IMG/VR virus record: IMGVR_UViG_3300020056_000007
Origin: a virus
DNA length: 64,000 bases
Reading direction: 5' to 3' (one strand)
The first letter of the stretch is position 1. Each line of letters begins with the position of its first letter. The position numbers and the translations under genes were made by a program. The notes beneath the pieces are model-generated. The model saw only the letters and a list, made by a program, of their open reading frames with translations. It searched no databases and was not told where the DNA came from. Shown here one piece after another: positions 1-64,000 of this stretch.

Positions 1-353
1 AAATATTTTTTGTATCTGGACAAACACACACTGAAGATAGAGAAGCAATTCGTAAAATAGTGGAGAAACAACATGGCGCTATTATTGTTGCAAGTCTTGG
101 TACCTTTAGTACTGGTATTAATATTCGTAATCTGCATAATATCGTATTTGCTAGTCCGTCAAAATCCCAGATACGTGTTTTACAATCTATCGGAAGAGGA
201 CTCAGACAAAGTGAAGACGGATCAATAACTAAATTATATGATATTATAGATAATATTACAGGCAAAAATTTTGCATTTACACATGGTGATGAAAGATTAA
301 AAATTTATAATAATGAACAATTTAACTATAAAAATTATAAGGTTTATTTATGA
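1..353 (+). CDS. uvsW: UvsW-like SF2 helicase, C-terminal part (gene starts before the window)
   Basis: Helicase motifs STGINI and QSIGRGLR; position upstream of gp55 as in T4-like phages. Confidence 0.9.
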   Translation, partial: IFFVSGQTHTEDREAIRKIVEKQHGAIIVASLGTFSTGINIRNLHNIVFASPSKSQIRVLQSIGRGLRQSEDGSITKLYDIIDNITGKNFAFTHGDERLKIYNNEQFNYKNYKVYL

Positions 354-820
354 GTGATTTACAAATCAAGCATTTTAAATTAGCGAACAACGATGAAATT
401 ATATGCGAAGTTTTAGAGTGGAATTCTGAAAACGACGCAGCGCTAGTTATACGTTCTTGTTTAAAAATCATTCAACTTGAAGATTTCCAACGTGGTGTTA
501 GATTCTATGCATTTAGGCCATGGTTATCTTTTAATGATGATCCTGCTGAAATACATGTAATTAATTCAGATCATATTATTGCACAGTCAAATCCTTCTAA
601 TGAGCTTTTGGACCATTATGCTAAAACAATTGTGTCTATTAATAAATCATTAAATGATAGAAAGATAGATATTCCTTTAGATGAAATGGCAGATAGATTA
701 GAAAGTATGTCAGAAGAAGGATTTGAAAACTATATGGAAAGTTTAACTAAAAAATATAATGATGACGATTCAAATTTTGAAAATGTTATTAGATTTCCCG
801 ATAAATCTAAATTACATTAA
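350..820 (+). CDS. Hypothetical protein between uvsW and gp55 (possible Sm-like N-terminus)
   Basis: 156-aa ORF overlapping the uvsW stop; FKLxNxDEIIC start. Confidence 0.6.
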   Translation: MSDLQIKHFKLANNDEIICEVLEWNSENDAALVIRSCLKIIQLEDFQRGVRFYAFRPWLSFNDDPAEIHVINSDHIIAQSNPSNELLDHYAKTIVSINKSLNDRKIDIPLDEMADRLESMSEEGFENYMESLTKKYNDDDSNFENVIRFPDKSKLH

Positions 821-855
821 CGAGCGGTATTCCTCCCTCTCCCTAACTACAGTTA

Positions 856-889
856 ATTCTACCATATTTTTTACAGTTTGTACACCGTT
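856..889 (-). promoter_or_regulatory. Leftward (antisense) early-type promoter
   Basis: Minus strand reads aacgg-TGTACA-17 bp-TAGAAT with tgg before the -10, matching the window's early promoter consensus. Confidence 0.7.
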
Positions 890-919
890 ATTTTTTTAAC
901 TTAAATGAAAGTTTATTTG

Positions 920-948
920 TTTACAAAATTATATAAATTTGATAGAAT
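920..948 (+). promoter_or_regulatory. Early-type promoter for gp55 operon
   Basis: TTTACA 920-925, 17 bp, TAGAAT 943-948. Confidence 0.7.
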
Positions 949-959
949 ATAATTATTGA

Positions 960-1565
960 TTGGAGTATATTATGCCAAGGAAAAAAAGTATCCATTACGT
1001 TAATAACGCTGATTTTTCACAAGCAGTAGTGGATTATGTTACGTTAGTAAATGAATCTAAATTAAATAATGAATCTATACCTTTGGTTCCAGATTACATA
1101 GCACAATGTTTTTTAAGAATAGCACAAGGGTTATCTCATAAGTCTAATTTTATTAGATATACATATCGTGAAGAAATGGTTATGGACGCGGTAGAAAATT
1201 GTTTAAAAGCTATAGGTAATTATGATTTAGCAACCGCAACACGAACAGGTAAACCAAATGCATTTGCGTATTTTACTCAAATATCTTGGTATGCTTTCCT
1301 TAGGCGTATTGCTAAAGAAAAGAAACAACAAGACATTAAATTAAAATATTTGACTCAATCCGGTGTTGATATGTTTATTGATGTCAGTGATGATGAGACT
1401 GCTAATTATGTGGCTGGAGCGTTTGTGGAAACATTGCGTGATCGTATCGATAAAGTACGACAAAGTGATACTCAATTTAAAGAATATGCTAAAGAAGAAA
1501 AACAAAAAAATAAAAAGAAAAAAATGAATCATACAGATTCTGATTTAGATGAGTTTATGAAATGA
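960..1565 (+). CDS. 55: Late transcription sigma factor gp55
   Basis: HYVNN, NFIRYTYREEMVMDAVENC, NAFAYFTQI, AFLRRIAKEKKQ motifs; likely start is ATG near 972. Confidence 0.95.
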   Translation: MEYIMPRKKSIHYVNNADFSQAVVDYVTLVNESKLNNESIPLVPDYIAQCFLRIAQGLSHKSNFIRYTYREEMVMDAVENCLKAIGNYDLATATRTGKPNAFAYFTQISWYAFLRRIAKEKKQQDIKLKYLTQSGVDMFIDVSDDETANYVAGAFVETLRDRIDKVRQSDTQFKEYAKEEKQKNKKKKMNHTDSDLDEFMK

Positions 1566-2026
1566 AAATATTAGTCATGGGTTTACCAGGAAGCGGTAAA
1601 ACCTGGTTAGCAAAAGGTTTACAATATCATTTAAAAGCAGGATGGATTAATGCTGATGTTGTAAGAAAAATGGCGAATGATTATGAATTTTCAGAACAAG
1701 CTAGAATTAGACAAGCATTAAGAATAAAAAACATTGCAGACTTTGAAATAGCTAATGGAAAAGATATTATAGTTGCTGATTTTGTATGTCCTACTAAACT
1801 AACAAGATCTATATTTAATGCTCATTTTACAATATGGATGAATACTATTAGTCATAGTAAATATGAAGATACTAATTTACTTTTTGAAAAACCAATTAAT
1901 TATGATATAAGGATAGATGAATGGATTGGACCAGACCAACTGGGCAAATGCTTGGAAGATTTCAGCCGTGGCACGAAGGTCACTTATCACTCTTTAAAAG
2001 AATCCATGAAGATTCTGGGCAAGTAA
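1562..2026 (+). CDS. P-loop kinase, adenylylsulfate (APS) kinase-like
   Basis: GLPGSGKT Walker A, NADVVR, ADFVCP. Confidence 0.7.
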   Translation: MKILVMGLPGSGKTWLAKGLQYHLKAGWINADVVRKMANDYEFSEQARIRQALRIKNIADFEIANGKDIIVADFVCPTKLTRSIFNAHFTIWMNTISHSKYEDTNLLFEKPINYDIRIDEWIGPDQLGKCLEDFSRGTKVTYHSLKESMKILGK

Positions 2027-2277
2027 TTGTTCAAATAAGAAACGTTGAAATAGATGCCAATAACCCATACGATACTAATCAAATAGCATCATTTATATCC
2101 ACTAATTTAAATTTAAATGGGTTTACAGCAGGCATAGATTATGAAATAATGATTGTACCTAATATTGTTAATATTGGTTATGGTAGAGATGTTGGATATA
2201 GTTTTACTAAATATTATTTAGGTGAAGATACAGAAAATATTTCAGCCACAAAAATTCGTGCCCAGGAAAATAAATGA
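1921..2277 (+). CDS. HxGH nucleotidyltransferase (cytidylyltransferase/NMNAT-like)
   Basis: GRFQPWHEGH and ISATKIR motifs. Confidence 0.8.
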   Translation: MDWTRPTGQMLGRFQPWHEGHLSLFKRIHEDSGQVIVQIRNVEIDANNPYDTNQIASFISTNLNLNGFTAGIDYEIMIVPNIVNIGYGRDVGYSFTKYYLGEDTENISATKIRAQENK

Positions 2278-3335
2278 AAATAGCTATATTAAATGATACC
2301 CATTGTGGTATTCGTAACTCATCAGAAATATTTTTAAAAAATGCGCAAGATTTTTATGATAATGTCTTTTTTCCAGAATGCGATAAACATGATATTAAGC
2401 AAATCGTTCACTTGGGCGATTACTATGATCATCGTAAGTTTGTTAATTTTAAAGCTCTCAATCATAATCGTAAACATTTCTTAGATGAAATGAGAAATCG
2501 TGGTATGTCCATGGACATTATTCCAGGAAACCATGATGTGTTTTATAAAAATACAAATGATCTAAATGCATTAAAGGAGTGCTTAGGACATTATATGAAT
2601 GAAATCCATATTATTATGGAACCTACTGTAATGGAATATGGATCCCTTAAAATGGCGTTACTACCTTGGATTACTCAAGATAATTATGATAAGTCTATGA
2701 ATTTTATTCATGATTGTAAAGCAGATTGGCTTGGTTCACACCTTGAACTCACTGGTTTTGAAATGATGAGAGGTGTAACTAATCAGCATGGTATGGACCC
2801 AAAAATATTTAAAAAGTTTGAACAAGTACTTACTGGTCATTATCATGTAGGATCTAAAAAAGATAACATTTGGTATCTTGGATCACAAATGGAATTTTTC
2901 TGGTCTGATGCTGGTGATAAAAAATATTTTCATATTCTTGATACTGAAACTCGTGAAATAACACGCATTCATAATCCATATACATTATTTCATCGTATAT
3001 TATATAATGATGACAAACAAGATTATACCAATTACGATGTGTCACAGCTTAATAATAAGTTTGTAAAAATTGTTGTGATTTCAAAAAATGACGGGTTTAC
3101 ATTTGACCGATTTGTTGATAGAATACAAAATCAAGATATATATGAATTAAAGATCTCAGAAAACTTTAGTGAGTTTGTGGGTGAGAATGTAGATGATGAT
3201 GGTTTACGTGTTGAAGAAACATCGGAGTTAGTTGATGACTATATTGATGGCGTTGATACTGAACTGGATAAAGACAAAATTAAAATCCAAATGCGTGAAT
3301 TAATGACAGAGGCACAGGCACTAGAATTAGCATGA
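2274..3335 (+). CDS. 47: Recombination endonuclease subunit gp47 (Mre11-like)
   Basis: DTHCG, LGDYYD, GNHD, GHYH metallophosphoesterase motifs. Confidence 0.95.
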   Translation: MKIAILNDTHCGIRNSSEIFLKNAQDFYDNVFFPECDKHDIKQIVHLGDYYDHRKFVNFKALNHNRKHFLDEMRNRGMSMDIIPGNHDVFYKNTNDLNALKECLGHYMNEIHIIMEPTVMEYGSLKMALLPWITQDNYDKSMNFIHDCKADWLGSHLELTGFEMMRGVTNQHGMDPKIFKKFEQVLTGHYHVGSKKDNIWYLGSQMEFFWSDAGDKKYFHILDTETREITRIHNPYTLFHRILYNDDKQDYTNYDVSQLNNKFVKIVVISKNDGFTFDRFVDRIQNQDIYELKISENFSEFVGENVDDDGLRVEETSELVDDYIDGVDTELDKDKIKIQMRELMTEAQALELA

Positions 3336-5044
3336 TATTATTTAAAGCTGTCCGGTGGAAGAACTTCCTTAGCACCGGAAACTCATTTACCGAAATTGAT
3401 TTGCGTCGAGTAAAACATACACTTGTAGTAGGACATAATGGGTCTGGCAAATCTACAATGTTAGATGCAATCTCATTTGGGTTATTTGGCAAACCACATA
3501 GAAGTATTACTAAAAACCAATTAATCAACTCAATTAATCAAAAAGCTTGTATTGTTGAAGTTGAATTTGAAGTTGGTAATTCAGATTTCAAAGTTATTCG
3601 TGGTATTAAACCTAATACATTTGAAATTTGGCGTGATGGTACAATGATAAATCAATCATCACATGCTAAAGAATATCAGAAGATTCTCGAACAAAACATC
3701 CTTAAACTTAATCACAAAAGTTTTCATCAGGTAGTTGTTCTAGGCTCTTCTTCTTTCATTCCATTTATGCAACTACCTGGTGGAATACGAAGAGATGTTA
3801 TCGAGGATCTTCTTGATATAAATGTTTTTTCACGCATGAATTCTTTGTTAAAGGAAAAACAGTCCGCATTGAAAGATAAAACAAAGGATGTGTCATACCA
3901 ATTAGATTTGTTGAGGAATAAAATTGAAACTCAAACTAAATACATCAAAGACGTTAAATTGCTTACAGACCAAGCAGTTGAAAAAAAGTCAGAACAGATT
4001 AAAAGTAATCAACGGGAAATTAACTCACTGCAAACCATTAACACAGACTTATCGGCGGAAGTTGAAAGTACTTCACAGGAAAACAGTAAAACCCTTAAAG
4101 AATTGCACGATAAAAAACAAGCCTTACTTCAATACGGCGGGCAATTTAGGCAGCAAATGGGACAAGTTGCGAAAGACGCAAAATTTTATGAAGATAATGA
4201 AAATTGCCCAACGTGTTCCCAAAATATTAGTGAAGAACTTAGACAATCCAAAATGGAAACCTCTAAAGAAAAAGCAAGAAATCTCAAATCGGCAATGGAT
4301 AAGCTCACTGCAGAGTCGACTGATATTGAACAGAATATTGAAGTTGCAAACGCTAGAGCTGAAGAAATTAGAGAAAAACAATCAACTATACATCATAACA
4401 ATATCACGATTAGTAGGTTACAGAAAGAGATACGAAGTCTCGAAGATGATGTTTCAACCACAGCTGTGGCAGACCTCAATCAAGCGAAAGTAGATTTACA
4501 ATCCTATAAGGAAAGTGAAACGGTATTGCTTGAAGAAAAACTTAAACTCATGGATCAAAATAACTATAATAGCGTTATGAGTGAAATGTTAAAAGATACA
4601 GGAATTAAAACAAAAATAATAAAACAGTATCTTCCCGTTATAAATAAACTTACAAATCAGTACCTACAAGTCCTTGATTTCTTTGTCCACTTTAATTTGG
4701 ATGAATCATTTCAGGAAACTATTAGGTCAAGACATCGTGATGAGTTTACTTATGACTCTTTTAGTGAAGGTGAAAAACAAAGAATCGATTTGTCATTGCT
4801 ATTTACTTGGCGGCAAATAGCAAAGATGAAAAATTCAGTTGCTACTAATCTTCTCATATTAGACGAAACTTTTGACTCATCTCTTGACATTGATGGTGTA
4901 GAAAATCTATTGAAGATTCTCTATACTTTAGGTGATGATACAAATGTATTCGTAATATCCCACAAAGGAGATATCCTTGATAACAAGTTTGAAGCTAAAA
5001 TTGAATTTAAGAAAGAAAAGAATTTTAGTAAAATGGCAGCATAA
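3332..5044 (+). CDS. 46: Recombination ATPase gp46 (Rad50-like)
   Basis: GHNGSGKST, CPTC zinc hook, FSEGEK signature, LILDE Walker B. Confidence 0.95.
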   Translation: MILFKAVRWKNFLSTGNSFTEIDLRRVKHTLVVGHNGSGKSTMLDAISFGLFGKPHRSITKNQLINSINQKACIVEVEFEVGNSDFKVIRGIKPNTFEIWRDGTMINQSSHAKEYQKILEQNILKLNHKSFHQVVVLGSSSFIPFMQLPGGIRRDVIEDLLDINVFSRMNSLLKEKQSALKDKTKDVSYQLDLLRNKIETQTKYIKDVKLLTDQAVEKKSEQIKSNQREINSLQTINTDLSAEVESTSQENSKTLKELHDKKQALLQYGGQFRQQMGQVAKDAKFYEDNENCPTCSQNISEELRQSKMETSKEKARNLKSAMDKLTAESTDIEQNIEVANARAEEIREKQSTIHHNNITISRLQKEIRSLEDDVSTTAVADLNQAKVDLQSYKESETVLLEEKLKLMDQNNYNSVMSEMLKDTGIKTKIIKQYLPVINKLTNQYLQVLDFFVHFNLDESFQETIRSRHRDEFTYDSFSEGEKQRIDLSLLFTWRQIAKMKNSVATNLLILDETFDSSLDIDGVENLLKILYTLGDDTNVFVISHKGDILDNKFEAKIEFKKEKNFSKMAA

Positions 5045-5047
5045 TGG

Positions 5048-5076
5048 TTTACAAATCGAGTAAAAAGTGTTATAAT
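5048..5076 (+). promoter_or_regulatory. Early-type promoter for gp45
   Basis: gTTTACA-17-TATAAT. Confidence 0.7.
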
Positions 5077-5104
5077 ATATTAATAATGAAACTGGAGCTA
5101 TATA

Positions 5105-5782
5105 ATGGAACTATCTGAAAATACTCTAAATGTTATGAAAAATTTTTCTAGCATTAATTCAAATATTATGATTCGCGCAGGCAATGTACTTAAATCTATG
5201 AGCGAAGCACGTAATGTATTATCGCGTGCTGAAGTTGCCGAATCATTTTCAAAAGATTTTGGAATTTATGATCTTAATGAATTTATCAGCGTGCTTGGTT
5301 TAGTTGATGTACCTCGTCTAAATTTTGATGACGAATACGTAACTATTTCTGATTCTACTGGTAGATCCAAAGTAAAGTATTTCTTCTCACCTGAAGAAAC
5401 TCTTACTACCCCACAAAAGGATGTTACTATGCCGGCTGTGGATGTTTCATTTGTTCTTACAAATGAAACACTTAATAAGCTTAGACGAGCTTCATCAGCA
5501 CTTGGTCATTCTGAAGTGTCCATTACTAATAATAATGGTGTTTTAAATTTATCAATTGTTGATACAAAAAACTCTACATCTAATACATTTTCAATTGATG
5601 TGGATGGCGAGTTTCCGCAAGACTCTAAATTTAATTTTATTTTAGGTATTGCTAATCTTAAAATTCTACCTGGTGATTATCAAGTAGATATTTCTTCAAA
5701 ATTAATCACGCAATTCAGCCATAAAGAAATGAACGTTCAATATTGGATTGCATTAGAAAAATCCTCAACATATGGAGTATAA
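5105..5782 (+). CDS. 45: Sliding clamp gp45
   Basis: LSENTLNVMKNFSSIN, FGIYDLNEF, YWIALE; T4 synteny. Confidence 0.95.
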   Translation: MELSENTLNVMKNFSSINSNIMIRAGNVLKSMSEARNVLSRAEVAESFSKDFGIYDLNEFISVLGLVDVPRLNFDDEYVTISDSTGRSKVKYFFSPEETLTTPQKDVTMPAVDVSFVLTNETLNKLRRASSALGHSEVSITNNNGVLNLSIVDTKNSTSNTFSIDVDGEFPQDSKFNFILGIANLKILPGDYQVDISSKLITQFSHKEMNVQYWIALEKSSTYGV

Positions 5783-5785
5783 TCT

Positions 5786-6007
5786 ATGACGTCAGAACTA
5801 TATATGCAGTTAAGAGACAATGCTAATAAAGCATCTCGTTCAACTGTAGCCGTAATTGATGCAATGACTCAACGCGGCGCATTTAAGGGAGAAGAACTCT
5901 CAACCATTGGTCAATTGCGCGATCAATGTATTTTTATTATCCAAACTTCTGAGCAAATTGAGCAAGAAGAACAAATGGATGACGGTGAAGAAAAAGGTAA
6001 AAAATAA
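5786..6007 (+). CDS. Hypothetical protein
   Basis: 73-aa ORF with GGAG RBS; IDAMTQRGAFKGEEL. Confidence 0.6.
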   Translation: MTSELYMQLRDNANKASRSTVAVIDAMTQRGAFKGEELSTIGQLRDQCIFIIQTSEQIEQEEQMDDGEEKGKK

Positions 6008-6036
6008 TTTACATTCCTGATTTTTTGTGATATAAT
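6008..6036 (+). promoter_or_regulatory. Early-type promoter for gp44
   Basis: TTTACA-17-TATAAT. Confidence 0.65.
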
Positions 6037-6056
6037 TTTTATAATGGAGAATGTAA

Positions 6057-6995
6057 ATGAATACCGAATTTCTATGGGTTGAAAAATATCGCCCACAAAC
6101 TGTGGAAGACACTATACTTCCACAGTCACTTAAAGAAGATCTACAAGCTATTGTAGATAGTGGTGAACTACCAAATATGCTATTCACTGGCACCGCTGGT
6201 CTTGGTAAAACAACAGCAGCGGTTGCCATGTGTAAGCAACTTGGATTAGACTATATTATTATAAACGCTTCTCAAAGTGGTAATATAGACACACTAAGAA
6301 CTACCTTACAACAATTTGCTAGCACTGTTTCACTTCAAGGTGGATATAAAGTTATCATCTTAGATGAAGCAGATTATCTTAATGCTCAATCTACCCAACC
6401 GGCTCTTCGTGGTTTTATTGAAGAATTTTCAAATAATTGTAGATTTATTCTTACATGCAATTTTAAAAATCGTATAATTGAACCATTGCATTCCCGATGT
6501 GCAGTGTTTGAATTTAATGTTTCAAAGAAAAACCTTCAACCTCTTTGTGCCAAATTTATGAAAAGACTTATATATATCCTTGACACCGAAGGTGTTGGAT
6601 ATGATCAACAGGCTATTGTAGATATGATCATGAGATATGCACCAGATTGGAGAAGAGTTTTAAATGAATGCCAACGATTTTCTGCTACCGGTTCTATTCG
6701 TAGCATTTCTGGGTCAAGTATTGGCTCTAATTCATTTGACGATCTCATAACTTATTTGAAGTCAAAAGACTTTAAGAAAATGAGAAAATGGGTTTCTGAT
6801 AATATGGACATGGATGCATCAAGTATTTTCCGTGGTATCTATGATAATATGTATGAAAAAGTTTCTCCTCAATCTATTCCACAAATAGTTCTTATCCTTG
6901 CTGATTATCAATATAAGAATGCATTTGTTGCTGATCACGAACTTAATGTTGTTGCTTGTATGACAGAAATTATGGCTAATGTGGAATTTGTATAA
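6057..6995 (+). CDS. 44: Clamp loader large subunit gp44
   Basis: LWVEKYRP, GTAGLGKTT, DEAD, SRC motifs. Confidence 0.95.
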   Translation: MNTEFLWVEKYRPQTVEDTILPQSLKEDLQAIVDSGELPNMLFTGTAGLGKTTAAVAMCKQLGLDYIIINASQSGNIDTLRTTLQQFASTVSLQGGYKVIILDEADYLNAQSTQPALRGFIEEFSNNCRFILTCNFKNRIIEPLHSRCAVFEFNVSKKNLQPLCAKFMKRLIYILDTEGVGYDQQAIVDMIMRYAPDWRRVLNECQRFSATGSIRSISGSSIGSNSFDDLITYLKSKDFKKMRKWVSDNMDMDASSIFRGIYDNMYEKVSPQSIPQIVLILADYQYKNAFVADHELNVVACMTEIMANVEFV

Positions 6996-7985
6996 ATGCG
7001 TATTGAAGAAGATATTAAATTAGATTATAGTGATGTTTTAATTAGACCGAAGAGATCAACAATTTCTTCACGGTATGATGTTAAAATGACACGTACATAT
7101 AAATTTAAACATTCTAAGAAAGAATGGACTGGCATTCCTATTATGGCTGCAAATATGGATACCGTTGGTACACCAGAAATGCATGAAGCTTTATCAGAAT
7201 ATGATATGATTACATGCCCAGCTAGACATTATCTTAAAAATAATCTTACAGCATTTGAAAGTAATAATACATGTATGATGGGCGGTTTAGATGATGTATC
7301 AACGCTTATTGCGCATAACTTAAAATGGGATTTTATTGGAATTGATGTTGCTAATGGATATACAATTTCAGTAATTGAAGCTGTTAAGTCTTTACGCCAT
7401 CATGTTCCAGATGCAACAATAGTCGTAGGTAATGTTGTTACTGCTGAAATGACACAAGAGTTGATTCTTGCTGGTGCTGATATTATTAAAATTGGTGTTG
7501 GACCAGGCTCTGTGTGTACTACAAGAATTAAAACTGGTGTAGGTTATCCTCAATTATCTGCAGTAATGGAATGTGCGGATGCTGCTCATGGTATGGGTGC
7601 TCATATTATTGCTGATGGTGGATGTACTTCATCTGGAGATATAGTTAAAGCCTTTGCGGCTGGAGCTGATTTCGTTATGATTGGTGGAATATTAGCTGGT
7701 CATGATGAATGCGATGGAGAAATTCTTGATGGTAAAATGAAATTTTATGGTATGGCTTCTGAATCAGCAATGGATAGACATAATATACCTCATAGAGAAT
7801 ATAGAGGTGTAGAAGGTAAAACGGTAGAAGTAGATTATAAAGGACCAGTTAAAAACACTATAATTGATATGTTATCAGGAATTAGATCGGCTTGTACTTA
7901 TATCGGTGCAACAAAATTAAAATACCTATCTAAATGTAGTACATTCATTAAAGTAAATAATACACATAATAGGATTTATGAATGA
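6996..7985 (+). CDS. guaC: GMP reductase
   Basis: [49 protein letters not shown]. Confidence 0.92.
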
Positions 7986-8359
7986 ATCCCTTTGATTTTT
8001 TAAATGAAATAAATTATGGAAAAAATAATATCATAGTTGATGATATTACTGAAGGTCAATATAATCCTTTTATGATTAATCGTGGTTTATCTTATTTTGC
8101 TGATACTGTTTTAATAGCAAATGAAATGAATCGTTATGCTCATCTTGACAATAAGTTACAAAACGACTTTTTTATAAATATAGTTAGAAAGAAAAAACGT
8201 TTCTCAAAATGGAATAAACCTGAGAACGAAAGTGACGTGGAAGTTGTCAAGGAATATTATGGTTATAATAATGAAAAAGCAAGACAAGCCTTGACCCTTC
8301 TCACAAAAGAACAAATAAATGAATTGAGAAAAAAGGTGTATAAAGGTGGAAGAAAATAA
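7982..8359 (+). CDS. 62: Clamp loader small subunit gp62
   Basis: YNPFMINRGLS, RKKKRFSKW, KEYYGY. Confidence 0.9.
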   Translation: MNPFDFLNEINYGKNNIIVDDITEGQYNPFMINRGLSYFADTVLIANEMNRYAHLDNKLQNDFFINIVRKKKRFSKWNKPENESDVEVVKEYYGYNNEKARQALTLLTKEQINELRKKVYKGGRK

Positions 8360-8768
8360 ACTTATTGAGTGGTCTCCAGCAAGTATGTTGGAAATTACTT
8401 TAAATGAGCCAGATGATTTTCTTAAAGTAAAAGAAACATTAACTCGTATTGGTGTAGCATCCAGAAAAGATAATAAATTATATCAATCCTGTCATATTTT
8501 ACATAAACAGGGAAGATACTTTATTGTTCATTTCAAAGAATTATTTTTATTAGATGGGAAAAAATCTAATTTAGAAGAAAACGATTTAGCACGTAGAAAT
8601 ACCATTGCACAATTAATGAGTGATTGGGGCTTAATTTCAATTGAAAGAAAAAAAGTTGAACCATTAGCTCCATTAAGACAAATAAAAATTATTTCATATA
8701 AAGATAAGAATAATTGGGAACTTTGTCCAAAATATAATATAGGCAATAAAAGTGAGAAAGTGGCTTGA
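8346..8768 (+). CDS. regA: Translational repressor RegA
   Basis: DDFLKVKETLTRIG, LYQSCHILHKQGRYFIVHFKELF. Confidence 0.95.
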   Translation: MEENKLIEWSPASMLEITLNEPDDFLKVKETLTRIGVASRKDNKLYQSCHILHKQGRYFIVHFKELFLLDGKKSNLEENDLARRNTIAQLMSDWGLISIERKKVEPLAPLRQIKIISYKDKNNWELCPKYNIGNKSEKVA

Positions 8769-9381
8769 TCGTAATAGTATCAATTTAGATATATCAAACA
8801 AATGCACAATAGAATGTCCAAAATGTATAAGAAATATATTTTCTAATAAAAAAGATATTCCAGGTCATTATATGACTAATAATGAATGGTATAATTATTT
8901 AAATCATTTTGATAATTTTGTATTTTCTGGTCAAATATCTGATCCTATTCTTCATCCCTCATTTGATAAAATATTAAATGATGTTTATAAAAGTAATAAG
9001 AAATGTAGTGTGCACGTTGCTTCAAGTCATAAACCTTCTAAATGGTTTGAAAAATGTTTTAAGGCCAATCCAAATGCTAAATGGATTTTTGGAATAGATG
9101 GTTTACCAAAAGATTCTCATAAGTATAGAATAAATCAAGATGGTGAAAAACTTTTTGATATGATGTTATTATCAAAAGCTTTTGTAAAAGAAACTGTATG
9201 GCAATATATTGTTTTTAAATATAATGAAAACAATATTAAAGAAGCTAATGAAATAGCAAGAAAAAATAATATAACATTTTTACCTTTAATTACTAGTAGA
9301 TTTACTGAAGATGATCCATATAAACCTTCACCTGAATATAGAATGAATCGAAATGACTGGCGAAAAAAAGTGGAATCCTAA
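8752..9381 (+). CDS. Radical SAM protein
   Basis: CTIECPKC (CxxxCxxC), GQISDP, FGIDG. Confidence 0.8.
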   Translation: MRKWLDRNSINLDISNKCTIECPKCIRNIFSNKKDIPGHYMTNNEWYNYLNHFDNFVFSGQISDPILHPSFDKILNDVYKSNKKCSVHVASSHKPSKWFEKCFKANPNAKWIFGIDGLPKDSHKYRINQDGEKLFDMMLLSKAFVKETVWQYIVFKYNENNIKEANEIARKNNITFLPLITSRFTEDDPYKPSPEYRMNRNDWRKKVES

Positions 9382-9667
9382 ATGCTTAACAGAAAATAAA
9401 CCATTTGCATCGACTGCTGATGGTTATCTTATTCCATGTTGTTGGTGTGATAAAGTTTCTCAACACCCCGACTTACCTAAAGATCCTTTATTAGCTGATT
9501 TATTTGATGAAGAATTAAAAACAGAACATAATAGTATTTCGCATATATTAAAAAGTAAACAATGGAAACGATTTTATAAAGCTATAAAACTTGGTTATGA
9601 ATATGCACCTAAAAGATGTCAATATTATTGTTATAGAATAAATGAAATGCAAAAAAAATCTTTATAG
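9353..9667 (+). CDS. Cys-rich SPASM/Twitch-like Fe-S protein
   Basis: C...GYLIPCCWC...CQYYC, directly after the radical SAM gene. Confidence 0.6.
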   Translation: MTGEKKWNPKCLTENKPFASTADGYLIPCCWCDKVSQHPDLPKDPLLADLFDEELKTEHNSISHILKSKQWKRFYKAIKLGYEYAPKRCQYYCYRINEMQKKSL

Positions 9668-9705
9668 GCTATGTACTTTTCATAAACGATAATTATATAT
9701 ATTAT

Positions 9706-9751
9706 ATGGATGCCAATAGTGGGTCCATCTACAACCTTACTTAATAGGAGG
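9706..9751 (+). promoter_or_regulatory. Structured hsp20 leader (ROSE-like RNA thermometer candidate)
   Basis: Hairpin 9706-9728, then CCUUACU-uaau-AGGAGG hairpin pairing with the SD. Confidence 0.45.
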
Positions 9752-9757
9752 TCAAAT

Positions 9758-10231
9758 ATGACTACTAACTTTAGCTTCCCTCGTGGAGCATTCGTGGGTT
9801 TCGACCACATCTTTAACGAACTCGAGCAAATGACATTTGATCATAGGCACGGGAAATATCCCCCTCACAACGTAGTAAAGAATACTGAAGACGAGTATCT
9901 CATTGAACTTGCTGTAGTTGGTTTTAAACAAACAGATATTGACATTACTATGCATGATGGTATTCTTACTGTAAAAGGTGATAGAGAGAAACGTAGAAAC
10001 CAAGAACTTTATGTCCACAAGGGCATTAGCGGTCGTAAATTCGAGAGGTCATTTAGGCTCTCTGAATTCGTAGAAGTCACAGGAGCTGATCTGGAAGATG
10101 GATTGCTTACAATTCACTTGGAGCGAATTCTTCCTGAAGAGAAGCGTCCCCGTAAAATTTCAATTAACGGGGTATTAACAAATGACTCAACTAGTACTGG
10201 AAGTAAGCAACTTCTTAACGAAACCGCTTGA
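9758..10231 (+). CDS. Small heat shock protein Hsp20
   Basis: YPPHNV, IELAVVGF, HKGISGRKF, LEDGLL; AGGAGG RBS before ATG 9758. Confidence 0.92.
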   Translation: MTTNFSFPRGAFVGFDHIFNELEQMTFDHRHGKYPPHNVVKNTEDEYLIELAVVGFKQTDIDITMHDGILTVKGDREKRRNQELYVHKGISGRKFERSFRLSEFVEVTGADLEDGLLTIHLERILPEEKRPRKISINGVLTNDSTSTGSKQLLNETA

Positions 10232-10433
10232 AGGTCTTTTCGATTTTCTTCAATCTTGGAACGCATACGTAAAGCGTCAAAGAAAAATCAATGAAACTGT
10301 GAAAGAATTATCACGGTTAACTGATTATGAATTGAATGATATTGGAATTGCCAGAGGCGATATTTATTCAATCGCTAAAGGCGATACTGATATGAAAAGA
10401 TCAGTAAACCAAAACTTGAAAGGATGGGTATAA
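10182..10433 (+). CDS. DUF1127 (YjiS-like) small protein
   Basis: RKINETVKELSRLTDYELNDIGIARGDI. Confidence 0.8.
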   Translation: MTQLVLEVSNFLTKPLEGLFDFLQSWNAYVKRQRKINETVKELSRLTDYELNDIGIARGDIYSIAKGDTDMKRSVNQNLKGWV

Positions 10434-10612
10434 TGACTGCATTAGTAATGAAATACACATTCGCACCTCTTCAAGGGTTTTGGTCCGGCTTTAATAATTT
10501 CTGTGAAATAGCAGGATATAGTAGAGCCGCAGCACATCTTGCTAATATGGGTTTGCACGAAGAAGCAAAACATTGTATGATGCAAGTAAAATCACTTAGA
10601 GGGGAGCGTTAA
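10424..10612 (+). CDS. Small hypothetical protein
   Basis: ORF coupled to the previous gene, followed by a GC hairpin. Confidence 0.55.
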   Translation: MGIMTALVMKYTFAPLQGFWSGFNNFCEIAGYSRAAAHLANMGLHEEAKHCMMQVKSLRGER

Positions 10613-10647
10613 GCTCCTCTCCTACACACAACACACAGGAGGCCAAA

Positions 10648-10884
10648 ATGGCAAATAACCCTTATCAAATTCGTTACGACGTATTGAATATGGCAAAAGA
10701 TATGCTTGATAAACAATACGATATTCAAATGGAAGTTGCTTATAAAGCAATGGACATGTATAAAGACAATGCTGAACAAGCACTAGAAGCTTATAAAAAT
10801 TATATTCCAAAGGCAATTACACCTGAGGAAATTAAAGCACAAGCAGATAAGCTTTATGAATTTGTCACAACAAAAGAAAAATAA
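10648..10884 (+). CDS. Small hypothetical protein
   Basis: Strong AGGAGG RBS; terminator follows. Confidence 0.7.
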   Translation: MANNPYQIRYDVLNMAKDMLDKQYDIQMEVAYKAMDMYKDNAEQALEAYKNYIPKAITPEEIKAQADKLYEFVTTKEK

Positions 10885-10887
10885 TGG

Positions 10888-10910
10888 AAAGGGGCTTTTG
10901 CCCCTTTTTT
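10888..10910 (+). terminator. Rho-independent terminator
   Basis: aaaGGGGC-tttt-GCCCC-tttttt. Confidence 0.85.
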
Positions 10911-10917
10911 CATTTAA

Positions 10918-10925
10918 TATAAATA
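10918..10925 (+). promoter_or_regulatory. T4-type late promoter for the endolysin
   Basis: TATAAATA 30 nt upstream of ATG 10956. Confidence 0.75.
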
Positions 10926-10955
10926 TACATACTAGCAACAAAAAAGGAAAATACT

Positions 10956-11423
10956 ATGGGATTTAATTTATCTTCACGAAGCCGTTTAAAATTAGAGGGT
11001 GTACACCCTGATATGGTTTCCGTGGTTGAAAGAGCCATTGAATTAACAAAAGTAGATTTTGGTGTAACATATGGCGTACGCTCAGTTGAAGAACAAGAAA
11101 AACTTGTTGCTTCGGGTCGTTCTCAAACAATGAAATCAAAACATTTAATTCAAGATTCAGGTTATTCTCACGCAGTAGATGTAGTAGCATATGATGGATC
11201 AGATGTAGTTTGGGAGCTTAATGTATATGACGATATTTGTGATGCTTTCAAACAAGCCGCTGAAGAGCTTGGAGTAGCGATTAAGTGGGGAGCCGCTTGG
11301 TCAGAAGGAGATATTAGGGACTACCCTGGATCTGCCGAAGATGCTATGAACGCATATATAGATCTTCGTCGCAGTCAAGGTCGGAGGCCTTTTATCGATG
11401 GACCGCATTTCGAACTTATGTAA
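10956..11423 (+). CDS. Endolysin, M15 family L-Ala-D-Glu peptidase
   Basis: LEGVHPD, SKH, HAVD, DGPHFEL motifs; late promoter. Confidence 0.85.
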   Translation: MGFNLSSRSRLKLEGVHPDMVSVVERAIELTKVDFGVTYGVRSVEEQEKLVASGRSQTMKSKHLIQDSGYSHAVDVVAYDGSDVVWELNVYDDICDAFKQAAEELGVAIKWGAAWSEGDIRDYPGSAEDAMNAYIDLRRSQGRRPFIDGPHFELM

Positions 11424-11751
11424 AGTATTATTAACTACAATTATTTTTTCTTTAATAGCGTGTCATCCTGTTTTATCACAGGAAAGAATACCCAAAGGCG
11501 TTATTATTCCTAAGATGACAAATCTCGCCTGTGGTGATTTAGAAAGTCTTGTAAATTATCTTAACGATTCAGGCCATGAAATGGTTTTTATGGGTGCTAC
11601 TATTAGTTCAGGTATTTTTGATTCTTTATGGATACATCATGAAAACAAACAATATGTTATGATAAGAGCTACCCCTGACAAATTAGAAGGCTGTATGCTT
11701 AGTAATGGAGTAATTGTTCATAACGGATTTGAGAAAAAAACTTTACTTTAA
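11398..11751 (+). CDS. Hypothetical exported protein
   Basis: N-terminal hydrophobic signal-like stretch. Confidence 0.5.
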   Translation: MDRISNLCKVLLTTIIFSLIACHPVLSQERIPKGVIIPKMTNLACGDLESLVNYLNDSGHEMVFMGATISSGIFDSLWIHHENKQYVMIRATPDKLEGCMLSNGVIVHNGFEKKTLL

Positions 11752-11783
11752 CGGTTTACATTTCCTCAAAATTGTGGTAGAAT
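11750..11783 (+). promoter_or_regulatory. Early-type promoter for gp43 (probably leaderless)
   Basis: aacggTTTACA-17-TAGAAT; ATG starts 7 nt after the -10. Confidence 0.75.
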
Positions 11784-11789
11784 TATATT

Positions 11790-14279
11790 ATGTCAAAGTT
11801 TTATACATCTGTCGTGCGATACGGCAATTCAATGTTATACCGTGGTTACGATTACTCTCGCGAACCAGTTTATCGTAAAGATAAATTTAAACCAGAATTC
11901 TTTGTTGTTTCAGATAAAGATACTGGTTGGCGTGGTTTAGATGGACAACAAATCGGTGCTTTACCGTTTGATTCCATGCGTGATGCTAAAGGTTGGCTAG
12001 ATCAAAATAAAGATGTAGCCAATCGTAAGATTTATGGTAATCCTAACTACATTCAACAATACATCACATCAAAGTTTCCAAAAGATATAAAATTCAATCG
12101 CGAATGGATTAACGTTTGTACGATTGATATTGAAACTGAATATGATGATGGCTTCCCTCATCCGTCACAAGCTGACCAACGTGTATTGGCTATTACTGTA
12201 AAGTCTAGTAAGTCTGAAAGATATATCGTTTGGGGTTATGGTGACTATGATGTAGATAAAGCTCTTATCAAACCAGTCAAATATATCAAATGTGTCAACG
12301 AAGAAGATCTGTTCGAACAATTTATTGAATATTGGTCTAACCCTCGTAATACACCGGATGTGATTACGGGTTGGAATACTCGTTTCTTTGATATACCTTA
12401 CCTCGTTAATCGTTGTGCTAAGATCCTCGGTTTGGAAGCTATTAAAAAGTTTTCGCCTTGGGGTATGATCGATTATCGTAAGATTACTCGCCGCGGCCGT
12501 GAGGAAGATGTTTATGATATTAAAGGTATCCAAACGCTGGATTATCTTGAATTATTCCAAAAGTTTGGATATACCTATGGACCACAAGAATCATACAAAC
12601 TTGATCATATAGCTTATGTCGTTCTTGGCGAAAAGAAACTTTCGTACGAAGAATCTGGTTCATTGCGCAATCTGTATAAAGATGATTTCCAAAAGTACAT
12701 TGACTATAACATGAAAGATGTGCAATTGGTTGATCGCCTTGAAGAAAAGCTTGGCCTTATCACATTGGCTATGACGATTGCGTATAAAGGCGGTGTCAAT
12801 TATCAAGATACATTTGGCACTACTGCGATATGGGAATCAATCATATATCGTAAACTCAACTCTCAAAAAGTGGTTCCACCTGCATTTGTCCCTGAAGCTC
12901 ATAAATCTAAGTTTGCTGGTGGCTATGTCAAAGAACCACAAACTGGTGCACATGACTGGGTGGTATCATTTGATTTGAATTCTCTATATCCTAATCTTAT
13001 TGTTCAATATAATATGTCACCTGAAACATTAGTCAATCAAAGTCAAATGAACAGTGTTGAATATTACCTCAGTGGTAATACAGTAACAGAAAATAAATTT
13101 GCGGTGGCAGCAAATGGTTCGACATATCGAAAAGATTTCGATGGTGTGATTCCTACTATTATTGAAGATTATTATTCTGAACGTGCAGCTGTAAAGAAAA
13201 TGCAGCTTGCTGCGGAAAAAGAATATCAACGGACTAAGAATGAAAGTCTTCAGTCTGAAATCAATACCCTTGGTAACCAACAGATGGCTATTAAAATTCT
13301 AATGAATAGTCTTTATGGTGCATTAGGCAATCAATATTTTAAGTATTTTGATCTCAGACTTGCTGAAGGTGTAACTTTGTCCGGTCAGCTCGCAATTCAG
13401 TGGGCTGAAAAAGCTATGAATATGGAGATGAACAATGTTCTCAAAACTGAAGACGTGGACTACGTTATTGCGATTGATACTGATAGTTTGTATATTAATA
13501 TGGGTCCTATTGTAAATAAATTCAAGCCTAAAGATCCTGTTAAATTCTTAGATAAAATATGTTCTGAACATTTTGAACCGGCATTAGCAAAGTCTTATGA
13601 TAAACTTTATTATAATATGAATGCTCATAAAAATCGTATGGTTATGGCTCGTGAAGTAATTGCTGATCGTGGAATATGGACCGCTAAGAAAAGATACATA
13701 CTCAATGTGCATAACTCTGAAGGTGTACAATATGCTGAACCTAAACTAAAGATTATGGGAATTGAAGCTATTAAGTCATCTACACCTGAAGTAGTTCGCG
13801 ACAAATTTAAAGAAGTATTTAAAATCATTTTATCTGGTTCAGAAGCTGAAACACAAAAATATATTGCTGACTTTAAACAACAATTTAGCAATCTACCACC
13901 AGAACAAGTAAGTTTTCCTCGATCAGTTTCAAACATTACAGATTGGATGGAACGTGGTTCATATAAGAAAGGTACACCTATTCATGTTCGTGGTTCTATT
14001 TTGTACAATAAATATCTCAAACAGAATAAGCTACAAAAGAAATATGAGCTTGCGGTAAATGGCGATAGAATTAAATTTACATATCTTCGTATGCCTAATC
14101 CAATTCATGAAAATATTATTGCATACCCTGATGTGTTACCTGAAGAATTTAAATTGCATAAGTACGTAGATTATGACAAGCAATTTGAAAAAACTTTCAT
14201 TGAACCACTTAACTTCATACTTAATGCAGTTGGTTGGTCAGCTGAAGAACAAGCAACGTTAGAGGATTTTTTCGTATAA
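11790..14279 (+). CDS. 43: Family B DNA polymerase gp43
   Basis: DIET exonuclease motif, [23 protein letters not shown]-terminal LEDFF clamp-binding motif. Confidence 0.97.
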
Positions 14280-14283
14280 CGTA

Positions 14284-14312
14284 TTTACAATTAATGAAAA
14301 ATGGAGTATAAT
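14284..14312 (+). promoter_or_regulatory. Early-type promoter
   Basis: TTTACA-17-TATAAT. Confidence 0.6.
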
Positions 14313-14318
14313 AGAATC

Positions 14319-14438
14319 ATGAAAAAAACATTGAAAGCGTTTAAAGACAAATATGGTGAAGGTACAGCGGCAGATTTAGACTATGGCAAATTAATTATTC
14401 TTGGTCTTTGTATTTACATCGCAGTACAGGTATCTTAA
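14319..14438 (+). CDS. 39-aa small membrane peptide (not in ORF track)
   Basis: MKKTLKAFKDKYGEGTAADLDYGKLIILGLCIYIAVQVS; ATG 7 nt after the -10. Confidence 0.55.
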   Translation: MKKTLKAFKDKYGEGTAADLDYGKLIILGLCIYIAVQVS

Positions 14439-14439
14439 T

Positions 14440-14853
14440 ATGAGTGAAAATTGGGTAAAAGATATCAATGAAATGCACCAGAAATATGGTGTACATGATT
14501 GGTTTGAAAATAACAAAGATAACAAAGATCTTATGAAAAAGTATCTTATGTTTCGTCTTTTGATGTGTAATGAGGAATTGCATGAAACAATGCAAGCAAT
14601 TAATAATGGCGATCCCGAGGAAACCGTTGACGGTCTTATTGACCTTTGTGTTTTTGCTATCGGTACTCTCGACGTTTTTGGTGTAGATGCCAATAAAGCA
14701 TGGGATGAAATTTATAAAGCAAATATGGCCAAAAAAGCAGGCGTAAAACCTGGTAGACCAAATCGCTTTGGTTTGCCTGATTTATTAAAACCTGGTGGAT
14801 GGCAACCACCAAGTCATGAGGATAATCATGGAGATCTCTCTAACGCTCTTTAA
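14440..14853 (+). CDS. MazG-like all-alpha NTP pyrophosphohydrolase (possible dCTPase)
   Basis: NEELHET, ETVDGLIDLCVF, ANMAK, DLLKP; probable start at ATG 14440. Confidence 0.75.
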   Translation: MSENWVKDINEMHQKYGVHDWFENNKDNKDLMKKYLMFRLLMCNEELHETMQAINNGDPEETVDGLIDLCVFAIGTLDVFGVDANKAWDEIYKANMAKKAGVKPGRPNRFGLPDLLKPGGWQPPSHEDNHGDLSNAL

Positions 14854-15754
14854 GAGTGTATTTGATAATAAAACTCATCGTCGCATGGACTTATCTAGTT
14901 TTGATGAGTTTAAAGATCTGTTGTATAAATTGTCTAAGCAACCACTTGAGTCTAAAGAAGAAGCACAATTAATATCTCCTGCCACTTACCAACCCAATAC
15001 AACTCGAGCTAATGACAATGTAGTTGATTGGGGTGGTTGGTGTGCTATTGATGTTGATGACCACAAGTTTGAAGGAGATCTACAAAATGAGTTGGTTACC
15101 TTATATAATAAGTTCAGCTTTATTTGCTATAGTACTGCTAGCAGTCGAGAAGATTATCCTAAGTTTAGGCTTGTGTTCCCACTTACGAAAAGAGTTGAAG
15201 CAAATAACATCCGAGCTTTCTGGTACGCCCTCAATACCGAGATCGGTTCAATTGGAGATAAACAGACTAAAGATTATTCACGAATGTATTATATCCCTGG
15301 CACGTACAAGTCTGCTTTCAACTTTATTTTTGATCATACTGGTATACCTATAGATCCTGATGTTTTAATGGCTAAACATCCAGCTCCAATTAAAACTGGA
15401 AATAATTTTTTTGATAGATTACCTCAAGCAATTCAAGATCAAATTGTAGAACATCGTAAATCAAAACTTGATAACACTAATATTAATTGGTCATCATACC
15501 GTGATTGTCCATTCTTTCCTAAAAATCTGGAATCTGAATATCGTTTAATTAATAATACTGGTTGGTATCATAAGATGTATCAGATTATGGTTGCCATTGC
15601 TGGCAACGCAGTGAAAAACAATTATCCGATTACATGTCAAGAAATTACAACTCTTTGTAGAGAATTTGATATGGAAACTGGTAATTGGTATGAAAATAGA
15701 CCAATGGAAAAAGAAGCAGATAGAGCTTTAGAATATGTTTATAAAAATTTCTAA
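14795..15754 (+). CDS. Archaeo-eukaryotic primase-like protein
   Basis: AIDVDD, YSTASS, KFRLVFPL, KDYSRMYYIP; helical C-terminal domain. Confidence 0.65.
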   Translation: MDGNHQVMRIIMEISLTLFKSVFDNKTHRRMDLSSFDEFKDLLYKLSKQPLESKEEAQLISPATYQPNTTRANDNVVDWGGWCAIDVDDHKFEGDLQNELVTLYNKFSFICYSTASSREDYPKFRLVFPLTKRVEANNIRAFWYALNTEIGSIGDKQTKDYSRMYYIPGTYKSAFNFIFDHTGIPIDPDVLMAKHPAPIKTGNNFFDRLPQAIQDQIVEHRKSKLDNTNINWSSYRDCPFFPKNLESEYRLINNTGWYHKMYQIMVAIAGNAVKNNYPITCQEITTLCREFDMETGNWYENRPMEKEADRALEYVYKNF

Positions 15755-15763
15755 GGAGTTACA

Positions 15764-16483
15764 ATGAAAGATTTAAATTACCATGTGGCTTTAAAAGGCG
15801 AGCTCGGTCATAATATTGAAGGTGATTTTTTATCGAGAGAAAAGCCCGAATGGTTTAAAAAGCATCCTACATTAGTTGATGGAACTATTACAAGTCGTAC
15901 TGATTTCTTGAGAAAAAATTGGGAAGGTATAATGAATGGATTATACAGTCCTCGTGCACTTGCAAATATAAAAACATCTCGTACTTGTCCAGCTTTTAAT
16001 ACTTTATTTAAACATTCAGTTGCTATTAGATTTCCTTGTGATGTTATGATAGAAACAAGCGCCAATGGTGACTATAATTTTCAATATAAAAATCGATTTA
16101 CTACTTTAAAAACAATATCACATCATACGCACGAACAAATGGGGGGAGATCTTGATAATTATATTGCCTTAAAGTTTGAATTCGATTGTACTATTAATGT
16201 TAAAGATACATTTGTTCAATATGTGGATCCAATTTTTTGGAATGATCAACCATATTTGGTTTCTCCAGGATTAGTTCCAGCTACACATTTGCCTTTAAAT
16301 GTCATAGTATTTTTTCCTAAAGTAGATGAAAGATATGTTTTAGATTGCGGTTCAGTATGTGCAGTACTATCTTTTTCAAATCCAATTAGAAAAATTGTAG
16401 AAAAAGATATGAGTAAAAGTATTATGAAAAGATTTTGGGAAATTGATAAACATTTCTTTAAATTGGGAAAATACAATGAATAG
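15764..16483 (+). CDS. Hypothetical protein
   Basis: 239 aa, AGGAG RBS. Confidence 0.6.
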   Translation: MKDLNYHVALKGELGHNIEGDFLSREKPEWFKKHPTLVDGTITSRTDFLRKNWEGIMNGLYSPRALANIKTSRTCPAFNTLFKHSVAIRFPCDVMIETSANGDYNFQYKNRFTTLKTISHHTHEQMGGDLDNYIALKFEFDCTINVKDTFVQYVDPIFWNDQPYLVSPGLVPATHLPLNVIVFFPKVDERYVLDCGSVCAVLSFSNPIRKIVEKDMSKSIMKRFWEIDKHFFKLGKYNE

Positions 16484-16934
16484 CATAGAAACATTTAATG
16501 TATCTTCAATAAATCCTGTTAAACTTAAAGAAAGAGCAGCTGCAGAATGCGATGCTATATGGAAATCTTCATATGATAATAAACAAGGCAGAACTAGAGA
16601 TGATTTAATGATTGATTGTTTAAAAGGTCATGCTGCAGAATTACATCTTTTATCATGTGGCTATAAAGATAATCCAAAAAAGTATATGGATGTATTTGAT
16701 CTTGAAGGTGATACTGTAGATGTAAAAGCAATGATGAATATAAATTATGAATATACTCGTGTATCAATTAAAAATACTTTAGAGCGTGCAAGAAAAAAGA
16801 AACTCTCTTCATTAACATCATCAACATATGAGTTTGCCAATAAGGTCTACATATATCTTATAGAAACTGATATAGCAGAATATAATTTGCAAGGCATTTA
16901 TTGCTGGAATGGAGAAGAATTTATTAAGTCATGA
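16443..16934 (+). CDS. Hypothetical protein, possible PD-(D/E)xK-type nuclease
   Basis: GHAAE...MDV...VDVK pattern. Confidence 0.4.
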   Translation: MINISLNWENTMNSIETFNVSSINPVKLKERAAAECDAIWKSSYDNKQGRTRDDLMIDCLKGHAAELHLLSCGYKDNPKKYMDVFDLEGDTVDVKAMMNINYEYTRVSIKNTLERARKKKLSSLTSSTYEFANKVYIYLIETDIAEYNLQGIYCWNGEEFIKS

Positions 16935-16967
16935 GTATAGAACAAAAAAATGCATTTAAGCGCATTT

Positions 16968-17001
16968 AACGGTTTACATTTGCTGAAAACTGTGGTAGAA
17001 T
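16968..17001 (+). promoter_or_regulatory. Strong early promoter (repeat family)
   Basis: aacggTTTACA-17-TAGAAT with tgtgg; near-identical copy at 29458. Confidence 0.85.
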
Positions 17002-17031
17002 ATATCTATTAAATGGAAAAGGAAAAGAAAC

Positions 17032-17301
17032 ATGAATGCTCTTAACACACTTATCGATCAAACTCAATCTTACATGGTTGAAGCAAACAATAATGGTGAT
17101 AAGGACATGGCTCACTGCTACCTTTGTGATTTATCAGACTTTGTCGAAATCCAACACCTTTTAACAATAGGTGATACTAAGGTTGCTGCGAAACGTATCA
17201 ATAACATGGATACTGCACCTCGTGAAGAATTTGTTGTTGCAGTTGCTAAAGACAAAGGTAATAATTGGGTAGCAGAAAACCTAGGATGGGAAGTAGCTTA
17301 A
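17032..17301 (+). CDS. Early hypothetical protein
   Basis: First ORF after the early promoter, with RBS. Confidence 0.65.
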   Translation: MNALNTLIDQTQSYMVEANNNGDKDMAHCYLCDLSDFVEIQHLLTIGDTKVAAKRINNMDTAPREEFVVAVAKDKGNNWVAENLGWEVA

Positions 17302-17551
17302 TGAAAACTGGATATGATATTCCATTACTAGCTCAACAAATCGAAAATGATATTCGTAATTGGGCTATCAAAAAAGGCTATCGTAAAAATCATGATAGTC
17401 TTCTTAGTGTTTCTATAGTTGATGAATATTGGAGTGAAAAGCTTGACACTGAAAAAGCTTCAGAAATTATTTCGTAAAGAAAAAGTAGAATACATTATAC
17501 GAAGCTATGATGGTAATGTATTAACAGTGTCACTATGGATAAAGGATAAAG

Positions 17552-17929
17552 ATGTCAAAAGAATCTCTAAAAGTACTTCAGAAAGCAGCTGAAGTACAAA
17601 CTAAAAAAGGTAATGATTACCAAAACCCAAACTCACGTGTAAAGCAAGCTGATTACTATCCACGTGGTTGTGCTACACTTCTTGATACAATGTATGCTAA
17701 AGTACTACGCATGCAGTCTGTACTTGAAGCAATGGAAAATGATCCTGACTATAAACCAAATTTTGAATCGCTTGAAGACTCTTGCATTGATATTATCAAT
17801 TATGCATCTTTCTTTGCTGCATATATGAAAAATGGTATTGATGGACAAGATCCTAATCGTGATTTTCTAAATAGGCCGAAAGCAAAAAATGTCAATACCT
17901 CACGTACGCAGGACAATGAATCCGCCTAA
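17552..17929 (+). CDS. Small alpha-helical nucleotide-modification-associated protein
   Basis: KKGNDY...DSCIDIINYASF pattern; at the head of the DNA-modification cluster. Confidence 0.5.
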   Translation: MSKESLKVLQKAAEVQTKKGNDYQNPNSRVKQADYYPRGCATLLDTMYAKVLRMQSVLEAMENDPDYKPNFESLEDSCIDIINYASFFAAYMKNGIDGQDPNRDFLNRPKAKNVNTSRTQDNESA

Positions 17930-18626
17930 GAATTATATATTTGATGTAGATGGTACATTAACACCTAGCCGTGGCCGTATTGATGTAAACTTTTCTTGGT
18001 GGTTTGCTAAGTTTGTAGAAAATAATAATGTATATCTTGTAACTGGTAGCGATAGACCAAAAACTATTGAACAAATTGGTGAATACATTTATGGAAAATG
18101 TCAGCGCGTTTATCAATGCGCAGGTGCAGAAGTTTACAAAAATGAATTGTGTATTTCTAGAAGTGAGTGGATAGGTTCATCAGCTCTTATTGAAGCATGC
18201 GAAAAAGAACTTATATCTAATCAATTTCCTTTAAGAACCGGTAATCATATTGAGCAAAGAACGGGATTATTAAATTTTAGTATTATTGGCCGGAATTGTA
18301 CTCTTGGTGAAAGAAAACTTTATGTCAAATATGATGAAGAAAATAATGATCGTGAAAAAATAGCTAGAAGACTAAGAAAATCATTTCCAGATTTAGGATT
18401 TAAAGTTGCTGGTGAAACCGGTATTGATATTACACCTAAAGATTGCAATAAATCTCAAATTCTAAAAGATTTTGGTTCTTATGATCATATATACTTTTTT
18501 GGAGATAAAACAGGTCCGGGAGGTAATGACTATGAAATATATGAAGCTATCAATGACATGCCATGTGGTAAAAGTTTTGCGGTAAACGGATGGAAAGAAA
18601 CATGGAATACACTAAAAAGCTTGTAG
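17889..18626 (+). CDS. HAD-family phosphomannomutase-like enzyme
   Basis: FDVDGTLT, VTGSD, IEQRTG, FFGDKTGPGGNDYEI. Confidence 0.85.
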   Translation: MSIPHVRRTMNPPKNYIFDVDGTLTPSRGRIDVNFSWWFAKFVENNNVYLVTGSDRPKTIEQIGEYIYGKCQRVYQCAGAEVYKNELCISRSEWIGSSALIEACEKELISNQFPLRTGNHIEQRTGLLNFSIIGRNCTLGERKLYVKYDEENNDREKIARRLRKSFPDLGFKVAGETGIDITPKDCNKSQILKDFGSYDHIYFFGDKTGPGGNDYEIYEAINDMPCGKSFAVNGWKETWNTLKSL

Positions 18627-19036
18627 GTTTTACTTGCAGTACTTTTGATTTATTACATGCTGGGCATGTAGCTATGTTACGTGAAGCTAAAGCGCAGTGT
18701 GATTATCTTATTGTTGGATTACAGGTGGATCCTTCAATAGATAGAAAAGAAAAAAATGCACCTGTTCAAACGATTGTCGAAAGGCAAGCTCAACTTTCTG
18801 CTATTAAATATGTAGACGAAGTTTTAGTTTATACCACAGAATCTGATTTGCTCGACATTCTTAATATGTATCCGATTGATATCCGTATACTCGGAGAAGA
18901 ATATCGAGATAAAGAATTCACAGGAAAAGACCAATGCAGGAGACGAGGAATACAGTTATATTTCAACAAGAGAGATCACCGGTTTTCGACCAGCGATTTA
19001 AGGATGAGGGTTTCGGAATGTTCGAAAAGAAAATAG
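18590..19036 (+). CDS. Glycerol-3-phosphate cytidylyltransferase-like
   Basis: TFDLLHAGH, YLIVGL, YVDEV, FSTSDLR. Confidence 0.85.
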   Translation: MERNMEYTKKLVGFTCSTFDLLHAGHVAMLREAKAQCDYLIVGLQVDPSIDRKEKNAPVQTIVERQAQLSAIKYVDEVLVYTTESDLLDILNMYPIDIRILGEEYRDKEFTGKDQCRRRGIQLYFNKRDHRFSTSDLRMRVSECSKRK

Positions 19037-19839
19037 CAATTGTTGGAATGGGCTTCGTAGGTAGCGCAGTTGCTTATGGATTTAATCATCCATTTGTAGA
19101 ACAACAGCATATTGATCCAAAGTTAGGTAATAGCATCATGGATATCCATGATGATACAGATTTTATTTTTGTCTGTGTACCAACACCTATGGATGATTTT
19201 AGCATTGTTCGAGAAGTGATGGAAGAATTATATTCAAATGATTTTCCAGCGGTAATTATCTTAAAATCAACTGTGCCACCAAATATCATTGAAGAAATGA
19301 TTCACCCAGACATGGTATATAATCCAGAATTTCTTACTGAGAAATCTGCGGCAGAGCAATTCATTAATCCTAATTTCCATATTCTTGGTGGAAGTGATGA
19401 TGCTATTGGAGATGTATTAGATTTATATGAAAGATATAGTCTATGTAATCCGGCACCGTTTTTTAATATGACGGCTGAAGAAGCATCAATTGTAAAATAT
19501 ACAATCAATTCTTTCTTAGCAACTAAAGTCACATTCTTTAATCAGATGTATGATTTTTGTAAGCAATGGCAAGCAAATCCTTCTATAGTTTTTAATGCTG
19601 TAGGTGCTGATCCAAGAATTGGCCACGGTCACACTAAAGTTCCAGGCTTTGATAATAAACGAGGATTTGGTGGAGCGTGTTTCCCAAAAGACACAAAAGC
19701 AATTACAGATATTGCTGGCACAGGTGTACTATCTCTTATCGAGCATGTCATTAAAGTTAATAATGATTATAGAAATCAATATGAAAGAGATGATAGAGAA
19801 AAAGAACAAAATATAGTTTACTTTCCAAAGGATGTATGA
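18934..19839 (+). CDS. UDP-glucose/GDP-mannose 6-dehydrogenase family
   Basis: GMGFVG, CVPTP, KSTVPP, NPEFL, GFGGACFPKD; probable start at ATG 19018. Confidence 0.88.
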   Translation: MQETRNTVIFQQERSPVFDQRFKDEGFGMFEKKIAIVGMGFVGSAVAYGFNHPFVEQQHIDPKLGNSIMDIHDDTDFIFVCVPTPMDDFSIVREVMEELYSNDFPAVIILKSTVPPNIIEEMIHPDMVYNPEFLTEKSAAEQFINPNFHILGGSDDAIGDVLDLYERYSLCNPAPFFNMTAEEASIVKYTINSFLATKVTFFNQMYDFCKQWQANPSIVFNAVGADPRIGHGHTKVPGFDNKRGFGGACFPKDTKAITDIAGTGVLSLIEHVIKVNNDYRNQYERDDREKEQNIVYFPKDV

Positions 19840-19845
19840 TATAAT
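19817..19845 (+). promoter_or_regulatory. Early-type promoter for the gp42-like gene
   Basis: gTTTACT-17-TATAAT. Confidence 0.55.
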
Positions 19846-20541
19846 ATGCTTATGTACAGTGTAAAAGATATTAGAGAGTTTTTCATAGGTGAGCTAAAAG
19901 ATGAAGCTTTTACCATGGATAAAACTGGTCAAAAAACAATTGAAATGATTGGTGCTTCATTTATAGCAAGTGAACCAGCTATTTTTGGTACGCCTAATCA
20001 TGAATATATCGCAAAAGAACTTGCGTGGTATGAGTCACAATCAACAAACATTTATGATATTAATAAAGAGTCTGGCGCTGATGCTCCTACTGCTTGGAAA
20101 TATACTGCAAATACTCACGGAGAAATCAATTCTAATTACGGAAAATTGATTTTCGATGATATATATTATAACCAGTACGGAAACGTACTGGACGAGTTGA
20201 TTAATAATCCAGATGGGCGTAGAGCTAGTATGATCTATAATCGTCCTTCTATTTGGGTTGAATATAATGAAAACAATAAAAACGATTTTATTTGCACTAA
20301 TAGTGTTACGTATTACATACGAGATAATCTTTTACATGCTGTAGTTCAAATGAGATCTAATGATGTTATTTTTGGTTATAAAAACGATTATGCTTGGCAA
20401 CGTTACGTAATGGATCGTTTAATAATGGATTATAATGGATTAAATATGTATGATAGCGGAGATAAAATAGAGCTTGGTCACATTGTTTGGCAAGTTCAAA
20501 ACTTACATGTTTATGAAAGGCATTTCCATCTTGTTAAATAA
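19846..20541 (+). CDS. 42: dCMP hydroxymethylase-like (T4 gp42, thymidylate synthase fold)
   Basis: INSNYG, DFICT, QMRSNDVIFGYKNDYAWQ (Asp at the cytosine-specificity position), LHVYERHF. Confidence 0.8.
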   Translation: MLMYSVKDIREFFIGELKDEAFTMDKTGQKTIEMIGASFIASEPAIFGTPNHEYIAKELAWYESQSTNIYDINKESGADAPTAWKYTANTHGEINSNYGKLIFDDIYYNQYGNVLDELINNPDGRRASMIYNRPSIWVEYNENNKNDFICTNSVTYYIRDNLLHAVVQMRSNDVIFGYKNDYAWQRYVMDRLIMDYNGLNMYDSGDKIELGHIVWQVQNLHVYERHFHLVK

Positions 20542-20968
20542 ATGGAAATATCGATATTTGGATTTAGCAGATCAAGTAGGTTCTTGGTCTAAAGATCCAT
20601 CTCGTAAAATAGGAGCAATAGCAGTTGGTAAACATGGCCAAGTGTTAGCACAAGGTTATAACGGATTTCCTCGAGGTATTTCTGACATGGATGAACGTTA
20701 TAATGATCGACAACTCAAATACAAATATGTAGTACATGCAGAAATGAACTGTATTTACAATGCAGCTGATAATGGCGTATCATTAAGAGGTGCAGATTTG
20801 TACGTAACAGGTTTGCCAACCTGTTCAGATTGCGCGAAAGGAGTTATACAAGTTGGCATTAAGCGAGTCTTCATGCGAGCTGATGTTCCAGAAGCATGGA
20901 TAGACTCATGGAAATTAACACAAAGTTTCTTTAATGAAGCAGGAGTCAAATATGAACTTATTGGATAA
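20474..20968 (+). CDS. cd: dCMP deaminase
   Basis: SKDP, GYNGFPRG, HAEMN, PTCSDCAK. Confidence 0.88.
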   Translation: MVTLFGKFKTYMFMKGISILLNKWKYRYLDLADQVGSWSKDPSRKIGAIAVGKHGQVLAQGYNGFPRGISDMDERYNDRQLKYKYVVHAEMNCIYNAADNGVSLRGADLYVTGLPTCSDCAKGVIQVGIKRVFMRADVPEAWIDSWKLTQSFFNEAGVKYELIG

Positions 20969-21194
20969 AGTAAAAGCAAGTACCGAATCACCCGATGACG
21001 ACAACTCATATACTCAAGAAAGATATTATGAATATATGTTAAGGCGTTATCGAGAAGAAAAAGAATCTCAAACTCCTATTAAATCTGATCTTCAACGAGA
21101 AGCTGAAATATCAGATTTAAAAGAAAGAATTAAAAAACTTGAAGTCGATATGGCTCATGTCCAATTAGAACAAAAAACAACTCTATATGGGTAA
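20934..21194 (+). CDS. Hypothetical protein
   Basis: ORF ending just before a terminator. Confidence 0.5.
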   Translation: MKQESNMNLLDKVKASTESPDDDNSYTQERYYEYMLRRYREEKESQTPIKSDLQREAEISDLKERIKKLEVDMAHVQLEQKTTLYG

Positions 21195-21202
21195 TTGATT
21201 AG

Positions 21203-21227
21203 GTGAGGGGAAATTTCCCCTCACTTT
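21203..21227 (+). terminator. Rho-independent terminator
   Basis: GTGAGGGGAA-at-TTCCCCTCAC-ttt. Confidence 0.7.
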
Positions 21228-21239
21228 AAAACTTAACGG

Positions 21240-21268
21240 TGTACATTCTACTAAAAATTTGATAGAAT
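21240..21268 (+). promoter_or_regulatory. Early-type promoter for the glycosyltransferase operon
   Basis: aacgg-TGTACA-17-TAGAAT. Confidence 0.65.
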
Positions 21269-21295
21269 AATAAAAATAACAGTTAGGACTATATT

Positions 21296-22573
21296 ATGAA
21301 AATTGGCGTAATTCTTGGCCGCGGTGTAGAAGGCGTTGGCCTTACTAAGAATGTAGTAGAATTTCAAAAATTATTTCCAGGCGTAGAAGTATTTGCCACA
21401 ATTGATAAATTGTGGCCACGTATGAATTCTATGAATTTTAAAGTAAATTATTTTCGTGGATCTGATTGGGATACTATTAGTAAGCCTGCTAAAAAATTTC
21501 CCAATTTACTTACCTGTACTCAAGTAATTGATCGTATAAATGAATTAGATGCTTGTATTGTTTGGAGTGTACCTTCAAAATCTCATCCAGAAGATATGGT
21601 TGAAAATTTTATTAATTTACTTGATAAAATTAAAATACGTAAATCATTAGTTCAAGTTGATCATAAAATTCATTCAATTAATCGTAATGCACGATTATCT
21701 GAAATTTGTTCTAAAATGAATGTTCTTATGTGTCATTCAATTGATAATCCATTTGGTCAATGGGTAAAGAAAAATAATATTAAAGTCCCTCTTACTAATA
21801 TGGGTGTAGGATTTAATTTCAATAAAGATTATTGGAAACCAATTGAACAGCAAGATCCTCGTTATATTCGTTGGGTTGGTAGATCTGCCATGTGGAAAGG
21901 TCCAGATCTTATGATTGATTTACACAATGATTGGTTTCGTAAAAGCAATTTCATTACAGTATTAGAAGGTTTAGAAGCATCTATCCAATGGCCACTCATT
22001 GTATATAAAAATCCAAAAGAAATGTCTGATAGACGAGATGTGATTAATTATTTCAGACCTGAAAAAGGTATAGATGAAAATTCTTCTAGAGATCCACAAT
22101 ATGGTACTGAAAAAGAAAACTCAGGCGCTTATCTTTATACATCATATATTCATAGTGAAATGATGGAACGTATGAGTCTTAGCGGGTTTGGTGCAGATTT
22201 GATGAACTTTAAAGAAAATGTATATGGTAATAATGTAGAATATTGTCATACTGATGCATTTGCTGCTGGTGTTATTCCATTATTCCATAAACACTTTTGT
22301 GATAATGTTATACACCGTAAACAAGGAAAACCAATTTCTGAGTGCATAAATACTGGTACGTTGGGTATAGATAAAACTAATGCACGTGATGTATTTCAGA
22401 CAATGATGAATCTTAAAAATGATAATGGACTTAGATCTGATATGCGAGAACAAATGTTTGAATTTTGGAAAGAACATTGCGATGCTGAAATAGTTTATAA
22501 AGACATTCTCGACAAAACACTTAATTTTAACGAGCTTGAAGAAGAAGCTACATTGGAGGAGTTTTTTGCATGA
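21296..22573 (+). CDS. DNA glycosyltransferase, T4 alpha-glucosyltransferase-like
   Basis: N-terminus GRGVEGVGLTK resembles T4 AGT; WVGR..WKG, EY; C-terminal LEEFF clamp-binding motif. Confidence 0.7.
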   Translation: MKIGVILGRGVEGVGLTKNVVEFQKLFPGVEVFATIDKLWPRMNSMNFKVNYFRGSDWDTISKPAKKFPNLLTCTQVIDRINELDACIVWSVPSKSHPEDMVENFINLLDKIKIRKSLVQVDHKIHSINRNARLSEICSKMNVLMCHSIDNPFGQWVKKNNIKVPLTNMGVGFNFNKDYWKPIEQQDPRYIRWVGRSAMWKGPDLMIDLHNDWFRKSNFITVLEGLEASIQWPLIVYKNPKEMSDRRDVINYFRPEKGIDENSSRDPQYGTEKENSGAYLYTSYIHSEMMERMSLSGFGADLMNFKENVYGNNVEYCHTDAFAAGVIPLFHKHFCDNVIHRKQGKPISECINTGTLGIDKTNARDVFQTMMNLKNDNGLRSDMREQMFEFWKEHCDAEIVYKDILDKTLNFNELEEEATLEEFFA

Positions 22574-23322
22574 AAATTGTAATTACTGGATCAAGAGGGT
22601 TTATTGGTTCCCATCTTAAAAATCATTATGAAAACAAACATCAAATTGTTGAATGGGATAGAAGTATTAAAAAAAACATTGAAGATTTTTCTTTGTCATC
22701 TGGTGTTGGTGCAGTAGTTCATTTAGCTGCACTTGCTGATGTAAGAAGAAGTATTGCTGAACCCGATTTATATTGGCAAAATAATGTAATAAATACTAAA
22801 AGAATACAGGATATGTGTGCAATGCATAACGTAAAGTTATTATATGCATCTTCATCATGTATTCACAATTGGAGTTTATCACCGTATGGAACCTCAAAGA
22901 AAGTCAACGAAGCAACAGCTCATCCAGGCCAAGTTGGTCTCCGCTTTACCACTGTTTATGGCGATGGTGCTCGGGATACTATGTTTATGGGCCGGCTTCT
23001 TTCCGGTGATCTTCAGTATAGTACTAACCATATTCGTGATTTTATTCATGTTAGTGATGTTGTCTCAGCGATTGATTCAATTATTTTTTCTGAGCATGAA
23101 CCCAAACATGGCGCTTATGATATTGGGACTGGAAATGGTAATCCTGTATCAGCTCTTGCTAAATTGGCTGGATATGATATTCCCGTAAAAGATGGGGATC
23201 CATGCGAAGCACAGGATAATACTGCAGATATTACACCAATGCAAGAAGAGTTTGGTTGGGAACCAAAGGTTGATGTAAAAAAATATATTATTAATCATCA
23301 ATATGAAGGAACTCCTGTTTAA
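22570..23322 (+). CDS. NAD-dependent sugar epimerase/dehydratase
   Basis: TGSRGFIG, YASSS, YGTSK, RFTTVYG, RDFIHVSD. Confidence 0.88.
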   Translation: MKIVITGSRGFIGSHLKNHYENKHQIVEWDRSIKKNIEDFSLSSGVGAVVHLAALADVRRSIAEPDLYWQNNVINTKRIQDMCAMHNVKLLYASSSCIHNWSLSPYGTSKKVNEATAHPGQVGLRFTTVYGDGARDTMFMGRLLSGDLQYSTNHIRDFIHVSDVVSAIDSIIFSEHEPKHGAYDIGTGNGNPVSALAKLAGYDIPVKDGDPCEAQDNTADITPMQEEFGWEPKVDVKKYIINHQYEGTPV

Positions 23323-24512
23323 TGAATTATGCAAGTATAGTCCCGCTCATTGGTGGTGAGACTATCGCCATGGAGCGGGTCTTTAATAAAAAACCGGAGT
23401 ATATTTTAAGTTATGAACCGTTTCAATCTAATGACGACCATTTGGTCAAATATTACAAATCAGTTCCCTACCATCTTATCGATGATGGTAGGGAACCTGT
23501 GTTTTCTAATGTCGATGTTATTAATACCGTATGTCCTTGTGCTGGTCTTAGCAGTTTATCTACTACAGCTAATTCTGATTCTGCTGCTAACGATTGGATG
23601 CGCACCACAGCTACTTATGTATTGGGTACACTCAAACCTAAAGTATTCTGGGGCGAAAACGCGCCAAGACTTGCTTCTAAAATGGGACAACCGATTGTCG
23701 AAGATCTCAGACAAATTGGGAGAGATAACGGATACACTTTCTCAATATATAAGACGAAGTCTATCCTTCATGGATTAAGTCAAACTCGTGATAGAACTTT
23801 TTATTTTTTCTGGAAAGGTGAAAAAGTACCAAAATTCGAATATATAAAAAGGAAGCACGAGAAAATTGAGGATACGATACGTTCCGTGAAACGAGATCAA
23901 GCTGATCCAATGAACATCCTAACTAATGATCGTGTTCCAACTGAGAATGCTTATTATAAGTATATCCTTCAAGAAATTGAAGGTGGTATGGATCATGCTA
24001 CATTTTCTTCTAAAATAGAAAAATCTACAAACGTATTAGATCATATTGAAAAACATACAACTTATGACAAAGTAGCTAAATGGATGGCTAAAAATGGCTA
24101 TCATAAAGAAGCTGATCGTTGTAATAAAATGTATGATAAATTAAAAGCCGGTTTTAATATTATGAGAAAAAATGTAGAAATTCCAAAAGATTATATTGGA
24201 GCATTTGTAGGACATTATCCAACACAACTTACTCATCCAGATGAAGATCGTTTTCTTACAATTCGTGAATGTATGTCTATTATGAAATTACCTAATGACA
24301 TGATATTACAAGGCGGTAAAAAAAATATAAATCATATTTGTCAAAACGTGCCCGTAACTACTGCTATGGATATGGCAGAGCATGTATTAAAATTTATTGA
24401 TGGTAGATTATCAAATCAAATGATTGATACTGATTATGTAGTTCAATGTAATAAATCTCAAAAAATTCAATATCAGCAAAATAGTTTACAACTCGATGAA
24501 TTTATGGTATAA
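23322..24512 (+). CDS. C5 cytosine DNA methyltransferase-like protein with atypical motif I
   Basis: PCAGLS (IV), GENAP (VI), QTRDR (VIII), RFLTIRE, NVP; motif I reads IVPLIGG; C-terminal LDEF. Confidence 0.75.
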   Translation: MNYASIVPLIGGETIAMERVFNKKPEYILSYEPFQSNDDHLVKYYKSVPYHLIDDGREPVFSNVDVINTVCPCAGLSSLSTTANSDSAANDWMRTTATYVLGTLKPKVFWGENAPRLASKMGQPIVEDLRQIGRDNGYTFSIYKTKSILHGLSQTRDRTFYFFWKGEKVPKFEYIKRKHEKIEDTIRSVKRDQADPMNILTNDRVPTENAYYKYILQEIEGGMDHATFSSKIEKSTNVLDHIEKHTTYDKVAKWMAKNGYHKEADRCNKMYDKLKAGFNIMRKNVEIPKDYIGAFVGHYPTQLTHPDEDRFLTIRECMSIMKLPNDMILQGGKKNINHICQNVPVTTAMDMAEHVLKFIDGRLSNQMIDTDYVVQCNKSQKIQYQQNSLQLDEFMV

Positions 24513-24513
24513 T
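24485..24513 (+). promoter_or_regulatory. Early-type promoter for uvsX
   Basis: gTTTACA-17-TATAAT. Confidence 0.7.
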
Positions 24514-24535
24514 AATAAAGTTAAAGGAGCAATAT

Positions 24536-25576
24536 ATGTCAATAATGGATAAATTGAAAAAGAATAGTAAAGTAGAATATACTAATGTTCTTGCAGATAG
24601 TAAATTTTTTACTGAAAAAGATATGGTACCAACAGATGTGCCAATGATTAATGTTGCATTATCGGGTTCAGTTGATGGCGGTGTTGCACCAGGTCTTACT
24701 GTATTAGCTGGTCCATCAAAACATTTTAAAACTTCATTTGGTCTTATTATGGCCTCAGCATATTTGAAAAAATATCCTGAAGCTGTATTATTATTTTATG
24801 ATTCTGAATTTGGTTCACCACAATCATACTTTCAACAATACGATATTGATACAACTCGTGTTCTTCATACACCAATTACAAATGTAGAAGAACTTAAATT
24901 TGATGTTATATCACAACTTGAAGGTTTGGATAGAGAAGATAAAGTTATCATAATGATTGATTCAGTTGGTAACTTAGCATCGAAAAAAGAATTAGAAGAT
25001 GCTATCAATGAAAAATCTGTAGCAGATATGTCAAGAGCAAAAGCTCTTAAAGGCTTATTTAGAATGGTAACACCATATTTAAATATGAAAGATATTCCTT
25101 TACTTGCTGTAAATCATACTTATATGGAAATTGGTTTATTTCCAAAAGCAGTGGTGTCTGGTGGAACGGGTATATACTATAGTGCGGATAATATTTGGAT
25201 TCTTGGTAGACAACAAGATAAAAAAGGTACAGAAATTCAAGGTTACCATTTTGTAATTAATGTTGAGAAAAGTAGATATGTTAAAGAAAAGTCTAAGATT
25301 CCTATTACTGTTTCCTGGGACGGTGGTGTTCGCAATTACAGCGGCCTTCTTGATGTGGCTCTCGCTGGTGGCTACGTTACTAAACCTTCCAACGGCTGGT
25401 ACGCTGAAGTTAATCAGGAAACTGGTGAAATTGGCTCAAAGGTTAGGTATGATCAAACTTTAGAGGAAGCCTTTTGGATACCAATTTTTGAAGACACAGA
25501 TTTTAAAGAATTTTTGAAAAAGCAATATGCTATTGGTTATAAAGCAGAAGTGGAGCTAGATTTTGAAACAGAATGA
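24536..25576 (+). CDS. uvsX: RecA-like recombinase UvsX
   Basis: AGPSKHFKT, YDSEFG, DSVGNLAS, SGGTG. Confidence 0.95.
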   Translation: MSIMDKLKKNSKVEYTNVLADSKFFTEKDMVPTDVPMINVALSGSVDGGVAPGLTVLAGPSKHFKTSFGLIMASAYLKKYPEAVLLFYDSEFGSPQSYFQQYDIDTTRVLHTPITNVEELKFDVISQLEGLDREDKVIIMIDSVGNLASKKELEDAINEKSVADMSRAKALKGLFRMVTPYLNMKDIPLLAVNHTYMEIGLFPKAVVSGGTGIYYSADNIWILGRQQDKKGTEIQGYHFVINVEKSRYVKEKSKIPITVSWDGGVRNYSGLLDVALAGGYVTKPSNGWYAEVNQETGEIGSKVRYDQTLEEAFWIPIFEDTDFKEFLKKQYAIGYKAEVELDFETE

Positions 25577-25829
25577 AGACTTTGAACTTATTCCTGATAA
25601 TGATCCTGAATGGTGGAATGTCAGAATATTAAAAGGTGATTTTACTGAAACTGTTTTTCGTTTTGGTTCAATAGCTATTATGGAAGATTCTGAAACAATG
25701 TCATTTGATTTTAATATTCTAAGTAGTCCCATTGAAGGTTTAGTAGAAGAAGATTGCCAAGATGTAGTATCTAAAATACTAGAAGCTGTTATGACAGATG
25801 CCATAAACAAGAAAATAAAAAATGAATGA
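25563..25829 (+). CDS. Small acidic protein in the gp40 position
   Basis: Between uvsX and gp41; synteny only. Confidence 0.45.
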   Translation: MKQNEDFELIPDNDPEWWNVRILKGDFTETVFRFGSIAIMEDSETMSFDFNILSSPIEGLVEEDCQDVVSKILEAVMTDAINKKIKNE

Positions 25830-26064
25830 GTTTAGAATTGGCATATTTAATCTTTTAAGAAAGATTATAGGTGGAAGCAGTGTACTTCTAGCGGTCATAT
25901 ATACACTAGGTCATATAATTATTGCCATGACTTGCAACTACTTAATAACCGGAGCTAGATTAGATCTTGCTGCAATTGATGCACTTATAGAACCTATCAT
26001 AAATGGATTTTGGTTTTATATTTTGCATAAGATTTGGAAAGGATTACAAAATGAAAGCAGGTAA
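25822..26064 (+). CDS. Small membrane protein (DUF2061-like)
   Basis: YTLGH...IEPIINGFWFYILHKIW. Confidence 0.55.
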   Translation: MNEFRIGIFNLLRKIIGGSSVLLAVIYTLGHIIIAMTCNYLITGARLDLAAIDALIEPIINGFWFYILHKIWKGLQNESR

Positions 26065-26401
26065 AGTATGGGGTACAACTGAGCTTATTGAAGCAAATGG
26101 TGCCTTAGAATTTCATCGCATTGAAATGAAAAAGAATGGAGTATGTTCTAAGCATCTTCATAAGTATAAATGGAACGGATTCTATGTAGAGTCAGGTAAA
26201 ATGCGAGTAAAAGTTTGGCAAAAAGATTATGATTTAATTGATGAAACTATTATTGGTCCGGGTCAATATACGAAAGTAAAACCAGGACTATACCACCAGT
26301 TTGAATGTCTTCAAGACGGCGTAGCGTATGAATTATATTGGGCAGAATTTAATCATAATGATATTGTGCGTGAAACAACTGGATTCTTAGGTAATCAATG
26401 A
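26051..26401 (+). CDS. Cupin protein (sugar isomerase-like)
   Basis: KVWG, CSKHLH, FYVESG, YHQF. Confidence 0.7.
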   Translation: MKAGKVWGTTELIEANGALEFHRIEMKKNGVCSKHLHKYKWNGFYVESGKMRVKVWQKDYDLIDETIIGPGQYTKVKPGLYHQFECLQDGVAYELYWAEFNHNDIVRETTGFLGNQ

Positions 26402-27762
26402 ATAATAAAATAGAACAAACTATACTTCGAAATTTGCTTAGCGATGAGAAGTATATGAGGCGTGTATTGCCTTTTATTAAACCTGAATACTTTGAAGGTC
26501 CATATCGTACTTTATTCAAAGAAGCTGGTAAGTATGTAGCAAAGTATAATAAATTGCCTACCGCTGAATCATTTATGGTTGAGCTGAATAATTCAGATGT
26601 AAGTGGTGATGCTTACACCGCAGCATGTGAAATTGCTGAAACATTATTTGTTGGTGATTCAGTTGATGAACAATGGCTTATTGATAACACTGAAAAGTGG
26701 TGTCAAGATCGTGCAATCTATAATGCTGTAATGGAATCAATTACTATCATTGATGGTAAGCATGATAAATTAACTAAGAATAGTCTTCCATCTCTTTTAC
26801 AAGATGCACTAGCTGTAACATTCGATGCTTCAGTTGGACATGACTATACAGAAGATGCAGGATTAAGATATGACTTTTATCACACTGAAGAAGATAGAAT
26901 TCCTTTTGATTTGGAATACTTTAATAAAATTACTAAAGGAGGTGTACCTAATAAAACCCTCAACATTGCTTTGGCTGGGACTGGGGTTGGCAAATCTTTG
27001 TTTATGTGTCACGTTGCTGCTAACGCATTACTTGAAGGAAGGAACGTTCTTTACATAACAATGGAAATGGCAGAAGAAAGAATAGCAGAACGTATTGATG
27101 CTAATTTACTTAATGTAGCCATTGATCAATTAGATAATTTATCTAAAGATATGTTTACAACTAAAGTTGCTGACCTTGCGCGTAAAACAACTGGTAAATT
27201 AATTATTAAAGAATATCCCACTGGTTCTGCACATGCTGGTCATTTTAGAGCATTATTAAATGAATTAAAATTAAAGAAACAATTCTTACCTGATATTATC
27301 TTTATTGATTATTTAAATATTTGTGCATCTAGTAGAATGAAAGGAATGGGCGGTGCTATCAATTCATACAACTACATTAAAGCAATTGCTGAAGAACTAC
27401 GAGGTCTTGCAGTGGAATACGACCTACCGATATTCTCTGCAACGCAAACGACTCGCAGTGGTTATAGCAACTCGGATGTTGGGCTTGAAGATACCTCTGA
27501 GTCTTTTGGATTACCCGCTACCGCAGACCTCATGTTCGCACTCATCTCAACCGAAGAACTTGAAAAATCACGTCAAATTATGGTTAAGCAACTTAAAAAT
27601 CGTTATAATGATCCTACTCATCATAAAAGATTTGTTATTGGTATTGATCGAAGTCGTATGCGCCTTTATGATGTGGATGATTCCCAACAAACGTTAACTG
27701 ATGATACACCAGTTTTTGATAAAACTCCAGCCGGTAAAAAGTTTGAAGATTTTAAATTATGA
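26398..27762 (+). CDS. 41: Replicative helicase gp41
   Basis: AGTGVGKS, TMEMAEE, IFIDY, SATQTTR, QLKNRY. Confidence 0.96.
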   Translation: MNNKIEQTILRNLLSDEKYMRRVLPFIKPEYFEGPYRTLFKEAGKYVAKYNKLPTAESFMVELNNSDVSGDAYTAACEIAETLFVGDSVDEQWLIDNTEKWCQDRAIYNAVMESITIIDGKHDKLTKNSLPSLLQDALAVTFDASVGHDYTEDAGLRYDFYHTEEDRIPFDLEYFNKITKGGVPNKTLNIALAGTGVGKSLFMCHVAANALLEGRNVLYITMEMAEERIAERIDANLLNVAIDQLDNLSKDMFTTKVADLARKTTGKLIIKEYPTGSAHAGHFRALLNELKLKKQFLPDIIFIDYLNICASSRMKGMGGAINSYNYIKAIAEELRGLAVEYDLPIFSATQTTRSGYSNSDVGLEDTSESFGLPATADLMFALISTEELEKSRQIMVKQLKNRYNDPTHHKRFVIGIDRSRMRLYDVDDSQQTLTDDTPVFDKTPAGKKFEDFKL

Positions 27763-28694
27763 GATATTTATTAGTAGGTTCTACATTTGAAGAAGATAAT
27801 AGCTATCCAGCTGTACAACTTCAAAATTATAAATTTGTATTTGATAATGCAGATATTGTAACTATAAGAAAACCAGAAGCAGATAAGAAAAATCCAATCT
27901 ATTATAAAAAATTAATGGATGAATTTAATAAGTATAATTTAGATGATTATGATTTTGTTATTGGTGTCGGAGATTTTTATTGGTCCGGTTTAAATAAAGC
28001 TCATGGATTTCGTAAACCAAATACAACCGCTAAATTTGTAGAGTTTAATAATCGTCCAGAAATAATGAGTGATGTTCCTGATTATGTGTTATATCATTTA
28101 AATATACCTACAACAACATATGGCTGTAAATATGTAGGACAAGGATTAGATCCATATAAATTGTCTATATCTAATCCAGATAAAGACTTTTTGAGAGTTT
28201 TAGTAGATCATAGAATGAATAATAGAAATGATAATACAGATAATATTTTGTCATATCTTGAAGGCGTATCTAAAAACATTCCTCTTAAAGTAATTCATCA
28301 TTCGAATTCTGGATTGGTTGAAAATGCATTTATAGAATCAGATGAATCTAAACAATTACCAACTTATAAAAAATATCCATATTTAGATATGTGTAAACTA
28401 TATAGCGAAATAGATATATTCTTTGCTACTCATAGAGAAACACAAGGATTAACTGGACTAGAAGTAGCAATGTGTGGTGGGCTTCCGATAATAGGATATA
28501 ATATGTATCCACAAGAAATTAAAAATAAACTACCGCACTATGCATATGGGTCTTTAGGAGACATTAATTGGACATCAGTAAAATCATTATGTTCTAATAA
28601 ATTTAGAATAGAACGAAGAGAAAAAATTAAAAAACATTTTGGTTTAAATAAATTTAAAAAAAGAGTATTAAATGCTCTTGAAATTTCACTTTAA
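27759..28694 (+). CDS. Putative GT-B glycosyltransferase
   Basis: ETQGLTGLE (EX7E) motif. Confidence 0.6.
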   Translation: MRYLLVGSTFEEDNSYPAVQLQNYKFVFDNADIVTIRKPEADKKNPIYYKKLMDEFNKYNLDDYDFVIGVGDFYWSGLNKAHGFRKPNTTAKFVEFNNRPEIMSDVPDYVLYHLNIPTTTYGCKYVGQGLDPYKLSISNPDKDFLRVLVDHRMNNRNDNTDNILSYLEGVSKNIPLKVIHHSNSGLVENAFIESDESKQLPTYKKYPYLDMCKLYSEIDIFFATHRETQGLTGLEVAMCGGLPIIGYNMYPQEIKNKLPHYAYGSLGDINWTSVKSLCSNKFRIERREKIKKHFGLNKFKKRVLNALEISL

Positions 28695-28718
28695 ATAAAT
28701 AATAGGTATAATAAAAAA

Positions 28719-29432
28719 ATGTCAGAAGGCAAACTATTGCAAAAAGTAAAATTAATTAGTTATTCCCAACCAGTATCGGAAGGAGTTGATGTCGATGACG
28801 CTCAAGATCTCATCGCTTATTGCGCCCGTGTTTCCAATCCATCGAACCAATCTAATAAAAAGACAGCTGAAAGACTCTTGTCATACCTTGCCAAAGAAAA
28901 CCACTGGTCACCGTTCGAAATGGTCTCAGCTTGCCTTGAAATCGAAACAACCCGTGACATCGCAAGACAAATCTTAAGACATAGAAGTTTTAGCTTTCAA
29001 GAATTTAGTCAACGATATGCTGATCCTCTTAAAGATTTAGATATGGTTAAACGTGAAGCTCGTCTTCAAGACTATAGCAATCGTCAAAATTCTATTGAAA
29101 TTGAAAATGATCCTTCTATTCAATTAGATTTAACAAAACAAAATTTGATTACTGAGTGGGGTCGTAGACAACACGGAATTATGAATCAAGCTAGAGATGT
29201 ATATCAATGGGCAATAGAAAATGGTATTGCTAAAGAACAAGCACGTTCTGTTTTACCAGAAGGAAATACAGTATCAAGAATTTATATGAATGGTACTATT
29301 CGTTCTTGGATGCATTATATTGAATTAAGATCAGGTAATGGAACTCAAAAAGAACACCGTGAGGTTGCAATTGCTTGTGCTAAAGAATTGGAAAAGGTAT
29401 TTCCAATCATACATAAATTCATAAAAAAATGA
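28719..29432 (+). CDS. thyX: Flavin-dependent thymidylate synthase
   Basis: HWSPFE, RHRSFSFQEFSQRY, TQKEHRE. Confidence 0.95.
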   Translation: MSEGKLLQKVKLISYSQPVSEGVDVDDAQDLIAYCARVSNPSNQSNKKTAERLLSYLAKENHWSPFEMVSACLEIETTRDIARQILRHRSFSFQEFSQRYADPLKDLDMVKREARLQDYSNRQNSIEIENDPSIQLDLTKQNLITEWGRRQHGIMNQARDVYQWAIENGIAKEQARSVLPEGNTVSRIYMNGTIRSWMHYIELRSGNGTQKEHREVAIACAKELEKVFPIIHKFIKK

Positions 29433-29457
29433 AAAAAAATGCACTTTAAACGCATTT

Positions 29458-29491
29458 AACGGTTTACATTTCCTCAAAACTGTGGTAGAAT
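29458..29491 (+). promoter_or_regulatory. Strong early promoter (repeat family)
   Basis: aacggTTTACAtttcctcaaaactgtggTAGAAT. Confidence 0.85.
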
Positions 29492-29522
29492 ATATCTATA
29501 AAATGGAAAAAGAGGAAAACAA

Positions 29523-29834
29523 ATGCAAGTTTTAGTTCAACACCAAGAATTCAATAACGACACTGGCGAAGTAATTGGTTTCACCGACGTAGCACGTGTT
29601 AATGTTTCCCCTATTGCTACATTTAATCAAGCGCTTGAGTATGCATGGCGTTATACAAATAATGTAATGGGTAGCTGGTCTAAAAAAATCGGCGGAGATG
29701 CTAATGACGATGTTGAAGTTTTGTATCAGCGTGAAGATGGTATGGGACTTCGTTCATCTATGGTTGGTGATCGTTTTATCTTAGACGGTAAAACTTATAA
29801 AGTTGCATTTGCTGGATTTGAGGAGGTAGTATAA
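29523..29834 (+). CDS. Early hypothetical protein
   Basis: First ORF after the promoter; RSSMVGD motif. Confidence 0.65.
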   Translation: MQVLVQHQEFNNDTGEVIGFTDVARVNVSPIATFNQALEYAWRYTNNVMGSWSKKIGGDANDDVEVLYQREDGMGLRSSMVGDRFILDGKTYKVAFAGFEEVV

Positions 29835-30187
29835 TGTATTGGGAACAACAAAAACTTTTTTCAAACAGCTGGGGTCTTAACTCAGGATTTAAAGACCTCG
29901 CAGATAAACTTAATGAATTGCTTCCAATGGAAGGTGCTTGCGAAAATCCAAGATCTAAAAACAAACATCTTGAAAAATTTCGTAAAGCTCAAAATGCTGC
30001 TTACGATTTATTCAACAATGGTTTGTGGAATAGACGTGGTTTGTTTAAGCAGGTCTATGGTTGGGCTCCTACTTGCAGAGACTGTGATCATGCTTCACGC
30101 CGTCAGTGGGCATATTGGGAAGACCGTGTGGAAGAAGATTTCACACCTATCATTATTGCTGCGGCTAAAGAACAAGGAGTGAAGTAA
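29834..30187 (+). CDS. Early hypothetical protein
   Basis: GAGGAGG RBS; YDLFNNG. Confidence 0.65.
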   Translation: MYWEQQKLFSNSWGLNSGFKDLADKLNELLPMEGACENPRSKNKHLEKFRKAQNAAYDLFNNGLWNRRGLFKQVYGWAPTCRDCDHASRRQWAYWEDRVEEDFTPIIIAAAKEQGVK

Positions 30188-30408
30188 TGGCTATTGTACG
30201 TATAGAATCAAATGAATTGCCAGCTCATGGTTCACCTCAAGATCGTGGTAGCGCAGATCGTTATTATGGTCGAAGCTTTGATCCTCATTGGTGGCCTCAC
30301 GGCACCGGTAAAGGTGATCGCATAGAAATGTCAGATATGACACCAGAAGAAATTGTCGAATACGCTTATGGCTGGAATCACGAAGAAGATAGAAAGGATT
30401 GGGGCTAA
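30187..30408 (+). CDS. Early hypothetical protein
   Basis: HGSPQDRGSADRYYGR. Confidence 0.65.
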   Translation: MAIVRIESNELPAHGSPQDRGSADRYYGRSFDPHWWPHGTGKGDRIEMSDMTPEEIVEYAYGWNHEEDRKDWG

Positions 30409-30941
30409 TGTTTAAAACACTATTATCGGGCATACTTACGGGCTCAATGGTTTTAAGTAGCATTTATGTTTTTCCCGCATATGCTCAAATTCGTGAACAA
30501 TCAAAATTTGATGCTAAAGAAATTGAATGTTTAGCCCTCAATATTTATTTTGAAACACGTGCGGCATCTTTAGCTGATGCTGCAGCAGTTTCAGATGTTG
30601 TATTAAATAGAGTAAAAAGCAATAGATATCCTAATACTATTTGCGAAGTTGTACAACAAGGTCATAAGCAGCCTTCTTGGAAAGATCCAAATAAGATGGT
30701 TATGGTAAGACATAAATGTCAATTTAGCTGGTATTGTGATGGCAAAGATGATACACCTCATGATGATGAAGCTTGGGAAAAATCGCGTAAGCATGCTCGT
30801 GATGTATATGTATATGGTATGTACACTGGAATTACAGAAGGTGCTACACATTATCATGCGACATGGACGAAACCTTTTTGGGCTCCATCTTTAAATCGCG
30901 TAGCTCGTATTGGTGGTCATATATTTTATAGGAGTAAATAA
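30399..30941 (+). CDS. Cell wall hydrolase, SleB/Hydrolase_2 family
   Basis: CLALNIYFE, VVLNRV, CQFSW, GATHYHA, IGGHIFY. Confidence 0.88.
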   Translation: MGLMFKTLLSGILTGSMVLSSIYVFPAYAQIREQSKFDAKEIECLALNIYFETRAASLADAAAVSDVVLNRVKSNRYPNTICEVVQQGHKQPSWKDPNKMVMVRHKCQFSWYCDGKDDTPHDDEAWEKSRKHARDVYVYGMYTGITEGATHYHATWTKPFWAPSLNRVARIGGHIFYRSK

Positions 30942-31423
30942 TGGCTAAGAAAAAGAAAAAAGAATCGATTGATGATGATGGATTCATTACGATCGATACT
31001 AGTAAATTTGCTTTTAGTGAAGGAGAAGGCGGAGGATCTACGTATGCTTATAATCCATATGCTATTGGTGTAGATATTGATCCTGATTGGCTAGGTGTTG
31101 CTAATCCAGATACCGCTACAGTTAATTCAGACGTCACTTTTACGATAGCTCAAAATATTGATTATAAATTCAATGAAAAAGAAATTGTAAAGCAAATTCA
31201 AGAATATGTTGATGCTACATATACTCAACATTATGCTAAGAATAAATTTCAAGCAACTGAGTTTATTTTCGATAGTGGCCATGCAGAAGGCTTTTGCATG
31301 GGCAACATTATGAAGTACGCTCAACGTTATGGAAAAAAAGATGGTTATAATCGAAATGACTTAATGAAAGTTATTCATTATGCTATCATGGCTGTACACA
31401 ACCATGATTTAAATCATCAATAA
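30941..31423 (+). CDS. DUF3310-like protein
   Basis: HY, GFCMGNIMKYAQRYGKK, DLMKVIHY. Confidence 0.65.
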   Translation: MAKKKKKESIDDDGFITIDTSKFAFSEGEGGGSTYAYNPYAIGVDIDPDWLGVANPDTATVNSDVTFTIAQNIDYKFNEKEIVKQIQEYVDATYTQHYAKNKFQATEFIFDSGHAEGFCMGNIMKYAQRYGKKDGYNRNDLMKVIHYAIMAVHNHDLNHQ

Positions 31424-31629
31424 ACTTCTGGTTTTATTTTTGTAGTATCTACTAGTTTAGGTTTGCAATAGGCAAATGGTGATTGTTCGTCAGGTATTTT
31501 TCCTCGGCCATATCTTTTCACCATTTGTCCAGCAAAATAATTACATCTTTCGATTGACCAAAAGTGCATGTCTTGGCTTACTACATTACCATCTATCATA
31601 AGTATGAGAACAAACACATGTGCTAACAT
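31417..31629 (-). CDS. Small hypothetical protein (late)
   Basis: Abuts the upstream minus-strand gene; two Cys. Confidence 0.55.
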   Translation of the reverse strand: MLAHVFVLILMIDGNVVSQDMHFWSIERCNYFAGQMVKRYGRGKIPDEQSPFAYCKPKLVDTTKIKPEVY

Positions 31630-32106
31630 TTACCAACGACCTTGACCTTTTCCTATTAACCAAAGTACAAATCCAGTTATTGCGAGTCCAAATACAACAA
31701 GAAGAGTTCCTACTGTCCATTCTATAATTTTTTGTTTCATTTCTTCTTTAGCATAAATCGCTTCTTTTTGCTCTTTACGCATTTGTGCTTCAATTCTTAT
31801 TATTTCATCCCAGGCAGATGGTCCATAATATAGACTGATGTAAGAGCGAAGTTCCTCGCGCATTTCTTGCGCCTTCTTTTTATGCATCCACACTTCCATC
31901 GCGTTGGCCTCTACACCACCGCCAAGTTTTTTATACCATGGAGGTTTCTCTGCTTTGTTATGTGCATAATCTAAATCTGAAATGGCTTTTGACCATTGGC
32001 TGAGCTGCGAGCCCATATCTTGGATCTCTTTGCCCATACTTATAGCTTGTTTTATACCATTATAGGCCGTCGTAGCTAGGCCTATCGCTGTTACTGGATC
32101 TATCAT
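31630..32106 (-). CDS. Hypothetical membrane-anchored protein (late)
   Basis: MIDPVTA start, C-terminal TM helix, minus-strand TATAAATA upstream. Confidence 0.7.
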   Translation of the reverse strand: MIDPVTAIGLATTAYNGIKQAISMGKEIQDMGSQLSQWSKAISDLDYAHNKAEKPPWYKKLGGGVEANAMEVWMHKKKAQEMREELRSYISLYYGPSAWDEIIRIEAQMRKEQKEAIYAKEEMKQKIIEWTVGTLLVVFGLAITGFVLWLIGKGQGRW

Positions 32107-32178
32107 TATGAACTCTTTTGTTTAAGTTAAGATAATAAAACTCAAAGTCTTAATGATATACTTTCGCCCTCTACAGTA

Positions 32179-32186
32179 TATTTATA
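32179..32186 (-). promoter_or_regulatory. Late promoter, minus strand
   Basis: tatttata = TATAAATA on the minus strand. Confidence 0.65.
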
Positions 32187-32227
32187 AACAGTGACACTTT
32201 TGTTTATATTAAATAAAAAATAAAGTG

Positions 32228-32256
32228 TTTACATTTCTTAAAAGTTTTGATATAAT
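32228..32256 (+). promoter_or_regulatory. Early-type promoter for the tmRNA
   Basis: gTTTACA-17-TATAAT. Confidence 0.75.
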
Positions 32257-32262
32257 ATATAG

Positions 32263-32319
32263 TATGGTAGATGTTAGAGGACAGACAGGACTCGGGGGCG
32301 GTACCCGACGCCTCCACCA
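32263..32319 (+). ncRNA. ssrA: Two-piece tmRNA, acceptor piece (3' half of the tRNA-like domain ending CCA)
   Basis: GACTCGGGGGCGGTACCCGACGCCTCCACCA; CGCCTCC pairs with GGGGGCG at 32580, including the G3-U70 alanine identity pair; 5' end approximate. Confidence 0.9.
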
Positions 32320-32577
32320 TAAATACACTAGGAGTGATTATGCCCGATGATGAAAACAAAAAAATTGTAGAAGTAAAAAACGAACCAAACTCATTTGAGT
32401 TAATGTTAAGAGTTTTAGGAAATGAGTTTATTGGAATTAGATTAGCATCAACAAATGCTAGTGGTAAAATGATTTTATGGGCTATATTACTATTATTCTT
32501 TACTTTCATGATTATGGAAGTCTTTGGATTCAATCAGTATTTTACTGGAATTGATTATTACGAGTAGTGTATTTATG
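32318..32577. repeat. 13-bp perfect inverted repeat bracketing the tmRNA intervening segment
   Basis: cataaatacacta (32318-32330) / tagtgtatttatg (32565-32577). Confidence 0.9.
32340..32567 (+). CDS. 75-aa single-TM protein nested in the tmRNA intervening segment
   Basis: AGGAG RBS at 32330, ATG 32340, hydrophobic helix ILWAILLLFFTFMIMEVFGF, TAG inside the right repeat arm. Confidence 0.7.
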   Translation: MPDDENKKIVEVKNEPNSFELMLRVLGNEFIGIRLASTNASGKMILWAILLLFFTFMIMEVFGFNQYFTGIDYYE

Positions 32578-32579
32578 AT

Positions 32580-32715
32580 GGGGGCGAACTAGGATCGACT
32601 GATGTTTGAGTCTACGAAAAATAACTGCAAACGATAACTTTGCACCTTCAGATTACGCTTTAGCGGCATAATGCTGACGGGTTGGGCACTTACCTTGGAA
32701 CAGAAAAGTGTCACC
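32580..32715 (+). ncRNA. ssrA: Two-piece tmRNA, coding piece; tag ANDNFAPSDYALAA (32627-32671)
   Basis: GGGGGCGAACTAGGATCGAC 5' end, ataact-GCA resume context, tag ending ALAA-stop; 3' end approximate. Confidence 0.92.
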
Positions 32716-32742
32716 ATTAATTTAAATCAAAGGAAGAAAAAT

Positions 32743-33126
32743 ATGAAAAATATTCTTGTAGCAGCTGCCCTTGTTGCAGTAAGCTCACTAGCCGCTAATG
32801 CAAATGAGCTAGGCGGTGGATTCAGTTGGAATTTAGAAACAACAGCTGAACATAACGTAGATACCGAAGTAAGTACATGGACAATCACGCCAGAATTAAA
32901 TTATGACATGATGGGTTTGCTTAATTTAGAAGTATCTTCAAAACTTAATTTGTACGATGGTACAGATTGGGCATGGGATGAAACTACTCATCTTACAGAA
33001 CCAACAATTAATTTTGAAGCTTCAAAAGAAGTTGTAGCAAATGCAGAAATTTATGCTAAAACTGGCTATGACTTCAAAACAGATGATATGACAGATGTCA
33101 CTGTTGGAGTTACTTGGAGCTGGTAA
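32743..33126 (+). CDS. Small outer-membrane beta-barrel protein
   Basis: Signal peptide ending ANA, alternating beta-strand pattern, C-terminal VGVTWSW beta-signal. Confidence 0.7.
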   Translation: MKNILVAAALVAVSSLAANANELGGGFSWNLETTAEHNVDTEVSTWTITPELNYDMMGLLNLEVSSKLNLYDGTDWAWDETTHLTEPTINFEASKEVVANAEIYAKTGYDFKTDDMTDVTVGVTWSW

Positions 33127-33203
33127 TATATAAACTATAGGGTCACTACTTAATAGGTGCGCGGTGGGCCACGGTTAGCCCACCATCATATGCATGGATT
33201 AAT

Positions 33204-34136
33204 ATGAATTATTTTGAATTAAAACCTGAAGAAAACACATTTTCAAATATTGTAATAGATCTTACTCATAGATGTAATATGGAGTGCGCTAATTGTTATA
33301 TCCCAAATAGAGATATTCCAGATCTAAATAAAAATAAACTATATGAGTTTTTATCTAAACTTCCTCATAGAACATATATAAGATTAATTGGTGCTGAACC
33401 AACAATGCGTGATGATTTGCCGGAAATTATATCTACGGTTAAAAAGCTTGGTCATCGCCCAAGTGTAACTACTAATGGATTAAAACTAGCTAGAAGAGAA
33501 TATGTAAAACAACTAAAAAATGCTGGTCTTAGATTATTACTTCATAGTATGAATGGTGCCGATGATGATATGGCATATAAAGAATTGGATAATGGTAATT
33601 GGGCTACAGTTAAAGTAAGAGCATTAGATAATATATTTGCTGAAAGACTACCAATTAATACTGGTACTATTATCGCTCGTGGTGTAAATGAATACATAAT
33701 GAATAGACAAGTAGAAGTGTTTGCTGAAAGAGCAATAAAGTCTGGAATCAATTTTAATACTACTGCTCCATATAATAGAATTACACCAGTTTTAAGAATG
33801 AAATCTGTAGGTGCAATCGGTAGATATATGGAAGGAGTGTCTTATACAATTGATGAATTAATTGAAATGGCAAGTTATAGATTAGGCGTAAATAAATCAG
33901 ATATGATTCAAACATCTGCGGGTGTTGTTAAAGCTGGTCCATCAATGGAGGCTTTAACATCTTGGATGTTTCCATATGAAACAGAAGCTGGTAAAATATT
34001 AATTAGACTTATAGATTGGCAAACTGATGATGATGGTGTTATCGATCATGATAATCCAAATAGAGGTAGACTTACCGAAAATTTTACAGTAGCACCTTTC
34101 TTTGAACATGTTAAAGTAAATGAGAACAATTACTAA
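33204..34136 (+). CDS. Radical SAM enzyme (MoaA-like core)
   Basis: CNMECANC, GAEPT, TTNG. Confidence 0.85.
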   Translation: MNYFELKPEENTFSNIVIDLTHRCNMECANCYIPNRDIPDLNKNKLYEFLSKLPHRTYIRLIGAEPTMRDDLPEIISTVKKLGHRPSVTTNGLKLARREYVKQLKNAGLRLLLHSMNGADDDMAYKELDNGNWATVKVRALDNIFAERLPINTGTIIARGVNEYIMNRQVEVFAERAIKSGINFNTTAPYNRITPVLRMKSVGAIGRYMEGVSYTIDELIEMASYRLGVNKSDMIQTSAGVVKAGPSMEALTSWMFPYETEAGKILIRLIDWQTDDDGVIDHDNPNRGRLTENFTVAPFFEHVKVNENNY

Positions 34137-34626
34137 ATACGATAAACTTTGGTTTTATGCTTTAGATCAAATATTTGAAATGATTGAAAGAATACCAGAT
34201 AACGATTATCTTAAAGAAAATTATTCTATAGATAATCTGCAATCTCATACATGGGAAGCAGTATCATACGATAAAAATCAATTTTCTTCTATACTCCATA
34301 GAGATTTATGGGGTAACAATTGTAGAATTTTAAATAGATTCTATAAAACTCCAGAATCTAGATTCGAAAATTCAAAAGGGAAAATGTCTCAAGCTACTTT
34401 AGAAATGATTGATCAGCAATTAAAAGTTGCACATAAATTAGGATTTGATTGTGCATTTATGAGCAGAGAAAAAAATCATCAAGCATTTAGACACTATGTT
34501 AAACATTTACCACAAGATTGGTATATAGAAAATTCACCTTATCAAATGACAGAAACAAGTTGGCAACATTTAATGTGGACACCAATAAATAGTAACATAT
34601 TAATAATGGAGAATCAAAATGGTTAA
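34120..34626 (+). CDS. Hypothetical protein, possible GNAT-like fold
   Basis: RILNRFY...AHKLGFDCAFMSRE. Confidence 0.4.
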   Translation: MRTITKYDKLWFYALDQIFEMIERIPDNDYLKENYSIDNLQSHTWEAVSYDKNQFSSILHRDLWGNNCRILNRFYKTPESRFENSKGKMSQATLEMIDQQLKVAHKLGFDCAFMSREKNHQAFRHYVKHLPQDWYIENSPYQMTETSWQHLMWTPINSNILIMENQNG

Positions 34627-35434
34627 AGTGATAGAAAATATTAATTATTCTATTGATGGCCCAAAAGTGGTAGAATATCTTGGCGATCATCGCACTGTAA
34701 TTATTAAAAATAAACAACCAGTAGAACCTGAAACTCTTATAAGTTTTTATAAAACACTTGGTAATGTTATTCAACAAAATGACAAAGTTACAGGAACTAT
34801 TGCGACAGGTGAATTGGTTAAAGTTAGGCAAAACGGTTTATTTGCTGGTAAAGAAGATGGCGAATTAGAATGGCATTCAGCTGGAATGAATAGAACTGGT
34901 CATGATGATATCGTAGCAATGTATATGCATCAACCCGCTGAGAGTGGAGGTGATACTTATTTTACTGATCATCAAACTGCTTGGAACGATCTTGATGAAG
35001 AAACAAAAAATATATGTCGCAGCGTAAAATCAAAAACAGTTACATATACATCTAAAATGAAATTAGAAAAAATGCACTATAAAAATGTATTTAGTGATGA
35101 ACAAACTATGATGGAATTTAGAGATATAGATGGAAAAACTAGTTTTGAAAAACAAACACCTCGTAAAGATTTAGTTACAAAACATCCTATTAATAATAAA
35201 GAAGGATTATATTATCCATGGAGTGTTATTAGAGGTTTTACTGGTTTAGATCGTGATCAACAACATTCTTTATATTATAAATTAAAAAGCCATACATTAA
35301 AATCAAAGTATGTTTATACGCATAAATGGGATAAATATGATATTGTTTTAAGCGACCAACATCATAGCTTACATAAACGTGATGCATATACCGGTGATCG
35401 TGAATTATGGAGGGCTGGAATATGCTTGAAATAG
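34619..35434 (+). CDS. TauD/TfdA-family Fe/2OG enzyme with HxA motif
   Basis: WHSAG, GGDTYFTD, HKW...D....LHKR, RELWR. Confidence 0.78.
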   Translation: MVKVIENINYSIDGPKVVEYLGDHRTVIIKNKQPVEPETLISFYKTLGNVIQQNDKVTGTIATGELVKVRQNGLFAGKEDGELEWHSAGMNRTGHDDIVAMYMHQPAESGGDTYFTDHQTAWNDLDEETKNICRSVKSKTVTYTSKMKLEKMHYKNVFSDEQTMMEFRDIDGKTSFEKQTPRKDLVTKHPINNKEGLYYPWSVIRGFTGLDRDQQHSLYYKLKSHTLKSKYVYTHKWDKYDIVLSDQHHSLHKRDAYTGDRELWRAGICLK

Positions 35435-36150
35435 AATATAAAGATTATCATAAATTTAATCTTAAAGAAGAAGTATTATCTAATGGAATAGTTTGTATTA
35501 GAAATGCTGAGTTAACTATGCCTGAATTTGAAAAAATTGCTGAATCATTGGGTAAATTACTTAAAACAAATAAGCATGCTATAAATGAAAAAAGAAATAT
35601 TCAAGAATTAAGTAATAATGAATTATTAAGAGATGGAGATGTTGATTGGCATAATGATTGGTCATATGGTAGAGGAAACTATTTTGGAACAATGCTGTAT
35701 AATGTTAAGAATGCACACTTAAGTCCAACTTGGTTTGTTGATACTAGTAAAGTTCCATATTGGTTAAAGCTGCATTACATCGATTGTACAGGATATTATT
35801 GGTTGCCTCAGAAAAATAATGAAGTATATGCGTTTGGTACTGATTCTGAAATTAATAAATGCTTTACAGATAAACAATTAAAAATTTTAGAAAAGTATGT
35901 ACAGAAAAGATCATTTGTAATGGATCATTTTAAAACAAATGAAGAACTTTTATATTGTAGTCTTGGCACAATTCAAAAAATGGATAATGAAAAAGAATTA
36001 GATACATTTAGAGATTATTGTGAAAATAATAATTATAAACATGAATGGCAAGAAGGTGATATATTATTATGGGATAATTTAAAAATGATTCATAAAAGAG
36101 TAGCTTTCGAAGGAGACCGTATTTTATGGAGGACTCAATTTTCAATATAG
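35407..36150 (+). CDS. TauD/TfdA-family dioxygenase
   Basis: WHND, TWFVD, HEWQEGDILLWDN, IHKR, RILWR. Confidence 0.82.
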   Translation: MEGWNMLEIEYKDYHKFNLKEEVLSNGIVCIRNAELTMPEFEKIAESLGKLLKTNKHAINEKRNIQELSNNELLRDGDVDWHNDWSYGRGNYFGTMLYNVKNAHLSPTWFVDTSKVPYWLKLHYIDCTGYYWLPQKNNEVYAFGTDSEINKCFTDKQLKILEKYVQKRSFVMDHFKTNEELLYCSLGTIQKMDNEKELDTFRDYCENNNYKHEWQEGDILLWDNLKMIHKRVAFEGDRILWRTQFSI

Positions 36151-36569
36151 CTGTTATTAGTTTTCCAAGAACTGCTAGTAAATCATTAGCAGAATGGTAT
36201 GGTAGAAAATATAATAAATCAGTTGCTCTTGGATCTTTACATACACCAGAATATCTAGGTGAAAATTTATATGACACTAAAAAAATAGTGAAAGATAAAA
36301 CAGACATATTGCATGGCCATTGGCATTCTCTTCATAAATTAGATACGGAAACTTTAGGTGATTTATTTCTTAATTATAAAATTGTAACATGTTATAGAAA
36401 AGAAGAATTAGTAAGAGCATCTATATTGAGAGTTACAGGAAAAGATTTATTTGATAAAACAATGCACCAAACATTGAGAGAAAAAGGTCGATGGAAAATA
36501 TGGAAAGAACATATAGTTAACGGAGATCAAGTTGAAACTGTTAAAGGAATACCACACGGCTATTGCTAG
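36126..36569 (+). CDS. Sulfotransferase-like P-loop protein
   Basis: SFPRTASKSL PAPS-loop-like motif. Confidence 0.45.
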   Translation: MEDSIFNIAVISFPRTASKSLAEWYGRKYNKSVALGSLHTPEYLGENLYDTKKIVKDKTDILHGHWHSLHKLDTETLGDLFLNYKIVTCYRKEELVRASILRVTGKDLFDKTMHQTLREKGRWKIWKEHIVNGDQVETVKGIPHGYC

Positions 36570-37170
36570 TGATTATGTTCTTCAATTAAATTATGAAGAA
36601 TATAATTTAAAGAAATTAGAACAATGTTTTTGGAATAAGTATTCTTATAAAGATCCTACGCCAAAAGGTTGGCATAGTCTTCGTGAATTTGATGATATAA
36701 TTCTTAATTGCTTACCTAAAAAATTAATTCCTTATTTAGTTACTAAAGATTTATTTGTATTATATTTTCATAATAAAAGACCTCCACGTCAACTATCAGA
36801 TGGATTAGAACGAACAGTTATTCATCGTGACGGTGGAGACGTTATGAAATGGTATGCTCAAATTAATTTACCAGTTTATAATTGTAATGAAAATAGTAAG
36901 ACTATATTCTGGGACACAGTTGGAGAATATAAAGATTTACCAGGTTTTAAATCTACTATGCTTAAAGAAGGAAATTTAAAGAAATCAATAGAGTTTGCTA
37001 TGACTGATAAACCAGTATTATTTAATAGTCGTAAATATCATTCAGTTGATTTACCTGATTTAAAGGTTGAAAGAGCATCTTTCACTATTAGATTTAAAGA
37101 AGAATATAGTTGGGAAGATGCTAAAAAATTATGTGGAGAATACATTGAAGATACTACATCAGCACCCTAA
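36532..37170 (+). CDS. Fe/2OG oxygenase-like (DSBH) protein
   Basis: IHRD...INLP...YHSV...R. Confidence 0.65.
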   Translation: MKLLKEYHTAIASDYVLQLNYEEYNLKKLEQCFWNKYSYKDPTPKGWHSLREFDDIILNCLPKKLIPYLVTKDLFVLYFHNKRPPRQLSDGLERTVIHRDGGDVMKWYAQINLPVYNCNENSKTIFWDTVGEYKDLPGFKSTMLKEGNLKKSIEFAMTDKPVLFNSRKYHSVDLPDLKVERASFTIRFKEEYSWEDAKKLCGEYIEDTTSAP

Positions 37171-37741
37171 TCATAAATCGCATGATTATGTTGTACCTTT
37201 AAATATTAATATATCAAAAGCAAAAGATGTTTTTTTCAAATATTATAATGAAAAGAAAAAAACATTTTTAAATAGTTTTCCTATGAATGAAGAAGCTTTA
37301 TCTATTTTGCCTGAAGAACTTCATCCATGGATAGAATTAAATCAAATATGGATAGGATATTTTCATAGCAAAAGAAAAACTGGTGCATATATTCCAATTC
37401 ATGTAGATAATCATAGATCAAATGTTAAATATCCATGCAGTATTAATATACCTTTAATTGGATGTTCAGAAAATATTACTACAAGTTTTTGGGAACCAGT
37501 TGGAGAAGTAAGAGGATTAGAAAAACCTAAAGCTGAATGGTATGATTATGGACAATTAAATCATGCATTTGAATTTGCTCTAACAGATACTGCAGTACTA
37601 TATAATAATCAAAAATGGCATAGTGTTTTTAATCCAATGCCTCAAGATCATGAAAGAGCAATTATGATTTTTAAATTTAGTAATGAAGTTCCTCAATGGG
37701 AGGACTGTCGTCAATTAACCCATGCTCTTCACAAAGTTTAA
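37067..37741 (+). CDS. Fe/2OG oxygenase-like protein (paralogue)
   Basis: IHVD...INIP...WHSV...R. Confidence 0.65.
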   Translation: MKEHLSLLDLKKNIVGKMLKNYVENTLKILHQHPNHKSHDYVVPLNINISKAKDVFFKYYNEKKKTFLNSFPMNEEALSILPEELHPWIELNQIWIGYFHSKRKTGAYIPIHVDNHRSNVKYPCSINIPLIGCSENITTSFWEPVGEVRGLEKPKAEWYDYGQLNHAFEFALTDTAVLYNNQKWHSVFNPMPQDHERAIMIFKFSNEVPQWEDCRQLTHALHKV

Positions 37742-38294
37742 TTGCATCTTCCCAACTAATTCCTGGTTTAAATCTCCAGCTTAATCCAATTCTTAAATCA
37801 TCACTATTATTGTCTACGCTATGTGGCCATTCAGTTCGAAACAAAACTGCATGATCTTTCATTACAAAGCTTTCTTTAATTACTAAATCAGATTTATTTA
37901 CTATATCTCTTGCTGGTATATTTAAATAGATATATTCTAAATCTCTATTATCTTCAAAATCCCAAAAATGTGTAACTACTCGTTCATCACAATTTTTAAC
38001 GGGTATATTAATTGAAACAGTATATGTATTTTCTGGTGTATTAGCCTGCCCATCAGCATGAATTGGTATATTATATTTTGGAAATACATTTAACACGAGA
38101 ACCACATCTCTTAAATATTCACTAATTGGACCAATTGTAGATATTAATTTTTTAGAAACTGGAATATGGTTATTCCATTTTTTCATTCGTTTTAGTAAAT
38201 CTAAATCAGCATTTTTTAAAAAATTTTCATTAATATATTCATAATAAAAATCTTTAGGAATATGAAATCCCTTGAGAGGAACTATATATTTCAT
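37677..38294 (-). CDS. Fe/2OG oxygenase-like protein (paralogue)
   Basis: IHAD...INIP...PHSV...R. Confidence 0.65.
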   Translation of the reverse strand: MKYIVPLKGFHIPKDFYYEYINENFLKNADLDLLKRMKKWNNHIPVSKKLISTIGPISEYLRDVVLVLNVFPKYNIPIHADGQANTPENTYTVSINIPVKNCDERVVTHFWDFEDNRDLEYIYLNIPARDIVNKSDLVIKESFVMKDHAVLFRTEWPHSVDNNSDDLRIGLSWRFKPGISWEDAIKLCEEHGLIDDSPPIEELHY

Positions 38295-38745
38295 TTAATT
38301 CTCCAACCGTTTGAGTATAACTCAAACTCAATACAACTCTATTAAATGGACTGAGACTATTATCAACTCGATGAGGTATATCAACTCTCCAACATTTCGC
38401 AGTTTTTAAATCTATTGATTCAATCACTTCATCATTTTTCATATATTGAAACATACTAGTATGATGAACTTTAATTGGTATGTTGATTGCAGTAATTCTT
38501 TGTTTTAATCCAGCTTCTGCAGCTTTATTATCAATATGTGTTTTACACACTGTTTTTGCTGGAACCATAATGATAGATGCATATTCTGGTTTTGGTACAT
38601 TTAAATATGATATTTTGTTTAAGTACTCTTCATTTAATCTAAATGGTCTTATAGACCAGTTTGGCTCTGTAATAACATCGCCGATTTTTAAAATCCATTG
38701 TTTATCATTGGGTTTTAAATTCGTTTTCACTTCAAACCATTTCAT
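38254..38745 (-). CDS. Fe/2OG oxygenase-like protein
   Basis: THID...INIP...IPHRV...RVVLS. Confidence 0.6.
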   Translation of the reverse strand: MKWFEVKTNLKPNDKQWILKIGDVITEPNWSIRPFRLNEEYLNKISYLNVPKPEYASIIMVPAKTVCKTHIDNKAAEAGLKQRITAINIPIKVHHTSMFQYMKNDEVIESIDLKTAKCWRVDIPHRVDNSLSPFNRVVLSLSYTQTVGELNEIYSSSQGISYS

Positions 38746-39196
38746 TAACTAATCCTACAATATGATATCTTAATAATTCTTTTTCTCCATTTAAAGCTGT
38801 ATGTGTTTTAGTTGTATCAACACAATAAGCTCTACCAGCATTTAATCTATAAACTTCATCATTTACTACAAATAAACATTTATCACTTGTAATTAAAGGG
38901 AAATGAATTCTAGGGCTTACATCAGTATGAATAGTATAACATGTTTGAGGATGTAAACACATTAGTCGAGAAGTCGACATATTAAATTTAGCAAAAAGAT
39001 AATTTAAATTTGGTAAATCGAAAGTAGGATCTTTCCCCTTTTGTAAAAAAACATTATTGCTTTTATCAAGGGGCCAATCTTCTTCTATTTTTTTATAACT
39101 GTTAGAAATTTCTGGCGTTAATAAAAATTTTACTTCATTTAAAATTTCATTTAAATTTATTTCACCTAAATCATTCACTATATTCTGTAAAGTCAT
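38732..39196 (-). CDS. Aspartyl/asparaginyl beta-hydroxylase-like oxygenase
   Basis: RLM, IHTD, RIHFPLIT, HTALN, RYHIV. Confidence 0.7.
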   Translation of the reverse strand: MTLQNIVNDLGEINLNEILNEVKFLLTPEISNSYKKIEEDWPLDKSNNVFLQKGKDPTFDLPNLNYLFAKFNMSTSRLMCLHPQTCYTIHTDVSPRIHFPLITSDKCLFVVNDEVYRLNAGRAYCVDTTKTHTALNGEKELLRYHIVGLVNEMV

Positions 39197-39491
39197 ATTC
39201 TATCACTTCATCAACATGAGGTAAAGCTGTTAGTGTTGTTCGAATATCAGTTAAACTCATAATGTTTAAAAACTCATCAGCTTTAGTATCTGTCCATACT
39301 CTTTCAACTGTAAGAGTAAGGTTATCTTCTGATAAACTTGGTGGAATATTATCAACAATATGTCCAGTCATCATACCTTCAGCAACGTATTGTCTTAGAG
39401 CTAAATTAATATTAGTTCCGATTGACGCCATTGCAGCTTCAGCATCAGTTTGTGGATTAGTAAATCTAACTACGTATCGCTGTTGTTTCAT
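39171..39491 (-). CDS. Hypothetical protein
   Basis: GGAG RBS; 106 aa within the minus-strand operon. Confidence 0.6.
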   Translation of the reverse strand: MKQQRYVVRFTNPQTDAEAAMASIGTNINLALRQYVAEGMMTGHIVDNIPPSLSEDNLTLTVERVWTDTKADEFLNIMSLTDIRTTLTALPHVDEVIEYDFTEYSE

Positions 39492-39505
39492 TCTTTTTCT
39501 CCATT

Positions 39506-40270
39506 TTATTCTGCAAATTCTAACTGTGTCATTTCAATATGTAAAATATTTTGTTGACCTTTATATTCTTCCCATTCAAATTTACAAGGGTTAATCTTAA
39601 AATCTTCTATGCCATCTATAAGAGTTGATATAATCTCTTTCTTATTATATATGGTAACAAATTCTTCTACATTATCCCAATACGTATTTCCTTCTTTATT
39701 TAATTTTTCATAAAATTGCGTAGACTGTACAATTTGATTATTAACCAAATACATTGCCATTGGATCTCCAAAAGATTCTTTTATAAGACTATCGCATTTT
39801 CCATATTTTTGTAATCTTTTATGTTGAAAATATTGTAACATGGGAATATTATCAAAAGTAACAAATGATAATAATAATTCAATTTTTTCATAGCTTTTTT
39901 TATAACCAATTAATGAATTAATAATATCCATCATATTTTCTAAAGTAGTATGTGAAAATACACTATAAGCAACTATTCCTTTAATGAAGTATTTCTTTGG
40001 TAATACTGGTGGAAGATCAGCGCCATTTTTATTATATACGGGATTGTACATATTGAACCATGTAAACTCATAATCTGGAAAATTTTCTCTAGCTTTGTGA
40101 ATATTATTAATATCTACATCAATTCCCAAGTAATTACTTGGATCTATTTTAAAGCTCCTAAGTAAATTACCAGTACCACAGCCATAGTCTATGATTTTTT
40201 CTTCAGGTTTACAAGAAGAAATCATTTTCTTTAAGGCATTACTTTTGATTTTGTACTTTTCTGTATGCAT
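39506..40270 (-). CDS. Class I SAM-dependent methyltransferase
   Basis: IIDYGCGTG, YLGIDVD, YSVFSHT. Confidence 0.82.
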   Translation of the reverse strand: MHTEKYKIKSNALKKMISSCKPEEKIIDYGCGTGNLLRSFKIDPSNYLGIDVDINNIHKARENFPDYEFTWFNMYNPVYNKNGADLPPVLPKKYFIKGIVAYSVFSHTTLENMMDIINSLIGYKKSYEKIELLLSFVTFDNIPMLQYFQHKRLQKYGKCDSLIKESFGDPMAMYLVNNQIVQSTQFYEKLNKEGNTYWDNVEEFVTIYNKKEIISTLIDGIEDFKINPCKFEWEEYKGQQNILHIEMTQLEFAE

Positions 40271-40275
40271 GTTTA

Positions 40276-40283
40276 TATTTATA
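40276..40283 (-). promoter_or_regulatory. Late promoter for the minus-strand oxygenase operon
   Basis: TATAAATA on the minus strand, 5 nt before ATG 40270. Confidence 0.65.
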
Positions 40284-40322
40284 TCTTATTTTTTTGAAAA
40301 AAAATTGAAAAAAAGTGAAAAA

Positions 40323-40356
40323 AACGGTTTACATTTAAGTGAAACTATGGTAGAAT
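40323..40356 (+). promoter_or_regulatory. Strong early promoter (repeat family)
   Basis: aacggTTTACA-17-TAGAAT, A-rich UP element. Confidence 0.8.
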
Positions 40357-40396
40357 ATATCTATAAAATGAAAAAAGCCAAAGAGGAGATAATCAT

Positions 40397-40675
40397 ATGG
40401 CACTTACAACTAAACAATTTAGCGAAATCCAAGTTCTTTTTGCTAAAGCTTCTATATCAGATTTTAATCAAATAGCTGATATGTTTAATACAACCCGTAG
40501 AATGGCTGAACGCTCAATCAAACAGAATTTTAATGTTGGTCAAAAGGTTCAGTGGACTGGTCGTAAAGGTTTTCAAACCGGTACGATTACCAAAATTAAC
40601 CGTAAAAACATTGTAGTTGATGCCGGTCAAAACGGCATGTGGAATGTTGCACCTTCACTTTTATCAGCGGCTTAA
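40397..40675 (+). CDS. Early hypothetical protein (SH3/KOW-like C-terminus)
   Basis: GAGGAG RBS; FNVGQKVQW...GTITKINRK. Confidence 0.65.
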   Translation: MALTTKQFSEIQVLFAKASISDFNQIADMFNTTRRMAERSIKQNFNVGQKVQWTGRKGFQTGTITKINRKNIVVDAGQNGMWNVAPSLLSAA

Positions 40676-40687
40676 GGAGAATATATT

Positions 40688-41644
40688 ATGAGTCATGAAG
40701 TTGAAACAATGGCATACGCAGGAGAAGTTCCATGGCATGGTCTTGGAGTTCCTGTAAGTAACGATCTGACACCAGCTCAGATGATGCAAAAAGCTGGATT
40801 GGATTGGAAAGTCCGTGAAGTAGAATCCTTTGTAGAATACAATGGACGAAAAATGCGTACAGGTCAAAAGTCTCTTATTCGCGAGACTGACGGCAAAATT
40901 CTTACTAATGTTGGTAAGGATTGGAAACCTTTACAAAATTCAGAGGCATTTGAATTCTTTGGTGAATATGTAATGGCAGGTGATATGGAAATGCATACTG
41001 CTGGTTCACTAAAAGGTGGACAAATGGTATGGGCTTTAGCTAAAGTTAAAGATTCATTCGAATTGTTCAAAGGCGATCAGATTGATTCATATTTTCTTTT
41101 TGCCAATCCACATCTATATGGTAAGTCTATTGATATTCGTTTCACACCTATTCGTGTGGTATGTAAAAATACACTTAGCCTTTCACTTAACTCAACATCT
41201 TCAAATGCTGTAACAGTTGGCCATCGTGCTCAATTTAATGCTGATGAAGTAAAAGAAGCTCTTGGCATTGCTTCTGAGAAAATGCAAACTTATAAAGAGT
41301 ATGCTCAATTTCTTGGATCTAAGCGTTTCTCAACTGAAAAGCTTATTGAATACTATAATGAAGTATTCCCACGTACTGCTGATAAGCGTGTACAAGATAA
41401 AAGTCTTTCTATTGAAACACTTTCAAGAAATGCAAAGCTTTGTTATGATGCGCTTGAAACTCAACCTGGTGCAAAATATGCTGAAGGCACTTGGTGGCAG
41501 GCATTTAATTCAGTGACATATATCACTGATCACCATCAGGGTCGTAACTCTGATAATCGGTTATATTCCTCATGGTGGGGTGGTAACCAAGTCCGTAAGC
41601 GTAATGCTTTAGAGGCAGCAATTGAATTCGCGGAAACTGCATAG
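40688..41644 (+). CDS. DUF932/DUF945 family protein
   Basis: PWHGLG, AGLDW, TAGSL.GG, TPIRVVC.NT, GTWWQAFNSVT. Confidence 0.85.
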   Translation: MSHEVETMAYAGEVPWHGLGVPVSNDLTPAQMMQKAGLDWKVREVESFVEYNGRKMRTGQKSLIRETDGKILTNVGKDWKPLQNSEAFEFFGEYVMAGDMEMHTAGSLKGGQMVWALAKVKDSFELFKGDQIDSYFLFANPHLYGKSIDIRFTPIRVVCKNTLSLSLNSTSSNAVTVGHRAQFNADEVKEALGIASEKMQTYKEYAQFLGSKRFSTEKLIEYYNEVFPRTADKRVQDKSLSIETLSRNAKLCYDALETQPGAKYAEGTWWQAFNSVTYITDHHQGRNSDNRLYSSWWGGNQVRKRNALEAAIEFAETA

Positions 41645-41918
41645 GAGATATATTATGAACCGCTATACAACTCAAGAGCTTCGGGATATTATTGCCGAAG
41701 CTGAAGCTGAAATTAATCGTAGGGATGAACTTCCACATTTGATTTGTAATAAGGGTGGAATGTTCTTTAAGAATATGACATTTAAGAAGGCTAATAAGAC
41801 TTCTGTTATCCATGAAGATAGTCAGGGTAATGAATATATTACTCGTACTACACGCTTTGAACGTGTAGGCGGTCAGCAGAAGTATAAGGAGAGACTTCCT
41901 ATTACGAGGAATTGGTAA
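41622..41918 (+). CDS. Hypothetical protein
   Basis: AGGAG RBS before the internal ATG (~41655). Confidence 0.55.
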   Translation: MNSRKLHRRYIMNRYTTQELRDIIAEAEAEINRRDELPHLICNKGGMFFKNMTFKKANKTSVIHEDSQGNEYITRTTRFERVGGQQKYKERLPITRNW

Positions 41919-42145
41919 TGGCAAAGTCTTATCTTCGTAGTGTAAATCGGGATACCCAAGCTATTGGCTTGGGTCTTCCTAGAGTTTTAGCTGAAATTAA
42001 ACACCTTGAAAGCTTAAAGAAAAAAGATCGTTCAGTTAAGAAAAGACTCGAAAGACTTTATACTGCTAAACAACAAATTCAAAATTCTACACCAGAACAA
42101 AGAATTGATTTGGTGAAACAATTAAAGGAGATTAATAGTGGCTAA
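41912..42145 (+). CDS. Hypothetical basic protein
   Basis: Coupled ORF with GAGG RBS. Confidence 0.55.
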   Translation: MVMAKSYLRSVNRDTQAIGLGLPRVLAEIKHLESLKKKDRSVKKRLERLYTAKQQIQNSTPEQRIDLVKQLKEINSG

Positions 42146-42311
42146 AAAGCACGATATTAACATGCTCCATGCTTGGGCTAAAAGTTGGGGTATAAAAGGA
42201 TATGAATATCTAGATCCTCAACTTAAAGAAAAGAACAAGCAACATGCATTAAAGCGTGCTTTATACCGTGAAAGACAAGAAGCAAGACAAAAATTCTTTA
42301 AGAAGAAATAA
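42138..42311 (+). CDS. 57-aa basic hypothetical protein (not in ORF track)
   Basis: AAGGAG RBS, GTG start, TAA at 42309-42311. Confidence 0.5.
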   Translation: MAKKHDINMLHAWAKSWGIKGYEYLDPQLKEKNKQHALKRALYRERQEARQKFFKKK

Positions 42312-42393
42312 TTTAATATTTCTGTAACATTTCTTAAAACATAAAAAGGGTATATAGTTTTATACCCTTTTATAAGATATAAGGATCCTATTA

Positions 42394-42867
42394 ATGTCGT
42401 CAACTAAACTCTGGAAAAAGGTAAAAACTATGGATCTAGGAAATCCCGTAATCACCGCTCTCGTTGGACTGGTGATTTTTTACATTGGCCTCAAAACATT
42501 CTCAGGTGGAATGAAGTCAATGGGAAATATGGACCATCTACAATTTTTTTTAGGTAGTCCAATATACATGTTCATTGGAGGAATCGTTATGACTCTCCTT
42601 TGGCAATCATCATCGTTATCAACAACAGCAATTATTGCTTTAGTTGCATCTGGAGCTTTACCACTTCCAGCAGCGGTTGCAGCAGTATTAGGCGCTAACA
42701 TTGGTACGACAGGTACGATATGGTTAGCTGGCTTTTTCGTCTCAGATGGATGGCCGAAAGGTGATACTCTTCGAATAGCCATGGCCCATACGGGCATGAA
42801 CTTATTGATGGCTCTATCGCTATTACCATTTGTAGGATATATAGCTAAATTCCTTGGTAGATTTTAA
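42394..42867 (+). CDS. Miniature Na+/phosphate cotransporter-family protein
   Basis: QSSS and GANIGTT signature motifs; several TM helices. Confidence 0.8.
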   Translation: MSSTKLWKKVKTMDLGNPVITALVGLVIFYIGLKTFSGGMKSMGNMDHLQFFLGSPIYMFIGGIVMTLLWQSSSLSTTAIIALVASGALPLPAAVAAVLGANIGTTGTIWLAGFFVSDGWPKGDTLRIAMAHTGMNLLMALSLLPFVGYIAKFLGRF

Positions 42868-42895
42868 AAAAGGGGAGGCTAAGGTCTCCCCTTTT
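42866..42895. terminator. Bidirectional terminator
   Basis: aaaaaaGGGGAG...CTCCCCtttt between convergent genes. Confidence 0.75.
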
Positions 42896-42906
42896 CATTA
42901 TGTGAT

Positions 42907-43137
42907 TTACTTATGATCCCAGATTTGGTATAATACCCATATAGCAATTAAGCCCATGAGTCCTTCTGCACCAAGACCGGCTAGCATTGCACTAACGTTT
43001 GATACAACACTTACATCTGGTAAGAATGGGATTTGATTTATGCCAAGCACTTCAGCAATAATCGATAGGGCTGCAATGGATACACCCATTTCCGCGAGCC
43101 CTTTTGCCCATCCTTTTACTGTATTTAATACTTCCAT
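42907..43137 (-). CDS. Small membrane protein
   Basis: AGGAGG RBS before ATG 43137; two hydrophobic segments. Confidence 0.65.
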   Translation of the reverse strand: MEVLNTVKGWAKGLAEMGVSIAALSIIAEVLGINQIPFLPDVSVVSNVSAMLAGLGAEGLMGLIAIWVLYQIWDHK

Positions 43138-43187
43138 TAATTCCCTCCTAATGGTTAAGTATCTAATATTTATCAATTTTAAGTTAT

Positions 43188-43195
43188 TATAAATA
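43188..43195 (+). promoter_or_regulatory. Late promoter
   Basis: TATAAATA. Confidence 0.75.
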
Positions 43196-43221
43196 GAGTT
43201 ATTAAAAGGAGCATAAGGCAA

Positions 43222-44280
43222 ATGGCATATACTTTTTTTCCTAAATCAACTGAGGAAATTCAAAATACGTTAAGCAGCAAAGGATTCCCTCAGCCAAATG
43301 TTGAGGAAGTGAAACGGCTATTTAATTTCTTACGTAATAAAGATAAGTCTCCAATTAATTTAGACTTAGAGAAAAAAACAAACGTAAATGTATCTCGAAC
43401 AATTGATGGCGATTATTCAATTGCTGATATTAAAAGAGGTGCAGACATTAGTATACTCAAGTTAAAATTTGGAAATGGATCTTCAGGTAACCGCGGAGCA
43501 AATAACCGCGGTAATTTATTTGAACCTCAATTTGCTGATGCTTTACTTAAATGGTGGGCAGGCGAAGATGTAACAGATAAAAAAATGCTTGCTGCAATTG
43601 AGGATATGAATAAGACTTATAAGATTGAAGATTCCAAAACATTTAAGGTTGATGTTGTTGGAGGTGAAAATACAAGACGACCATTAGTATTTACTCCAAA
43701 CATTCAACTTACAAATCCGAAAGGACGTGGGTACGATGTTGGTCAGTCTGTTACTGATATTACGGTTACTACGGACAAAGGTCCGATCTTTCTTTCGTTG
43801 AAACTTGGTGGAACTACTACGTTCTTTAATGTTGGTGTAAAAACTATTTTGACTAAAAAAGAAATAGAAAATATGAGTATTACAAATCCAAATGGAAAGA
43901 AGCTTCTTAAACTATTTGGAATTGATGAAACCAAATTTTGTGAAGTCTTTAATGGTACACATAAAGGATCTGTAGATCGTAGACCTAAGTTTGATAAATC
44001 TGGTATGGTAAGACTACTTCAATCTGGAATTGGATTCAATTATCATATTATACATAAACTAACCGGTAAAATTTTATCCAAACAAATGGATGAAAAAGCC
44101 ATGAAACGAGCAGCCACTGTAAATGCTCCAATAATTTATTACGGTGGTAAAGGCGGTAAGGGTAAACGCATTGATATTGAAATGCAATCGCCAACATATA
44201 CATTTAAACTTAATTTAAGAGATACGCAAGGCAAGGATGGTTATCCAACTCGTCTTATGTGTGATTTCAAATATAGGTAA
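43222..44280 (+). CDS. Putative PD-(D/E)xK (restriction-like) nuclease
   Basis: GNLFE...TDITV...FLSLK pattern. Confidence 0.45.
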   Translation: MAYTFFPKSTEEIQNTLSSKGFPQPNVEEVKRLFNFLRNKDKSPINLDLEKKTNVNVSRTIDGDYSIADIKRGADISILKLKFGNGSSGNRGANNRGNLFEPQFADALLKWWAGEDVTDKKMLAAIEDMNKTYKIEDSKTFKVDVVGGENTRRPLVFTPNIQLTNPKGRGYDVGQSVTDITVTTDKGPIFLSLKLGGTTTFFNVGVKTILTKKEIENMSITNPNGKKLLKLFGIDETKFCEVFNGTHKGSVDRRPKFDKSGMVRLLQSGIGFNYHIIHKLTGKILSKQMDEKAMKRAATVNAPIIYYGGKGGKGKRIDIEMQSPTYTFKLNLRDTQGKDGYPTRLMCDFKYR

Positions 44281-44283
44281 ACC

Positions 44284-45060
44284 ATGCCAATACAAAGACA
44301 TTTTGCAAATTCTGATTTAGCCGAAATGGTTGACATTTCTAATGGAATGGTAATTAATACCGATTTCATTCATAAGTTTGGTCGTAATCCAAATATAGGT
44401 GGTGCACCTGAAACTATTTGGATGAACGGTGGAATTTATACATATTTGGATGCTCCTTCTACTGTTTATGTTACAAGTAATAGTGCTGATGATGCTGCTG
44501 CTGGAACTGGAGCAAGAACCGTTACAGTCCAAGGATTAGATAATAATTATGAACAAGTAGAGGAAACGCTAACAGTAGGTGGACCTGTTTCAACAATAGA
44601 ATTTTTAAGAATATTTAGAGCTTTTGTTGAAACGGCAGGATCTATTAAAACAAATGTTGGTAATGTGAAAATTACAACAGGAGCTGGTGGAACTGGAACA
44701 GTATTAGCAGATATTGGCATTATAGGAACTGGAACAACTTTTGGATTGGGCCAAACACAACTTGCTTTATATACAATTCCAGCACATTGTACTGGATATT
44801 TAACACGATGGAATAATGGAGTTGGAGCTTATAACTCTTCAGCAACCATAACACTTCTTACAAGACAAATTGAAGAAGTGACTAAAGCATTTAGAACAAG
44901 AGATATTATGGATGTTCCTGGTGGTTGGCATGTTCGAGATTACGAAATCCCAATTAGGTTACCACCAAAAACAGATGTAGAAATAAGAGCAATTGCCTCG
45001 ACTGGTTCAAATGTTTCTTCATCTTTTGATATAGTATTAGTCACAGGACCAGGACAATGA
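44284..45060 (+). CDS. Probable virion structural protein (beta-rich)
   Basis: Gly/Thr-rich; KFGRNP, GTGART; late operon. Confidence 0.5.
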   Translation: MPIQRHFANSDLAEMVDISNGMVINTDFIHKFGRNPNIGGAPETIWMNGGIYTYLDAPSTVYVTSNSADDAAAGTGARTVTVQGLDNNYEQVEETLTVGGPVSTIEFLRIFRAFVETAGSIKTNVGNVKITTGAGGTGTVLADIGIIGTGTTFGLGQTQLALYTIPAHCTGYLTRWNNGVGAYNSSATITLLTRQIEEVTKAFRTRDIMDVPGGWHVRDYEIPIRLPPKTDVEIRAIASTGSNVSSSFDIVLVTGPGQ

Positions 45061-46280
45061 ATTTCTCAGAGTTTATAACAGAACAAAAGAATACACATAT
45101 GACTCACATAGAGGATAAAGTTATCTATGGTGGAGTCAAAGGAACACGTGATGCAATTCTTGCTTTACGAATGTTGAGAGACACATTAGGTGGTGTGAAA
45201 GATGGAAACGTTACTGTTAAATGGGATGGTGCTCCTGCTATATTTGCTGGTACTGATCCTCGTGACGGAAAGTTTTTTGTCGCCAAAAAAGGTATCTTTA
45301 ACAAAAACCCTAAAGTCTACAAAACTCCTGCTGATGTTGACGCTGATACTTCTGGTGATCTTAATGTTAAACTAAAAGCAGCATTAAAAGAATTGCCTGC
45401 ATTGGGTATTAAAGGAATTATTCAAGGTGATTTCCTTTTTGGACCAGGTGATGTAAAGACACAAAAAATTAAAGGAAAGAAATATGTTACATTTCATCCT
45501 AATACTATCGTCTATGCGTTGCCAGCTGAGTCGGATGGAGCTCGCGATGTTAAGAAATCAAAAATTGGAATCGTCTGGCATACAGCCTATACAGGTAACT
45601 CCTTCGAGTCTCTCAAAGCTTCGTATGGAGTTGATGCCTCTAAGTTGCGACCAAGCCGAAATGTGTGGAGCCAAGACGCAACGCTTAGGGATATGACTCG
45701 CTATACTATGTCTAAAAAAGACACGGAGGAAGTCAATGGTTATTTGTCTCAAGCTGGAAAAATTTTCAATCAAATCAGTGGTACAACTCTTCGCGAATTG
45801 GAAGCTAATCCAAAACTTGCTCAAATGGTGGAAACCTTCAACAACACCTACGTCAGAAGAGGCGAGGTCGTGGGAAATACAACACAGCATACAAATAACC
45901 TTATCAGATGGATCAACCAAAAATTTGACCGTGAGCGAATGGCACGTAAATCGGCACGGGGACAATCAGCCGTTGACCAAAGAAGAGAAGAAATCTTAAA
46001 GTTTTTTAGTCCTGCAAATAAAAAATCACTCATAAAAATGTTTGATTTGCAAAAAGTTATAGTTCTAGCAAAACTAAAAATTATAAATATACTTAATAAA
46101 CTTAATAATGCTAAAACCTTTTTGAAAACAAAAAAAGGTTATCGAATTACAGGCCAAGAAGGTTATGTAGCTATCGATAAACTTGGTGGTGATGCGGTTA
46201 AAATTGTTGACAGAATGGAATTTTCATTTGCCAACTTTAGCCCGAATATATTAAAAGGATGGGATAAACCTGGGAGATAA
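45057..46280 (+). CDS. Probable capsid-targeted protein with ATP-dependent ligase-like motifs
   Basis: N-terminus MNFSEFITE; VKWDG, QGD, EGYV, VKIVDR. Confidence 0.55.
   Translation: MNFSEFITEQKNTHMTHIEDKVIYGGVKGTRDAILALRMLRDTLGGVKDGNVTVKWDGAPAIFAGTDPRDGKFFVAKKGIFNKNPKVYKTPADVDADTSGDLNVKLKAALKELPALGIKGIIQGDFLFGPGDVKTQKIKGKKYVTFHPNTIVYALPAESDGARDVKKSKIGIVWHTAYTGNSFESLKASYGVDASKLRPSRNVWSQDATLRDMTRYTMSKKDTEEVNGYLSQAGKIFNQISGTTLRELEANPKLAQMVETFNNTYVRRGEVVGNTTQHTNNLIRWINQKFDRERMARKSARGQSAVDQRREEILKFFSPANKKSLIKMFDLQKVIVLAKLKIINILNKLNNAKTFLKTKKGYRITGQEGYVAIDKLGGDAVKIVDRMEFSFANFSPNILKGWDKPGR
46082..46089 (+). promoter_or_regulatory. Late promoter
   Basis: TATAAATA. Confidence 0.55.
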
Positions 46281-46283
46281 CAA

Positions 46284-46889
46284 ATGCCAATAGGCTTTAA
46301 AGATTATTTGTCTGTAGATTATAAACCTGGCGCTACAGATCAAGAAAAATATAACGCTAAAAAGCGTAAAAGGTCAGATGTCGAAGAAGCATCAATGAAA
46401 GGCATGTGCTGCAAAAATTGTGGCGATAAGTTTGGTAAACCAACAAATGAAGATTGCCAATATGATGCATATGATCCCAATGGTAAAAATTGGGTAAAAG
46501 AATATTCTGAGAAAACTGAATGTCCAGAATGCAATGGTAAAGGTTGTGATCATTGTGATGGTAAAGGTTTTCATGAAGCATTGAATGTTCAACAAAGACT
46601 ACGCCGTTCAAGAGCAATGAAAAAAATGAAAGCCCGTATCGCAATGGGTAGACGTAGAGCTCAGAAAAAAATGGCTAGCAAAGATAAATTAGTAAAAAGA
46701 TCAAGACGTGCAGCTCGGACGGCCATTCTTAAAAAGCTTACAAAGGATGTACCAAAGGGTGAATTAAATTATGCACGTAGACAAGAGATTGAAAAGCGTT
46801 TAGATAAGATGGGACCTCGTATAGACAGATTAGCTAAAAAAATGTTCCCATCCATTCGCAAAAAGGAAGTGATGAGGAAAAAAGGTTGA
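46284..46889 (+). CDS. Basic probable internal head protein with Cys motifs
   Basis: FKDYL N-terminus, CxxC repeats, Arg/Lys-rich C-terminus. Confidence 0.6.
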   Translation: MPIGFKDYLSVDYKPGATDQEKYNAKKRKRSDVEEASMKGMCCKNCGDKFGKPTNEDCQYDAYDPNGKNWVKEYSEKTECPECNGKGCDHCDGKGFHEALNVQQRLRRSRAMKKMKARIAMGRRRAQKKMASKDKLVKRSRRAARTAILKKLTKDVPKGELNYARRQEIEKRLDKMGPRIDRLAKKMFPSIRKKEVMRKKG

Positions 46890-48157
46890 GCTTTAGTTCA
46901 TTTAAAACATTTTTAGTAGAAGAGGAAAAAACGGCATACTTTACGTTTGGCCGTATGAATCCTCCTACAATTGGTCATGAAAAATTATTAAATAGTTTAT
47001 ATATGAAAGCTGGAAAAAACCCATATCGTGTTTTTTTATCTCAATCAGTTGACCCAAAAAAGAATCCATTACAATATCAAATGAAAGTAAAAAGTGCTAG
47101 GAAAATGTTTCCTAAGTATGCGCGTTCTATTATGTTAAATAAAAAAATAAAGAATGTATTTGATGTAGCAGTACAACTATATAATGAAGGATTTAAAAAT
47201 GTTGTAATGGTAGTAGGATCAGATAGAGTTCGTGAGTTTGAATTATTATTAAATAAATACAATGGTAAAAAAGGTAGACACGGATTTTATAATTTCCAAA
47301 AAGTAAATGTAATGTCTGCAGGAGCAAGAGATCCTGATGCTGAAGGTGTTGAAGGTATGTCAGCATCTAAAATGAGAGCTGCAGCATCATCAAATGACTT
47401 TACTGCATTTTCCCAAGGCCTACCAAAAAGCGTAGCTAATGCTGAAGCAAAAAGAATATTTAATGCTGTTCGTAAAGGCATGGGGTTAAAGGAAGAAAAT
47501 GAATTTAAAAGACATGTTCAACTTAAGCCCGTATCAGAAATTAGAGAAAACTATGTTAATGGCATGCTCTACAATATCGGAGATACAGTTATCAACAAAG
47601 ATACCGGAGAAATCTCAGAAATCAAAAGACTTGGAGCCAACTATGTTATCATTGAAGGTAGTGGAAATACATACCGTAAATGGTTAACAGACATTGAACA
47701 TCTAAAAGAAGAAATTCCTGTAGCTCCATTTTCTGTGGCAAAAGAAGGTCTTTCTGAAGGTACTGACAAATGGTATAAAGATCAACCAGAATGGGGAACA
47801 CCAGAATCAACTAAAAAGGCTGAAAAAATAACTCCAGGCCAAAGTGAAGGTGCTGCATATCATAAAGGTTTATCAAAATCTACTATGGCAAAAAGAAAAG
47901 CTCATTTTAAAAAAGGAGCAAAGATGGATGATGATAACCCCGCAGCATATAAGCCAGCGCCTGGAGATGCTACTGCTAAGACAAAAACTTCAAAGCATAC
48001 AATCAGATTCAGACAGATGTATGGTGAAAAAAATTCTCAAGTTGACATTGCTAAGGCGAGAATTGATAGAGAGAAAGAATCAGATGCTAAAAGGCATGAC
48101 CGAATGATGGATCGAGCAAGAATGCGAGATGTTAAGAAAACCAATAGGGAAAACTAA
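46886..48157 (+). CDS. HxGH nucleotidyltransferase (phage cytidyltransferase) with basic C-terminal extensions
   Basis: FGRMNPPTIGH, VVGSDR, MSASKMR; N-terminus FKTFLVEE. Confidence 0.8.
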   Translation: MSFSSFKTFLVEEEKTAYFTFGRMNPPTIGHEKLLNSLYMKAGKNPYRVFLSQSVDPKKNPLQYQMKVKSARKMFPKYARSIMLNKKIKNVFDVAVQLYNEGFKNVVMVVGSDRVREFELLLNKYNGKKGRHGFYNFQKVNVMSAGARDPDAEGVEGMSASKMRAAASSNDFTAFSQGLPKSVANAEAKRIFNAVRKGMGLKEENEFKRHVQLKPVSEIRENYVNGMLYNIGDTVINKDTGEISEIKRLGANYVIIEGSGNTYRKWLTDIEHLKEEIPVAPFSVAKEGLSEGTDKWYKDQPEWGTPESTKKAEKITPGQSEGAAYHKGLSKSTMAKRKAHFKKGAKMDDDNPAAYKPAPGDATAKTKTSKHTIRFRQMYGEKNSQVDIAKARIDREKESDAKRHDRMMDRARMRDVKKTNREN

Positions 48158-48405
48158 TGTTAAAATTTAAAGCATATATTCATGAAGATGCCACTGCAGG
48201 TTTGAAGAAAAAAGCAGAGAAATCTGGTATGCCAGTTGGTATTCTTCGAAAAGTTTATAACCGTGGTGTTGCGGCATGGCGGACGGGCCATCGTCCCGGA
48301 ACTACCCCCCAGCAGTGGGGCATGGCCCGAGTTAATTCATTTGTAACAAAATCGTCTGGCACATGGGGCAAGGCGGATAAAGATTTAGCAGCGAGAGTAA
48401 AATGA
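48157..48405 (+). CDS. Small basic probable internal head protein
   Basis: MLKFKAYIHE; VYNRGVAAW...WGMARVNSF. Confidence 0.65.
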   Translation: MLKFKAYIHEDATAGLKKKAEKSGMPVGILRKVYNRGVAAWRTGHRPGTTPQQWGMARVNSFVTKSSGTWGKADKDLAARVK

Positions 48406-50165
48406 AATCATTCAACGATTTAAGAGAAGGATATGTTTCCCATGCTCAGCGTAAAGCGGTATGGGCATCTAAAAAGGATGGCGGTAAAGGACATCCTGAT
48501 AATAAAAAGGAAGATTCTTCTCATTCAGACGCAGTAAAAGCATTTCTTGCCAAAGGTGGTAAAATTAAAAAGCTTCCACCCGGTAAAGCTCAAGGATGGC
48601 ATGGAAAGTCTGATCCCGGAAATCGCGTGAAGGGCATGCTAGATAAGCCAGATTCTTCTAAGATGAAAAATAGAGGTAAGCATTTAGATACTTCTACACC
48701 AACTCATAAAGAAGGTAAAGAAGAAGATATAAAAGCAACAATTGATAGACACCAAAAAGCTCATGATCATCATCAGCAAATGAGTAAAGAAGCAGATAAT
48801 CGTAGCGATACAGTAAAGCATATGAATGCACAAATGGCTCATGCTAAATCATTAAAACGGGCTAAAGAAAGATTAGCTAAGATCCAAAATGAAGGAAAAG
48901 CGTACGGTCCAACTGGAGTAAGCTATTACGTACCATCAGGTCATAAGGATGAAGTAGATCCAAAAACTGGAAAGAAATATCCTGAAAGGCAAAAACCTGG
49001 ATATAAATCGCCTAAAGAAGCTTATAATGAACCACAAGGTCAAGCAAAACGGATGATGTCTCCATTACAAAAAATAAGACAGGATAAAGAAAAAGCTGAT
49101 CGTGATCATGATGGTAAACTAAAAAGAGGTCGTTCATCTTTAAGTAGGCTTAGAGATATACAGAATAAATCAAATGCAATGGCGGCTAAGCCTCGTAAAG
49201 AAGAAGTAGAACAGCTTGATGAATTATCTCCGCGTACTAAAGCTTCTTATTATAAAAAAGCAAAAGATCAAAATAAATCAACTCAAAAAGCATATGATAA
49301 AAGTGTAAAAAGTAGTCCTGATAAATTTTTTGGTCAAGATGATCCTAAGGATCAAGCTCGTGCTAAAACTATGGATAAACGCCAAAGGGGTATGGCAATG
49401 GTAAAAGGCCGTAAATATGGCCAAAGATATGAAGCTACGATTAAAGAACTTGACGAAGGTAACATGATGTCGGCTGCTAAAGAGTTGGAAGCTTATGCAC
49501 GTAAGTCTGGAGGAATTGATAAAAACGATTTTATGAAAGCTGTCATGATGATGAAGAGAAATCAAAGAAAACAGCTTAATAAGTTTGTTGATGAGTTGGA
49601 TACAGAACCGCGTGAAAAGATTTTATCAGTTATGCATAAACACATTAAAGAAGAAAATGAACTAAATGAAGAAATGACATTTAGAGTTGAAATTGATGGA
49701 TTACCTGCAATGTTTATGTATGCTGCTGGTCCAGGTGCTTTAAAACAAGAACTTCGTAAAATTGTTAAACAACCTTCAATGGTTAAATCTGTAAAAAGAG
49801 TTACAGATGCTACTGTTAAAAAAACATTTCGCTTAAAAGCACAAGGGCGAGATGATGATAGTGATGGCGAAATAGATAGTAGGCAAGAACAAACAAATGA
49901 AGCTCGTGGTGAAGATGCAAAGGGACATAAAAGAGCAACTGAAAAGGGTGCTGGGTTAACACAAAAAGGTGTAGATGCTTATAGAAGAGCAAACCCAGGA
50001 TCTAAATTGCAGACTGCTGTAACAGGTAAAGTTAAACCTGGAAGTAAAGATGCTAAAAGAAGAAAATCTTTTTGTGCGCGAATGAGTGGAATGCCTGGAC
50101 CAATGAAAGATGAAAAAGGTAGACCAACTAGGAAAGCAATGTCTTTAAGAAGATGGAAATGTTAA
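48402..50165 (+). CDS. Modular basic protein, probable protease-processed internal polyprotein
   Basis: MKSFNDLRE; repeated LxE/NE junctions; C-terminal RKSFCARM module. Confidence 0.65.
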   Translation: MKSFNDLREGYVSHAQRKAVWASKKDGGKGHPDNKKEDSSHSDAVKAFLAKGGKIKKLPPGKAQGWHGKSDPGNRVKGMLDKPDSSKMKNRGKHLDTSTPTHKEGKEEDIKATIDRHQKAHDHHQQMSKEADNRSDTVKHMNAQMAHAKSLKRAKERLAKIQNEGKAYGPTGVSYYVPSGHKDEVDPKTGKKYPERQKPGYKSPKEAYNEPQGQAKRMMSPLQKIRQDKEKADRDHDGKLKRGRSSLSRLRDIQNKSNAMAAKPRKEEVEQLDELSPRTKASYYKKAKDQNKSTQKAYDKSVKSSPDKFFGQDDPKDQARAKTMDKRQRGMAMVKGRKYGQRYEATIKELDEGNMMSAAKELEAYARKSGGIDKNDFMKAVMMMKRNQRKQLNKFVDELDTEPREKILSVMHKHIKEENELNEEMTFRVEIDGLPAMFMYAAGPGALKQELRKIVKQPSMVKSVKRVTDATVKKTFRLKAQGRDDDSDGEIDSRQEQTNEARGEDAKGHKRATEKGAGLTQKGVDAYRRANPGSKLQTAVTGKVKPGSKDAKRRKSFCARMSGMPGPMKDEKGRPTRKAMSLRRWKC

Positions 50166-50168
50166 AAA

Positions 50169-50465
50169 ATGAAACTGGAGCAACAAATGGCACAAACAAC
50201 AGAAGCTCGGTTAGAGAGAATCGAGGATAAGCTTGATCAGTTAACTGATGCGATGGTGTCATTAGCTCGAGCAGAAGAGAAGATCGGCAATTTGCAAGAC
50301 GACCATAATAAACAATACGAGCGGATAAACCGCTTATCACAAAAACTAGATGAGATAGAAAGGGTGGTTTTAGAAAACCATCGTACAGTATGTTTCATTC
50401 AGAAATTATTCTGGGTGGTTGTAATAGCAGCCGCCGGTGCAATAGCCACTAATATTTACATGTAG
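50169..50465 (+). CDS. Coiled-coil protein with C-terminal TM helix
   Basis: RLERIEDKLD heptads; LFWVVVIAAAGAI. Confidence 0.6.
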   Translation: MKLEQQMAQTTEARLERIEDKLDQLTDAMVSLARAEEKIGNLQDDHNKQYERINRLSQKLDEIERVVLENHRTVCFIQKLFWVVVIAAAGAIATNIYM

Positions 50466-50474
50466 GAGAAGAAA

Positions 50475-51185
50475 ATGGCAAATGTTAAAGAAATTTCAAA
50501 AGGATTGGCCGGCCGCTATATTAAAAAAGCAAATATTAGCACAGCCGATGCTGCGGATAAAGTAGCACGTTCAGCTAATGAATACGATCCCAATGAAAGA
50601 AAAAGAAGACAAAAGCAAGGTATTAAAACGTTTATAAAACGTAAACACGGAATTGATAAAGCTGTAGATAAACTTACTGGTAAAGCAAAAGTACCAGCAA
50701 AAGAATCGTTTATAATTCCTGAAACAATTAAGGCAAATGAACGTACAGCTTTTCATGGTGCGGCAGCAGCAGCACATAAAGCAGGTAAAACTTCTTTTAC
50801 CTTTAATGGTAAAAAACATCCGGTAACTATGAAAAAAGATACCGCAAATGCAATTAAAACAGAGAGTGTAAAGATGTCTATTAGAGAAAAATTGATGTCT
50901 ATCTGGGAAGGGGATAAACATACTAAAGGAGCAATGCCTTCCGAACCGCACGGCACATATGATTCACCGGGTGGTAAAAAAATGAAAAAAGATATGAAAG
51001 CGGATGGTAATCCTGAAACCGGCATTAATGGTAAAGATGTAGAACAGCTTGGACATGATGATGCATCTAAAGCTGGACGCGCTGGACCAAACGCGACAAA
51101 AAGACCAAATGATGGCAAGATTGGTGATAAACAAATCATCAATCGAGTTGCAGCAGCTTATAAGGAGATGAAGAATGGCAATTAG
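50475..51185 (+). CDS. Basic modular protein (probable internal head protein)
   Basis: EISKGLAGRYIKKA module resembles ELSPRTKASYYKKA in the 48402 ORF. Confidence 0.55.
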   Translation: MANVKEISKGLAGRYIKKANISTADAADKVARSANEYDPNERKRRQKQGIKTFIKRKHGIDKAVDKLTGKAKVPAKESFIIPETIKANERTAFHGAAAAAHKAGKTSFTFNGKKHPVTMKKDTANAIKTESVKMSIREKLMSIWEGDKHTKGAMPSEPHGTYDSPGGKKMKKDMKADGNPETGINGKDVEQLGHDDASKAGRAGPNATKRPNDGKIGDKQIINRVAAAYKEMKNGN

Positions 51186-51561
51186 TCCTCCTAATTATCA
51201 AAAAGATGCCATTCCAACGCCTCAAGGTTGGAGACATCCACGAACAAATGAACTACTTATTGCACGTAAAATTAGTCAAGGTGAAATTGATGAATACTTA
51301 GGTGTTACACCTGAGCCACTTGAAGAATATGAATTTGATGTAGTTGTAGACGATGCTCCAGAAGTAGTAACATTGTCTGATAATGCGCATGAAGAAGATC
51401 CGAATTGGCATGATGGTTGCCATGAAGCAGATCCAACTTTATATGAAAATATGTCTAAGACAGAATTAGAAGAAATTGGAAGAGAGCATGGAATTGAGCT
51501 TGATCGCAGAGAAAGAAAATCAACATTGATTGAAAAATTGAGAGCAGTAACCGGCGTATAA
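51175..51561 (+). CDS. Hypothetical protein with C-terminal HeH/Rho_N-like motif
   Basis: MSKTELEEIGREHGIELDRRERKSTLI. Confidence 0.55.
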   Translation: MAISPPNYQKDAIPTPQGWRHPRTNELLIARKISQGEIDEYLGVTPEPLEEYEFDVVVDDAPEVVTLSDNAHEEDPNWHDGCHEADPTLYENMSKTELEEIGREHGIELDRRERKSTLIEKLRAVTGV

Positions 51562-51578
51562 TAGCCATAAATAATATT

Positions 51579-51947
51579 ATGCTAGTTTTTGATCAATTAA
51601 CAGAAGATAATCTTTTTCTATACGCGGCTAAACATTATCGGAATCCTGCGTTTTCTGATATAGATGAGTTTTATGAAGATTTAAAAAGATACAAGTATAT
51701 TAAAAGACTTGTAAATCGGTATTTAGATACAGGGCAATTATCTGAAAGACTTATATTAAATCATATTATCGTAATTTTTAACTCATTTGGAATAGAGGCA
51801 GGTTTAGAAATATTAAAATTAAAACTAAACGAAAAGCACTGGCCGGTTATTAAACCGTTTTTAATATTTTTAAAATATATAAAGAATAATGAATTATTGG
51901 GTATAGAACAAGATAAAATTGTAATAGAAGCATTAAGGAAAATCTAA
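51579..51947 (+). CDS. Hypothetical protein
   Basis: EFYEDLKRYKYIKRL, ERLILNHII; CATAAATA upstream. Confidence 0.65.
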   Translation: MLVFDQLTEDNLFLYAAKHYRNPAFSDIDEFYEDLKRYKYIKRLVNRYLDTGQLSERLILNHIIVIFNSFGIEAGLEILKLKLNEKHWPVIKPFLIFLKYIKNNELLGIEQDKIVIEALRKI

Positions 51948-52534
51948 TGGGAATAGTGAAATCAGCTGCAGACTTAACATATGCATTTAGATTTGTAAGA
52001 ATGCTAGTTATGAAATGGGAAAATTGGGATGCATATAAAGAAGGTATCATTGATCAAGATGGTAAACGCATTAAAAACGTTAGACTTGACACTCCCGAAA
52101 AAATTGCTAGCTATACTCCTTTCATTCGCTTGTGCGCTAACATTAAAAGGCTCTTATCAAAAATCCCAGGAGGAGGCACCAAACTTGGATCTTTTGCGGC
52201 CGCGCTCTATCTCCTTAAAGAAAAACATGGAATTGCAGAAAAAAAGTTAGAATCTATTTTAATAGAACACCAAATTGATATTACAGATTTTTTAAAAGAA
52301 AACACAGAATGGTTTGTACTAGAAGATAAACAATTATCTCCAGGTGTTTATAGAATTAATAATCATAAAATTTTAAATTCTACATTTGAAGAAATGGTAA
52401 ATCCTTATGATCAAATAAGGGTTAAAGAAGATTGTTATCCAGTTGGATCGTTATTTGGAATTGACATATATGAAGCAATACATGTAAATACTAATCAGCC
52501 CGTGTATGTGTGCCCTACGGAAATATTCAAATGA
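51947..52534 (+). CDS. Hypothetical protein
   Basis: WDAYKEGIIDQDG; coupled to the previous ORF. Confidence 0.6.
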   Translation: MGIVKSAADLTYAFRFVRMLVMKWENWDAYKEGIIDQDGKRIKNVRLDTPEKIASYTPFIRLCANIKRLLSKIPGGGTKLGSFAAALYLLKEKHGIAEKKLESILIEHQIDITDFLKENTEWFVLEDKQLSPGVYRINNHKILNSTFEEMVNPYDQIRVKEDCYPVGSLFGIDIYEAIHVNTNQPVYVCPTEIFK

Positions 52535-52551
52535 GTTAAAATTTTTTTATT

Positions 52552-53157
52552 ATGAAAATATATGAAGAAATTGCAAAAGTAAATTCAAATAAAATTAAAA
52601 AACGCATATTTGTATTAAATCATTTTTATGGTATGCCAGGATTAGAAGATGGATTAACGCGAAAATCTAGATATGTAAATTTGCTTAAATTACTTGGTAA
52701 TTTTGATGAAATTAGCTTTAAAAAAATGCAATCAATAAGCAATAGTTTAATTTTATATAATCAAGATTGGGATAAAGAATTTTTAGAAATATTACATATT
52801 GCTAAAACACATGGTTGGGATACGCAATATATTGATGAAAAATATGGTAATTGTACTTTACCACAAATATTAGAAGATTTTAAAATTAATTGTAATCCAG
52901 ATGAAACACATATTATTTTAGGTGGAACAAATCTTTCTGGGTGTGTAATGTTTAATTCAAATCTTTCTTTATTTAGTTGGATTAAATTAAACTATAATGT
53001 TACTGTAGAATTATCATTATGTAGTGAATATCAACACGCTGATGTCACACAAGCATTAAAAAACAATTTTGCTTTTAGCGAATTATATAATTTTATAAAA
53101 GCAAATAATTTTTGGAATAAAGTTGATGTCGGACACGATATAAATAAATGGAGATAA
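52552..53157 (+). CDS. Hypothetical protein
   Basis: Very AT-rich 201-aa ORF; GGTNLSGCV. Confidence 0.5.
   Translation: MKIYEEIAKVNSNKIKKRIFVLNHFYGMPGLEDGLTRKSRYVNLLKLLGNFDEISFKKMQSISNSLILYNQDWDKEFLEILHIAKTHGWDTQYIDEKYGNCTLPQILEDFKINCNPDETHIILGGTNLSGCVMFNSNLSLFSWIKLNYNVTVELSLCSEYQHADVTQALKNNFAFSELYNFIKANNFWNKVDVGHDINKWR
53139..53146 (+). promoter_or_regulatory. Late promoter
   Basis: TATAAATA upstream of the spanin-containing operon. Confidence 0.7.
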
Positions 53158-53170
53158 GAAGGATACTAAA

Positions 53171-53458
53171 ATGAAACAGGGGCTTTGGGCTAACATTTGG
53201 GCTAAACGTCGTAGAGGCGAACGTATGAGAAAAAAAGGTGAAAAGGGTGCACCTACACCAAAAGCTATTCGTCAAGCTCAAGGCAAAGAATCTGTTGAAG
53301 AAGATGCACCCACTATGAATACTGGAGCTATTCCAGATCCTAAAGCTACAGCAATGGGACCTCGATATAAAACACAAACGGTGACTGATCGTCGTCGTAA
53401 AAAAGACATGGTCTTATTAAAAAGATTTAGGAGATATATGGAAGATGAACACAGGTAA
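53171..53458 (+). CDS. Small basic hypothetical protein
   Basis: GLWANIWAKRRRGE. Confidence 0.6.
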   Translation: MKQGLWANIWAKRRRGERMRKKGEKGAPTPKAIRQAQGKESVEEDAPTMNTGAIPDPKATAMGPRYKTQTVTDRRRKKDMVLLKRFRRYMEDEHR

Positions 53459-53762
53459 AACACGATATGAAATTACACATAATATTGCGGGGTTAATATT
53501 TTTAATTGTAGGTACCGCCTGGTGGTTGATACCAATGATATTAGTACATATGGGAACACACCACGAAATGCCAGATGGAACACTTATGTCAGGTCATATG
53601 CATCATGGAGAAATGCCAGAAATAAATCATAATGATCATGGTCCAACATTTTTAGGTCTTACTGAAATGACATGGATGTGGTATGTTATGGCAGTGGTTC
53701 ATTTCCTTATTCATGATTGTATGAAATTATGTACAGGTTGTAAAAAGAAATTAAATGATTAG
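53445..53762 (+). CDS. Two-TM protein with His/Met-rich loop
   Basis: HMGTHHEMPDGTLMSGHMHHGEM between two hydrophobic helices. Confidence 0.6.
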   Translation: MNTGKTRYEITHNIAGLIFLIVGTAWWLIPMILVHMGTHHEMPDGTLMSGHMHHGEMPEINHNDHGPTFLGLTEMTWMWYVMAVVHFLIHDCMKLCTGCKKKLND

Positions 53763-54132
53763 AATTTATATTGCATTAGGTATTTTGTTATTTATGGGCT
53801 CTGCTGCATACGGAGCTTACTATTATTATACTGATACTCAAGAGAGATTAGCAGTATTACATGAAAATAACGCGAAGCTTGAGACTGCAGCAAAAGCAAA
53901 AGATGCAATGATTGATGCATTAGAGGCAACTCAAGAAGAATTAGAAGCAATTAATAGTCAATTAGCTTTAGACTTACAATCAGCAACTGATTATACTGAT
54001 GAGCTAAGAAAGAAATTGCAAGAACACGATCTCACAAGGTTAAGTTTAAAAAAACCTGGAATGATTGAAAAGAGAGTAAATGATGGTACAAAAGATATTA
54101 TTAGTGAGCTTGAGTCTATTACTTCTCAGTAG
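53755..54132 (+). CDS. Inner-membrane spanin (Rz-like)
   Basis: N-terminal TM plus coiled coil; overlaps a lipoprotein gene. Confidence 0.7.
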   Translation: MIRIYIALGILLFMGSAAYGAYYYYTDTQERLAVLHENNAKLETAAKAKDAMIDALEATQEELEAINSQLALDLQSATDYTDELRKKLQEHDLTRLSLKKPGMIEKRVNDGTKDIISELESITSQ

Positions 54133-54466
54133 TTGTACAAAAGTTCCCGAACCGACAATTGTTACGGTTCCAGAAATTATAGAAAAAGATATTCCAATTG
54201 TCGAAAGACCAAAAGGATTAAGCTTAACTTCACCATATTTTCATGTAGTAACAAGTGAAAACTTGGATGAATTTATTGAAAAGTTTAAAAAGTCAAATGG
54301 CAGTGAATTAGTATTTTATGCTATATCTGTTCGTGACTATGAAAACTTATCATTAAACTTAGCAGAGTTAAGAAGATATATTGAACAACAACAGGCTATT
54401 ATAGTCTATTATGAAACAGCAATTGATGGAGATGATGATGTCATTCAAAACAGCACAGATAATTAA
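54080..54466 (+). CDS. Outer-membrane spanin lipoprotein (Rz1-like)
   Basis: Lipobox LLSSC, Pro-rich N-terminus. Confidence 0.7.
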   Translation: MMVQKILLVSLSLLLLSSCTKVPEPTIVTVPEIIEKDIPIVERPKGLSLTSPYFHVVTSENLDEFIEKFKKSNGSELVFYAISVRDYENLSLNLAELRRYIEQQQAIIVYYETAIDGDDDVIQNSTDN

Positions 54467-54650
54467 AGAAGGCCTTGTAAAACATTACGAAGGTGTTATT
54501 GCATTAGCAGAAGCTAATGTGAAAATTTATATGGAACAAAGTGTAGGTATTGGTGAGCATGCCGATATTTTAGAAGCGGTTGACGGTGAGCTAGAAAAGA
54601 TTGCTTCTGCTCAAGATAAAATTGATATGTTAGAAAAATATTTTGCATAA
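54411..54650 (+). CDS. Hypothetical protein
   Basis: VGIGEH motif. Confidence 0.6.
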   Translation: MKQQLMEMMMSFKTAQIIKEGLVKHYEGVIALAEANVKIYMEQSVGIGEHADILEAVDGELEKIASAQDKIDMLEKYFA

Positions 54651-54666
54651 ACGTCATATATTAGGG

Positions 54667-54695
54667 TTTACAAAAACCGAAAACTAATATATAAT
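54667..54695 (+). promoter_or_regulatory. Early-type promoter for the RNR
   Basis: gTTTACA-17-TATAAT. Confidence 0.65.
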
Positions 54696-54735
54696 ACTAC
54701 AATCAAAGAAATTACATATTTAAAGAGGTATTACG

Positions 54736-56952
54736 ATGGCAACACCAAACGTTGACACTAGGAGATTTTTGTCCGAAACGAAGTTTTATGATAGTTATTC
54801 ACGATTTATAGATGATGAAGAAAGATATGAAACTTGGAATGAAGCAGTCGATAGAGTTATCGAAATGCATTCCAATTATTATGAAAGTCAACACAATAAT
54901 TTGGTGCCATATTTAGAAGAAGCTAGACAAGCATATAAAGAACAACGAGTACTAGCTGCTCAACGATCATTGCAATTTGGTGGAGAACAATTATTAAAAC
55001 ACCAAATGAGAATGTATAATTGTACATCTTCATATGCTGATCGACCTGCATTTTTTGGTGAAGTATTTTATATTCTTTTATGTGGTGCTGGAGCAGGGTT
55101 TTCTGTTCAAAAACACCATATCAAAAAACTTCCTAAAGTTCAATCCCGGTATAAACAAGCAAAAGGTTATATTGTAGATGATTCAATCGAAGGTTGGGCT
55201 AATGCAGTTGATATTCTTTTAAGCTCATATTTTGTTGGAGGTGGTAAACACCCAGATTATGAAGGTCGTAGAGTTTTCTTTGATTTAAGCCAAATTAGAC
55301 CAAAAGGTGCTAAAATTTCTGGTGGTTTTAAAGCACCAGGACCAGAAGGTTTACGTAGAGCTTTAGATAAAATTGAACATTTAATTCAAAGTTTAGTAAT
55401 GGATGTAAAAGAACCAATTAATTTGCGTCCTATTGATGTATATGATATTGTTATGCATACAGCTGATGCTGTATTATCTGGTGGTGTTCGCCGTTCAGCC
55501 ACTATTTGTTTGTTCTCACCAGATGATGAAGAAATGATGAATGCAAAAACTGGTAATTGGTTTATGGAAAATCCACAACGTGGAAGATCTAATAATTCAG
55601 CAGTAATTGTAAGAGATAAAACCACACCTGAACAATTTGGAAAAATTATGGAGTCTGTAAAACAATTCGGTGAACCCGGTTTTGTTTTTGTTGAATCAAC
55701 TGAACATACAACCAATCCTTGTGTTGAAATTGGTATGTTCCCACAAATTAAAGGTAAATCTGGTTGGCAAGGTTGTAATCTTACTGAAATCAATGGTGGT
55801 TTATGTAATACTGAAGAAGATTTTTATAAAGCATGTAGAGCTGCTGCTATTCTTGGTACATTACAAGCCGGATATACGGATTTTAAATTTTTAGACAAAT
55901 CATCTAAAGAAATTTTTGATCGTGAAGCTTTATTAGGTGTATCTATTACCGGGTGGATGAATAATCCAGAAATTCTCTTTAATTCTCAAATTTTAGAAAA
56001 AGGAGCCGAAATTGTCAAAAAAATCAATAAAGAAGTTGCAAAAATTATCGGAATCAATCCAGCGGCTAGAACAACATGTGTCAAACCAAGCGGCAATGCT
56101 TCGGTCCTTTTACAAACGGCTAGTGGTATTCATGCTGAGCATTCTAGCATGTATATTAGGAACGTTCAAATGAATAAAGAGTCTGAAATTACTCAGGCTA
56201 TTCAAAAATCAAATCCATATATGGTTGAAGAAAGTGTATGGTCTGCAGGTGGAACTGATGTCGTAGTGTCGTTTCCTATTATTCCACATAAAGGATCATA
56301 TTTCAAAGATCAACTTCTTGGTGTAGAGCATTTAAAATTAGTTCAAAAAGCTCAAAAGCACTGGGTTATTGCTGGAACTGAAGAAAAATTATGTGCAGAT
56401 AAAGGTATACGGCATAATGTATCAAATACTATTATTGTAGATGATTGGGATGAAGTAGAGAAATTTGTATTTGAAAATAGATATTCATTTGCAGGTATTT
56501 CATTCTTACCTATGTCTGGTGATAAAGACTTTAATCAAGCGCCTAATACTGCAGTGATTACAGCAAAAGAAATGGTAAAGAAATATAATACTGCAGCCAT
56601 TTTTGCTTCAGGCATGGTAGTTGATGCTCTTAAAGTATTTCCTAATTTATGGGATGCTTGTGCCACAGCTCAAGGTATGGGTCTTGATATATCTTTAGAA
56701 TCTTCTGAAAATTCATCAAGAGCAGATTGGGTTAGAAGATTTGAAAATTTCTCTCAAAACTATTGTGATGGCGATATAAAAAAGGCAGAACATTGTTTAA
56801 AAGATTCATATCTTTTACATAAATGGAATAAAATTCAAACAAATCTTCAAGAAATAAATTGGGAATCTGATTTAATTGAAAAGAAATATACTGATGTTGA
56901 TACTCTTGGAGCCGCAGCTTGTGCTGGCGGAGCATGTGAGATTGACTTTTAA
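54736..56952 (+). CDS. nrdJ: Ribonucleotide reductase, class II monomeric type (B12-dependent)
   Basis: YNC, GGVRRSA, TNPCVEI, CNLTE, KPSG, ISFLP, C-terminal CAGGAC; no adjacent nrdB. Confidence 0.8.
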   Translation: MATPNVDTRRFLSETKFYDSYSRFIDDEERYETWNEAVDRVIEMHSNYYESQHNNLVPYLEEARQAYKEQRVLAAQRSLQFGGEQLLKHQMRMYNCTSSYADRPAFFGEVFYILLCGAGAGFSVQKHHIKKLPKVQSRYKQAKGYIVDDSIEGWANAVDILLSSYFVGGGKHPDYEGRRVFFDLSQIRPKGAKISGGFKAPGPEGLRRALDKIEHLIQSLVMDVKEPINLRPIDVYDIVMHTADAVLSGGVRRSATICLFSPDDEEMMNAKTGNWFMENPQRGRSNNSAVIVRDKTTPEQFGKIMESVKQFGEPGFVFVESTEHTTNPCVEIGMFPQIKGKSGWQGCNLTEINGGLCNTEEDFYKACRAAAILGTLQAGYTDFKFLDKSSKEIFDREALLGVSITGWMNNPEILFNSQILEKGAEIVKKINKEVAKIIGINPAARTTCVKPSGNASVLLQTASGIHAEHSSMYIRNVQMNKESEITQAIQKSNPYMVEESVWSAGGTDVVVSFPIIPHKGSYFKDQLLGVEHLKLVQKAQKHWVIAGTEEKLCADKGIRHNVSNTIIVDDWDEVEKFVFENRYSFAGISFLPMSGDKDFNQAPNTAVITAKEMVKKYNTAAIFASGMVVDALKVFPNLWDACATAQGMGLDISLESSENSSRADWVRRFENFSQNYCDGDIKKAEHCLKDSYLLHKWNKIQTNLQEINWESDLIEKKYTDVDTLGAAACAGGACEIDF

Positions 56953-57107
56953 TGGAAGATTATATTATTGAATGTGAGGAATGCGAAGAAACCTCATACG
57001 CTGCATCATATAAAAAACCAAATTTCTGTCCGATATGCGGTCGTCGGGCAGAAGTAGAAAAAAGATCGATAGACGTAGATTCATGGGATTATGAAGATGG
57101 AGATTAA
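56952..57107 (+). CDS. 51-aa zinc-ribbon protein (not in ORF track)
   Basis: MEDYIIECEEC...FCPICG; start overlaps the RNR stop. Confidence 0.6.
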   Translation: MEDYIIECEECEETSYAASYKKPNFCPICGRRAEVEKRSIDVDSWDYEDGD

Positions 57108-57321
57108 TTCAATTAATATAATAAATCAAACTATGCTTGAAGGGGCTAGTCGTAATATGCCTATGAATATTCCTAACGAACAACAGTCACTAAAAGGTGT
57201 CAGTAAAAACATGCCTTTTAATTATGATCCAACACGAGAGACCTATTATAATTATAATTCTAAAGGTGAAAGAGTAATGATTCGTCAAGTAGGTCATATG
57301 GTTGATATTACGGTACTATAA
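57091..57321 (+). CDS. Hypothetical protein
   Basis: ORF track; fills the gap before the late promoter. Confidence 0.45.
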   Translation: MKMEINSINIINQTMLEGASRNMPMNIPNEQQSLKGVSKNMPFNYDPTRETYYNYNSKGERVMIRQVGHMVDITVL

Positions 57322-57324
57322 ATA
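57317..57324 (+). promoter_or_regulatory. Late promoter
   Basis: TATAAATA 5 nt before ATG 57330. Confidence 0.65.
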
Positions 57325-57329
57325 AATGT

Positions 57330-57749
57330 ATGTGGTATTATGAACAAAAAGAATTCACCGAAACTCCAACTGACTTTGCCGGGTTTGTCTACCTCATTAC
57401 GGACACATTTAACGGACGCAAGTACGTCGGAAAGAAATTATTCACTCGATCTAAAATCCTACCTAAAAATTCGAAACGAGCACGCAGATCCAGACAAACC
57501 GTCGACTCTGACTGGAGAACGTATTGTGGATCTTCTAAACAAGTCCAAGAACTCGTCGAAGAACACGGATTAGATCGGTTTAAAAGAGAAATACTTCGTC
57601 TATGTAAAACTAAAGGCGAGATGTCATATTACGAAGCAAAAGAACAATTTGATCGTGACGTATTATTTAGTGATGAATATTACAATGAATTCATAGGTTG
57701 TAAAATTCATGCAAAACATGTACGTAACTCCGTGCCGACAAGTTTGTAG
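57330..57749 (+). CDS. GIY-YIG endonuclease
   Basis: GFVYLIT...KYVGKK, YCGSS, FKREIL, YYE, YYN. Confidence 0.8.
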   Translation: MWYYEQKEFTETPTDFAGFVYLITDTFNGRKYVGKKLFTRSKILPKNSKRARRSRQTVDSDWRTYCGSSKQVQELVEEHGLDRFKREILRLCKTKGEMSYYEAKEQFDRDVLFSDEYYNEFIGCKIHAKHVRNSVPTSL

Positions 57750-57915
57750 ATTAAATAAGAACGATATATGTGTTGGATGCGGTAGGACAAAAAAAGAAAT
57801 AACGGAATGGCCAAAGTACCATTATTATCAACGTATGAAAATTATGGAAAGGTTAGGCTATGGTAACAGACGAGGTAGATCTTACCGTATACGTAATGAT
57901 GTTAAAAGCTCATGA
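57709..57915 (+). CDS. DUF1289 small Cys-rich protein
   Basis: TPCRQVC...CVGCGRT..EITEW. Confidence 0.8.
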   Translation: MQNMYVTPCRQVCRLNKNDICVGCGRTKKEITEWPKYHYYQRMKIMERLGYGNRRGRSYRIRNDVKSS

Positions 57916-58156
57916 GTCTCAGCGGGCAAGCTTTAATCAAAGAATGGAATTTTGGAATAAATATCCAGAATTAAAAAATGCTTGTAAATTATTTTGGACT
58001 GTAAAAGGACATTTACCTGCAGAAGATACAATTTTAGCTTCTGCAAATGGTTATTTCAAAAGACTTTGGCATGATGAAGAGGCATATATTCATGAAGAAG
58101 GGTGGGAAGAAGCTTTTTTTCAATTTATTGAAAAAAACTATGTACATTCCGATTAA
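57860..58156 (+). CDS. Hypothetical protein
   Basis: ORF track. Confidence 0.5.
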   Translation: MVTDEVDLTVYVMMLKAHESQRASFNQRMEFWNKYPELKNACKLFWTVKGHLPAEDTILASANGYFKRLWHDEEAYIHEEGWEEAFFQFIEKNYVHSD

Positions 58157-58169
58157 ACTGTGGTAGAAT
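58141..58169 (+). promoter_or_regulatory. Early-type promoter
   Basis: TGTACA-17-TAGAAT with tgtgg. Confidence 0.7.
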
Positions 58170-58179
58170 ATATTATATA

Positions 58180-58407
58180 ATGAAGGAGAAAAATATGTAC
58201 ACAATCACCACAGATTTACCTTATACAACATCTAAATCTGATATCGAACTATTCGCTAAAACCCACGGTTGCACCATTTCAAATTTTACATTTAATGGAC
58301 CAGCCGGTGGAAACCATTTAGTTACATTCCAATCTAATAATTATGACCATATTCAGGAATTAACTGAACAACTCTCATTACCACTTGAAAGAATTACGGA
58401 AATTTAA
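58180..58407 (+). CDS. Early hypothetical protein
   Basis: After the promoter; AAGGAG RBS before the internal ATG. Confidence 0.6.
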   Translation: MKEKNMYTITTDLPYTTSKSDIELFAKTHGCTISNFTFNGPAGGNHLVTFQSNNYDHIQELTEQLSLPLERITEI

Positions 58408-58409
58408 TT

Positions 58410-59249
58410 ATGATTATTATGGATTTTAATGGAATTGCCTTTGGCTCTATAATGGCTAATGGTAAAAATGAAGAACCAATGATTCGTCATATGGTATTCA
58501 ATACTATTCGAATGTATAAGACTAAATTTGAAAAAGAATACGGCGATGTTGTAATTGCTTGTGATGGAGCTAACAATTGGCGTAGAGGTGCATACCCTCA
58601 ATATAAAGCCAACCGTAGAAAAAATCGTGAAGCATCAACTCACGATTGGGATGAATCATTCCGCATCTTAAACGATTTACGCACAGACCTTATGGAAAAC
58701 TTTCCATATAAAGTTATTCATATTGAAGGTTGTGAAGCCGATGACATCATCGGTTGCTTAGTAGAAAGATCTCAAGATTTTGGCAATATGGAAGACATTA
58801 TGATTGTCTCTGCCGATAAAGATTTTGTTCAGCTACAAACATACGGCAATGTCCGTCAATTTTCTCCTCTTACCAAAAAGTTTGTAGCTGAACAAAACCC
58901 ACATTTATATCGTCAAACCCACATCTTTAAAGGTGATGCTGGAGACGGTATACCCAATGTATTGAGTGGTGACAATACATTTGTAGAGGGTTTACGTCAA
59001 ACACCTATGTCTAAGAAAAAAATGACTATGTTAATTGATAACCCTCATTCGCTAGGTGATGAGGTTTATCGCAATATTCAACGTAATGAAAAATTAATTG
59101 ATTTGCGAAATACTCCTAATCATCTAAAACAAGAAATTATAAATAACTATGAAAGCCAAGATCCTTGGGAAAACAAAGGTAAAGTGTTCCCATATATGGT
59201 GAGTAAACAAATGAATATGTTGATTGAAAGTGTTGAGGAATTTTTATGA
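58410..59249 (+). CDS. rnh: T4-type RNase H / 5'-3' exonuclease
   Basis: WRR, YKANR, EADD, SADKDF, GDAGDGIPN. Confidence 0.92.
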   Translation: MIIMDFNGIAFGSIMANGKNEEPMIRHMVFNTIRMYKTKFEKEYGDVVIACDGANNWRRGAYPQYKANRRKNREASTHDWDESFRILNDLRTDLMENFPYKVIHIEGCEADDIIGCLVERSQDFGNMEDIMIVSADKDFVQLQTYGNVRQFSPLTKKFVAEQNPHLYRQTHIFKGDAGDGIPNVLSGDNTFVEGLRQTPMSKKKMTMLIDNPHSLGDEVYRNIQRNEKLIDLRNTPNHLKQEIINNYESQDPWENKGKVFPYMVSKQMNMLIESVEEFL

Positions 59250-59668
59250 CATTATTAGTATATGAAGTTTTGGAAAAAGCTGGTAAAGCTAGAAAAAAGT
59301 CAGAAAAGATTGAAATTCTACAAAAGAATGCATCTTGGGCTTTAAAGGATATTTTACGCGGAACATTTGATGAAAGAATAAAGTGGAATCTTCCAACAGG
59401 TTCCCCGCCATATAGACCAAATGATGGCCACAATGCACCCGCCAATCTTCTCAGAGAAAATACAAAATTTAAATATTTCGTAAAAGGTGGTTTAGGCGAT
59501 AAAATGCTTAAACCTAAGCGCGAAAATATTTTTATTGGTTTGATAGAAGGCATCCATCCAGAAGATGCCAAATTGGTTATTGCTATGATTAACAAACAAA
59601 AGCCTTATGGTCTTACTAAAAAAATCGTTGATGAGGCATTTCCAGATTTAAAATTAGGAGGATCATGA
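59246..59668 (+). CDS. Hypothetical protein downstream of rnh
   Basis: LP.G.PPY, KRE.IF...EG.HP.DA. Confidence 0.65.
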   Translation: MTLLVYEVLEKAGKARKKSEKIEILQKNASWALKDILRGTFDERIKWNLPTGSPPYRPNDGHNAPANLLRENTKFKYFVKGGLGDKMLKPKRENIFIGLIEGIHPEDAKLVIAMINKQKPYGLTKKIVDEAFPDLKLGGS

Positions 59669-59689
59669 GCCAACAGGAGAAAAAAATAC

Positions 59690-59851
59690 ATGCAACAAGC
59701 TCTGCTCGAAAGACTAAAACAAGACGATTTAGAATTAGAAGTTTATGCTAAAAAGCTCGAAAAAAAAGGTAATTTTGATAGAATGAGGCTTATTTTAGAA
59801 AAACAACTTTATCTTAAAGATCGTATAGCAGAGGTATCTTTTTCCACGTAA
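59690..59851 (+). CDS. 53-aa hypothetical protein (not in ORF track)
   Basis: AGGAG RBS, ATG 59690 to TAA 59851. Confidence 0.5.
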   Translation: MQQALLERLKQDDLELEVYAKKLEKKGNFDRMRLILEKQLYLKDRIAEVSFST

Positions 59852-59864
59852 CTAAAAAAAGGAG

Positions 59865-59910
59865 TTTACAATTCCGGCTAACTGTGGTATAATATATCAT
59901 GTTAGCCGGA
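59865..59910 (+). promoter_or_regulatory. Early-type promoter with a 10-bp inverted repeat around the -10
   Basis: TTTACA-17-TATAAT; tccggctaac/gttagccgga. Confidence 0.7.
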
Positions 59911-59920
59911 GTTTTATATT

Positions 59921-60487
59921 ATGAATATTTTTATCTTACATGACAATCCAATCAAAGCTGCTCAACTTCAATGTGATAAGCATGTCGTAAAAATGATTGT
60001 TGAATCTGCTCAAATGTTATCCACTGCTCATCGTATGCTCGATGGCTATATGGAAAAACGTCCATCTAAATCTGGTAAGCGTATGGTTAACTATTGGGTT
60101 CATCCAAATAAAAATCTAGAAAATACGTTATACAAAGCTGTACATCATGGTCACCCATGTACCAAATGGACTATGGAATCTTTACAAAATTATATCTGGC
60201 ACTATGAACATTTCTATGCTTTATGTGTCGAATATACCTACCGTTATGGTAAAACCCATAGCACAGAAACTTTACTCGGTGAAGTGCTATCTATCCCTCC
60301 AAAGAATATAGATAATAAAGGTTTAACTAAATTTGCTCTTGCAATGAAAAATGAACCACAATGTATTCATGAGGCTGATCCAGTACGATCTTATCATGAA
60401 TACTATCATACTAAACAAGACCGCATGCCAATGATTTGGACCAAGCGGCCAACTCCGGAGTGGTGGAATGCCAACGTATACTGTTAA
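59921..60487 (+). CDS. Pyrimidine-dimer DNA glycosylase-like protein
   Basis: MNIF, DKHVVKMIVESAQMLS, HPCTKW, EYTYRYGKTH. Confidence 0.75.
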   Translation: MNIFILHDNPIKAAQLQCDKHVVKMIVESAQMLSTAHRMLDGYMEKRPSKSGKRMVNYWVHPNKNLENTLYKAVHHGHPCTKWTMESLQNYIWHYEHFYALCVEYTYRYGKTHSTETLLGEVLSIPPKNIDNKGLTKFALAMKNEPQCIHEADPVRSYHEYYHTKQDRMPMIWTKRPTPEWWNANVYC

Positions 60488-60704
60488 AAAAGCTGATTCA
60501 GATAGTGATCATACATGGGAAGTCTTTTGCTCACATAAAGAATTAGTAGATATGTGTGATGAATATGGGTTACAACAAGTATTATCTGCACCAAAAATTG
60601 TAAGTGGGGTTGGTAGTGTACTTAGTAAAACCGATAATGGTTGGAAAGATCATTTAAAAAATATTAAGCAAAATTCTGGAAAAGGCAATACTATTAAAGT
60701 ATGA
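60468..60704 (+). CDS. FmdB-like small protein
   Basis: MPTYT start; APKIVSG...GWKDHL; upstream of phoH. Confidence 0.5.
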   Translation: MPTYTVKKADSDSDHTWEVFCSHKELVDMCDEYGLQQVLSAPKIVSGVGSVLSKTDNGWKDHLKNIKQNSGKGNTIKV

Positions 60705-61399
60705 CTAAAAAAAATAATTCAATGGTTGTAAGGGCGGATGATCTATATACATATGAGCCCTTAACTCCTAATCAAAAGAAAGCCTTTGATGCTTGGGATG
60801 AAGGAGATAATTTAGTTTTATCAGGATCAGCCGGAACTGGTAAAACGTTTATGGCAATGTATTTAGGAATGGAGAGTGTTCTTGATAGACAAGAATCACA
60901 AAACAAATTAATAATAATTAGATCTATGGTTCCTACTAGGGAAATTGGTTTCTTACCTGGATCTAAAGAAGAAAAAGAAGCCGCATATATTTCTCCATAT
61001 CGATTAATTTGCGATGAGCTTTTTAATGAGAAGAATGCTTATGGTAAATTAACCAGCTATAAACAATTGGAGTTTCATTCAACTTCTCATATAAGGGGCA
61101 TCACAATTGATGATGCTGTGGTGATTATAGATGAAATGCAAAATCTTACATTTCATGAACTCGATTCTGTCATCACACGAATCGGAAGGAACTGTAGAGT
61201 CATATTTTCTGGAGACTATCTTCAAACCGATTTTAAACGAGATGATGATAGAAGCGGGTTGTTTAAATTCATGGCCATTGTTGAGCGTTTAAAAGATTTT
61301 ACAATGGTAGATTTCAATTGGGAAGATATTGTCAGATCTGATTTTGTAAGAGATTATATTATGACAAAAGAAATGCTTGGAATATCAAACGATGGTTGA
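60701..61399 (+). CDS. phoH: PhoH-like ATPase
   Basis: GSAGTGKT, IGFLPG, RGIT, DEMQN, GD..QTD, DIVRS. Confidence 0.92.
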   Translation: MTKKNNSMVVRADDLYTYEPLTPNQKKAFDAWDEGDNLVLSGSAGTGKTFMAMYLGMESVLDRQESQNKLIIIRSMVPTREIGFLPGSKEEKEAAYISPYRLICDELFNEKNAYGKLTSYKQLEFHSTSHIRGITIDDAVVIIDEMQNLTFHELDSVITRIGRNCRVIFSGDYLQTDFKRDDDRSGLFKFMAIVERLKDFTMVDFNWEDIVRSDFVRDYIMTKEMLGISNDG

Positions 61400-61985
61400 A
61401 GTTAGAGCAAAAGCAGAATTTCCTGGATTTAAAATGGAAATTAAAACTCATGAATTTTATTTGCGTGAAGATTTAATTGATGATATTAGAAATTATGTTA
61501 TAGGTGTTAATTGGGATGAATGGGATAGCTATAATTTATTTGATAATCCAGAAAATTGTATTAAAAAATTAGCTGAAGTTTTACATAATGAAGTTTCTCA
61601 ATTTAATCATTACGCAGAAAAAAGATACGATCTTTGGATTAATGGTTGGATAAATATTTTACATAAAAATGATAGTATAAAACCTCATTGGCATAGTGCT
61701 GAAAAACAATCTTACTATTCATGTAATATTTGCCTTGATAATTATGAAAGCAAAACTATTTTTTATCCTCCCTGGGGAGATCGTAATGGCCATATTATAG
61801 AACAAAAAAATACAAAAGGCGCAGGAATGTTTTTCCCTCCATGGCTATGGCATGAAGTTCCACCGATTAGTGATCCAATTAGATATACCATAGGATTAGA
61901 CATCCATACTGATAAGTGTATGGAAAATCATGATAAAAATGCTCCAATAGCTAGAAGTAGAAGGCTACATGAAGTATATTCATAA
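61377..61985 (+). CDS. 2OG-Fe(II) oxygenase-like protein
   Basis: WIN, PHWH, FPPWLWHEV, RYTI. Confidence 0.7.
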   Translation: MEYQTMVEVRAKAEFPGFKMEIKTHEFYLREDLIDDIRNYVIGVNWDEWDSYNLFDNPENCIKKLAEVLHNEVSQFNHYAEKRYDLWINGWINILHKNDSIKPHWHSAEKQSYYSCNICLDNYESKTIFYPPWGDRNGHIIEQKNTKGAGMFFPPWLWHEVPPISDPIRYTIGLDIHTDKCMENHDKNAPIARSRRLHEVYS

Positions 61986-62802
61986 TTGGCAAGAAATTAT
62001 AGATTTAAATGAAACTAATTTACCATTAACAATTGGTGGCTATCCAAGAAGTGGTACAACTTTTTCTTATAGATCTTTATATAATTTTTTTAAAGATAAG
62101 ATGTTTCTGGAACAATATTTTAATACGGAATACCAATATAGACAAAGTACTAAAGAATTGTTTATTGATATTGCTGCTACAAAAGCTAAAAAAAGTGGTT
62201 TAACTGGTATAGAATCAATGAAACATAATAAGCCAATTAGTTCTTTGAAAAAATATAGATATTATCATTATTTAGAAAATTATGAAAACTGGGATAAAGC
62301 ATTTATTAAATCAATAACATTTGATTTGCATGATTTATTAGTAGAAGATCCAAAAGCTTATTATAATTTTTTGAAAAGTCATTGGTGGTTATATACAATT
62401 AGAAAAGATTGGTTTAACATGATCTTAAGTAATTTATATGGAGAGCATTTTAAGAAATTTCATTATTATGATGATGAACCATTAAAAACAGATCCGTTTG
62501 AACAAAACATAGACGATTTAAAATTTTATAAAAAACAATTTACAAATTTAATGCATATCATGAAAAATTCTAAAGGTTACTTAATGTATACAGAAGATAT
62601 TTCTCATCTAAATATTGAGCATCCATTAGTTCGTTTACCAAGGTATGATGAAAATAAATCTGAATTATTTAAATCTGTATTTTTAAATTATGATGAATTA
62701 TATGATTCAGCTTATAAAATGGCAAAAGAAGTAGAAAGTGAAACTAATGAATTTTTTAAATTTACTAAAAAAGAAGTGATAGTTAATGGAATTTATACAT
62801 GA
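61969..62802 (+). CDS. Sulfotransferase-like protein
   Basis: GGYPRSGTT; R.D.....LS. Confidence 0.6.
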   Translation: MKYIHNWQEIIDLNETNLPLTIGGYPRSGTTFSYRSLYNFFKDKMFLEQYFNTEYQYRQSTKELFIDIAATKAKKSGLTGIESMKHNKPISSLKKYRYYHYLENYENWDKAFIKSITFDLHDLLVEDPKAYYNFLKSHWWLYTIRKDWFNMILSNLYGEHFKKFHYYDDEPLKTDPFEQNIDDLKFYKKQFTNLMHIMKNSKGYLMYTEDISHLNIEHPLVRLPRYDENKSELFKSVFLNYDELYDSAYKMAKEVESETNEFFKFTKKEVIVNGIYT

Positions 62803-63451
62803 AAAAGTTGATCTTGGATATGATGACTTGGACGCTGAAACATTACCTAGTGGTAGAGTCTATCACACTCCTGACGGTGATTACCCTAGCGTCACTACGG
62901 TTCTCTCTATCTTAAGTGAAGAAGCCATTGCTAAATGGCGTAAACGAGTTGGAGAAGAAGAGGCAAACCGTGTTGGAGGTAGGGCTGCAGCTCGTGGTAC
63001 TCAGGTTCATGCAATAATAGAAAGGTATCTTAAAAATGAAGACACAACAGATTATCTCCCACATATTAGACAAAGCCTTGAAAACGTCAGGCCAATTCTT
63101 GATAGATCTATCGGAAAAATCTTTCACCTCGAAGCTCCTCTTTATAGTCGGCATCTTGGTCTTGCTGGTCGCGTTGATTGTGTAGCTGAATTTGATGGTG
63201 TTCCATCAATCGTTGATTTTAAGACTAGTAAACGAGTAAAGAAAAAAGAAAGCATTTCAAACTATTTTTGCCAAATGGCTGCTTATGCTATTATGTGGGA
63301 AGAAAGAACTGGAATGCCAATTGTCAATACCATAATTGTTATGGACGTTGACGATAATGAACCTCTTGTATTTAAAGAACACCGTGATAATTGGACAAAT
63401 ATGCTAACAGATACAATTAAAGAGTATAGAAGACGTAAATTATTTCACTAA
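62786..63451 (+). CDS. PD-(D/E)xK exonuclease (Cas4-like)
   Basis: YPSVTTVL, RGTQVH, AGRVD, IVDFKT, Q..AY. Confidence 0.85.
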   Translation: MEFIHEKVDLGYDDLDAETLPSGRVYHTPDGDYPSVTTVLSILSEEAIAKWRKRVGEEEANRVGGRAAARGTQVHAIIERYLKNEDTTDYLPHIRQSLENVRPILDRSIGKIFHLEAPLYSRHLGLAGRVDCVAEFDGVPSIVDFKTSKRVKKKESISNYFCQMAAYAIMWEERTGMPIVNTIIVMDVDDNEPLVFKEHRDNWTNMLTDTIKEYRRRKLFH

Positions 63452-63466
63452 AAGTGAAAAAAGTCC

Positions 63467-63495
63467 TTTACATTTCCTCAAAACTGTGGTAGAAT
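63467..63495 (+). promoter_or_regulatory. Early promoter (repeat family)
   Basis: TTTACAtttcctcaaaactgtggTAGAAT. Confidence 0.8.
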
Positions 63496-63523
63496 TAAAC
63501 ATGATTAAAAAAGAGGAAAAAAT

Positions 63524-64000
63524 ATGAATACAATTTATTTAGATATGGACGGGGTAATTGCTGATTTTTTCGGTGGCCTTGAAAAATTCTATGGTGTAGA
63601 CCATTGGAAAATGCTTAAAGATGAATCAATCTTAGGATTAAAAGGTACTGATTTTTTCAATATTTTAGAACCATTTGAAACATCAGGATCATTAATAGAT
63701 TATGTAAGAAATATTCCTGGATGGAATTATGGCATTTGCTCTTCTCCTTTAAGAGATGATCATTATAATTCAGGATACTGGAAAAGAGTATGGTTAACTG
63801 ATAGATCATGGTTACCTCAAATTGATAAATTAATCTTTACAACGAGAAAACATAGATATGCTGTAAATAGATTAGACGGCAGTCCTAATATTCTCATTGA
63901 TGATAAGCCTACAAACATTAAGGCTTGGAATGAAGCTGGTGGTATTGGTATTCGCTACCAAGCTAATGAAGATGATTTAGAAGAATACTTATATGTTAAA
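63524..64000 (+). CDS. HAD 5'(3')-deoxyribonucleotidase-like protein, truncated by the window end
   Basis: MNTIYLDMDGVIADF, SSP, ILIDD, W..AGG. Confidence 0.8.
   Translation, partial: MNTIYLDMDGVIADFFGGLEKFYGVDHWKMLKDESILGLKGTDFFNILEPFETSGSLIDYVRNIPGWNYGICSSPLRDDHYNSGYWKRVWLTDRSWLPQIDKLIFTTRKHRYAVNRLDGSPNILIDDKPTNIKAWNEAGGIGIRYQANEDDLEEYLYVK

Follow-up and report, generated by a model that had tools for sequence, protein, structure and literature searches.

The DNA analysed here (the window) is a stretch of 64,000 nucleotides from IMG/VR record IMGVR_UViG_3300020056_000007 and originates from an uncultured marine T4-like phage. No near-identical DNA was found among cultured phages, and a scan of the window for sigma-70-like promoters gave no excess over shuffled sequences. 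All genes described below lie on the + strand. The replication genes include those for the gp45 sliding clamp (5105–5782), which shares 53% identity with the protein annotated as processivity factor in phage C48C1, and the gp43 family-B DNA polymerase (11790–14279; Pfam DNA_pol_B, 2.4e-30). A MazG/PRA-PH-type NTP pyrophosphatase (14401–14853, or 14440–14853; PRA-PH, 1.9e-9) is encoded next to the polymerase.

The interval of interest (17552–24512) opens with a gene for a DUF1599/NMAD1-like small all-alpha protein (17552–17929; phrog_18404 "hydrolase", 1.3e-11), probably a second NTP-pyrophosphatase-type protein. The next three genes encode a eukaryotic-type phosphomannomutase (PMM) of the HAD-IIB class with an intact DVDGT motif (17889–18626; PF03332, 6.7e-33), an HxGH nucleotidyltransferase of the cytidylyl/adenylyl family (CTP_transf_like; 18590–19036; PF01467, 1e-13), and a short NDP-sugar 6-dehydrogenase (UDPG_MGDP_dh; 19018–19839, in an ORF that opens at 18934; PF03721 and PF00984). 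These are followed by a TS-fold, gp42-type dCMP hydroxymethylase (19846–20541; T4 enzyme 1b5e, 7.2e-71), a dCMP deaminase with an uncertain start codon (20474–20968; PF00383, 5.7e-18), a homologue of the GT72 DNA alpha-glucosyltransferases (AGT; 21296–22573; PF11440, 7.7e-30), a compact extended-SDR 4-epimerase resembling UDP-glucuronate 4-epimerases (SDR; 22570–23322; PF01370, 1.1e-22), and a protein with the C5 cytosine DNA methyltransferase fold (23322–24512; PF00145, 1.1e-16). Outside the interval are genes for a small cupin (26003–26401; Cupin_2, 2.3e-7), possibly belonging to an accessory sugar set, a second, lineage-specific GT-B (GT4-like) glycosyltransferase (27759–28694; Atlas feature score of 0.98 to GT4 clusters), and the flavin-dependent thymidylate synthase ThyX (28719–29432), which contains an RHRSFS motif and has a clade homologue matching Thy1 at 1.3e-42. 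The genes named in the original prediction, including the upstream pyrophosphatase and ThyX, were all found in place on this strand, those of the interval by Pfam; it had left the C5-methylase out of the interval's inventory and overlooked the GT-B transferase.

Predicted hydroxymethylcytosine synthesis

The gp42 orthologue was about 53% identical to T4 gp42, and its alignment to 1b5e revealed the DFIC and RSND...KNDYAW signatures. As had been predicted, the Asp of KNDYAWQ is the cytosine-specifying residue, aligning with D179 of T4 gp42. Enzymes of the gp42 type combine a catalytic Cys with an acidic residue at position L143 of E. coli ThyA and an Asp at N177 that confers cytosine specificity, and an Asp kept at ThyA D169 separates the hydroxymethylase from the D169N hydroxylase form (PMC13326640). 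All of these residues were present in the gp42 orthologue, and the hmC signatures recurred in all 24 of the 24 homologues from the clade. By its sequence, the TS-fold protein is a genuine dCMP hydroxymethylase of the T4 gp42 type. Together with the E-value of 7e-71, these diagnostic residues support the predicted pre-replicative synthesis of hmC. Because the Asp at position 169 is retained in the RSND motif, the TS homologue is not of the D169N hydroxylase type, and 5-hydroxycytosine (RB69-type) chemistry was rejected on this ground. A TET route to 5hmC was also rejected, since a search of the window with the TET protein from sibling locus L043 gave no homologue and Pfam detected none at 14–29 kb.

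The MazG-type protein is a candidate dCTPase analogous to gp56. Its homologues occur in cytosine-replacing phages (the XP12 group, Pootjesviridae, and Pelagibacter phage Kolga), and the gene accompanies base-replacement cassettes only: every hmC-clade locus has it beside polB, and C48C1-type loci lack it. The DUF1599-like protein corresponds to the remaining half of the XP12-type hydrolase gene and was 51% identical to a protein of Serratia T4-like phages; its gene is always directly upstream of gp42 in the clade. Neither protein showed detectable similarity to gp56. A P-loop scan of the window, which covers part of the genome, detected no hm-dCMP kinase (gp1), its sole candidate being a 154-aa APS-kinase-like protein (1562–2026).

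Glycosyltransferases and clamp-type tails

The AGT matched PF11440 over its full length with 104.6 bits (cut-off, 25) and the T4 AGT structure 1xv5 with an E-value of 1.5e-35 over residues 1–406. Identity across the whole of T4 a-gt was only 28%, so the sugar donor may differ. A 19-residue tail, ending in TLEEFFA, is extra; it is conserved in the clade and, as noted in the original prediction, resembles the polymerase tail (TLEDFFV). The tail of the C5-methylase (LQLDEFMV) is of a similar clamp type. One tail motif type is common to the AGT, the polymerase, the C5-methylase, and gp55, and the four tails co-vary between sub-clades. The T4 alpha-GT binds gp45 (PMC13216743). By analogy, and from the tail sequences, we infer that the polymerase-like tail allows the AGT to dock on gp45, the clamp presumed to serve as its platform. 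A 333-aa protein of L043 was considered as an AGT, but BLASTP showed that it is not AGT-like.

In the C5-methylase, the PC, ENA, QxRxR, and QNVP motifs and the tail were conserved in 35 homologues, and SAM motif I was degenerate. The AF2 model of the second GT-B transferase (pLDDT 70) had no matches other than GT-B transferases, among them 9ir0, the DNA glycosyltransferase of phage HY126. Its gene occupies a variable slot between gp41 and ThyX; no relatives were found in IMG/VR, and the contig carrying its one metagenome sibling ends before the sugar genes.

Sugar genes and their conservation

The best PDB match of the SDR was MoeE5, a UDP-GlcA 4-epimerase (4.3e-16). In BcUGAepi, the GalA carboxylate is held by Thr126/Ser127/Ser128, Thr178, and Arg185 (PMC12338863). 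The corresponding residues of the SDR are S, S, C, T, and R; GalE structures match it with E-values close to those of uronate epimerases, and its scores for GalE and heptose epimerases likewise lie near those for uronate epimerases. The predicted "epimerase/dehydratase" could be narrowed to a probable epimerase, as the SSSC and YxxxK motifs were present and no dehydratase or decarboxylase signature was found in the SDR. We take SSSC to denote an epimerase, as opposed to the TDE or STSE motif. Of the three sugar classes proposed originally, a pentose and a 6-deoxysugar are unlikely, because the SDR has SSSC rather than TDE/STSE and keeps the Arg whose loss gives a decarboxylase; the retained Thr and Arg instead favour a uronic acid (GalA). 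With 250 aa, the SDR is about 70–90 residues shorter than its relatives, but it keeps the GD...NTAD...GW motifs of the C-terminal substrate domain.

The dehydrogenase consists of the NAD and central domains and lacks the C-terminal UDP-binding domain of three-domain UDP-glucose 6-dehydrogenases. It is closest to UDP-Glc dehydrogenases, aligning to 4a7p at 4e-25 (residues 84–303 of 446), and keeps the catalytic Cys in GGACFPKD. Its C48C1 homologue is 46% identical. In C48C1-type phages, this short form of the dehydrogenase is partnered by a canonical UDP-GlcA 4-epimerase of full length; this pair precedes UvsX, and no gp42, AGT, or recognisable glycosyltransferase is present there. A common hot spot for insertion may therefore account for the neighbouring positions of the AGT and SDR.

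PDB phosphomannomutases matched the PMM over its full length (1e-33), and proteins of cyanophages S-SSM7 and P-TIM68 were 45–48% identical to it. The nucleotidyltransferase matched rfaE_dom_II (4.4e-23) and TagD (4e-18), both below their cut-offs, and ECT structure 3elb (1.2e-24); it was 31% identical to its P-TIM68 homologue. The cupin was 29% identical to a P-TIM68 cupin that adjoins the nucleotidyltransferase of that phage, and was unrelated to the cupin preceding the nucleotidyltransferase in locus L025. Homologues of the PMM, nucleotidyltransferase, cupin, and SDR thus occur in the complete P-TIM68 genome, which is without gp42 and AGT. The SDR also has homologues in Mosig, whose genome likewise lacks both, and in some 80 records of cultured marine phages.

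Comparison of 41 related viral contigs revealed an invariant core comprising the NTP-pyrophosphatase-like protein, gp42, the AGT, the short SDR, and the C5-methylase. The SDR directly follows the AGT in 39 of 39 loci and is never lost, although the surrounding genes turn over; the order AGT-SDR-C5-methylase holds in 38 of 38, with gp42 upstream in 26 of 26. The PMM, cytidylyltransferase, and dehydrogenase genes occur together in only one other contig of the set. These three genes are accessory in the clade, most members of which are without them. The original prediction had them feed DNA modification, and this was not supported as stated: given their dispensability and the homologues in the complete genomes of P-TIM68 and C48C1, which have neither gp42 nor AGT, such a role is presumptive.

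Proposed modification and alternative explanations

The locus resembles the T-even glucosyl-hmC system in its gp42 orthologue, dCMP deaminase, full-length GT72 alpha-GT homologue, and T4-like replisome context, and would share its clamp-association logic. However, T4 has gp56 and gp1, whereas neither homologue was recognised here and MazG-type proteins would stand in for the dCTPase; dTMP is supplied by ThyX rather than a Td-type enzyme. The AGT, in contrast to its T-even counterpart, has an explicit polymerase-like tail and is fixed beside the SDR epimerase and the C5-methylase, and the phage brings sugar-nucleotide enzymes and an additional GT-B transferase of its own but no beta-GT.

In subclass II gene clusters, a phage glycosyltransferase and its partner epimerase, on which it depends, glycosylate 5hmC with HexA, HexNAc, or Hex; HAD/APH, cytidylyltransferase, and GT-B enzymes yield heptose-5hmC; and phage enzymes have been reported to produce HexA-, heptose-, and Kdo-5hmC (bioRxiv 10.1101/2023.12.21.572611). 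The candidate new pathway of the original prediction therefore belongs to a known type, and, by its gene content, the module is a variant of a known anti-restriction strategy. As in those clusters, the glycosyltransferase adjoins an SDR epimerase with a C5-methylase alongside, a hexuronate product has a precedent, and HAD, cytidylyltransferase, and GT-B genes form an extra set. Those clusters produce 5hmC on the DNA itself, using a C5-methyltransferase and TET, whereas here it would be made at the nucleotide level by gp42, the C5-methylase being present and TET absent from the window; moreover, the glycosyltransferase is of the clamp-tailed T4 GT72 type and the epimerase is compact. The arabinosyl-5-hydroxycytosine pathway of RB69, DLP3, and Thanatos (PMC13326640) also involves T4-like phages, a TS-fold start, a phage-made NDP-sugar, and several glycosyltransferases. 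It differs in its D169N hydroxylase, in having an arabinose-5-P isomerase, a kinase, and a MurU-type transferase, all absent here, and in its first transferase, which is GT4-type rather than AGT-type. With the UDP-glucuronate 4-epimerases BcUGAepi (6zl6) and MoeE5 (6kv9) and UDP-glucose 6-dehydrogenase, the phage proteins share the NAD motif, the S/Y/K triad, equivalents of Thr178 and Arg185, and the dehydrogenase catalytic Cys motif; the epimerases are longer (about 320–345 aa) and have Ser128 in place of Cys, and the dehydrogenase has a C-terminal UDP-binding domain.

We propose that the MazG-type pyrophosphatases remove dCTP, that the gp42 orthologue converts dCMP to hydroxymethyl-dCMP, as its homology and diagnostic residues indicate, and that dCMP deaminase and ThyX provide dTMP, so that phage DNA would be replicated with hmC. 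The AGT, presumably docked on the clamp, would then glycosylate hmC behind the fork. Its donor is most likely not glucose and is probably produced by the SDR encoded invariably beside it, which we interpret as a UDP-hexuronate 4-epimerase that would convert UDP-GlcA to UDP-GalA; the UDP-GlcA may come from the short UDP-glucose dehydrogenase in this phage and one sibling, and from the host elsewhere in the clade. The clamp-tailed enzyme with the C5-methylase fold is a fixed member of the module. The PMM, HxGH nucleotidyltransferase, cupin, and GT-B transferase would form an accessory branch, which may add a second, manno- or heptose-type sugar or may serve another glycan. The non-glucose sugar of the original prediction is thus plausible, given the constant AGT-SDR adjacency and the published pairs that need their epimerase, and the SDR residues suggest that the sugar on hmC is probably acidic. 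We consider the proposal as a whole (gp42-made hmC, a clamp-docked AGT, and an SDR-made UDP-hexuronate donor) to have a somewhat better than even chance of being correct.

A distinctly less probable but substantial competitor is plain T4-style glucosyl-hmC made from host UDP-glucose, with the SDR, dehydrogenase, PMM, nucleotidyltransferase, cupin, and GT-B transferase acting as auxiliary metabolic genes that alter glycans of the host envelope or pools of sugar nucleotides, the role assumed for homologous cyanophage sets. In its favour, the AGT can be aligned over its entire length with an enzyme proven to use UDP-glucose, clade members can do without three of the sugar genes, the sugar-gene homologues of P-TIM68 and Mosig occur without gp42 or AGT, and C48C1-type phages carry the dehydrogenase-epimerase pair at the same position without hmC genes or a glycosyltransferase. 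This explanation nevertheless leaves the retention of the SDR beside the AGT in 39 loci, amid gene turnover, to be accounted for; the experimental glycosyltransferase-epimerase pairs acting on 5hmC show the same architecture and dependence, and the low identity between the AGT and T4 a-gt would permit another donor. That AGT attaches glucose and that the truncated dehydrogenase and compact SDR then oxidise or epimerise it on the DNA seems highly improbable. Such tailoring would explain why the dehydrogenase has lost its whole UDP-binding domain and the SDR some 70–90 residues, parts that normally hold the nucleotide. However, the SDR retains its GD...NTAD...GW motifs, the short dehydrogenase partners a full-length UDP-GlcA 4-epimerase in C48C1-type phages, and neither enzyme has a clamp tail.

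It is also improbable that the DNA carries mainly a heptose or some other sugar of manno configuration, with the PMM serving as the mutase from 6(7)-phosphate to 1-phosphate, an ADP- or CDP-sugar made by the HxGH enzyme, an HldD-like SDR, and transfer to hmC by the AGT or the GT-B transferase. The best NCBIfam match of the nucleotidyltransferase is a heptose-1-phosphate adenylyltransferase domain, the second-best match of the SDR is a heptose 6-epimerase, the P-TIM68 homologues adjoin a phosphoheptose isomerase and a glycosyltransferase, and synthesis of heptose-5hmC by a HAD enzyme, a cytidylyltransferase, and a GT-B has been demonstrated. Against this, most clade members lack the PMM and nucleotidyltransferase, whereas the AGT and SDR are fixed; no phosphoheptose isomerase was found in the window; the SDR motif near Arg185 is of the uronate-epimerase type rather than the RYFNVYGPRE of HldD; and all family scores are far below curated cut-offs. 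Rather unlikely, too, is an extension of our proposal to a two-sugar hmC glycan, a structure not yet described, in which the clamp-tethered GT72 enzyme would add GalA supplied by the truncated dehydrogenase and the epimerase, the GT-B transferase would add a manno- or heptose-type sugar from a PMM/HxGH-made ADP- or CDP-sugar, and the C5-methylase would be non-methylating on hmC DNA.

If the UDP-hexuronate proposal is correct, abundant marine T4-like phages would carry negatively charged sugars on every cytosine, affecting the evasion of restriction and CRISPR, the type IV enzymes that see the DNA, and the recovery and base-calling of phage DNA in viromes. The module would also offer a GT72 enzyme that is compact and uses a new donor, along with a minimal dehydrogenase and epimerase. 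Judging from the tail motifs, it seems to be a natural example of DNA-modifying enzymes anchored on the sliding clamp by short C-terminal tails. The C5-methylase is a fixed member of the module, though the phage is expected to be without unmodified cytosine.

Gene content of the window and the predicted modified base

The window (G+C ~33%) comes from an uncultured T4-like phage and represents part of its genome. No near-identical DNA was detected among 50,697 phage records. The nearest cultured relative was phage C48C1 (Kyanoviridae), whose polymerase was 55% identical to that of the window, compared with ~47% for cyanophage polymerases. The replication and modification genes described here, from gp55 to ThyX, all lie on the + strand, including gp55 (960-1565), the gp45 clamp (5105-5782), the gp43 polymerase (11790-14279), UvsX (24536-25576), and the gp41 helicase (26398-27762). 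Between the polymerase and UvsX, the order was a MazG/PRA-PH pyrophosphatase, a primase-like protein, three small unknown ORFs, a DUF1599-like protein (17552-17929), a phosphomannomutase (17889-18626), an HxGH nucleotidyltransferase (18590-19036), a short NDP-sugar dehydrogenase (19018-19839), a TS-fold protein (19846-20541), a dCMP deaminase, an 86-aa ORF, a homologue of the T4 alpha-glucosyltransferase (AGT; 21296-22573), a 250-aa SDR (22570-23322), and a C5 DNA methylase (23322-24512). All genes listed in the original prediction, which proposed that hmC is made and decorated with a non-glucose sugar, were found; the C5 methylase and the DUF1599-like gene, which lie in the same interval, had been left off that list. 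An IMPDH/GMP-reductase family gene (6996-7985, 2.3e-69) was also detected directly after the first clamp-loader gene (6057-6995).

The TS-fold protein matched T4 dCMP hydroxymethylase with an E value of 7e-71 and shared ~53% identity with gp42 of enterobacterial T4-like phages. Some gp42-like proteins are flavin-dependent 5-hydroxy-dCMP synthases, which can be recognised by an Asn at E. coli ThyA position 169 (2026, PMC13326640). The window protein contains the motifs DFIC and RSND...KNDYAW, and its catalytic Cys, acidic residue at 143, Asp at 169, and Asp at 177 form the hydroxymethylase signature, which was common to all 24 full-length homologues in the clade of related IMG/VR contigs carrying an AGT homologue. 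On the basis of this signature, the modified base is predicted to be hmC rather than 5hoC or 5mC.

The MazG-type and DUF1599-like proteins correspond to two halves of one hydrolase gene in the 5mC phage XP12 and its kin, and homologues of both adjoin TS homologues in Pootjesviridae and Pelagibacter phage Kolga; a dCTPase role would therefore fit these proteins. A MazG gene beside polB was a feature of all hmC-clade loci and of one sibling with a TET cassette; the C48C1-type relatives, which are without base-replacement genes, do not have it. The arrangement in Kolga, a cultured pelagiphage siphovirus (MT375529.1, 29055-30682), suggests that cytosine may be replaced in that phage too. ThyX (28719-29432), together with the deaminase, can provide dTMP. 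Within the window, which covers part of the genome, no kinase of the gp1 type was recognised. A 154-aa P-loop kinase resembling APS-kinase/AAA_18, followed by a 118-aa CTP_transf_like protein, is encoded between gp55 and gp47 (1562-2277); these genes may serve NAD salvage in the manner of NadR, or may provide a nucleotide kinase. C48C1, in which gp55 and gp47 have no ORF between them, lacks this kinase gene.

A fixed module with clamp-type tails

In an IMG/VR scan, 41 contigs encoded an AGT sharing 70-77% identity with that of the window, and the window genes were mapped onto them. The SDR came after the AGT in all 39 loci extending beyond it, the C5-methylase followed the SDR (38 of 38), and gp42, preceded by the DUF1599-like gene, was upstream in each of the 26 loci that reached far enough. 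The dehydrogenase occurred in just one other clade locus (L035), the phosphomannomutase in two, and the nucleotidyltransferase in four. These counts indicate that the pyrophosphatases, gp42, AGT, SDR, and C5-methylase constitute a fixed unit, and that the remaining sugar genes are accessory. In some sub-clades (loci L021, L027, L029-L034, and L041), an MT-A70 methylase (4.4e-29) and/or a 186-aa 2OG-Fe(II) oxygenase (7e-15) was inserted between the AGT and SDR.

The C5 DNA methylase fold enzyme belongs to the fixed part of the hmC module. Across 35 homologues, the PC, ENA, QxRxR, and QNVP motifs were kept, motif I reads VPLIGGE in place of FxGxG, and the tail is of the clamp type (LDEFMV). The enzyme sits in a phage expected to be without unmodified cytosine. 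An inverted repeat of 13 bp with an 8-nt loop (23463-23496) lies inside its coding sequence and was flagged on both strands by a terminator scan.

The AGT homologue aligned to all 400 residues of T4 alpha-GT with 28% identity and continued for 19 further residues, ending in TLEEFFA. The polymerase C-terminus is TLEDFFV, and the two tails were alike and co-varied in the clade (TLEDFFV with TLE(D/E)FFV, and TL(D/E)SFFT with GLEAFF). The tail of the C5-methylase is LQLDEFMV (TLDKF(L/M) in one sub-clade), and that of the gp55 sigma factor is DLDEFMK. In T4, gp43 and gp55 bind gp45 through their C-terminal tails. T4 alpha-GT co-purifies with gp45 (PMC13216743). Given this precedent, it is reasonable to infer from the tail motifs that the AGT would glycosylate DNA at the replication fork, as originally predicted. 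The C5-methylase would act there likewise.

The donor sugar and the role of the sugar genes

Synthesis of hmC followed by its glycosylation is very probable. T4 glycosylation uses host UDP-glucose. The SDR of the window contains the NAD motif TGSRGFIG, the serine stretch SSSC, and YGTSK, which we take to be of the epimerase type rather than the acid/base motifs of 4,6-dehydratases or decarboxylases. Its best solved relative was MoeE5, a UDP-glucuronate 4-epimerase (4e-16), with GalE enzymes close behind; its NCBIfam scores were 7e-21 for GalE and 5e-18 for heptose 6-epimerase. In the Bacillus cereus UDP-GlcA 4-epimerase, Arg185 holds the GalA carboxylate, and without this contact the enzyme becomes a decarboxylase (PMC12338863). 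The SDR sequence TTVYGDGAR places Thr and Arg at the Thr178 and Arg185 positions (numbering derived from the 6zl6 alignment), as in MoeE5 and the canonical epimerase of C48C1, and this motif was kept across the clade, shifted by one or two residues in ten members. The dehydrogenase, whose ORF opens at 18934, was nearest to UDP-glucose dehydrogenases (4e-25, versus 3e-14 for GDP-mannose dehydrogenase). Its sequence retains the GGACFPKD cysteine motif and stops after the central domain. The simplest donor route would be UDP-Glc to UDP-GlcA to UDP-GalA. Among the sugars originally proposed, this chain favours a uronic acid and disfavours a pentose or deoxysugar. We consider it somewhat likelier than the contrary that the SDR supplies a non-glucose donor, and put forward galacturonate only tentatively as the specific sugar.

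The main rival, which we consider less likely, is that hmC is simply glucosylated and the sugar genes serve as auxiliary metabolic genes. About 80 records of cultured marine phages contain a member of the short SDR family, and phosphomannomutase homologues are present in cyanophages S-SSM7 and P-TIM68. A single P-TIM68 cluster combines a nucleotidyltransferase, a cupin homologous to that of the window (26003-26401), a phosphoheptose isomerase, the short SDR, and a GT; neither gp42 nor AGT was found in the complete genomes of P-TIM68 and Pelagibacter phage Mosig. In C48C1 and four IMG/VR relatives, a canonical UDP-GlcA 4-epimerase and this short dehydrogenase lie immediately before UvsX, and gp42, AGT, and any recognisable GT1 or GT2 family gene are absent. 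In a sibling phage (L043, IMGVR_UViG_3300017741_002088; 3863-9721), the slot is occupied by a different DNA cassette, followed by the dehydrogenase and short SDR ahead of UvsX; in this cassette, a Tet_JBP oxygenase, GATase_6 amidotransferase, GNAT, 333-aa protein ending in a clamp-type LDNFMI tail, and P-loop nucleotide kinase 3 look like a thymidine hypermodification set. These arrangements indicate that the dehydrogenase-SDR pair predates the hmC cassette at the pre-UvsX site and that this site is a hot spot for DNA-modification cassettes. Adjacency on its own is no proof that the sugar goes onto DNA.

In a 2023 preprint, phage clusters were reconstituted on 5hmC DNA, and GTs with a strict dependence on an adjoining epimerase were found, the products being hexose, HexNAc, and hexuronate (433 amu); a HAD/APH enzyme, cytidylyltransferase, and GT-B generated heptosyl-5hmC, and a Kdo adduct was also obtained (10.1101/2023.12.21.572611). 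RB69, DLP3, and Thanatos place arabinose on 5hoC (PMC13326640). The window shares the GT-epimerase logic of the preprint clusters and adds the T4 nucleotide-level route and a GT72 enzyme. The sugar-on-5hmC strategy is already known, and what is new here is this combination.

Accessory genes and a second variable slot

The phosphomannomutase is a full-length eukaryotic-type enzyme (1e-33). The HxGH transferase was nearest to ethanolamine-phosphate and glycerol-phosphate cytidylyltransferases and the heptose-1-phosphate adenylyltransferase domain, with all scores under the curated cut-offs. A 311-aa ORF between gp41 and ThyX (27759-28694, + strand), outside the originally listed genes, encodes a GT-B glycosyltransferase: its language-model features matched GT4 clusters (0.98), and its AlphaFold model (pLDDT 70) matched GT-B transferases alone, among them the enzyme with which phage HY126 glycosylates DNA. 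It had no relative in IMG/VR and just five in 5.8 billion proteins. That the accessory genes and this GT-B extend the glycan seems quite doubtful.

In L035 (IMGVR_UViG_3300012953_005164; 10260-13699), the closest sibling carrying the phosphomannomutase, nucleotidyltransferase, and dehydrogenase, a carbamoyltransferase occupies the position of the GT-B, indicating that the gp41-ThyX junction is a second variable slot. A KdsA-like DAHP_synth_1 gene was also present between UvsX and gp41 in this sibling. Published work reports hmC carbamoylation as well as Kdo attached to 5hmC, and the variable-slot enzymes of L035 are of kinds linked in the literature to hmC or sugar tailoring.

What the first reader, a model, noticed from the sequence alone, without database searches (positions are those of the whole stretch)
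32228..32715. Permuted two-piece tmRNA whose excised intervening segment is a complete protein-coding gene
Seen: after its own promoter come the acceptor piece ending CGCCTCC-A-CCA (32319), a 260-nt spacer, and the coding piece from GGGGGCG (32580) with tag ANDNFAPSDYALAA. The spacer is closed by a perfect 13-bp inverted repeat that would extend the acceptor stem. Its loop is filled exactly by an AGGAG RBS and a 75-aa TM-protein ORF whose TAG is the start of the right arm. Established: alphaproteobacterial tmRNAs are permuted and the normally short spacer is cut out by RNase P and 3' processing. Inference: tmRNA maturation releases a stem-protected mini-mRNA, so processing and translation of this protein may be coupled. 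The left arm also contains CATAAATA, a late-promoter variant that could express the ORF separately. I know of no described gene nested this way.
Basis: partly seen in the sequence, partly recalled or inferred. Interest (0 to 1): 0.88.

Follow-up and report, generated by a model that had tools for sequence, protein, structure and literature searches.

The report
Protein gene inside phage tmRNA spacer
An uncultured marine T4-like phage carries a two-piece ribosome-rescue RNA (tmRNA) gene, and the 260-base spacer that maturation normally discards holds a real, conserved gene for a 75-residue membrane protein, so one transcript probably serves as both stable-RNA precursor and messenger.

Summary
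Rfam finds a complete permuted (two-piece) tmRNA at 32267-32715. The acceptor piece ends ACCA at 32319 and the coding piece starts at 32580. The 260 nt between them are closed by a perfect 13-bp helix. They are filled by AGGAG plus a 75-codon ORF whose TAG opens the right arm.

- **The ORF is a real gene.** It has 35 viral-contig homologues and dN/dS of about 0.1. Half of the homologues are ordinary free-standing genes, often just downstream of the tmRNA.
- **The nesting is recurrent and does not disable the tmRNA.** The ORF is nested in 18 of 36 loci, in two protein subclades, with three covarying acceptor stems and intact degradation tags.
- **The helix is not special to the ORF.** It is the covarying spacer-closing helix of this phage tmRNA lineage.
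- **Other phages use the spacer the same way.** In my sample 23 of 114 phage tmRNAs hold other small ORFs in the spacer, against 0 of 119 bacterial ones.
- **The CATAAATA "late promoter" is not conserved.**

Release of a stem-protected mRNA, and coupling of translation to processing, remain untested. I found no paper describing this layout. This scan has reported the same layout on other phage DNA before.

The parts
32228..32256 (+). sigma-70-type (T4 early-like) promoter, TTTACA-17-TATAAT with TG extension
   Evidence: 11 of 12 matches. It ends about 10 nt before the tmRNA 5' end.
32267..32319 (+). tmRNA acceptor piece. GUAGAU (32267-32272) pairs with the coding piece. T-arm 32292-32308; acceptor 3' strand 32309-32315; discriminator A 32316; CCA 32317-32319.
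   Evidence: Rfam RF04321 and RF01849 alignments
32320..32579 (+). intervening sequence (spacer) absent from mature tmRNA, 260 nt, 28% G+C
32318..32330 (+). left arm of the spacer-closing helix. It includes the CA of CCA.
   Evidence: covariation across loci
32330..32334 (+). Shine-Dalgarno AGGAG, 5 nt before the ATG
   Evidence: GGAG-like motifs sit at the same place in relatives.
32340..32567 (+). 75-aa single-pass membrane protein gene (unnamed phage family). The stop TAG forms the first three bases of the right arm.
32565..32577 (+). right arm of the spacer-closing helix. It is followed by AU and then G1 of the coding piece.
32580..32715 (+). tmRNA coding piece. Acceptor 5' strand GGGGGCG at 32580-32586; GUCUAC pairs with the acceptor-piece 5' end; 3' tail.
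32627..32671 (+). tag reading frame ANDNFAPSDYALAA plus TAA

Best explanation
This is a working-looking permuted alpha-type tmRNA gene of a marine T4-like (pelagimyophage-like) phage. The loop of its intervening sequence has been occupied by an ordinary small phage gene.

One promoter (32228-32256) makes a precursor with this order: acceptor piece, CCA, left arm, SD, 75-codon ORF, stop inside the right arm, coding piece. The closing helix clamps the two distant halves of the acceptor stem together. That lets RNase P cut before G32580, and 3' processing can then trim back to CCA at 32319, as in other two-piece tmRNAs.

The ORF has its own AGGAG and ATG. It is translated from the precursor and/or from the spacer-containing processing intermediates, giving a small inner-membrane protein of unknown role. 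The protein has a disordered N-terminus, an amphipathic helix and one transmembrane helix.

The spacer costs the tmRNA nothing once it is removed, and it sits behind a strong promoter. In this phage group it has therefore become a recurrent slot for small genes that also exist as free-standing genes.

Shown here: the anatomy, the selection on the ORF, the integrity and covariation of the tmRNA, and the recurrence. Inferred: transcription as one unit, translation, the cleavage sites, and any coupling.
For: **The tmRNA is real and intact**
- Rfam scores lie above both cut-offs.
- Nested loci keep three compensating acceptor-stem variants: CGCCTCC/GGGGGCG, CACCTCC/GGGGGTG and CTCCTCC/GGGGGAG. All keep G3:U70.
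- Tags are intact: ANDNFAPSDYALAA, ANNNFAPSGYALAA, ANDNFAPSGLRLAA and ANDNFAIEGYALAA.
- ARAGORN independently calls permuted tmRNAs around the nested ORF in L005 and L029.

**The ORF is a real gene**
- There are 35 related viral-contig loci at 53-87% identity and 76 metagenome protein clusters.
- dN/dS is 0.07-0.28 among nested copies, for example 33.5 synonymous against 8.5 non-synonymous differences between L005 and L008. The median is 0.15 over 172 pairs.
- Free-standing homologues sit in ordinary operons.

**The helix is a selected RNA element**
- Arms pair 8.75 of 10 variable positions with their own partner, against 6.24 with arms from other loci. Many pairs change on both sides.
- The helix is predicted in both the minimum-energy and the centroid folds.

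**Single transcription unit**
- The strong promoter lies directly upstream, and the pattern scan found no terminator-like site across 31900-33300.

**Recurrent slot**
- 23 of 114 sampled phage tmRNAs have arm-to-arm ORFs from about 13 other families.
- At least five of those families also occur free-standing.
- Their pN/pS is mostly 0.2-0.5.
- 0 of 119 bacterial tmRNAs with the same acceptor sequence have a spacer over 82 nt (Fisher p = 5e-15).
Against: - There are no RNA or protein data. Translation, the cut sites and the order of events are inferred.
- In the best-studied analogue, the Coxiella 23S rRNA intervening sequence, the embedded ORF is apparently not translated in vivo and the excised RNA is degraded quickly (PMC4990558).
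- Part of the SD region is weakly paired in the predicted fold.
- The tmRNA body here is short: 47 nt from G1 to the resume codon, so pseudoknot 1 is reduced. The same short body occurs with a 26-nt spacer in L024, so it is not a consequence of the insertion.
- The viral and bacterial samples were each capped at about 120 rows and selected by one acceptor-piece pattern. The frequencies are therefore rough.
Confidence: 0.75

Rival explanations
1. The gene is expressed on its own from an internal late promoter (CATAAATA at 32318-32325), independently of the tmRNA precursor.
For: The octamer matches 7 of 8 positions of the T4 late consensus TATAAATA (consensus from my own knowledge; sequence).
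Against: - The motif is not kept in nested relatives: CATAAATG, CAAAATTG/A, CATAATTA, CATAAACA.
- It lies inside a helix whose sequence covaries for pairing.
- Exact TATAAATA motifs in relatives lie upstream of the whole tmRNA.
- A start there would leave only about 10 nt of leader.
Confidence: 0.07
2. Competition rather than release. Only the unprocessed precursor is a messenger. RNase P cleavage and 3' trimming destroy the ORF RNA, so each transcript yields either protein or tmRNA, and the ratio is set by the race between ribosomes and RNases.
For: - After RNase P cleavage the spacer is a 3' trailer that must be removed back to CCA (established tRNA and tmRNA processing; PMC3985003).
- In about half of the other spacer ORFs, and in the L002/L003 copy of this gene, the stop codon lies inside the mature coding piece. 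Only the uncut precursor can then terminate normally.
- Excised Coxiella intervening-sequence RNA is short-lived.
Against: - In the window the stop lies 12 nt before the RNase P site, so the cut RNA still has a usable stop.
- The 13-bp helix would shield the new 3' end from exonucleases (inference).
- There are no data either way.
Confidence: 0.3
3. The insertion inactivated the tmRNA, and the locus is a decaying relic that merely surrounds a gene.
For: - Rfam scores (60-67 bits) are lower than for relatives with short spacers (90-129 bits).
- ARAGORN finds nothing in the window.
Against: - The score loss is the insertion penalty plus the short body type.
- Compensatory acceptor-stem changes, a kept G3:U70, intact tags ending LAA and a kept inter-piece helix hold across nested loci. 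Those loci are saturated at synonymous sites of the ORF.
- ARAGORN also misses short-spacer relatives L062 and L024.
Confidence: 0.04
4. The ORF is not translated, and its conservation reflects RNA structure needed for tmRNA folding.
For: The region folds better than shuffles.
Against: - Substitutions are concentrated at synonymous sites.
- The same protein is conserved in loci with no tmRNA within the fetched flanks and with unrelated flanks.
- Other spacers carry unrelated ORFs or none.
Confidence: 0.02

Closest known systems
Circularly permuted two-piece tmRNA genes of Alphaproteobacteria and of marine T4-like phages (Caulobacter; OM43 phage Melnitz, pelagimyophages; Rfam RF01849, RF04321; PMC3985003, PMC9004378)
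   Same: The gene order is acceptor piece, spacer, coding piece. The T-arm, G3:U70 and ALAA-type tag are shared. Maturation is presumed to use RNase P plus 3' processing.
   Different: Described spacers are treated as discarded RNA. In 119 bacterial genomes with the same acceptor sequence the spacers are 3-82 nt (median 34) and GC-rich. Here the spacer is 260 nt and is a complete gene.
Group I introns with LAGLIDADG homing endonuclease genes in the tmRNA T-loop (PMC11915505)
   Same: A protein gene is nested inside a tmRNA gene and removed from the mature RNA.
   Different: Those are self-splicing mobile introns whose exons are re-ligated, and the protein serves the intron's own spread. Here there is no intron core (no Rfam intron hit) and no ligation. 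The two pieces stay separate and the cargo is an ordinary small phage gene.
tRNA-Ala gene inside the intervening sequence of one permuted tmRNA (PMC11915505, called 'a unique feature')
   Same: A second gene sits in the tmRNA spacer and is freed by the same processing enzymes.
   Different: That cargo is a stable RNA in a single sequence. Here the cargo is protein-coding and recurrent across many phages.
23S rRNA intervening sequences with an ORF, e.g. Coxiella burnetii IVS encoding S23p (PMC4990558)
   Same: A stem-bounded spacer is cut out of a stable-RNA precursor, leaving a fragmented functional RNA, and the spacer holds an ORF.
   Different: The Coxiella ORF lacks a good RBS, is decaying and seems untranslated, and excision is by RNase III. 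Here the ORF has AGGAG, shows dN/dS of about 0.1 and has free-standing homologues.
tRNA-mRNA co-transcripts cut apart by RNase P or RNase E (E. coli tufB operon, T4 tRNA cluster; my own knowledge)
   Same: One transcript yields stable RNAs and messengers through tRNA-processing enzymes. L062 and L016 show this simpler layout, with the same gene directly after the tmRNA.
   Different: There the cistron lies beside the stable RNA. Here it lies between two halves of one functional RNA.

Membership tests
Permuted two-piece tmRNA (RF04321 / RF01849) | Covariance-model score above the curated cut-off over the full model | tested here: met
   67.5 bits against 47, and 60.3 against 50; model positions 1-213 and 1-355
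Permuted two-piece tmRNA (RF04321 / RF01849) | Acceptor piece (T-arm, 7-nt 3' strand, discriminator, CCA) encoded upstream of the coding piece, which starts with the complementary 5' strand | tested here: met
   32292-32319 and 32580-32586
Permuted two-piece tmRNA (RF04321 / RF01849) | G3:U70 alanine identity pair | tested here: met
   GGGGGCG pairs with CGCCUCC. The pair is kept in all three covarying stem variants.
Permuted two-piece tmRNA (RF04321 / RF01849) | Tag reading frame with an alanine resume codon, ending ALAA plus stop | tested here: met
   ANDNFAPSDYALAA at 32627-32671. Tags are intact in all nested relatives.
Permuted two-piece tmRNA (RF04321 / RF01849) | Pseudoknots flanking the tag (PK1, PK2) | tested here: inconclusive
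   Only 47 nt lie between G1 and the resume codon, and the alpha model shows large deletions there. The same short body occurs in L024 with a 26-nt spacer.
Permuted two-piece tmRNA (RF04321 / RF01849) | Cleavage into two RNAs, alanylation, SmpB-dependent tagging | not testable with these tools
   This needs RNA and biochemical work.
Protein-coding gene (unnamed small membrane protein family of marine T4-like phages) | Start signal, open frame and purifying selection | tested here: met
   AGGAG-N5-ATG; dN/dS 0.07-0.28 among nested copies
Protein-coding gene (unnamed small membrane protein family of marine T4-like phages) | Homologues in unrelated genomic contexts | tested here: met
   14 loci have no tmRNA in the fetched flanks. 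Others lie 0.02-2.9 kb downstream of the tmRNA.
Protein-coding gene (unnamed small membrane protein family of marine T4-like phages) | Detected protein product | not testable with these tools
   There is no proteomic or ribosome-profiling data.
Group I intron with homing endonuclease gene | Intron catalytic core; nuclease domain in the ORF | tested here: not met
   There is no intron family in the Rfam scan and no Pfam or PHROG hit for the ORF.
T4-type late promoter at 32318-32325 | TATAAATA kept at the same place in relatives | tested here: not met
   the octamer varies as the helix covaries

The most novel reading that the evidence does not exclude
The spacer is a dedicated expression slot in which protein synthesis and tmRNA maturation are mechanically coupled.

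- Every spacer ORF runs from arm to arm. All 19 distinct ORF-filled spacers of 100 nt or more, and every nested copy of this gene, end in or beyond the right arm.
- A terminating ribosome must therefore melt the clamp helix that presents the acceptor stem to RNase P.
- RNase P in turn sets the messenger's 3' end 12 nt after the stop.
- In sister arrangements where the stop lies inside the coding piece, cleavage would create a non-stop messenger that the tmRNA itself would target.

The dose or timing of these small proteins would then be set by tmRNA processing, or the reverse.
Probability: 0.25. Interest if true: 0.88.

Novelty: new variant of a known kind. Interest (0 to 1): 0.76.

Why it matters
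- **A "discarded" spacer is coding.** It shows that the spacer of a stable-RNA precursor can be a selected messenger. It also shows that phages repeatedly use the tmRNA spacer as a place to keep and swap small genes.
- **It is directly testable.** It offers a natural system for asking how translation and RNase P / 3' processing share one RNA.
- **Natural controls exist.** The same gene is found nested, adjacent to the tmRNA, or far from it.
- **Annotation is affected.** ARAGORN misses this tmRNA. Gene callers extend the ORF to a 98-aa form that starts inside the acceptor piece (P0002). Censuses of phage tmRNAs and of small phage genes are therefore both distorted.

Tried and rejected
- **ARAGORN on the window** found nothing. 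This is not simply a length limit. It finds L005, L029, L120 and L121 but misses short-spacer L062 and L024.
- **Close cultured relatives.** There is no megablast match in 50,697 phage records. The ORF gives no tblastn match there. The nearest DNA polymerase is 55% identical.
- **Cultured phages with permuted tmRNAs.** DSS3P8 has a 106-nt GC-rich spacer with no arm-to-arm ORF. HTVC008M's whole Rfam match is only 210 nt, which leaves room only for a short spacer; my script did not locate its coding-piece start. Neither offers a ready experimental system.
- **Function of the protein.** There are no Pfam or PHROG hits. The protein atlas gave only phage hypothetical clusters. The AlphaFold model has pLDDT 66 and shows only helix 18-36, a transmembrane helix at 40-61 and a short C-terminal helix at 64-69. 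I did not run a fold search on so small and uncertain a model.
- **Riboswitch or other known RNA in the structured GC-rich spacers.** Nothing reached the gathering score.
- **My first regular expressions** missed the G:U pair and the L002/L003 tmRNA. This was corrected.
- **Rfam at the gathering score** also misses the 443-nt-spacer tmRNA of L002/L003.
- **Whole genome.** None is held for this window.
- **Sharkady and Williams 2004** could not be read.

Full report
**What is there.** The window is part of an uncultured marine T4-like myovirus. It encodes a gp43-type DNA polymerase, a gp41-type helicase, a gp46-like nuclease and ribonucleotide reductase, and has about 33% G+C. It has no close cultured relative.

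Rfam calls a full-length permuted tmRNA (RF04321, 32267-32671, 67.5 bits; RF01849, 32224-32715, 60.3 bits). Both alignments show one long insertion between ...CCUCCACCA and GGGGGCGAA....

Read directly:
- The T-arm is 32292-32308.
- The acceptor 3' strand is 32309-32315, the discriminator A is 32316 and CCA is 32317-32319.
- The spacer is 32320-32579 (260 nt).
- The acceptor 5' strand is 32580-32586, with G3:U70 kept.
- The tag frame 32627-32671 reads ANDNFAPSDYALAA.

A near-consensus sigma-70-type promoter (TTTACA-17-TATAAT, TG-extended) ends about 10 nt before the RNA. The pattern scan found no terminator-like site anywhere in 31900-33300, including the stretch before the next gene at 32743.

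**The spacer.** CATAAATACACTA (32318-32330) and TAGTGTATTTATG (32565-32577) form a perfect 13-bp helix. It stacks on the acceptor stem in both the minimum-energy and the centroid folds (z = -4.1). The loop holds AGGAG (32330-32334), ATG 32340 and a 75-codon frame. Its TAG (32565-32567) forms the first three bases of the right arm. None of 300 interior shuffles gave an ORF this long.

**The ORF is a real gene.**
- A back-translated scan of viral contigs found 35 loci encoding homologues at 53-87% identity. The large protein collection holds 76 clusters, all unnamed and without Pfam domains.
- All complete copies keep an open frame of 68-89 codons and a conserved core: NEFEL.LR..GNE..AI.LA..N.SGK, followed by a hydrophobic segment ending FFTFMIMEVFG.
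- Pairwise Nei-Gojobori estimates give dN/dS of 0.07-0.28 between nested copies. Synonymous sites are often saturated, for example 33.5 synonymous against 8.5 non-synonymous differences for L005 against L008. The median is 0.15 over 172 pairs.
- AlphaFold2 on a 39-sequence alignment predicts a disordered N-terminus, helix 18-36 and a transmembrane helix at 40-61, with pLDDT 66.
- No function could be assigned.

**Nested and free-standing copies.**
- *Nested.* With a corrected search allowing the G:U pair, the gene lies inside a tmRNA spacer in 18 of 36 loci: the window, L002/L003, L004, L005-L013, L029-L032 and the truncated L035. Rfam and ARAGORN agree for most of these.
- *Free-standing.* Elsewhere it is an ordinary gene. 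It starts immediately after the tmRNA 3' end in L062. In L016/L017 one short ORF separates it from the tmRNA. It lies 1.4-2.9 kb downstream on the same strand in L024, L039, L082, L087, L129 and L135. No tmRNA lies in the fetched flanks of 14 loci.
- *L001.* The gene sits just upstream of a tmRNA that has its own non-coding 105-nt spacer. It still carries an arm-like inverted repeat on both sides.
- *Synteny.* The tmRNA sits at a syntenic position after the cell-wall hydrolase and DUF3310 genes.
- *Two subclades.* Nested copies fall in two protein subclades and in tmRNAs of two body types, with resume codons at +47 and +81. L005 and L029 nevertheless share an identical arm-SD-start context, ACATGGAGAAGATATG. 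This points to recombination at the slot rather than a single frozen event.
- *Two genes in one spacer.* L002/L003 carry two genes in a 443-nt spacer: a DUF6356 protein (Pfam E = 6e-11) and this gene. There the gene reads 27 nt into the mature coding piece.

**The tmRNA is not disabled.** Nested loci show three compensating acceptor-stem variants, all keeping G3:U70. They keep intact tags ending LAA and a conserved inter-piece helix GUAGAU/GUCUAC. This holds although the embedded ORFs are saturated at synonymous sites. The short body type also occurs with a 26-nt spacer in L024, so it is not damage from the insertion.

**The helix belongs to the tmRNA, not to the ORF.** I examined 135 phage tmRNAs. 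The CA of CCA and the following 9-12 nt pair with the bases ending 2 nt before G1. This gives 48 distinct arm pairs, on coding and non-coding spacers alike. In a fixed register, arms pair 8.75 of 10 variable positions with their own partner but 6.24 with other loci's arms. Double changes are frequent, for example A-U, G-C and U-A at positions 5-7.

CATAAATA is simply one state of this covarying arm. Relatives read CATAAATG, CAAAATTG, CATAATTA and CATAAACA. Exact TATAAATA motifs lie upstream of the whole tmRNA in L004, L005, L008 and L029.

**A general phage habit.**
- The same 32-nt acceptor pattern retrieved 114 complete viral tmRNAs with spacers of 8-215 nt (median 66.5; 40 are over 82 nt). 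It retrieved 119 alphaproteobacterial ones with spacers of 3-82 nt (median 34). Fisher p = 5e-15.
- Of the 31 viral spacers of 100 nt or more, 23 (19 distinct) are AT-rich and filled arm-to-arm by an ORF of 29-68 codons. Most have a GGAG-like motif just after the left arm. The other 8 are GC-rich and non-coding.
- These ORFs fall into about 13 further families. Most pN/pS values are 0.2-0.5 where members differ.
- At least five of these families also occur as free-standing genes. One (the L120/L121 family) has a free-standing homologue in this very window at 57968-58129.
- Every such ORF ends in or beyond the right arm. About half stop at the TAG ten bases into the coding piece, so RNase P cleavage would leave them without a stop codon.

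**How it most likely works.** One transcript from the promoter at 32228 serves as both pre-tmRNA and messenger. The clamp helix brings the acceptor-stem halves together across 260 nt. RNase P cuts before G32580. The spacer then hangs on the acceptor piece as a 3' trailer until it is cut or trimmed back to CCA; this follows established tRNA and tmRNA processing (PMC3985003).

Ribosomes load at AGGAG/ATG on the precursor or on these intermediates. From known ribosome footprints (my inference), a ribosome at the TAG would cover about the 13 bases of the right arm. It would therefore transiently open the clamp. Whether the spacer is released as a stable, stem-protected messenger is not known. It is equally unknown whether translation and processing compete or cooperate.

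**Comparison with what is known.** Two-piece tmRNAs in pelagimyophage-like phages are published, found with ARAGORN, without mention of spacer content (PMC9004378). The 2025 tmRNA database paper covers 11,946 permuted sequences. It notes only a tRNA-Ala ('a unique feature') and a repetitive element in intervening sequences, plus homing endonuclease genes in group I introns of the T-loop (PMC11915505). The nearest analogue in concept is the ORF-bearing 23S rRNA intervening sequence of Coxiella, whose ORF seems untranslated and decaying (PMC4990558). Full-text searches found no description of a protein gene in a tmRNA spacer.

**Earlier notes of this scan.** The scan's own unchecked AI notes report the same layout on at least eight other phage genomes. 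My counts were made independently and agree with their gist.

**Verdict.** This is a real feature. It is a new variant of a known kind of gene (permuted tmRNA), and the expression mechanism is untested.

Noticed in passing
window 57968-58129: This is a free-standing homologue (33-38% identity, tblastn E down to 6e-7) of the small ORF that fills the tmRNA spacer in L120 and L121. The window thus carries one small gene in the spacer and, as an ordinary gene, another that sits in the spacer in other phages.
   Followed up: partly
L002:2798-3240 (same in L003): The tmRNA has a 443-nt spacer holding two overlapping genes: a 69-aa DUF6356 protein (Pfam E = 6e-11) and the homologue of the window's gene. 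The latter's frame runs 27 nt into the mature coding piece. Rfam at the gathering score and ARAGORN both miss this tmRNA.
   Followed up: yes
L001:270-720: The closest homologue of the window's ORF lies just upstream of a tmRNA, not inside it. It still has an arm-like inverted repeat (CCATAAACATA...TATGTTTAT) on both sides. That tmRNA has its own 105-nt GC-richer non-coding spacer that begins with an SD-like TTGGAAG remnant.
   Followed up: partly
L062:5620-5800: The spacer is a short 25-nt hairpin whose loop reads TTAGGA. The homologue of the window's ORF starts right after the tmRNA 3' end. This looks like the simple co-transcribed layout from which nesting could arise.
   Followed up: partly
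window 32271-32567: Gene callers also record a 98-aa form of the ORF (P0002, 23 contigs) that starts at an ATG inside the tmRNA acceptor piece. Homologues and the SD show that the true start is 32340.
   Followed up: yes
window 32672-32745: The pattern scan of 31900-33300 found no terminator-like site. Only 27 nt (32716-32742) separate the tmRNA 3' tail from the next gene (32743-33126, signal peptide, weak outer-membrane beta-barrel match). The tmRNA is probably embedded in a longer polycistronic transcript.
   Followed up: partly
L157:875-1308 (Roseobacter phage DSS3P8, KT870145.1, record about 8467-8900): A GOLLD RNA (Rfam 150.7 bits, at the cut-off of 150) lies directly upstream of the phage's unannotated permuted tmRNA (record 9093-9391), whose 106-nt spacer is GC-rich and non-coding.
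   Followed up: no
L089, L040, L056, L074, L152, L133 spacers: Spacers of 99-127 nt with 41-64% G+C and no arm-to-arm ORF look like structured RNAs. No Rfam family reaches the gathering score in them.
   Followed up: partly
L120, L149, L112, L038, L086, L142 spacers: These spacer ORFs lack a stop before the RNase P site and end at the TAG ten bases into the coding piece (C-termini ...MMGAK/N). After cleavage they would be non-stop messengers, which are the natural substrate of tmRNA itself.
   Followed up: partly

Follow-up and report, generated by a model that had tools for sequence, protein, structure and literature searches.

Does a marine phage encode an iron-dependent halogenase? The question is raised by two overlapping genes, here called Q1 and Q2, in a 64-kb window (the whole 64,000-nt stretch of DNA that was analysed, IMG/VR record IMGVR_UViG_3300020056_000007). 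A sequence-only reading of this locus had proposed a halogenase/hydroxylase pair, i.e., a first TauD-like protein in which Ala replaces the carboxylate of the facial triad, followed by a tandem neighbour with a canonical HxD motif. Judged from sequence comparison, the most likely single reading is indeed that Q1 is a halogenase dependent on Fe(II) and 2-oxoglutarate (2OG), to which we assign a probability of roughly 0.4. The two genes and the codons of the Q1 active site are located as follows.

34619-35434, + strand: Q1, 271 aa, putative TauD-fold Fe(II)/2OG enzyme with H86-S-A88 replacing HxD
34874-34876, + strand: Q1 codon of H86
34880-34882, + strand: Q1 codon of A88 (GCT)
34955-34957, + strand: Q1 codon of T113
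35372-35374, + strand: Q1 codon of H252
35399-35401, + strand: Q1 codon of R261
35411-35413, + strand: Q1 codon of R265
35407-36150, + strand: Q2, 247 aa, shorter TauD-family paralogue overlapping the end of Q1

Results

Active site and fold

Both reading frames are present as the sequence-only reading described them, with WHSAG in the first and WHND in its tandem neighbour. The translation of Q1 contains the motifs E-W-H86-S-A88-G, S-L-H252-K-R and R261-E-L-W-R265 and thus lacks the canonical HxD...H triad. Q2 shows that triad, i.e., D-W-H82-N-D84 together with H229 in I-H-K-R, followed by R238/R242 in R-I-L-W-R, such that the distal His and the 2OG-binding Arg region are kept in both proteins, as had been noticed. 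Each matches the Pfam family TauD (PF02668) far above the cut-off of 27 bits (Q1 103 bits, E 3.3e-29; Q2 79 bits, E 6.7e-22). TauD is the sole Pfam family matched by Q1, i.e., Asp_Arg_Hydrox (PF05118) is not among its matches, and a comparison with PHROGs gave no match for Q1, Q2 or the small neighbouring genes. The two paralogues share about 30% identity, over the C-terminal 91 residues alone. Q2 probably starts at M6 (position 35422), as its database copy P0096 is 242 aa long.

To which position of the triad the Ala belongs was read from three alignments, all free of indels at the motif. A phmmer comparison with PDB sequences places W-H-T-D of RdpA on W-H-S-A of Q1, and a profile of the Q1 family, compared with the same sequences, places W-H-S-D of a TfdA-type AAD-2 on the motif. 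An hmmalign alignment with E. coli TauD, whose active-site residues have established roles, pairs H99 with H86, D101 with A88, T126 with T113, H255 with H252, R266 with R261 and R270 with R265, and is gap-free over the stretch from H86 to T113. By all three alignments, Ala88 occupies the position of the iron-binding carboxylate, which is Asp in TfdA, RdpA and E. coli TauD, as the sequence-only reading had assumed. By the same comparison, Q1 retains the distal His H252, the 2OG-binding residues T113 and R261 and the substrate Arg R265.

The AlphaFold2 (AF2) model of Q1, computed from an alignment of 53 sequences, is consistent with this assignment (pLDDT 89.5, pTM 0.88), its weakest part being the motif region at residues 71-90 (pLDDT 65-76). 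It superposes on TauD, PlaO1, AtsK, RdpA/AAD and ScoE/Rv0097 with VIA-align Z values of 21-25 (for TauD, PlaO1, AtsK and RdpA 23-25 over 220-250 residues), and Foldseek reports E-values of about 1e-16 to TauD/TfdA-type structures. The known halogenases SyrB2, WelO5, BesD and AdaV are not among the PDB sequence matches of the Q1-family profile at E<=10, and the structural matches listed for the model contain no known halogenase either. Since halogenases are polyphyletic, the function is still possible without such homology.

Conservation, phylogeny and selection

The sequence-only reading had suggested looking for HxA/G among homologues, and this comparison came out clearly. In a collection of 5.8 billion proteins, 89/95 Q1 homologues carry HxA (HSA 57, HCA 20, HNA 12), down to an identity of 39%. 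The wider family is less uniform: searching 1.84 billion representatives exhaustively with a profile gave 4816 relatives, and in an alignment of the best 150 of these the ligand position is filled by Ala, Asn (very common), Asp, Glu, Cys, His or Gly. This evolutionary looseness speaks for a role of Q1 as a two-His oxygenase without halogenating activity, to which we return below.

We then computed a maximum-likelihood tree of 214 full-length sequences with 18 HxD proteins as outgroup. Here, Q1 falls into a clade of 95 proteins (support 0.997) with 92 HxA, 2 HxE and 1 HxC, within which the identity decreases to about 33%. Given this distribution, Ala is the ancestral state of the Q1 clade and a stable one. 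It is strictly kept and does not drift among Ala, Gly, Ser and Asn as a merely absent ligand might, which stands against an oxygenase without halogenation. The Glu-bearing members inside the Ala clade, i.e., P0084 (HNE, 64% identity to its nearest HNA relative) and P0232, point in the other direction and favour an oxygenase without halogenation. The sister clade (n=101) comprises 73 HxN and 21 HxD proteins with many flips between Asn and Asp, such that loss of the carboxylate in this superclade need not mean halide binding.

Among 34 copies of the locus (duplicate contigs included), the codon of Ala88 is GCT in 15, GCA in 14 and GCC in 5. The median pairwise dN/dS of the Q1 gene over 19 orthologues is 0.21, and in the HxA clade H86, H252, R254, R261 and R265 are 100% and T113 96% conserved. 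The conserved Fe/2OG residues together with purifying selection argue for a working Fe/2OG site in Q1. A sequencing error or pseudogene is excluded by the HxA conservation and the dN/dS value. On this comparative evidence, the HxA state, and with it a predicted two-His site, is genuine and under selection across a large marine and largely viral clade.

We also searched for an acidic residue that could complete the triad in place of the lost Asp. Four acidic residues conserved in the HxA clade (E82, D117, D241, D246) are common in the HxD and HxN clades too, a further one (E262) does not face the active site, going by strand register, and the clade-wise conservation analysis found no acidic residue conserved exclusively in the HxA clade. 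A substitute carboxylate at H+8, where many HxN relatives have Asp, was rejected, i.e., this position is variable and mostly Gly in the Q1 subclade. From the alignment, no conserved acidic residue of the HxA clade looks like a relocated ligand. Residues specific for the clade are N91, R/K92, M103, Y240 (Gly elsewhere), H249 and W264. The bulkier or polar ones among them (N91, R/K92, M103, Y240, H249) would be compatible with a remodelled pocket.

Phage and distribution of the HxA type

The window encodes a gp43-type DNA polymerase, an SbcC-like nuclease, a DnaB-like helicase and a ribonucleotide reductase. The polymerase shares 55% identity with that of the uncultured phage C48C1 and about 47% with those of cyanomyoviruses. 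The window is from a marine T4-like myovirus, which bears out the earlier guess of a probably marine phage. A megablast comparison of positions 33000-37000 with a phage collection gave no match, and the sole tblastn match of Q1 in this collection is the TauD of Pelagibacter phage Mosig (28% identity). Thus, no cultured phage in that collection carries the HxA type.

Distant HxA members occur in other arrangements. In L004 and L005, tandem Q1-like paralogues with HNE and HNA lie beside the DNA polymerase gene, where L033 has a tandem of HNA and HNA, and L010 has a lone HxA gene near other radical SAM genes and without a Q2 partner.

Gene cassette and surrounding island

The genes around Q1 and Q2 form an island that is flanked by DUF3310 and DUF932 genes. 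Its members besides Q1 and Q2 are as follows.

33204-34136, + strand: radical SAM enzyme, 310 aa, CxxxCxxC at residues 24-31, first gene of the cassette (Pfam Radical_SAM, 1.4e-14)
34120-34626, + strand: GNAT-fold (acyl-CoA N-acyltransferase-like) protein, 168 aa, no Pfam match
36126-36569, + strand: P-loop kinase / sulfotransferase-like protein (Atlas lead), 147 aa, frequent but non-universal fifth cassette gene
36532-39196, both strands: variable part of the island with five small paralogues (putative 2OG oxygenases, cupin / AspH-like), each showing an HxD...H pattern in its translation:
36532-37170, + strand: paralogue 1
37067-37741, + strand: paralogue 2
37677-38294, - strand: paralogue 3
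38254-38745, - strand: paralogue 4
38732-39196, - strand: paralogue 5
39506-40270, - strand: SAM-dependent methyltransferase at the far end of the island (Pfam Methyltransf_12/23/25)

The order radical SAM, GNAT-fold, Q1, Q2 is found in every Tara or IMG/VR locus with a Q1 identity of at least 52% (about 20 loci). The stop of the radical SAM gene overlaps the start of the GNAT-fold gene by 17 nt, and the stop of the latter overlaps the start of Q1 by 8 nt; from these overlaps of stops and starts, the cassette genes are taken to be translationally coupled. Q2 directly follows Q1 in all loci of this identity range, and HxD is invariant in those of the 108 Q2-family homologues found that cover the motif. 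The pairing of Q1 with a canonical HxD neighbour, as described in the sequence-only reading, is thus a conserved arrangement.

In about 20 loci, the radical SAM gene lies upstream of that for the Q1 homologue, with 48-88% identity of its product. Its best NCBIfam matches are partial, of the TrsS, Tes and MoaA types, and all far under the respective cut-offs; the literature on TrsS, the best of these partial matches, held nothing useful for this enzyme. The GNAT-fold gene is likewise conserved beside Q1 homologues, and its assignment is based on structure: all top Foldseek PDB matches of the AF2 model (pLDDT 92, pTM 0.88) are GNAT acetyltransferases (E 2e-6 to 3e-4, TM about 0.5), in agreement with the Atlas structure lead. 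By sequence, the protein weakly matches an N-acetyltransferase of Mosig (E 5e-4).

The gene of the 147-aa protein is present in about half of the related loci. Atlas groups the protein with sulfotransferase-family clusters by features (0.90-0.91) and with shikimate-kinase and Sulfotransfer_5 models by structure (TM 0.62-0.73), and we treat the sulfotransferase/kinase-like assignment as a lead only. An APS-kinase-like gene is found nearby in related phages. Among the five cupin / AspH-like paralogues, solely the one at 38732-39196 (- strand) reaches Asp_Arg_Hydrox (PF05118) in Pfam (1.4e-9), and the other four cross-match each other and related loci by tblastn. Homologues of the methyltransferase occur in L001-L003 and L015. 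A promoter/terminator scan of the island gave nothing usefully above a shuffled background.

Asn-type enzymes of the sister clade

The enzyme of the cultured Pelagibacter phage Mosig is of HSN type and belongs to the sister clade. Its island holds a MoaA-like radical SAM enzyme, two AspH-like proteins, a fatty-acid desaturase, an aminotransferase, a GNAT and a methylase. In the loci L045 and L061, a Q2-like partner (44% identity) comes after an HSN-type enzyme, and their radical SAM enzyme shares 48% identity with that of the window. Two desaturase-like proteins, an ATP-grasp enzyme and a PanD-like decarboxylase are encoded there too. No similarity was detected between the GNAT-fold protein and the 202-aa ORF that follows the radical SAM gene of L045.

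Asn may plausibly bind iron via its amide oxygen, leaving no free halide site; a 2-His-1-Gln site is found in methylphosphonate synthase. Such enzymes could then not be canonical halogenases, and their presence in the equivalent slot of the cassette lowers the odds that the Ala type halogenates and favours a two-His oxygenase without this activity.

Discussion

Proposed halogenation by Q1

Our results leave the earlier halogenase proposal partly standing. The position of the Ala, the retained Fe/2OG residues and the deep conservation of HxA support it. Against it stand the lack of detectable sequence kinship to known halogenases, the Asn or Asp of the sister clade, the behaviour of AspH, which only hydroxylates, and the island itself: among its ORFs of at least 147 aa, Pfam identified no gene for a carrier protein, halide handling or the processing of chlorinated intermediates, where a carrier protein would be shorter than this limit.

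If Q1 is a halogenase, it would be an active Fe(II)/2OG enzyme in which H86 and H252 are the sole protein ligands of the iron. Ala88 would leave open the position that the Asp carboxylate usually takes, such that chloride or bromide could bind the iron there. Halide should be plentiful, because the host lives in sea water. O2 and 2OG would then generate a cis-halo-oxo-Fe(IV) species that abstracts an aliphatic hydrogen, and the halogen would rebound onto the carbon radical. The substrate would probably be a small molecule bearing an amine and an acid, e.g., an amino-acid derivative; hints at this are the GNAT-fold neighbour and the alignment of R265 with the substrate-anion Arg of TauD. The co-transcribed radical SAM enzyme, the GNAT-fold protein and Q2 may synthesise this molecule or modify it further. 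The halogenation could also be cryptic, as in the biosynthesis of coronamic acid or of terminal alkynes.

We tentatively extend this to the clade, i.e., it is possible that Q1 and about 90 relatives form a new, independently evolved lineage of Fe/2OG halogenases that is widespread in marine T4-like phages and would, during infection, chlorinate or brominate an amino-acid-like metabolite built by the co-encoded radical SAM, GNAT-fold and Q2 enzymes. With SyrB2, WelO5, BesD/HalB and AdaV/AdeV, Q1 shares the HxA/G motif, an intact distal His and the 2OG site, but it has no detectable sequence kinship to them and is associated with neither a halogenated product nor a known downstream enzyme. Halogenation by Q1 would thus imply an independent origin within the TauD/TfdA group, in which we know of no characterised halogenase. 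The closest known members of PF02668 (TfdA/AAD-2, RdpA, TauD, AtsK) have the fold, the motif spacing, the distal His, the 2OG Thr/Arg and the substrate-anion Arg in common with Q1. They differ from it by Asp instead of Ala as ligand and by an identity of only 13-21%, and the marine, largely viral clade of Q1 has conserved residues of its own.

Alternative roles of the predicted two-His site

Filtering for HxA/G is an accepted first predictor of halogenases and led to validated nucleotide halogenases (PMC11186838). A pipeline paper of 2026 cautions that selection by the motif yields false positives, which may be hydroxylases (PMC13519999). In the main rival to halogenation, a water held by the second sphere may take the carboxylate site of Q1, and the enzyme may hydroxylate, desaturate or otherwise oxidise its substrate. 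Loss of the carboxylate would then tune reactivity or avoid a clash with a charged substrate. The natural example is human AspH, a two-His hydroxylase in which water takes the place of the carboxylate and which shows no halogenation even with a pseudohalide bound (PMC13168262). Like Q1, for which this is predicted, it provides two protein ligands to the iron, but it is a protein hydroxylase of PF05118 whose water is held by a second-sphere Asp, and Q1 is of a different family. The strict retention of Ala described above speaks against this rival. So does the record of natural HxA/G enzymes: besides AspH, all characterised ones known to us are halogenases, a count with an ascertainment bias. 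Taking both sides together, we consider a non-halogenating two-His oxygenase rather unlikely, and the most serious of the rivals.

A second possibility is that the open site is filled by a group of the substrate (carboxylate, sulfate, sulfonate, phosphate or thiolate) or by a different small anion. The triad would then be complete, and the molecule would be placed such that an unusual oxidation can occur. Substrates of the TauD family are typically anionic, R265 aligns with the sulfonate-binding R270 of TauD, and both the sulfotransferase/kinase-like gene after the Q1-Q2 pair and the APS-kinase-like gene of related phages would fit. However, the HxD and HxN clades conserve R265 to the same degree, and the sulfotransferase assignment has the status of an Atlas lead. 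We regard this explanation as improbable. That Q1 is a non-catalytic or regulatory partner of Q2, e.g., a heteromer subunit that binds substrate or 2OG without turnover, would agree with the invariably adjacent, overlapping genes in loci of at least 52% Q1 identity and with the oligomeric state of TauD-family enzymes, but is even less probable, given that a dead subunit is not expected to keep both His ligands and the 2OG-binding Thr/Arg at 96-100% conservation and that deep HxA members lack Q2 (L010) or have another Q1-like paralogue instead (L004, L033).

Relation to viral halogenases and to viral tauD genes

Halogenation by a phage enzyme as such would have a precedent in VirX1, reported as a flavin-dependent halogenase of a cyanophage (Gkotsi et al., 2019). 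The known phage halogenases, such as VirX1 and PrnA-like enzymes, are flavin-dependent. VirX1 is a halogenating enzyme encoded by a marine phage, but its chemistry (flavin-dependent, electrophilic, on aromatics) and its fold are unrelated to Q1. Our literature search found no paper that treats a ketoglutarate-dependent halogenase together with a phage and none that describes the HxA family of Q1. If Q1 halogenates, it would be the first viral enzyme of the Fe/2OG halogenase type, and radical C-H halogenation would belong to the chemistry encoded by abundant phages of the ocean. It would furthermore offer a new scaffold for biocatalysis, with natural Ala and Glu sister enzymes for comparison, and indicate that infected cells make a novel metabolite with overt or cryptic halogenation.

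Even without halogenation, a large marine clade of TauD fold varies a carboxylate ligand that is supposed to be invariant (Ala, Asn, Asp, Glu, Cys), and this variation is of interest with regard to the control of Fe/2OG reactivity by the first coordination sphere. It also concerns the annotation of viral genes. Homologues of Q1 are named 'taurine dioxygenase' in the databases, and a virome survey that checked only 'WH and H' treats viral tauD as a sulfite-releasing auxiliary gene (Kieft et al., 10.1101/2021.01.05.425418). Q1 shares the Pfam family and the type of viral contig with these auxiliary metabolic genes, but it lacks the Asp ligand and is part of a tailoring cassette. A taurine dioxygenase proper was rejected for Q1 on these two grounds, and this label is very unlikely to be right. 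Whether or not Q1 halogenates, the 'tauD' and 'taurine dioxygenase' labels of viral genes in virome surveys are at least partly mis-assigned.

Variation at the carboxylate position

Related viral loci carry the following relatives of Q1, the window's TauD-fold protein with HxA at the carboxylate position:
L090:4791-5600 (Pelagibacter phage Mosig) and L038-L089: TauD-fold enzymes with Asn at the carboxylate position (motif H-S/C/Q-N)
L004:2235-3987 and L033:4669-6136: Q1-like paralogues in tandem, immediately 3' of the DNA polymerase gene

The Asn-type enzymes form a large viral sister clade with frequent switches between Asn and Asp at this position, and one cultured pelagiphage (Mosig) is found among its members. 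Some subgroups read H-S-N-E or H-S-A-E, i.e., a Glu follows one residue further on, which might take the role of the ligand. Regarding the tandem paralogues, the first copy is of HNE type in L004 and L005 vs. HNA in L033, such that these copies are a natural Glu/Ala pair.

Genes around the cassette

32671-33126 (+): 151-aa protein, signal-peptide-like N-terminus, weak match to outer-membrane beta-barrel PF13505 (E 0.003)
36532-39196 (both strands): five small cupin/AspH-like paralogous proteins, each with an HxD...H pattern
L045:4695-11423 (related locus): alternative cassette of PanD-like decarboxylase, HSN-type TauD, Q2-like TauD (Q2 being Q1's HxD paralogue), two fatty-acid-desaturase-like membrane proteins, radical SAM enzyme, 202-aa ORF and ATP-grasp enzyme

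Several related phages keep the 151-aa protein immediately 5' of the radical SAM gene, as do phages with the HSN-type enzyme. The radical SAM enzyme of the L045 cassette is 48% identical to that of the window, and the gene content of this cassette gives a hint of an amino-acid product or a lipid-linked one. Count and order of the cupin/AspH-like paralogues differ among related phages; only one of the five reaches Pfam Asp_Arg_Hydrox. They lie 3' of the cassette in a convergent layout.

Other genes

21296-24512 (+): alpha-glucosyltransferase-like (phrog_2888) and DNA-methyltransferase-like genes
42394-42867 (+): 157-aa ORF, Na+/Pi cotransporter family PF02690 (4.5e-15)
43222-48157 (+): cytidylyltransferase-like genes
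L001:13531-15847 (related loci): KdsA-like, CMP-sugar synthetase-like, epimerase and APS-kinase-like genes

The close proximity of the glucosyltransferase-like and methyltransferase-like genes suggests that the phage DNA is modified. Taken together, the cytidylyltransferase-like genes and those of the related loci suggest phage-encoded sugar or sulfur activation close to the island that holds the cassette. The 157-aa ORF is possibly an auxiliary gene for phosphate uptake, or part of such a gene.
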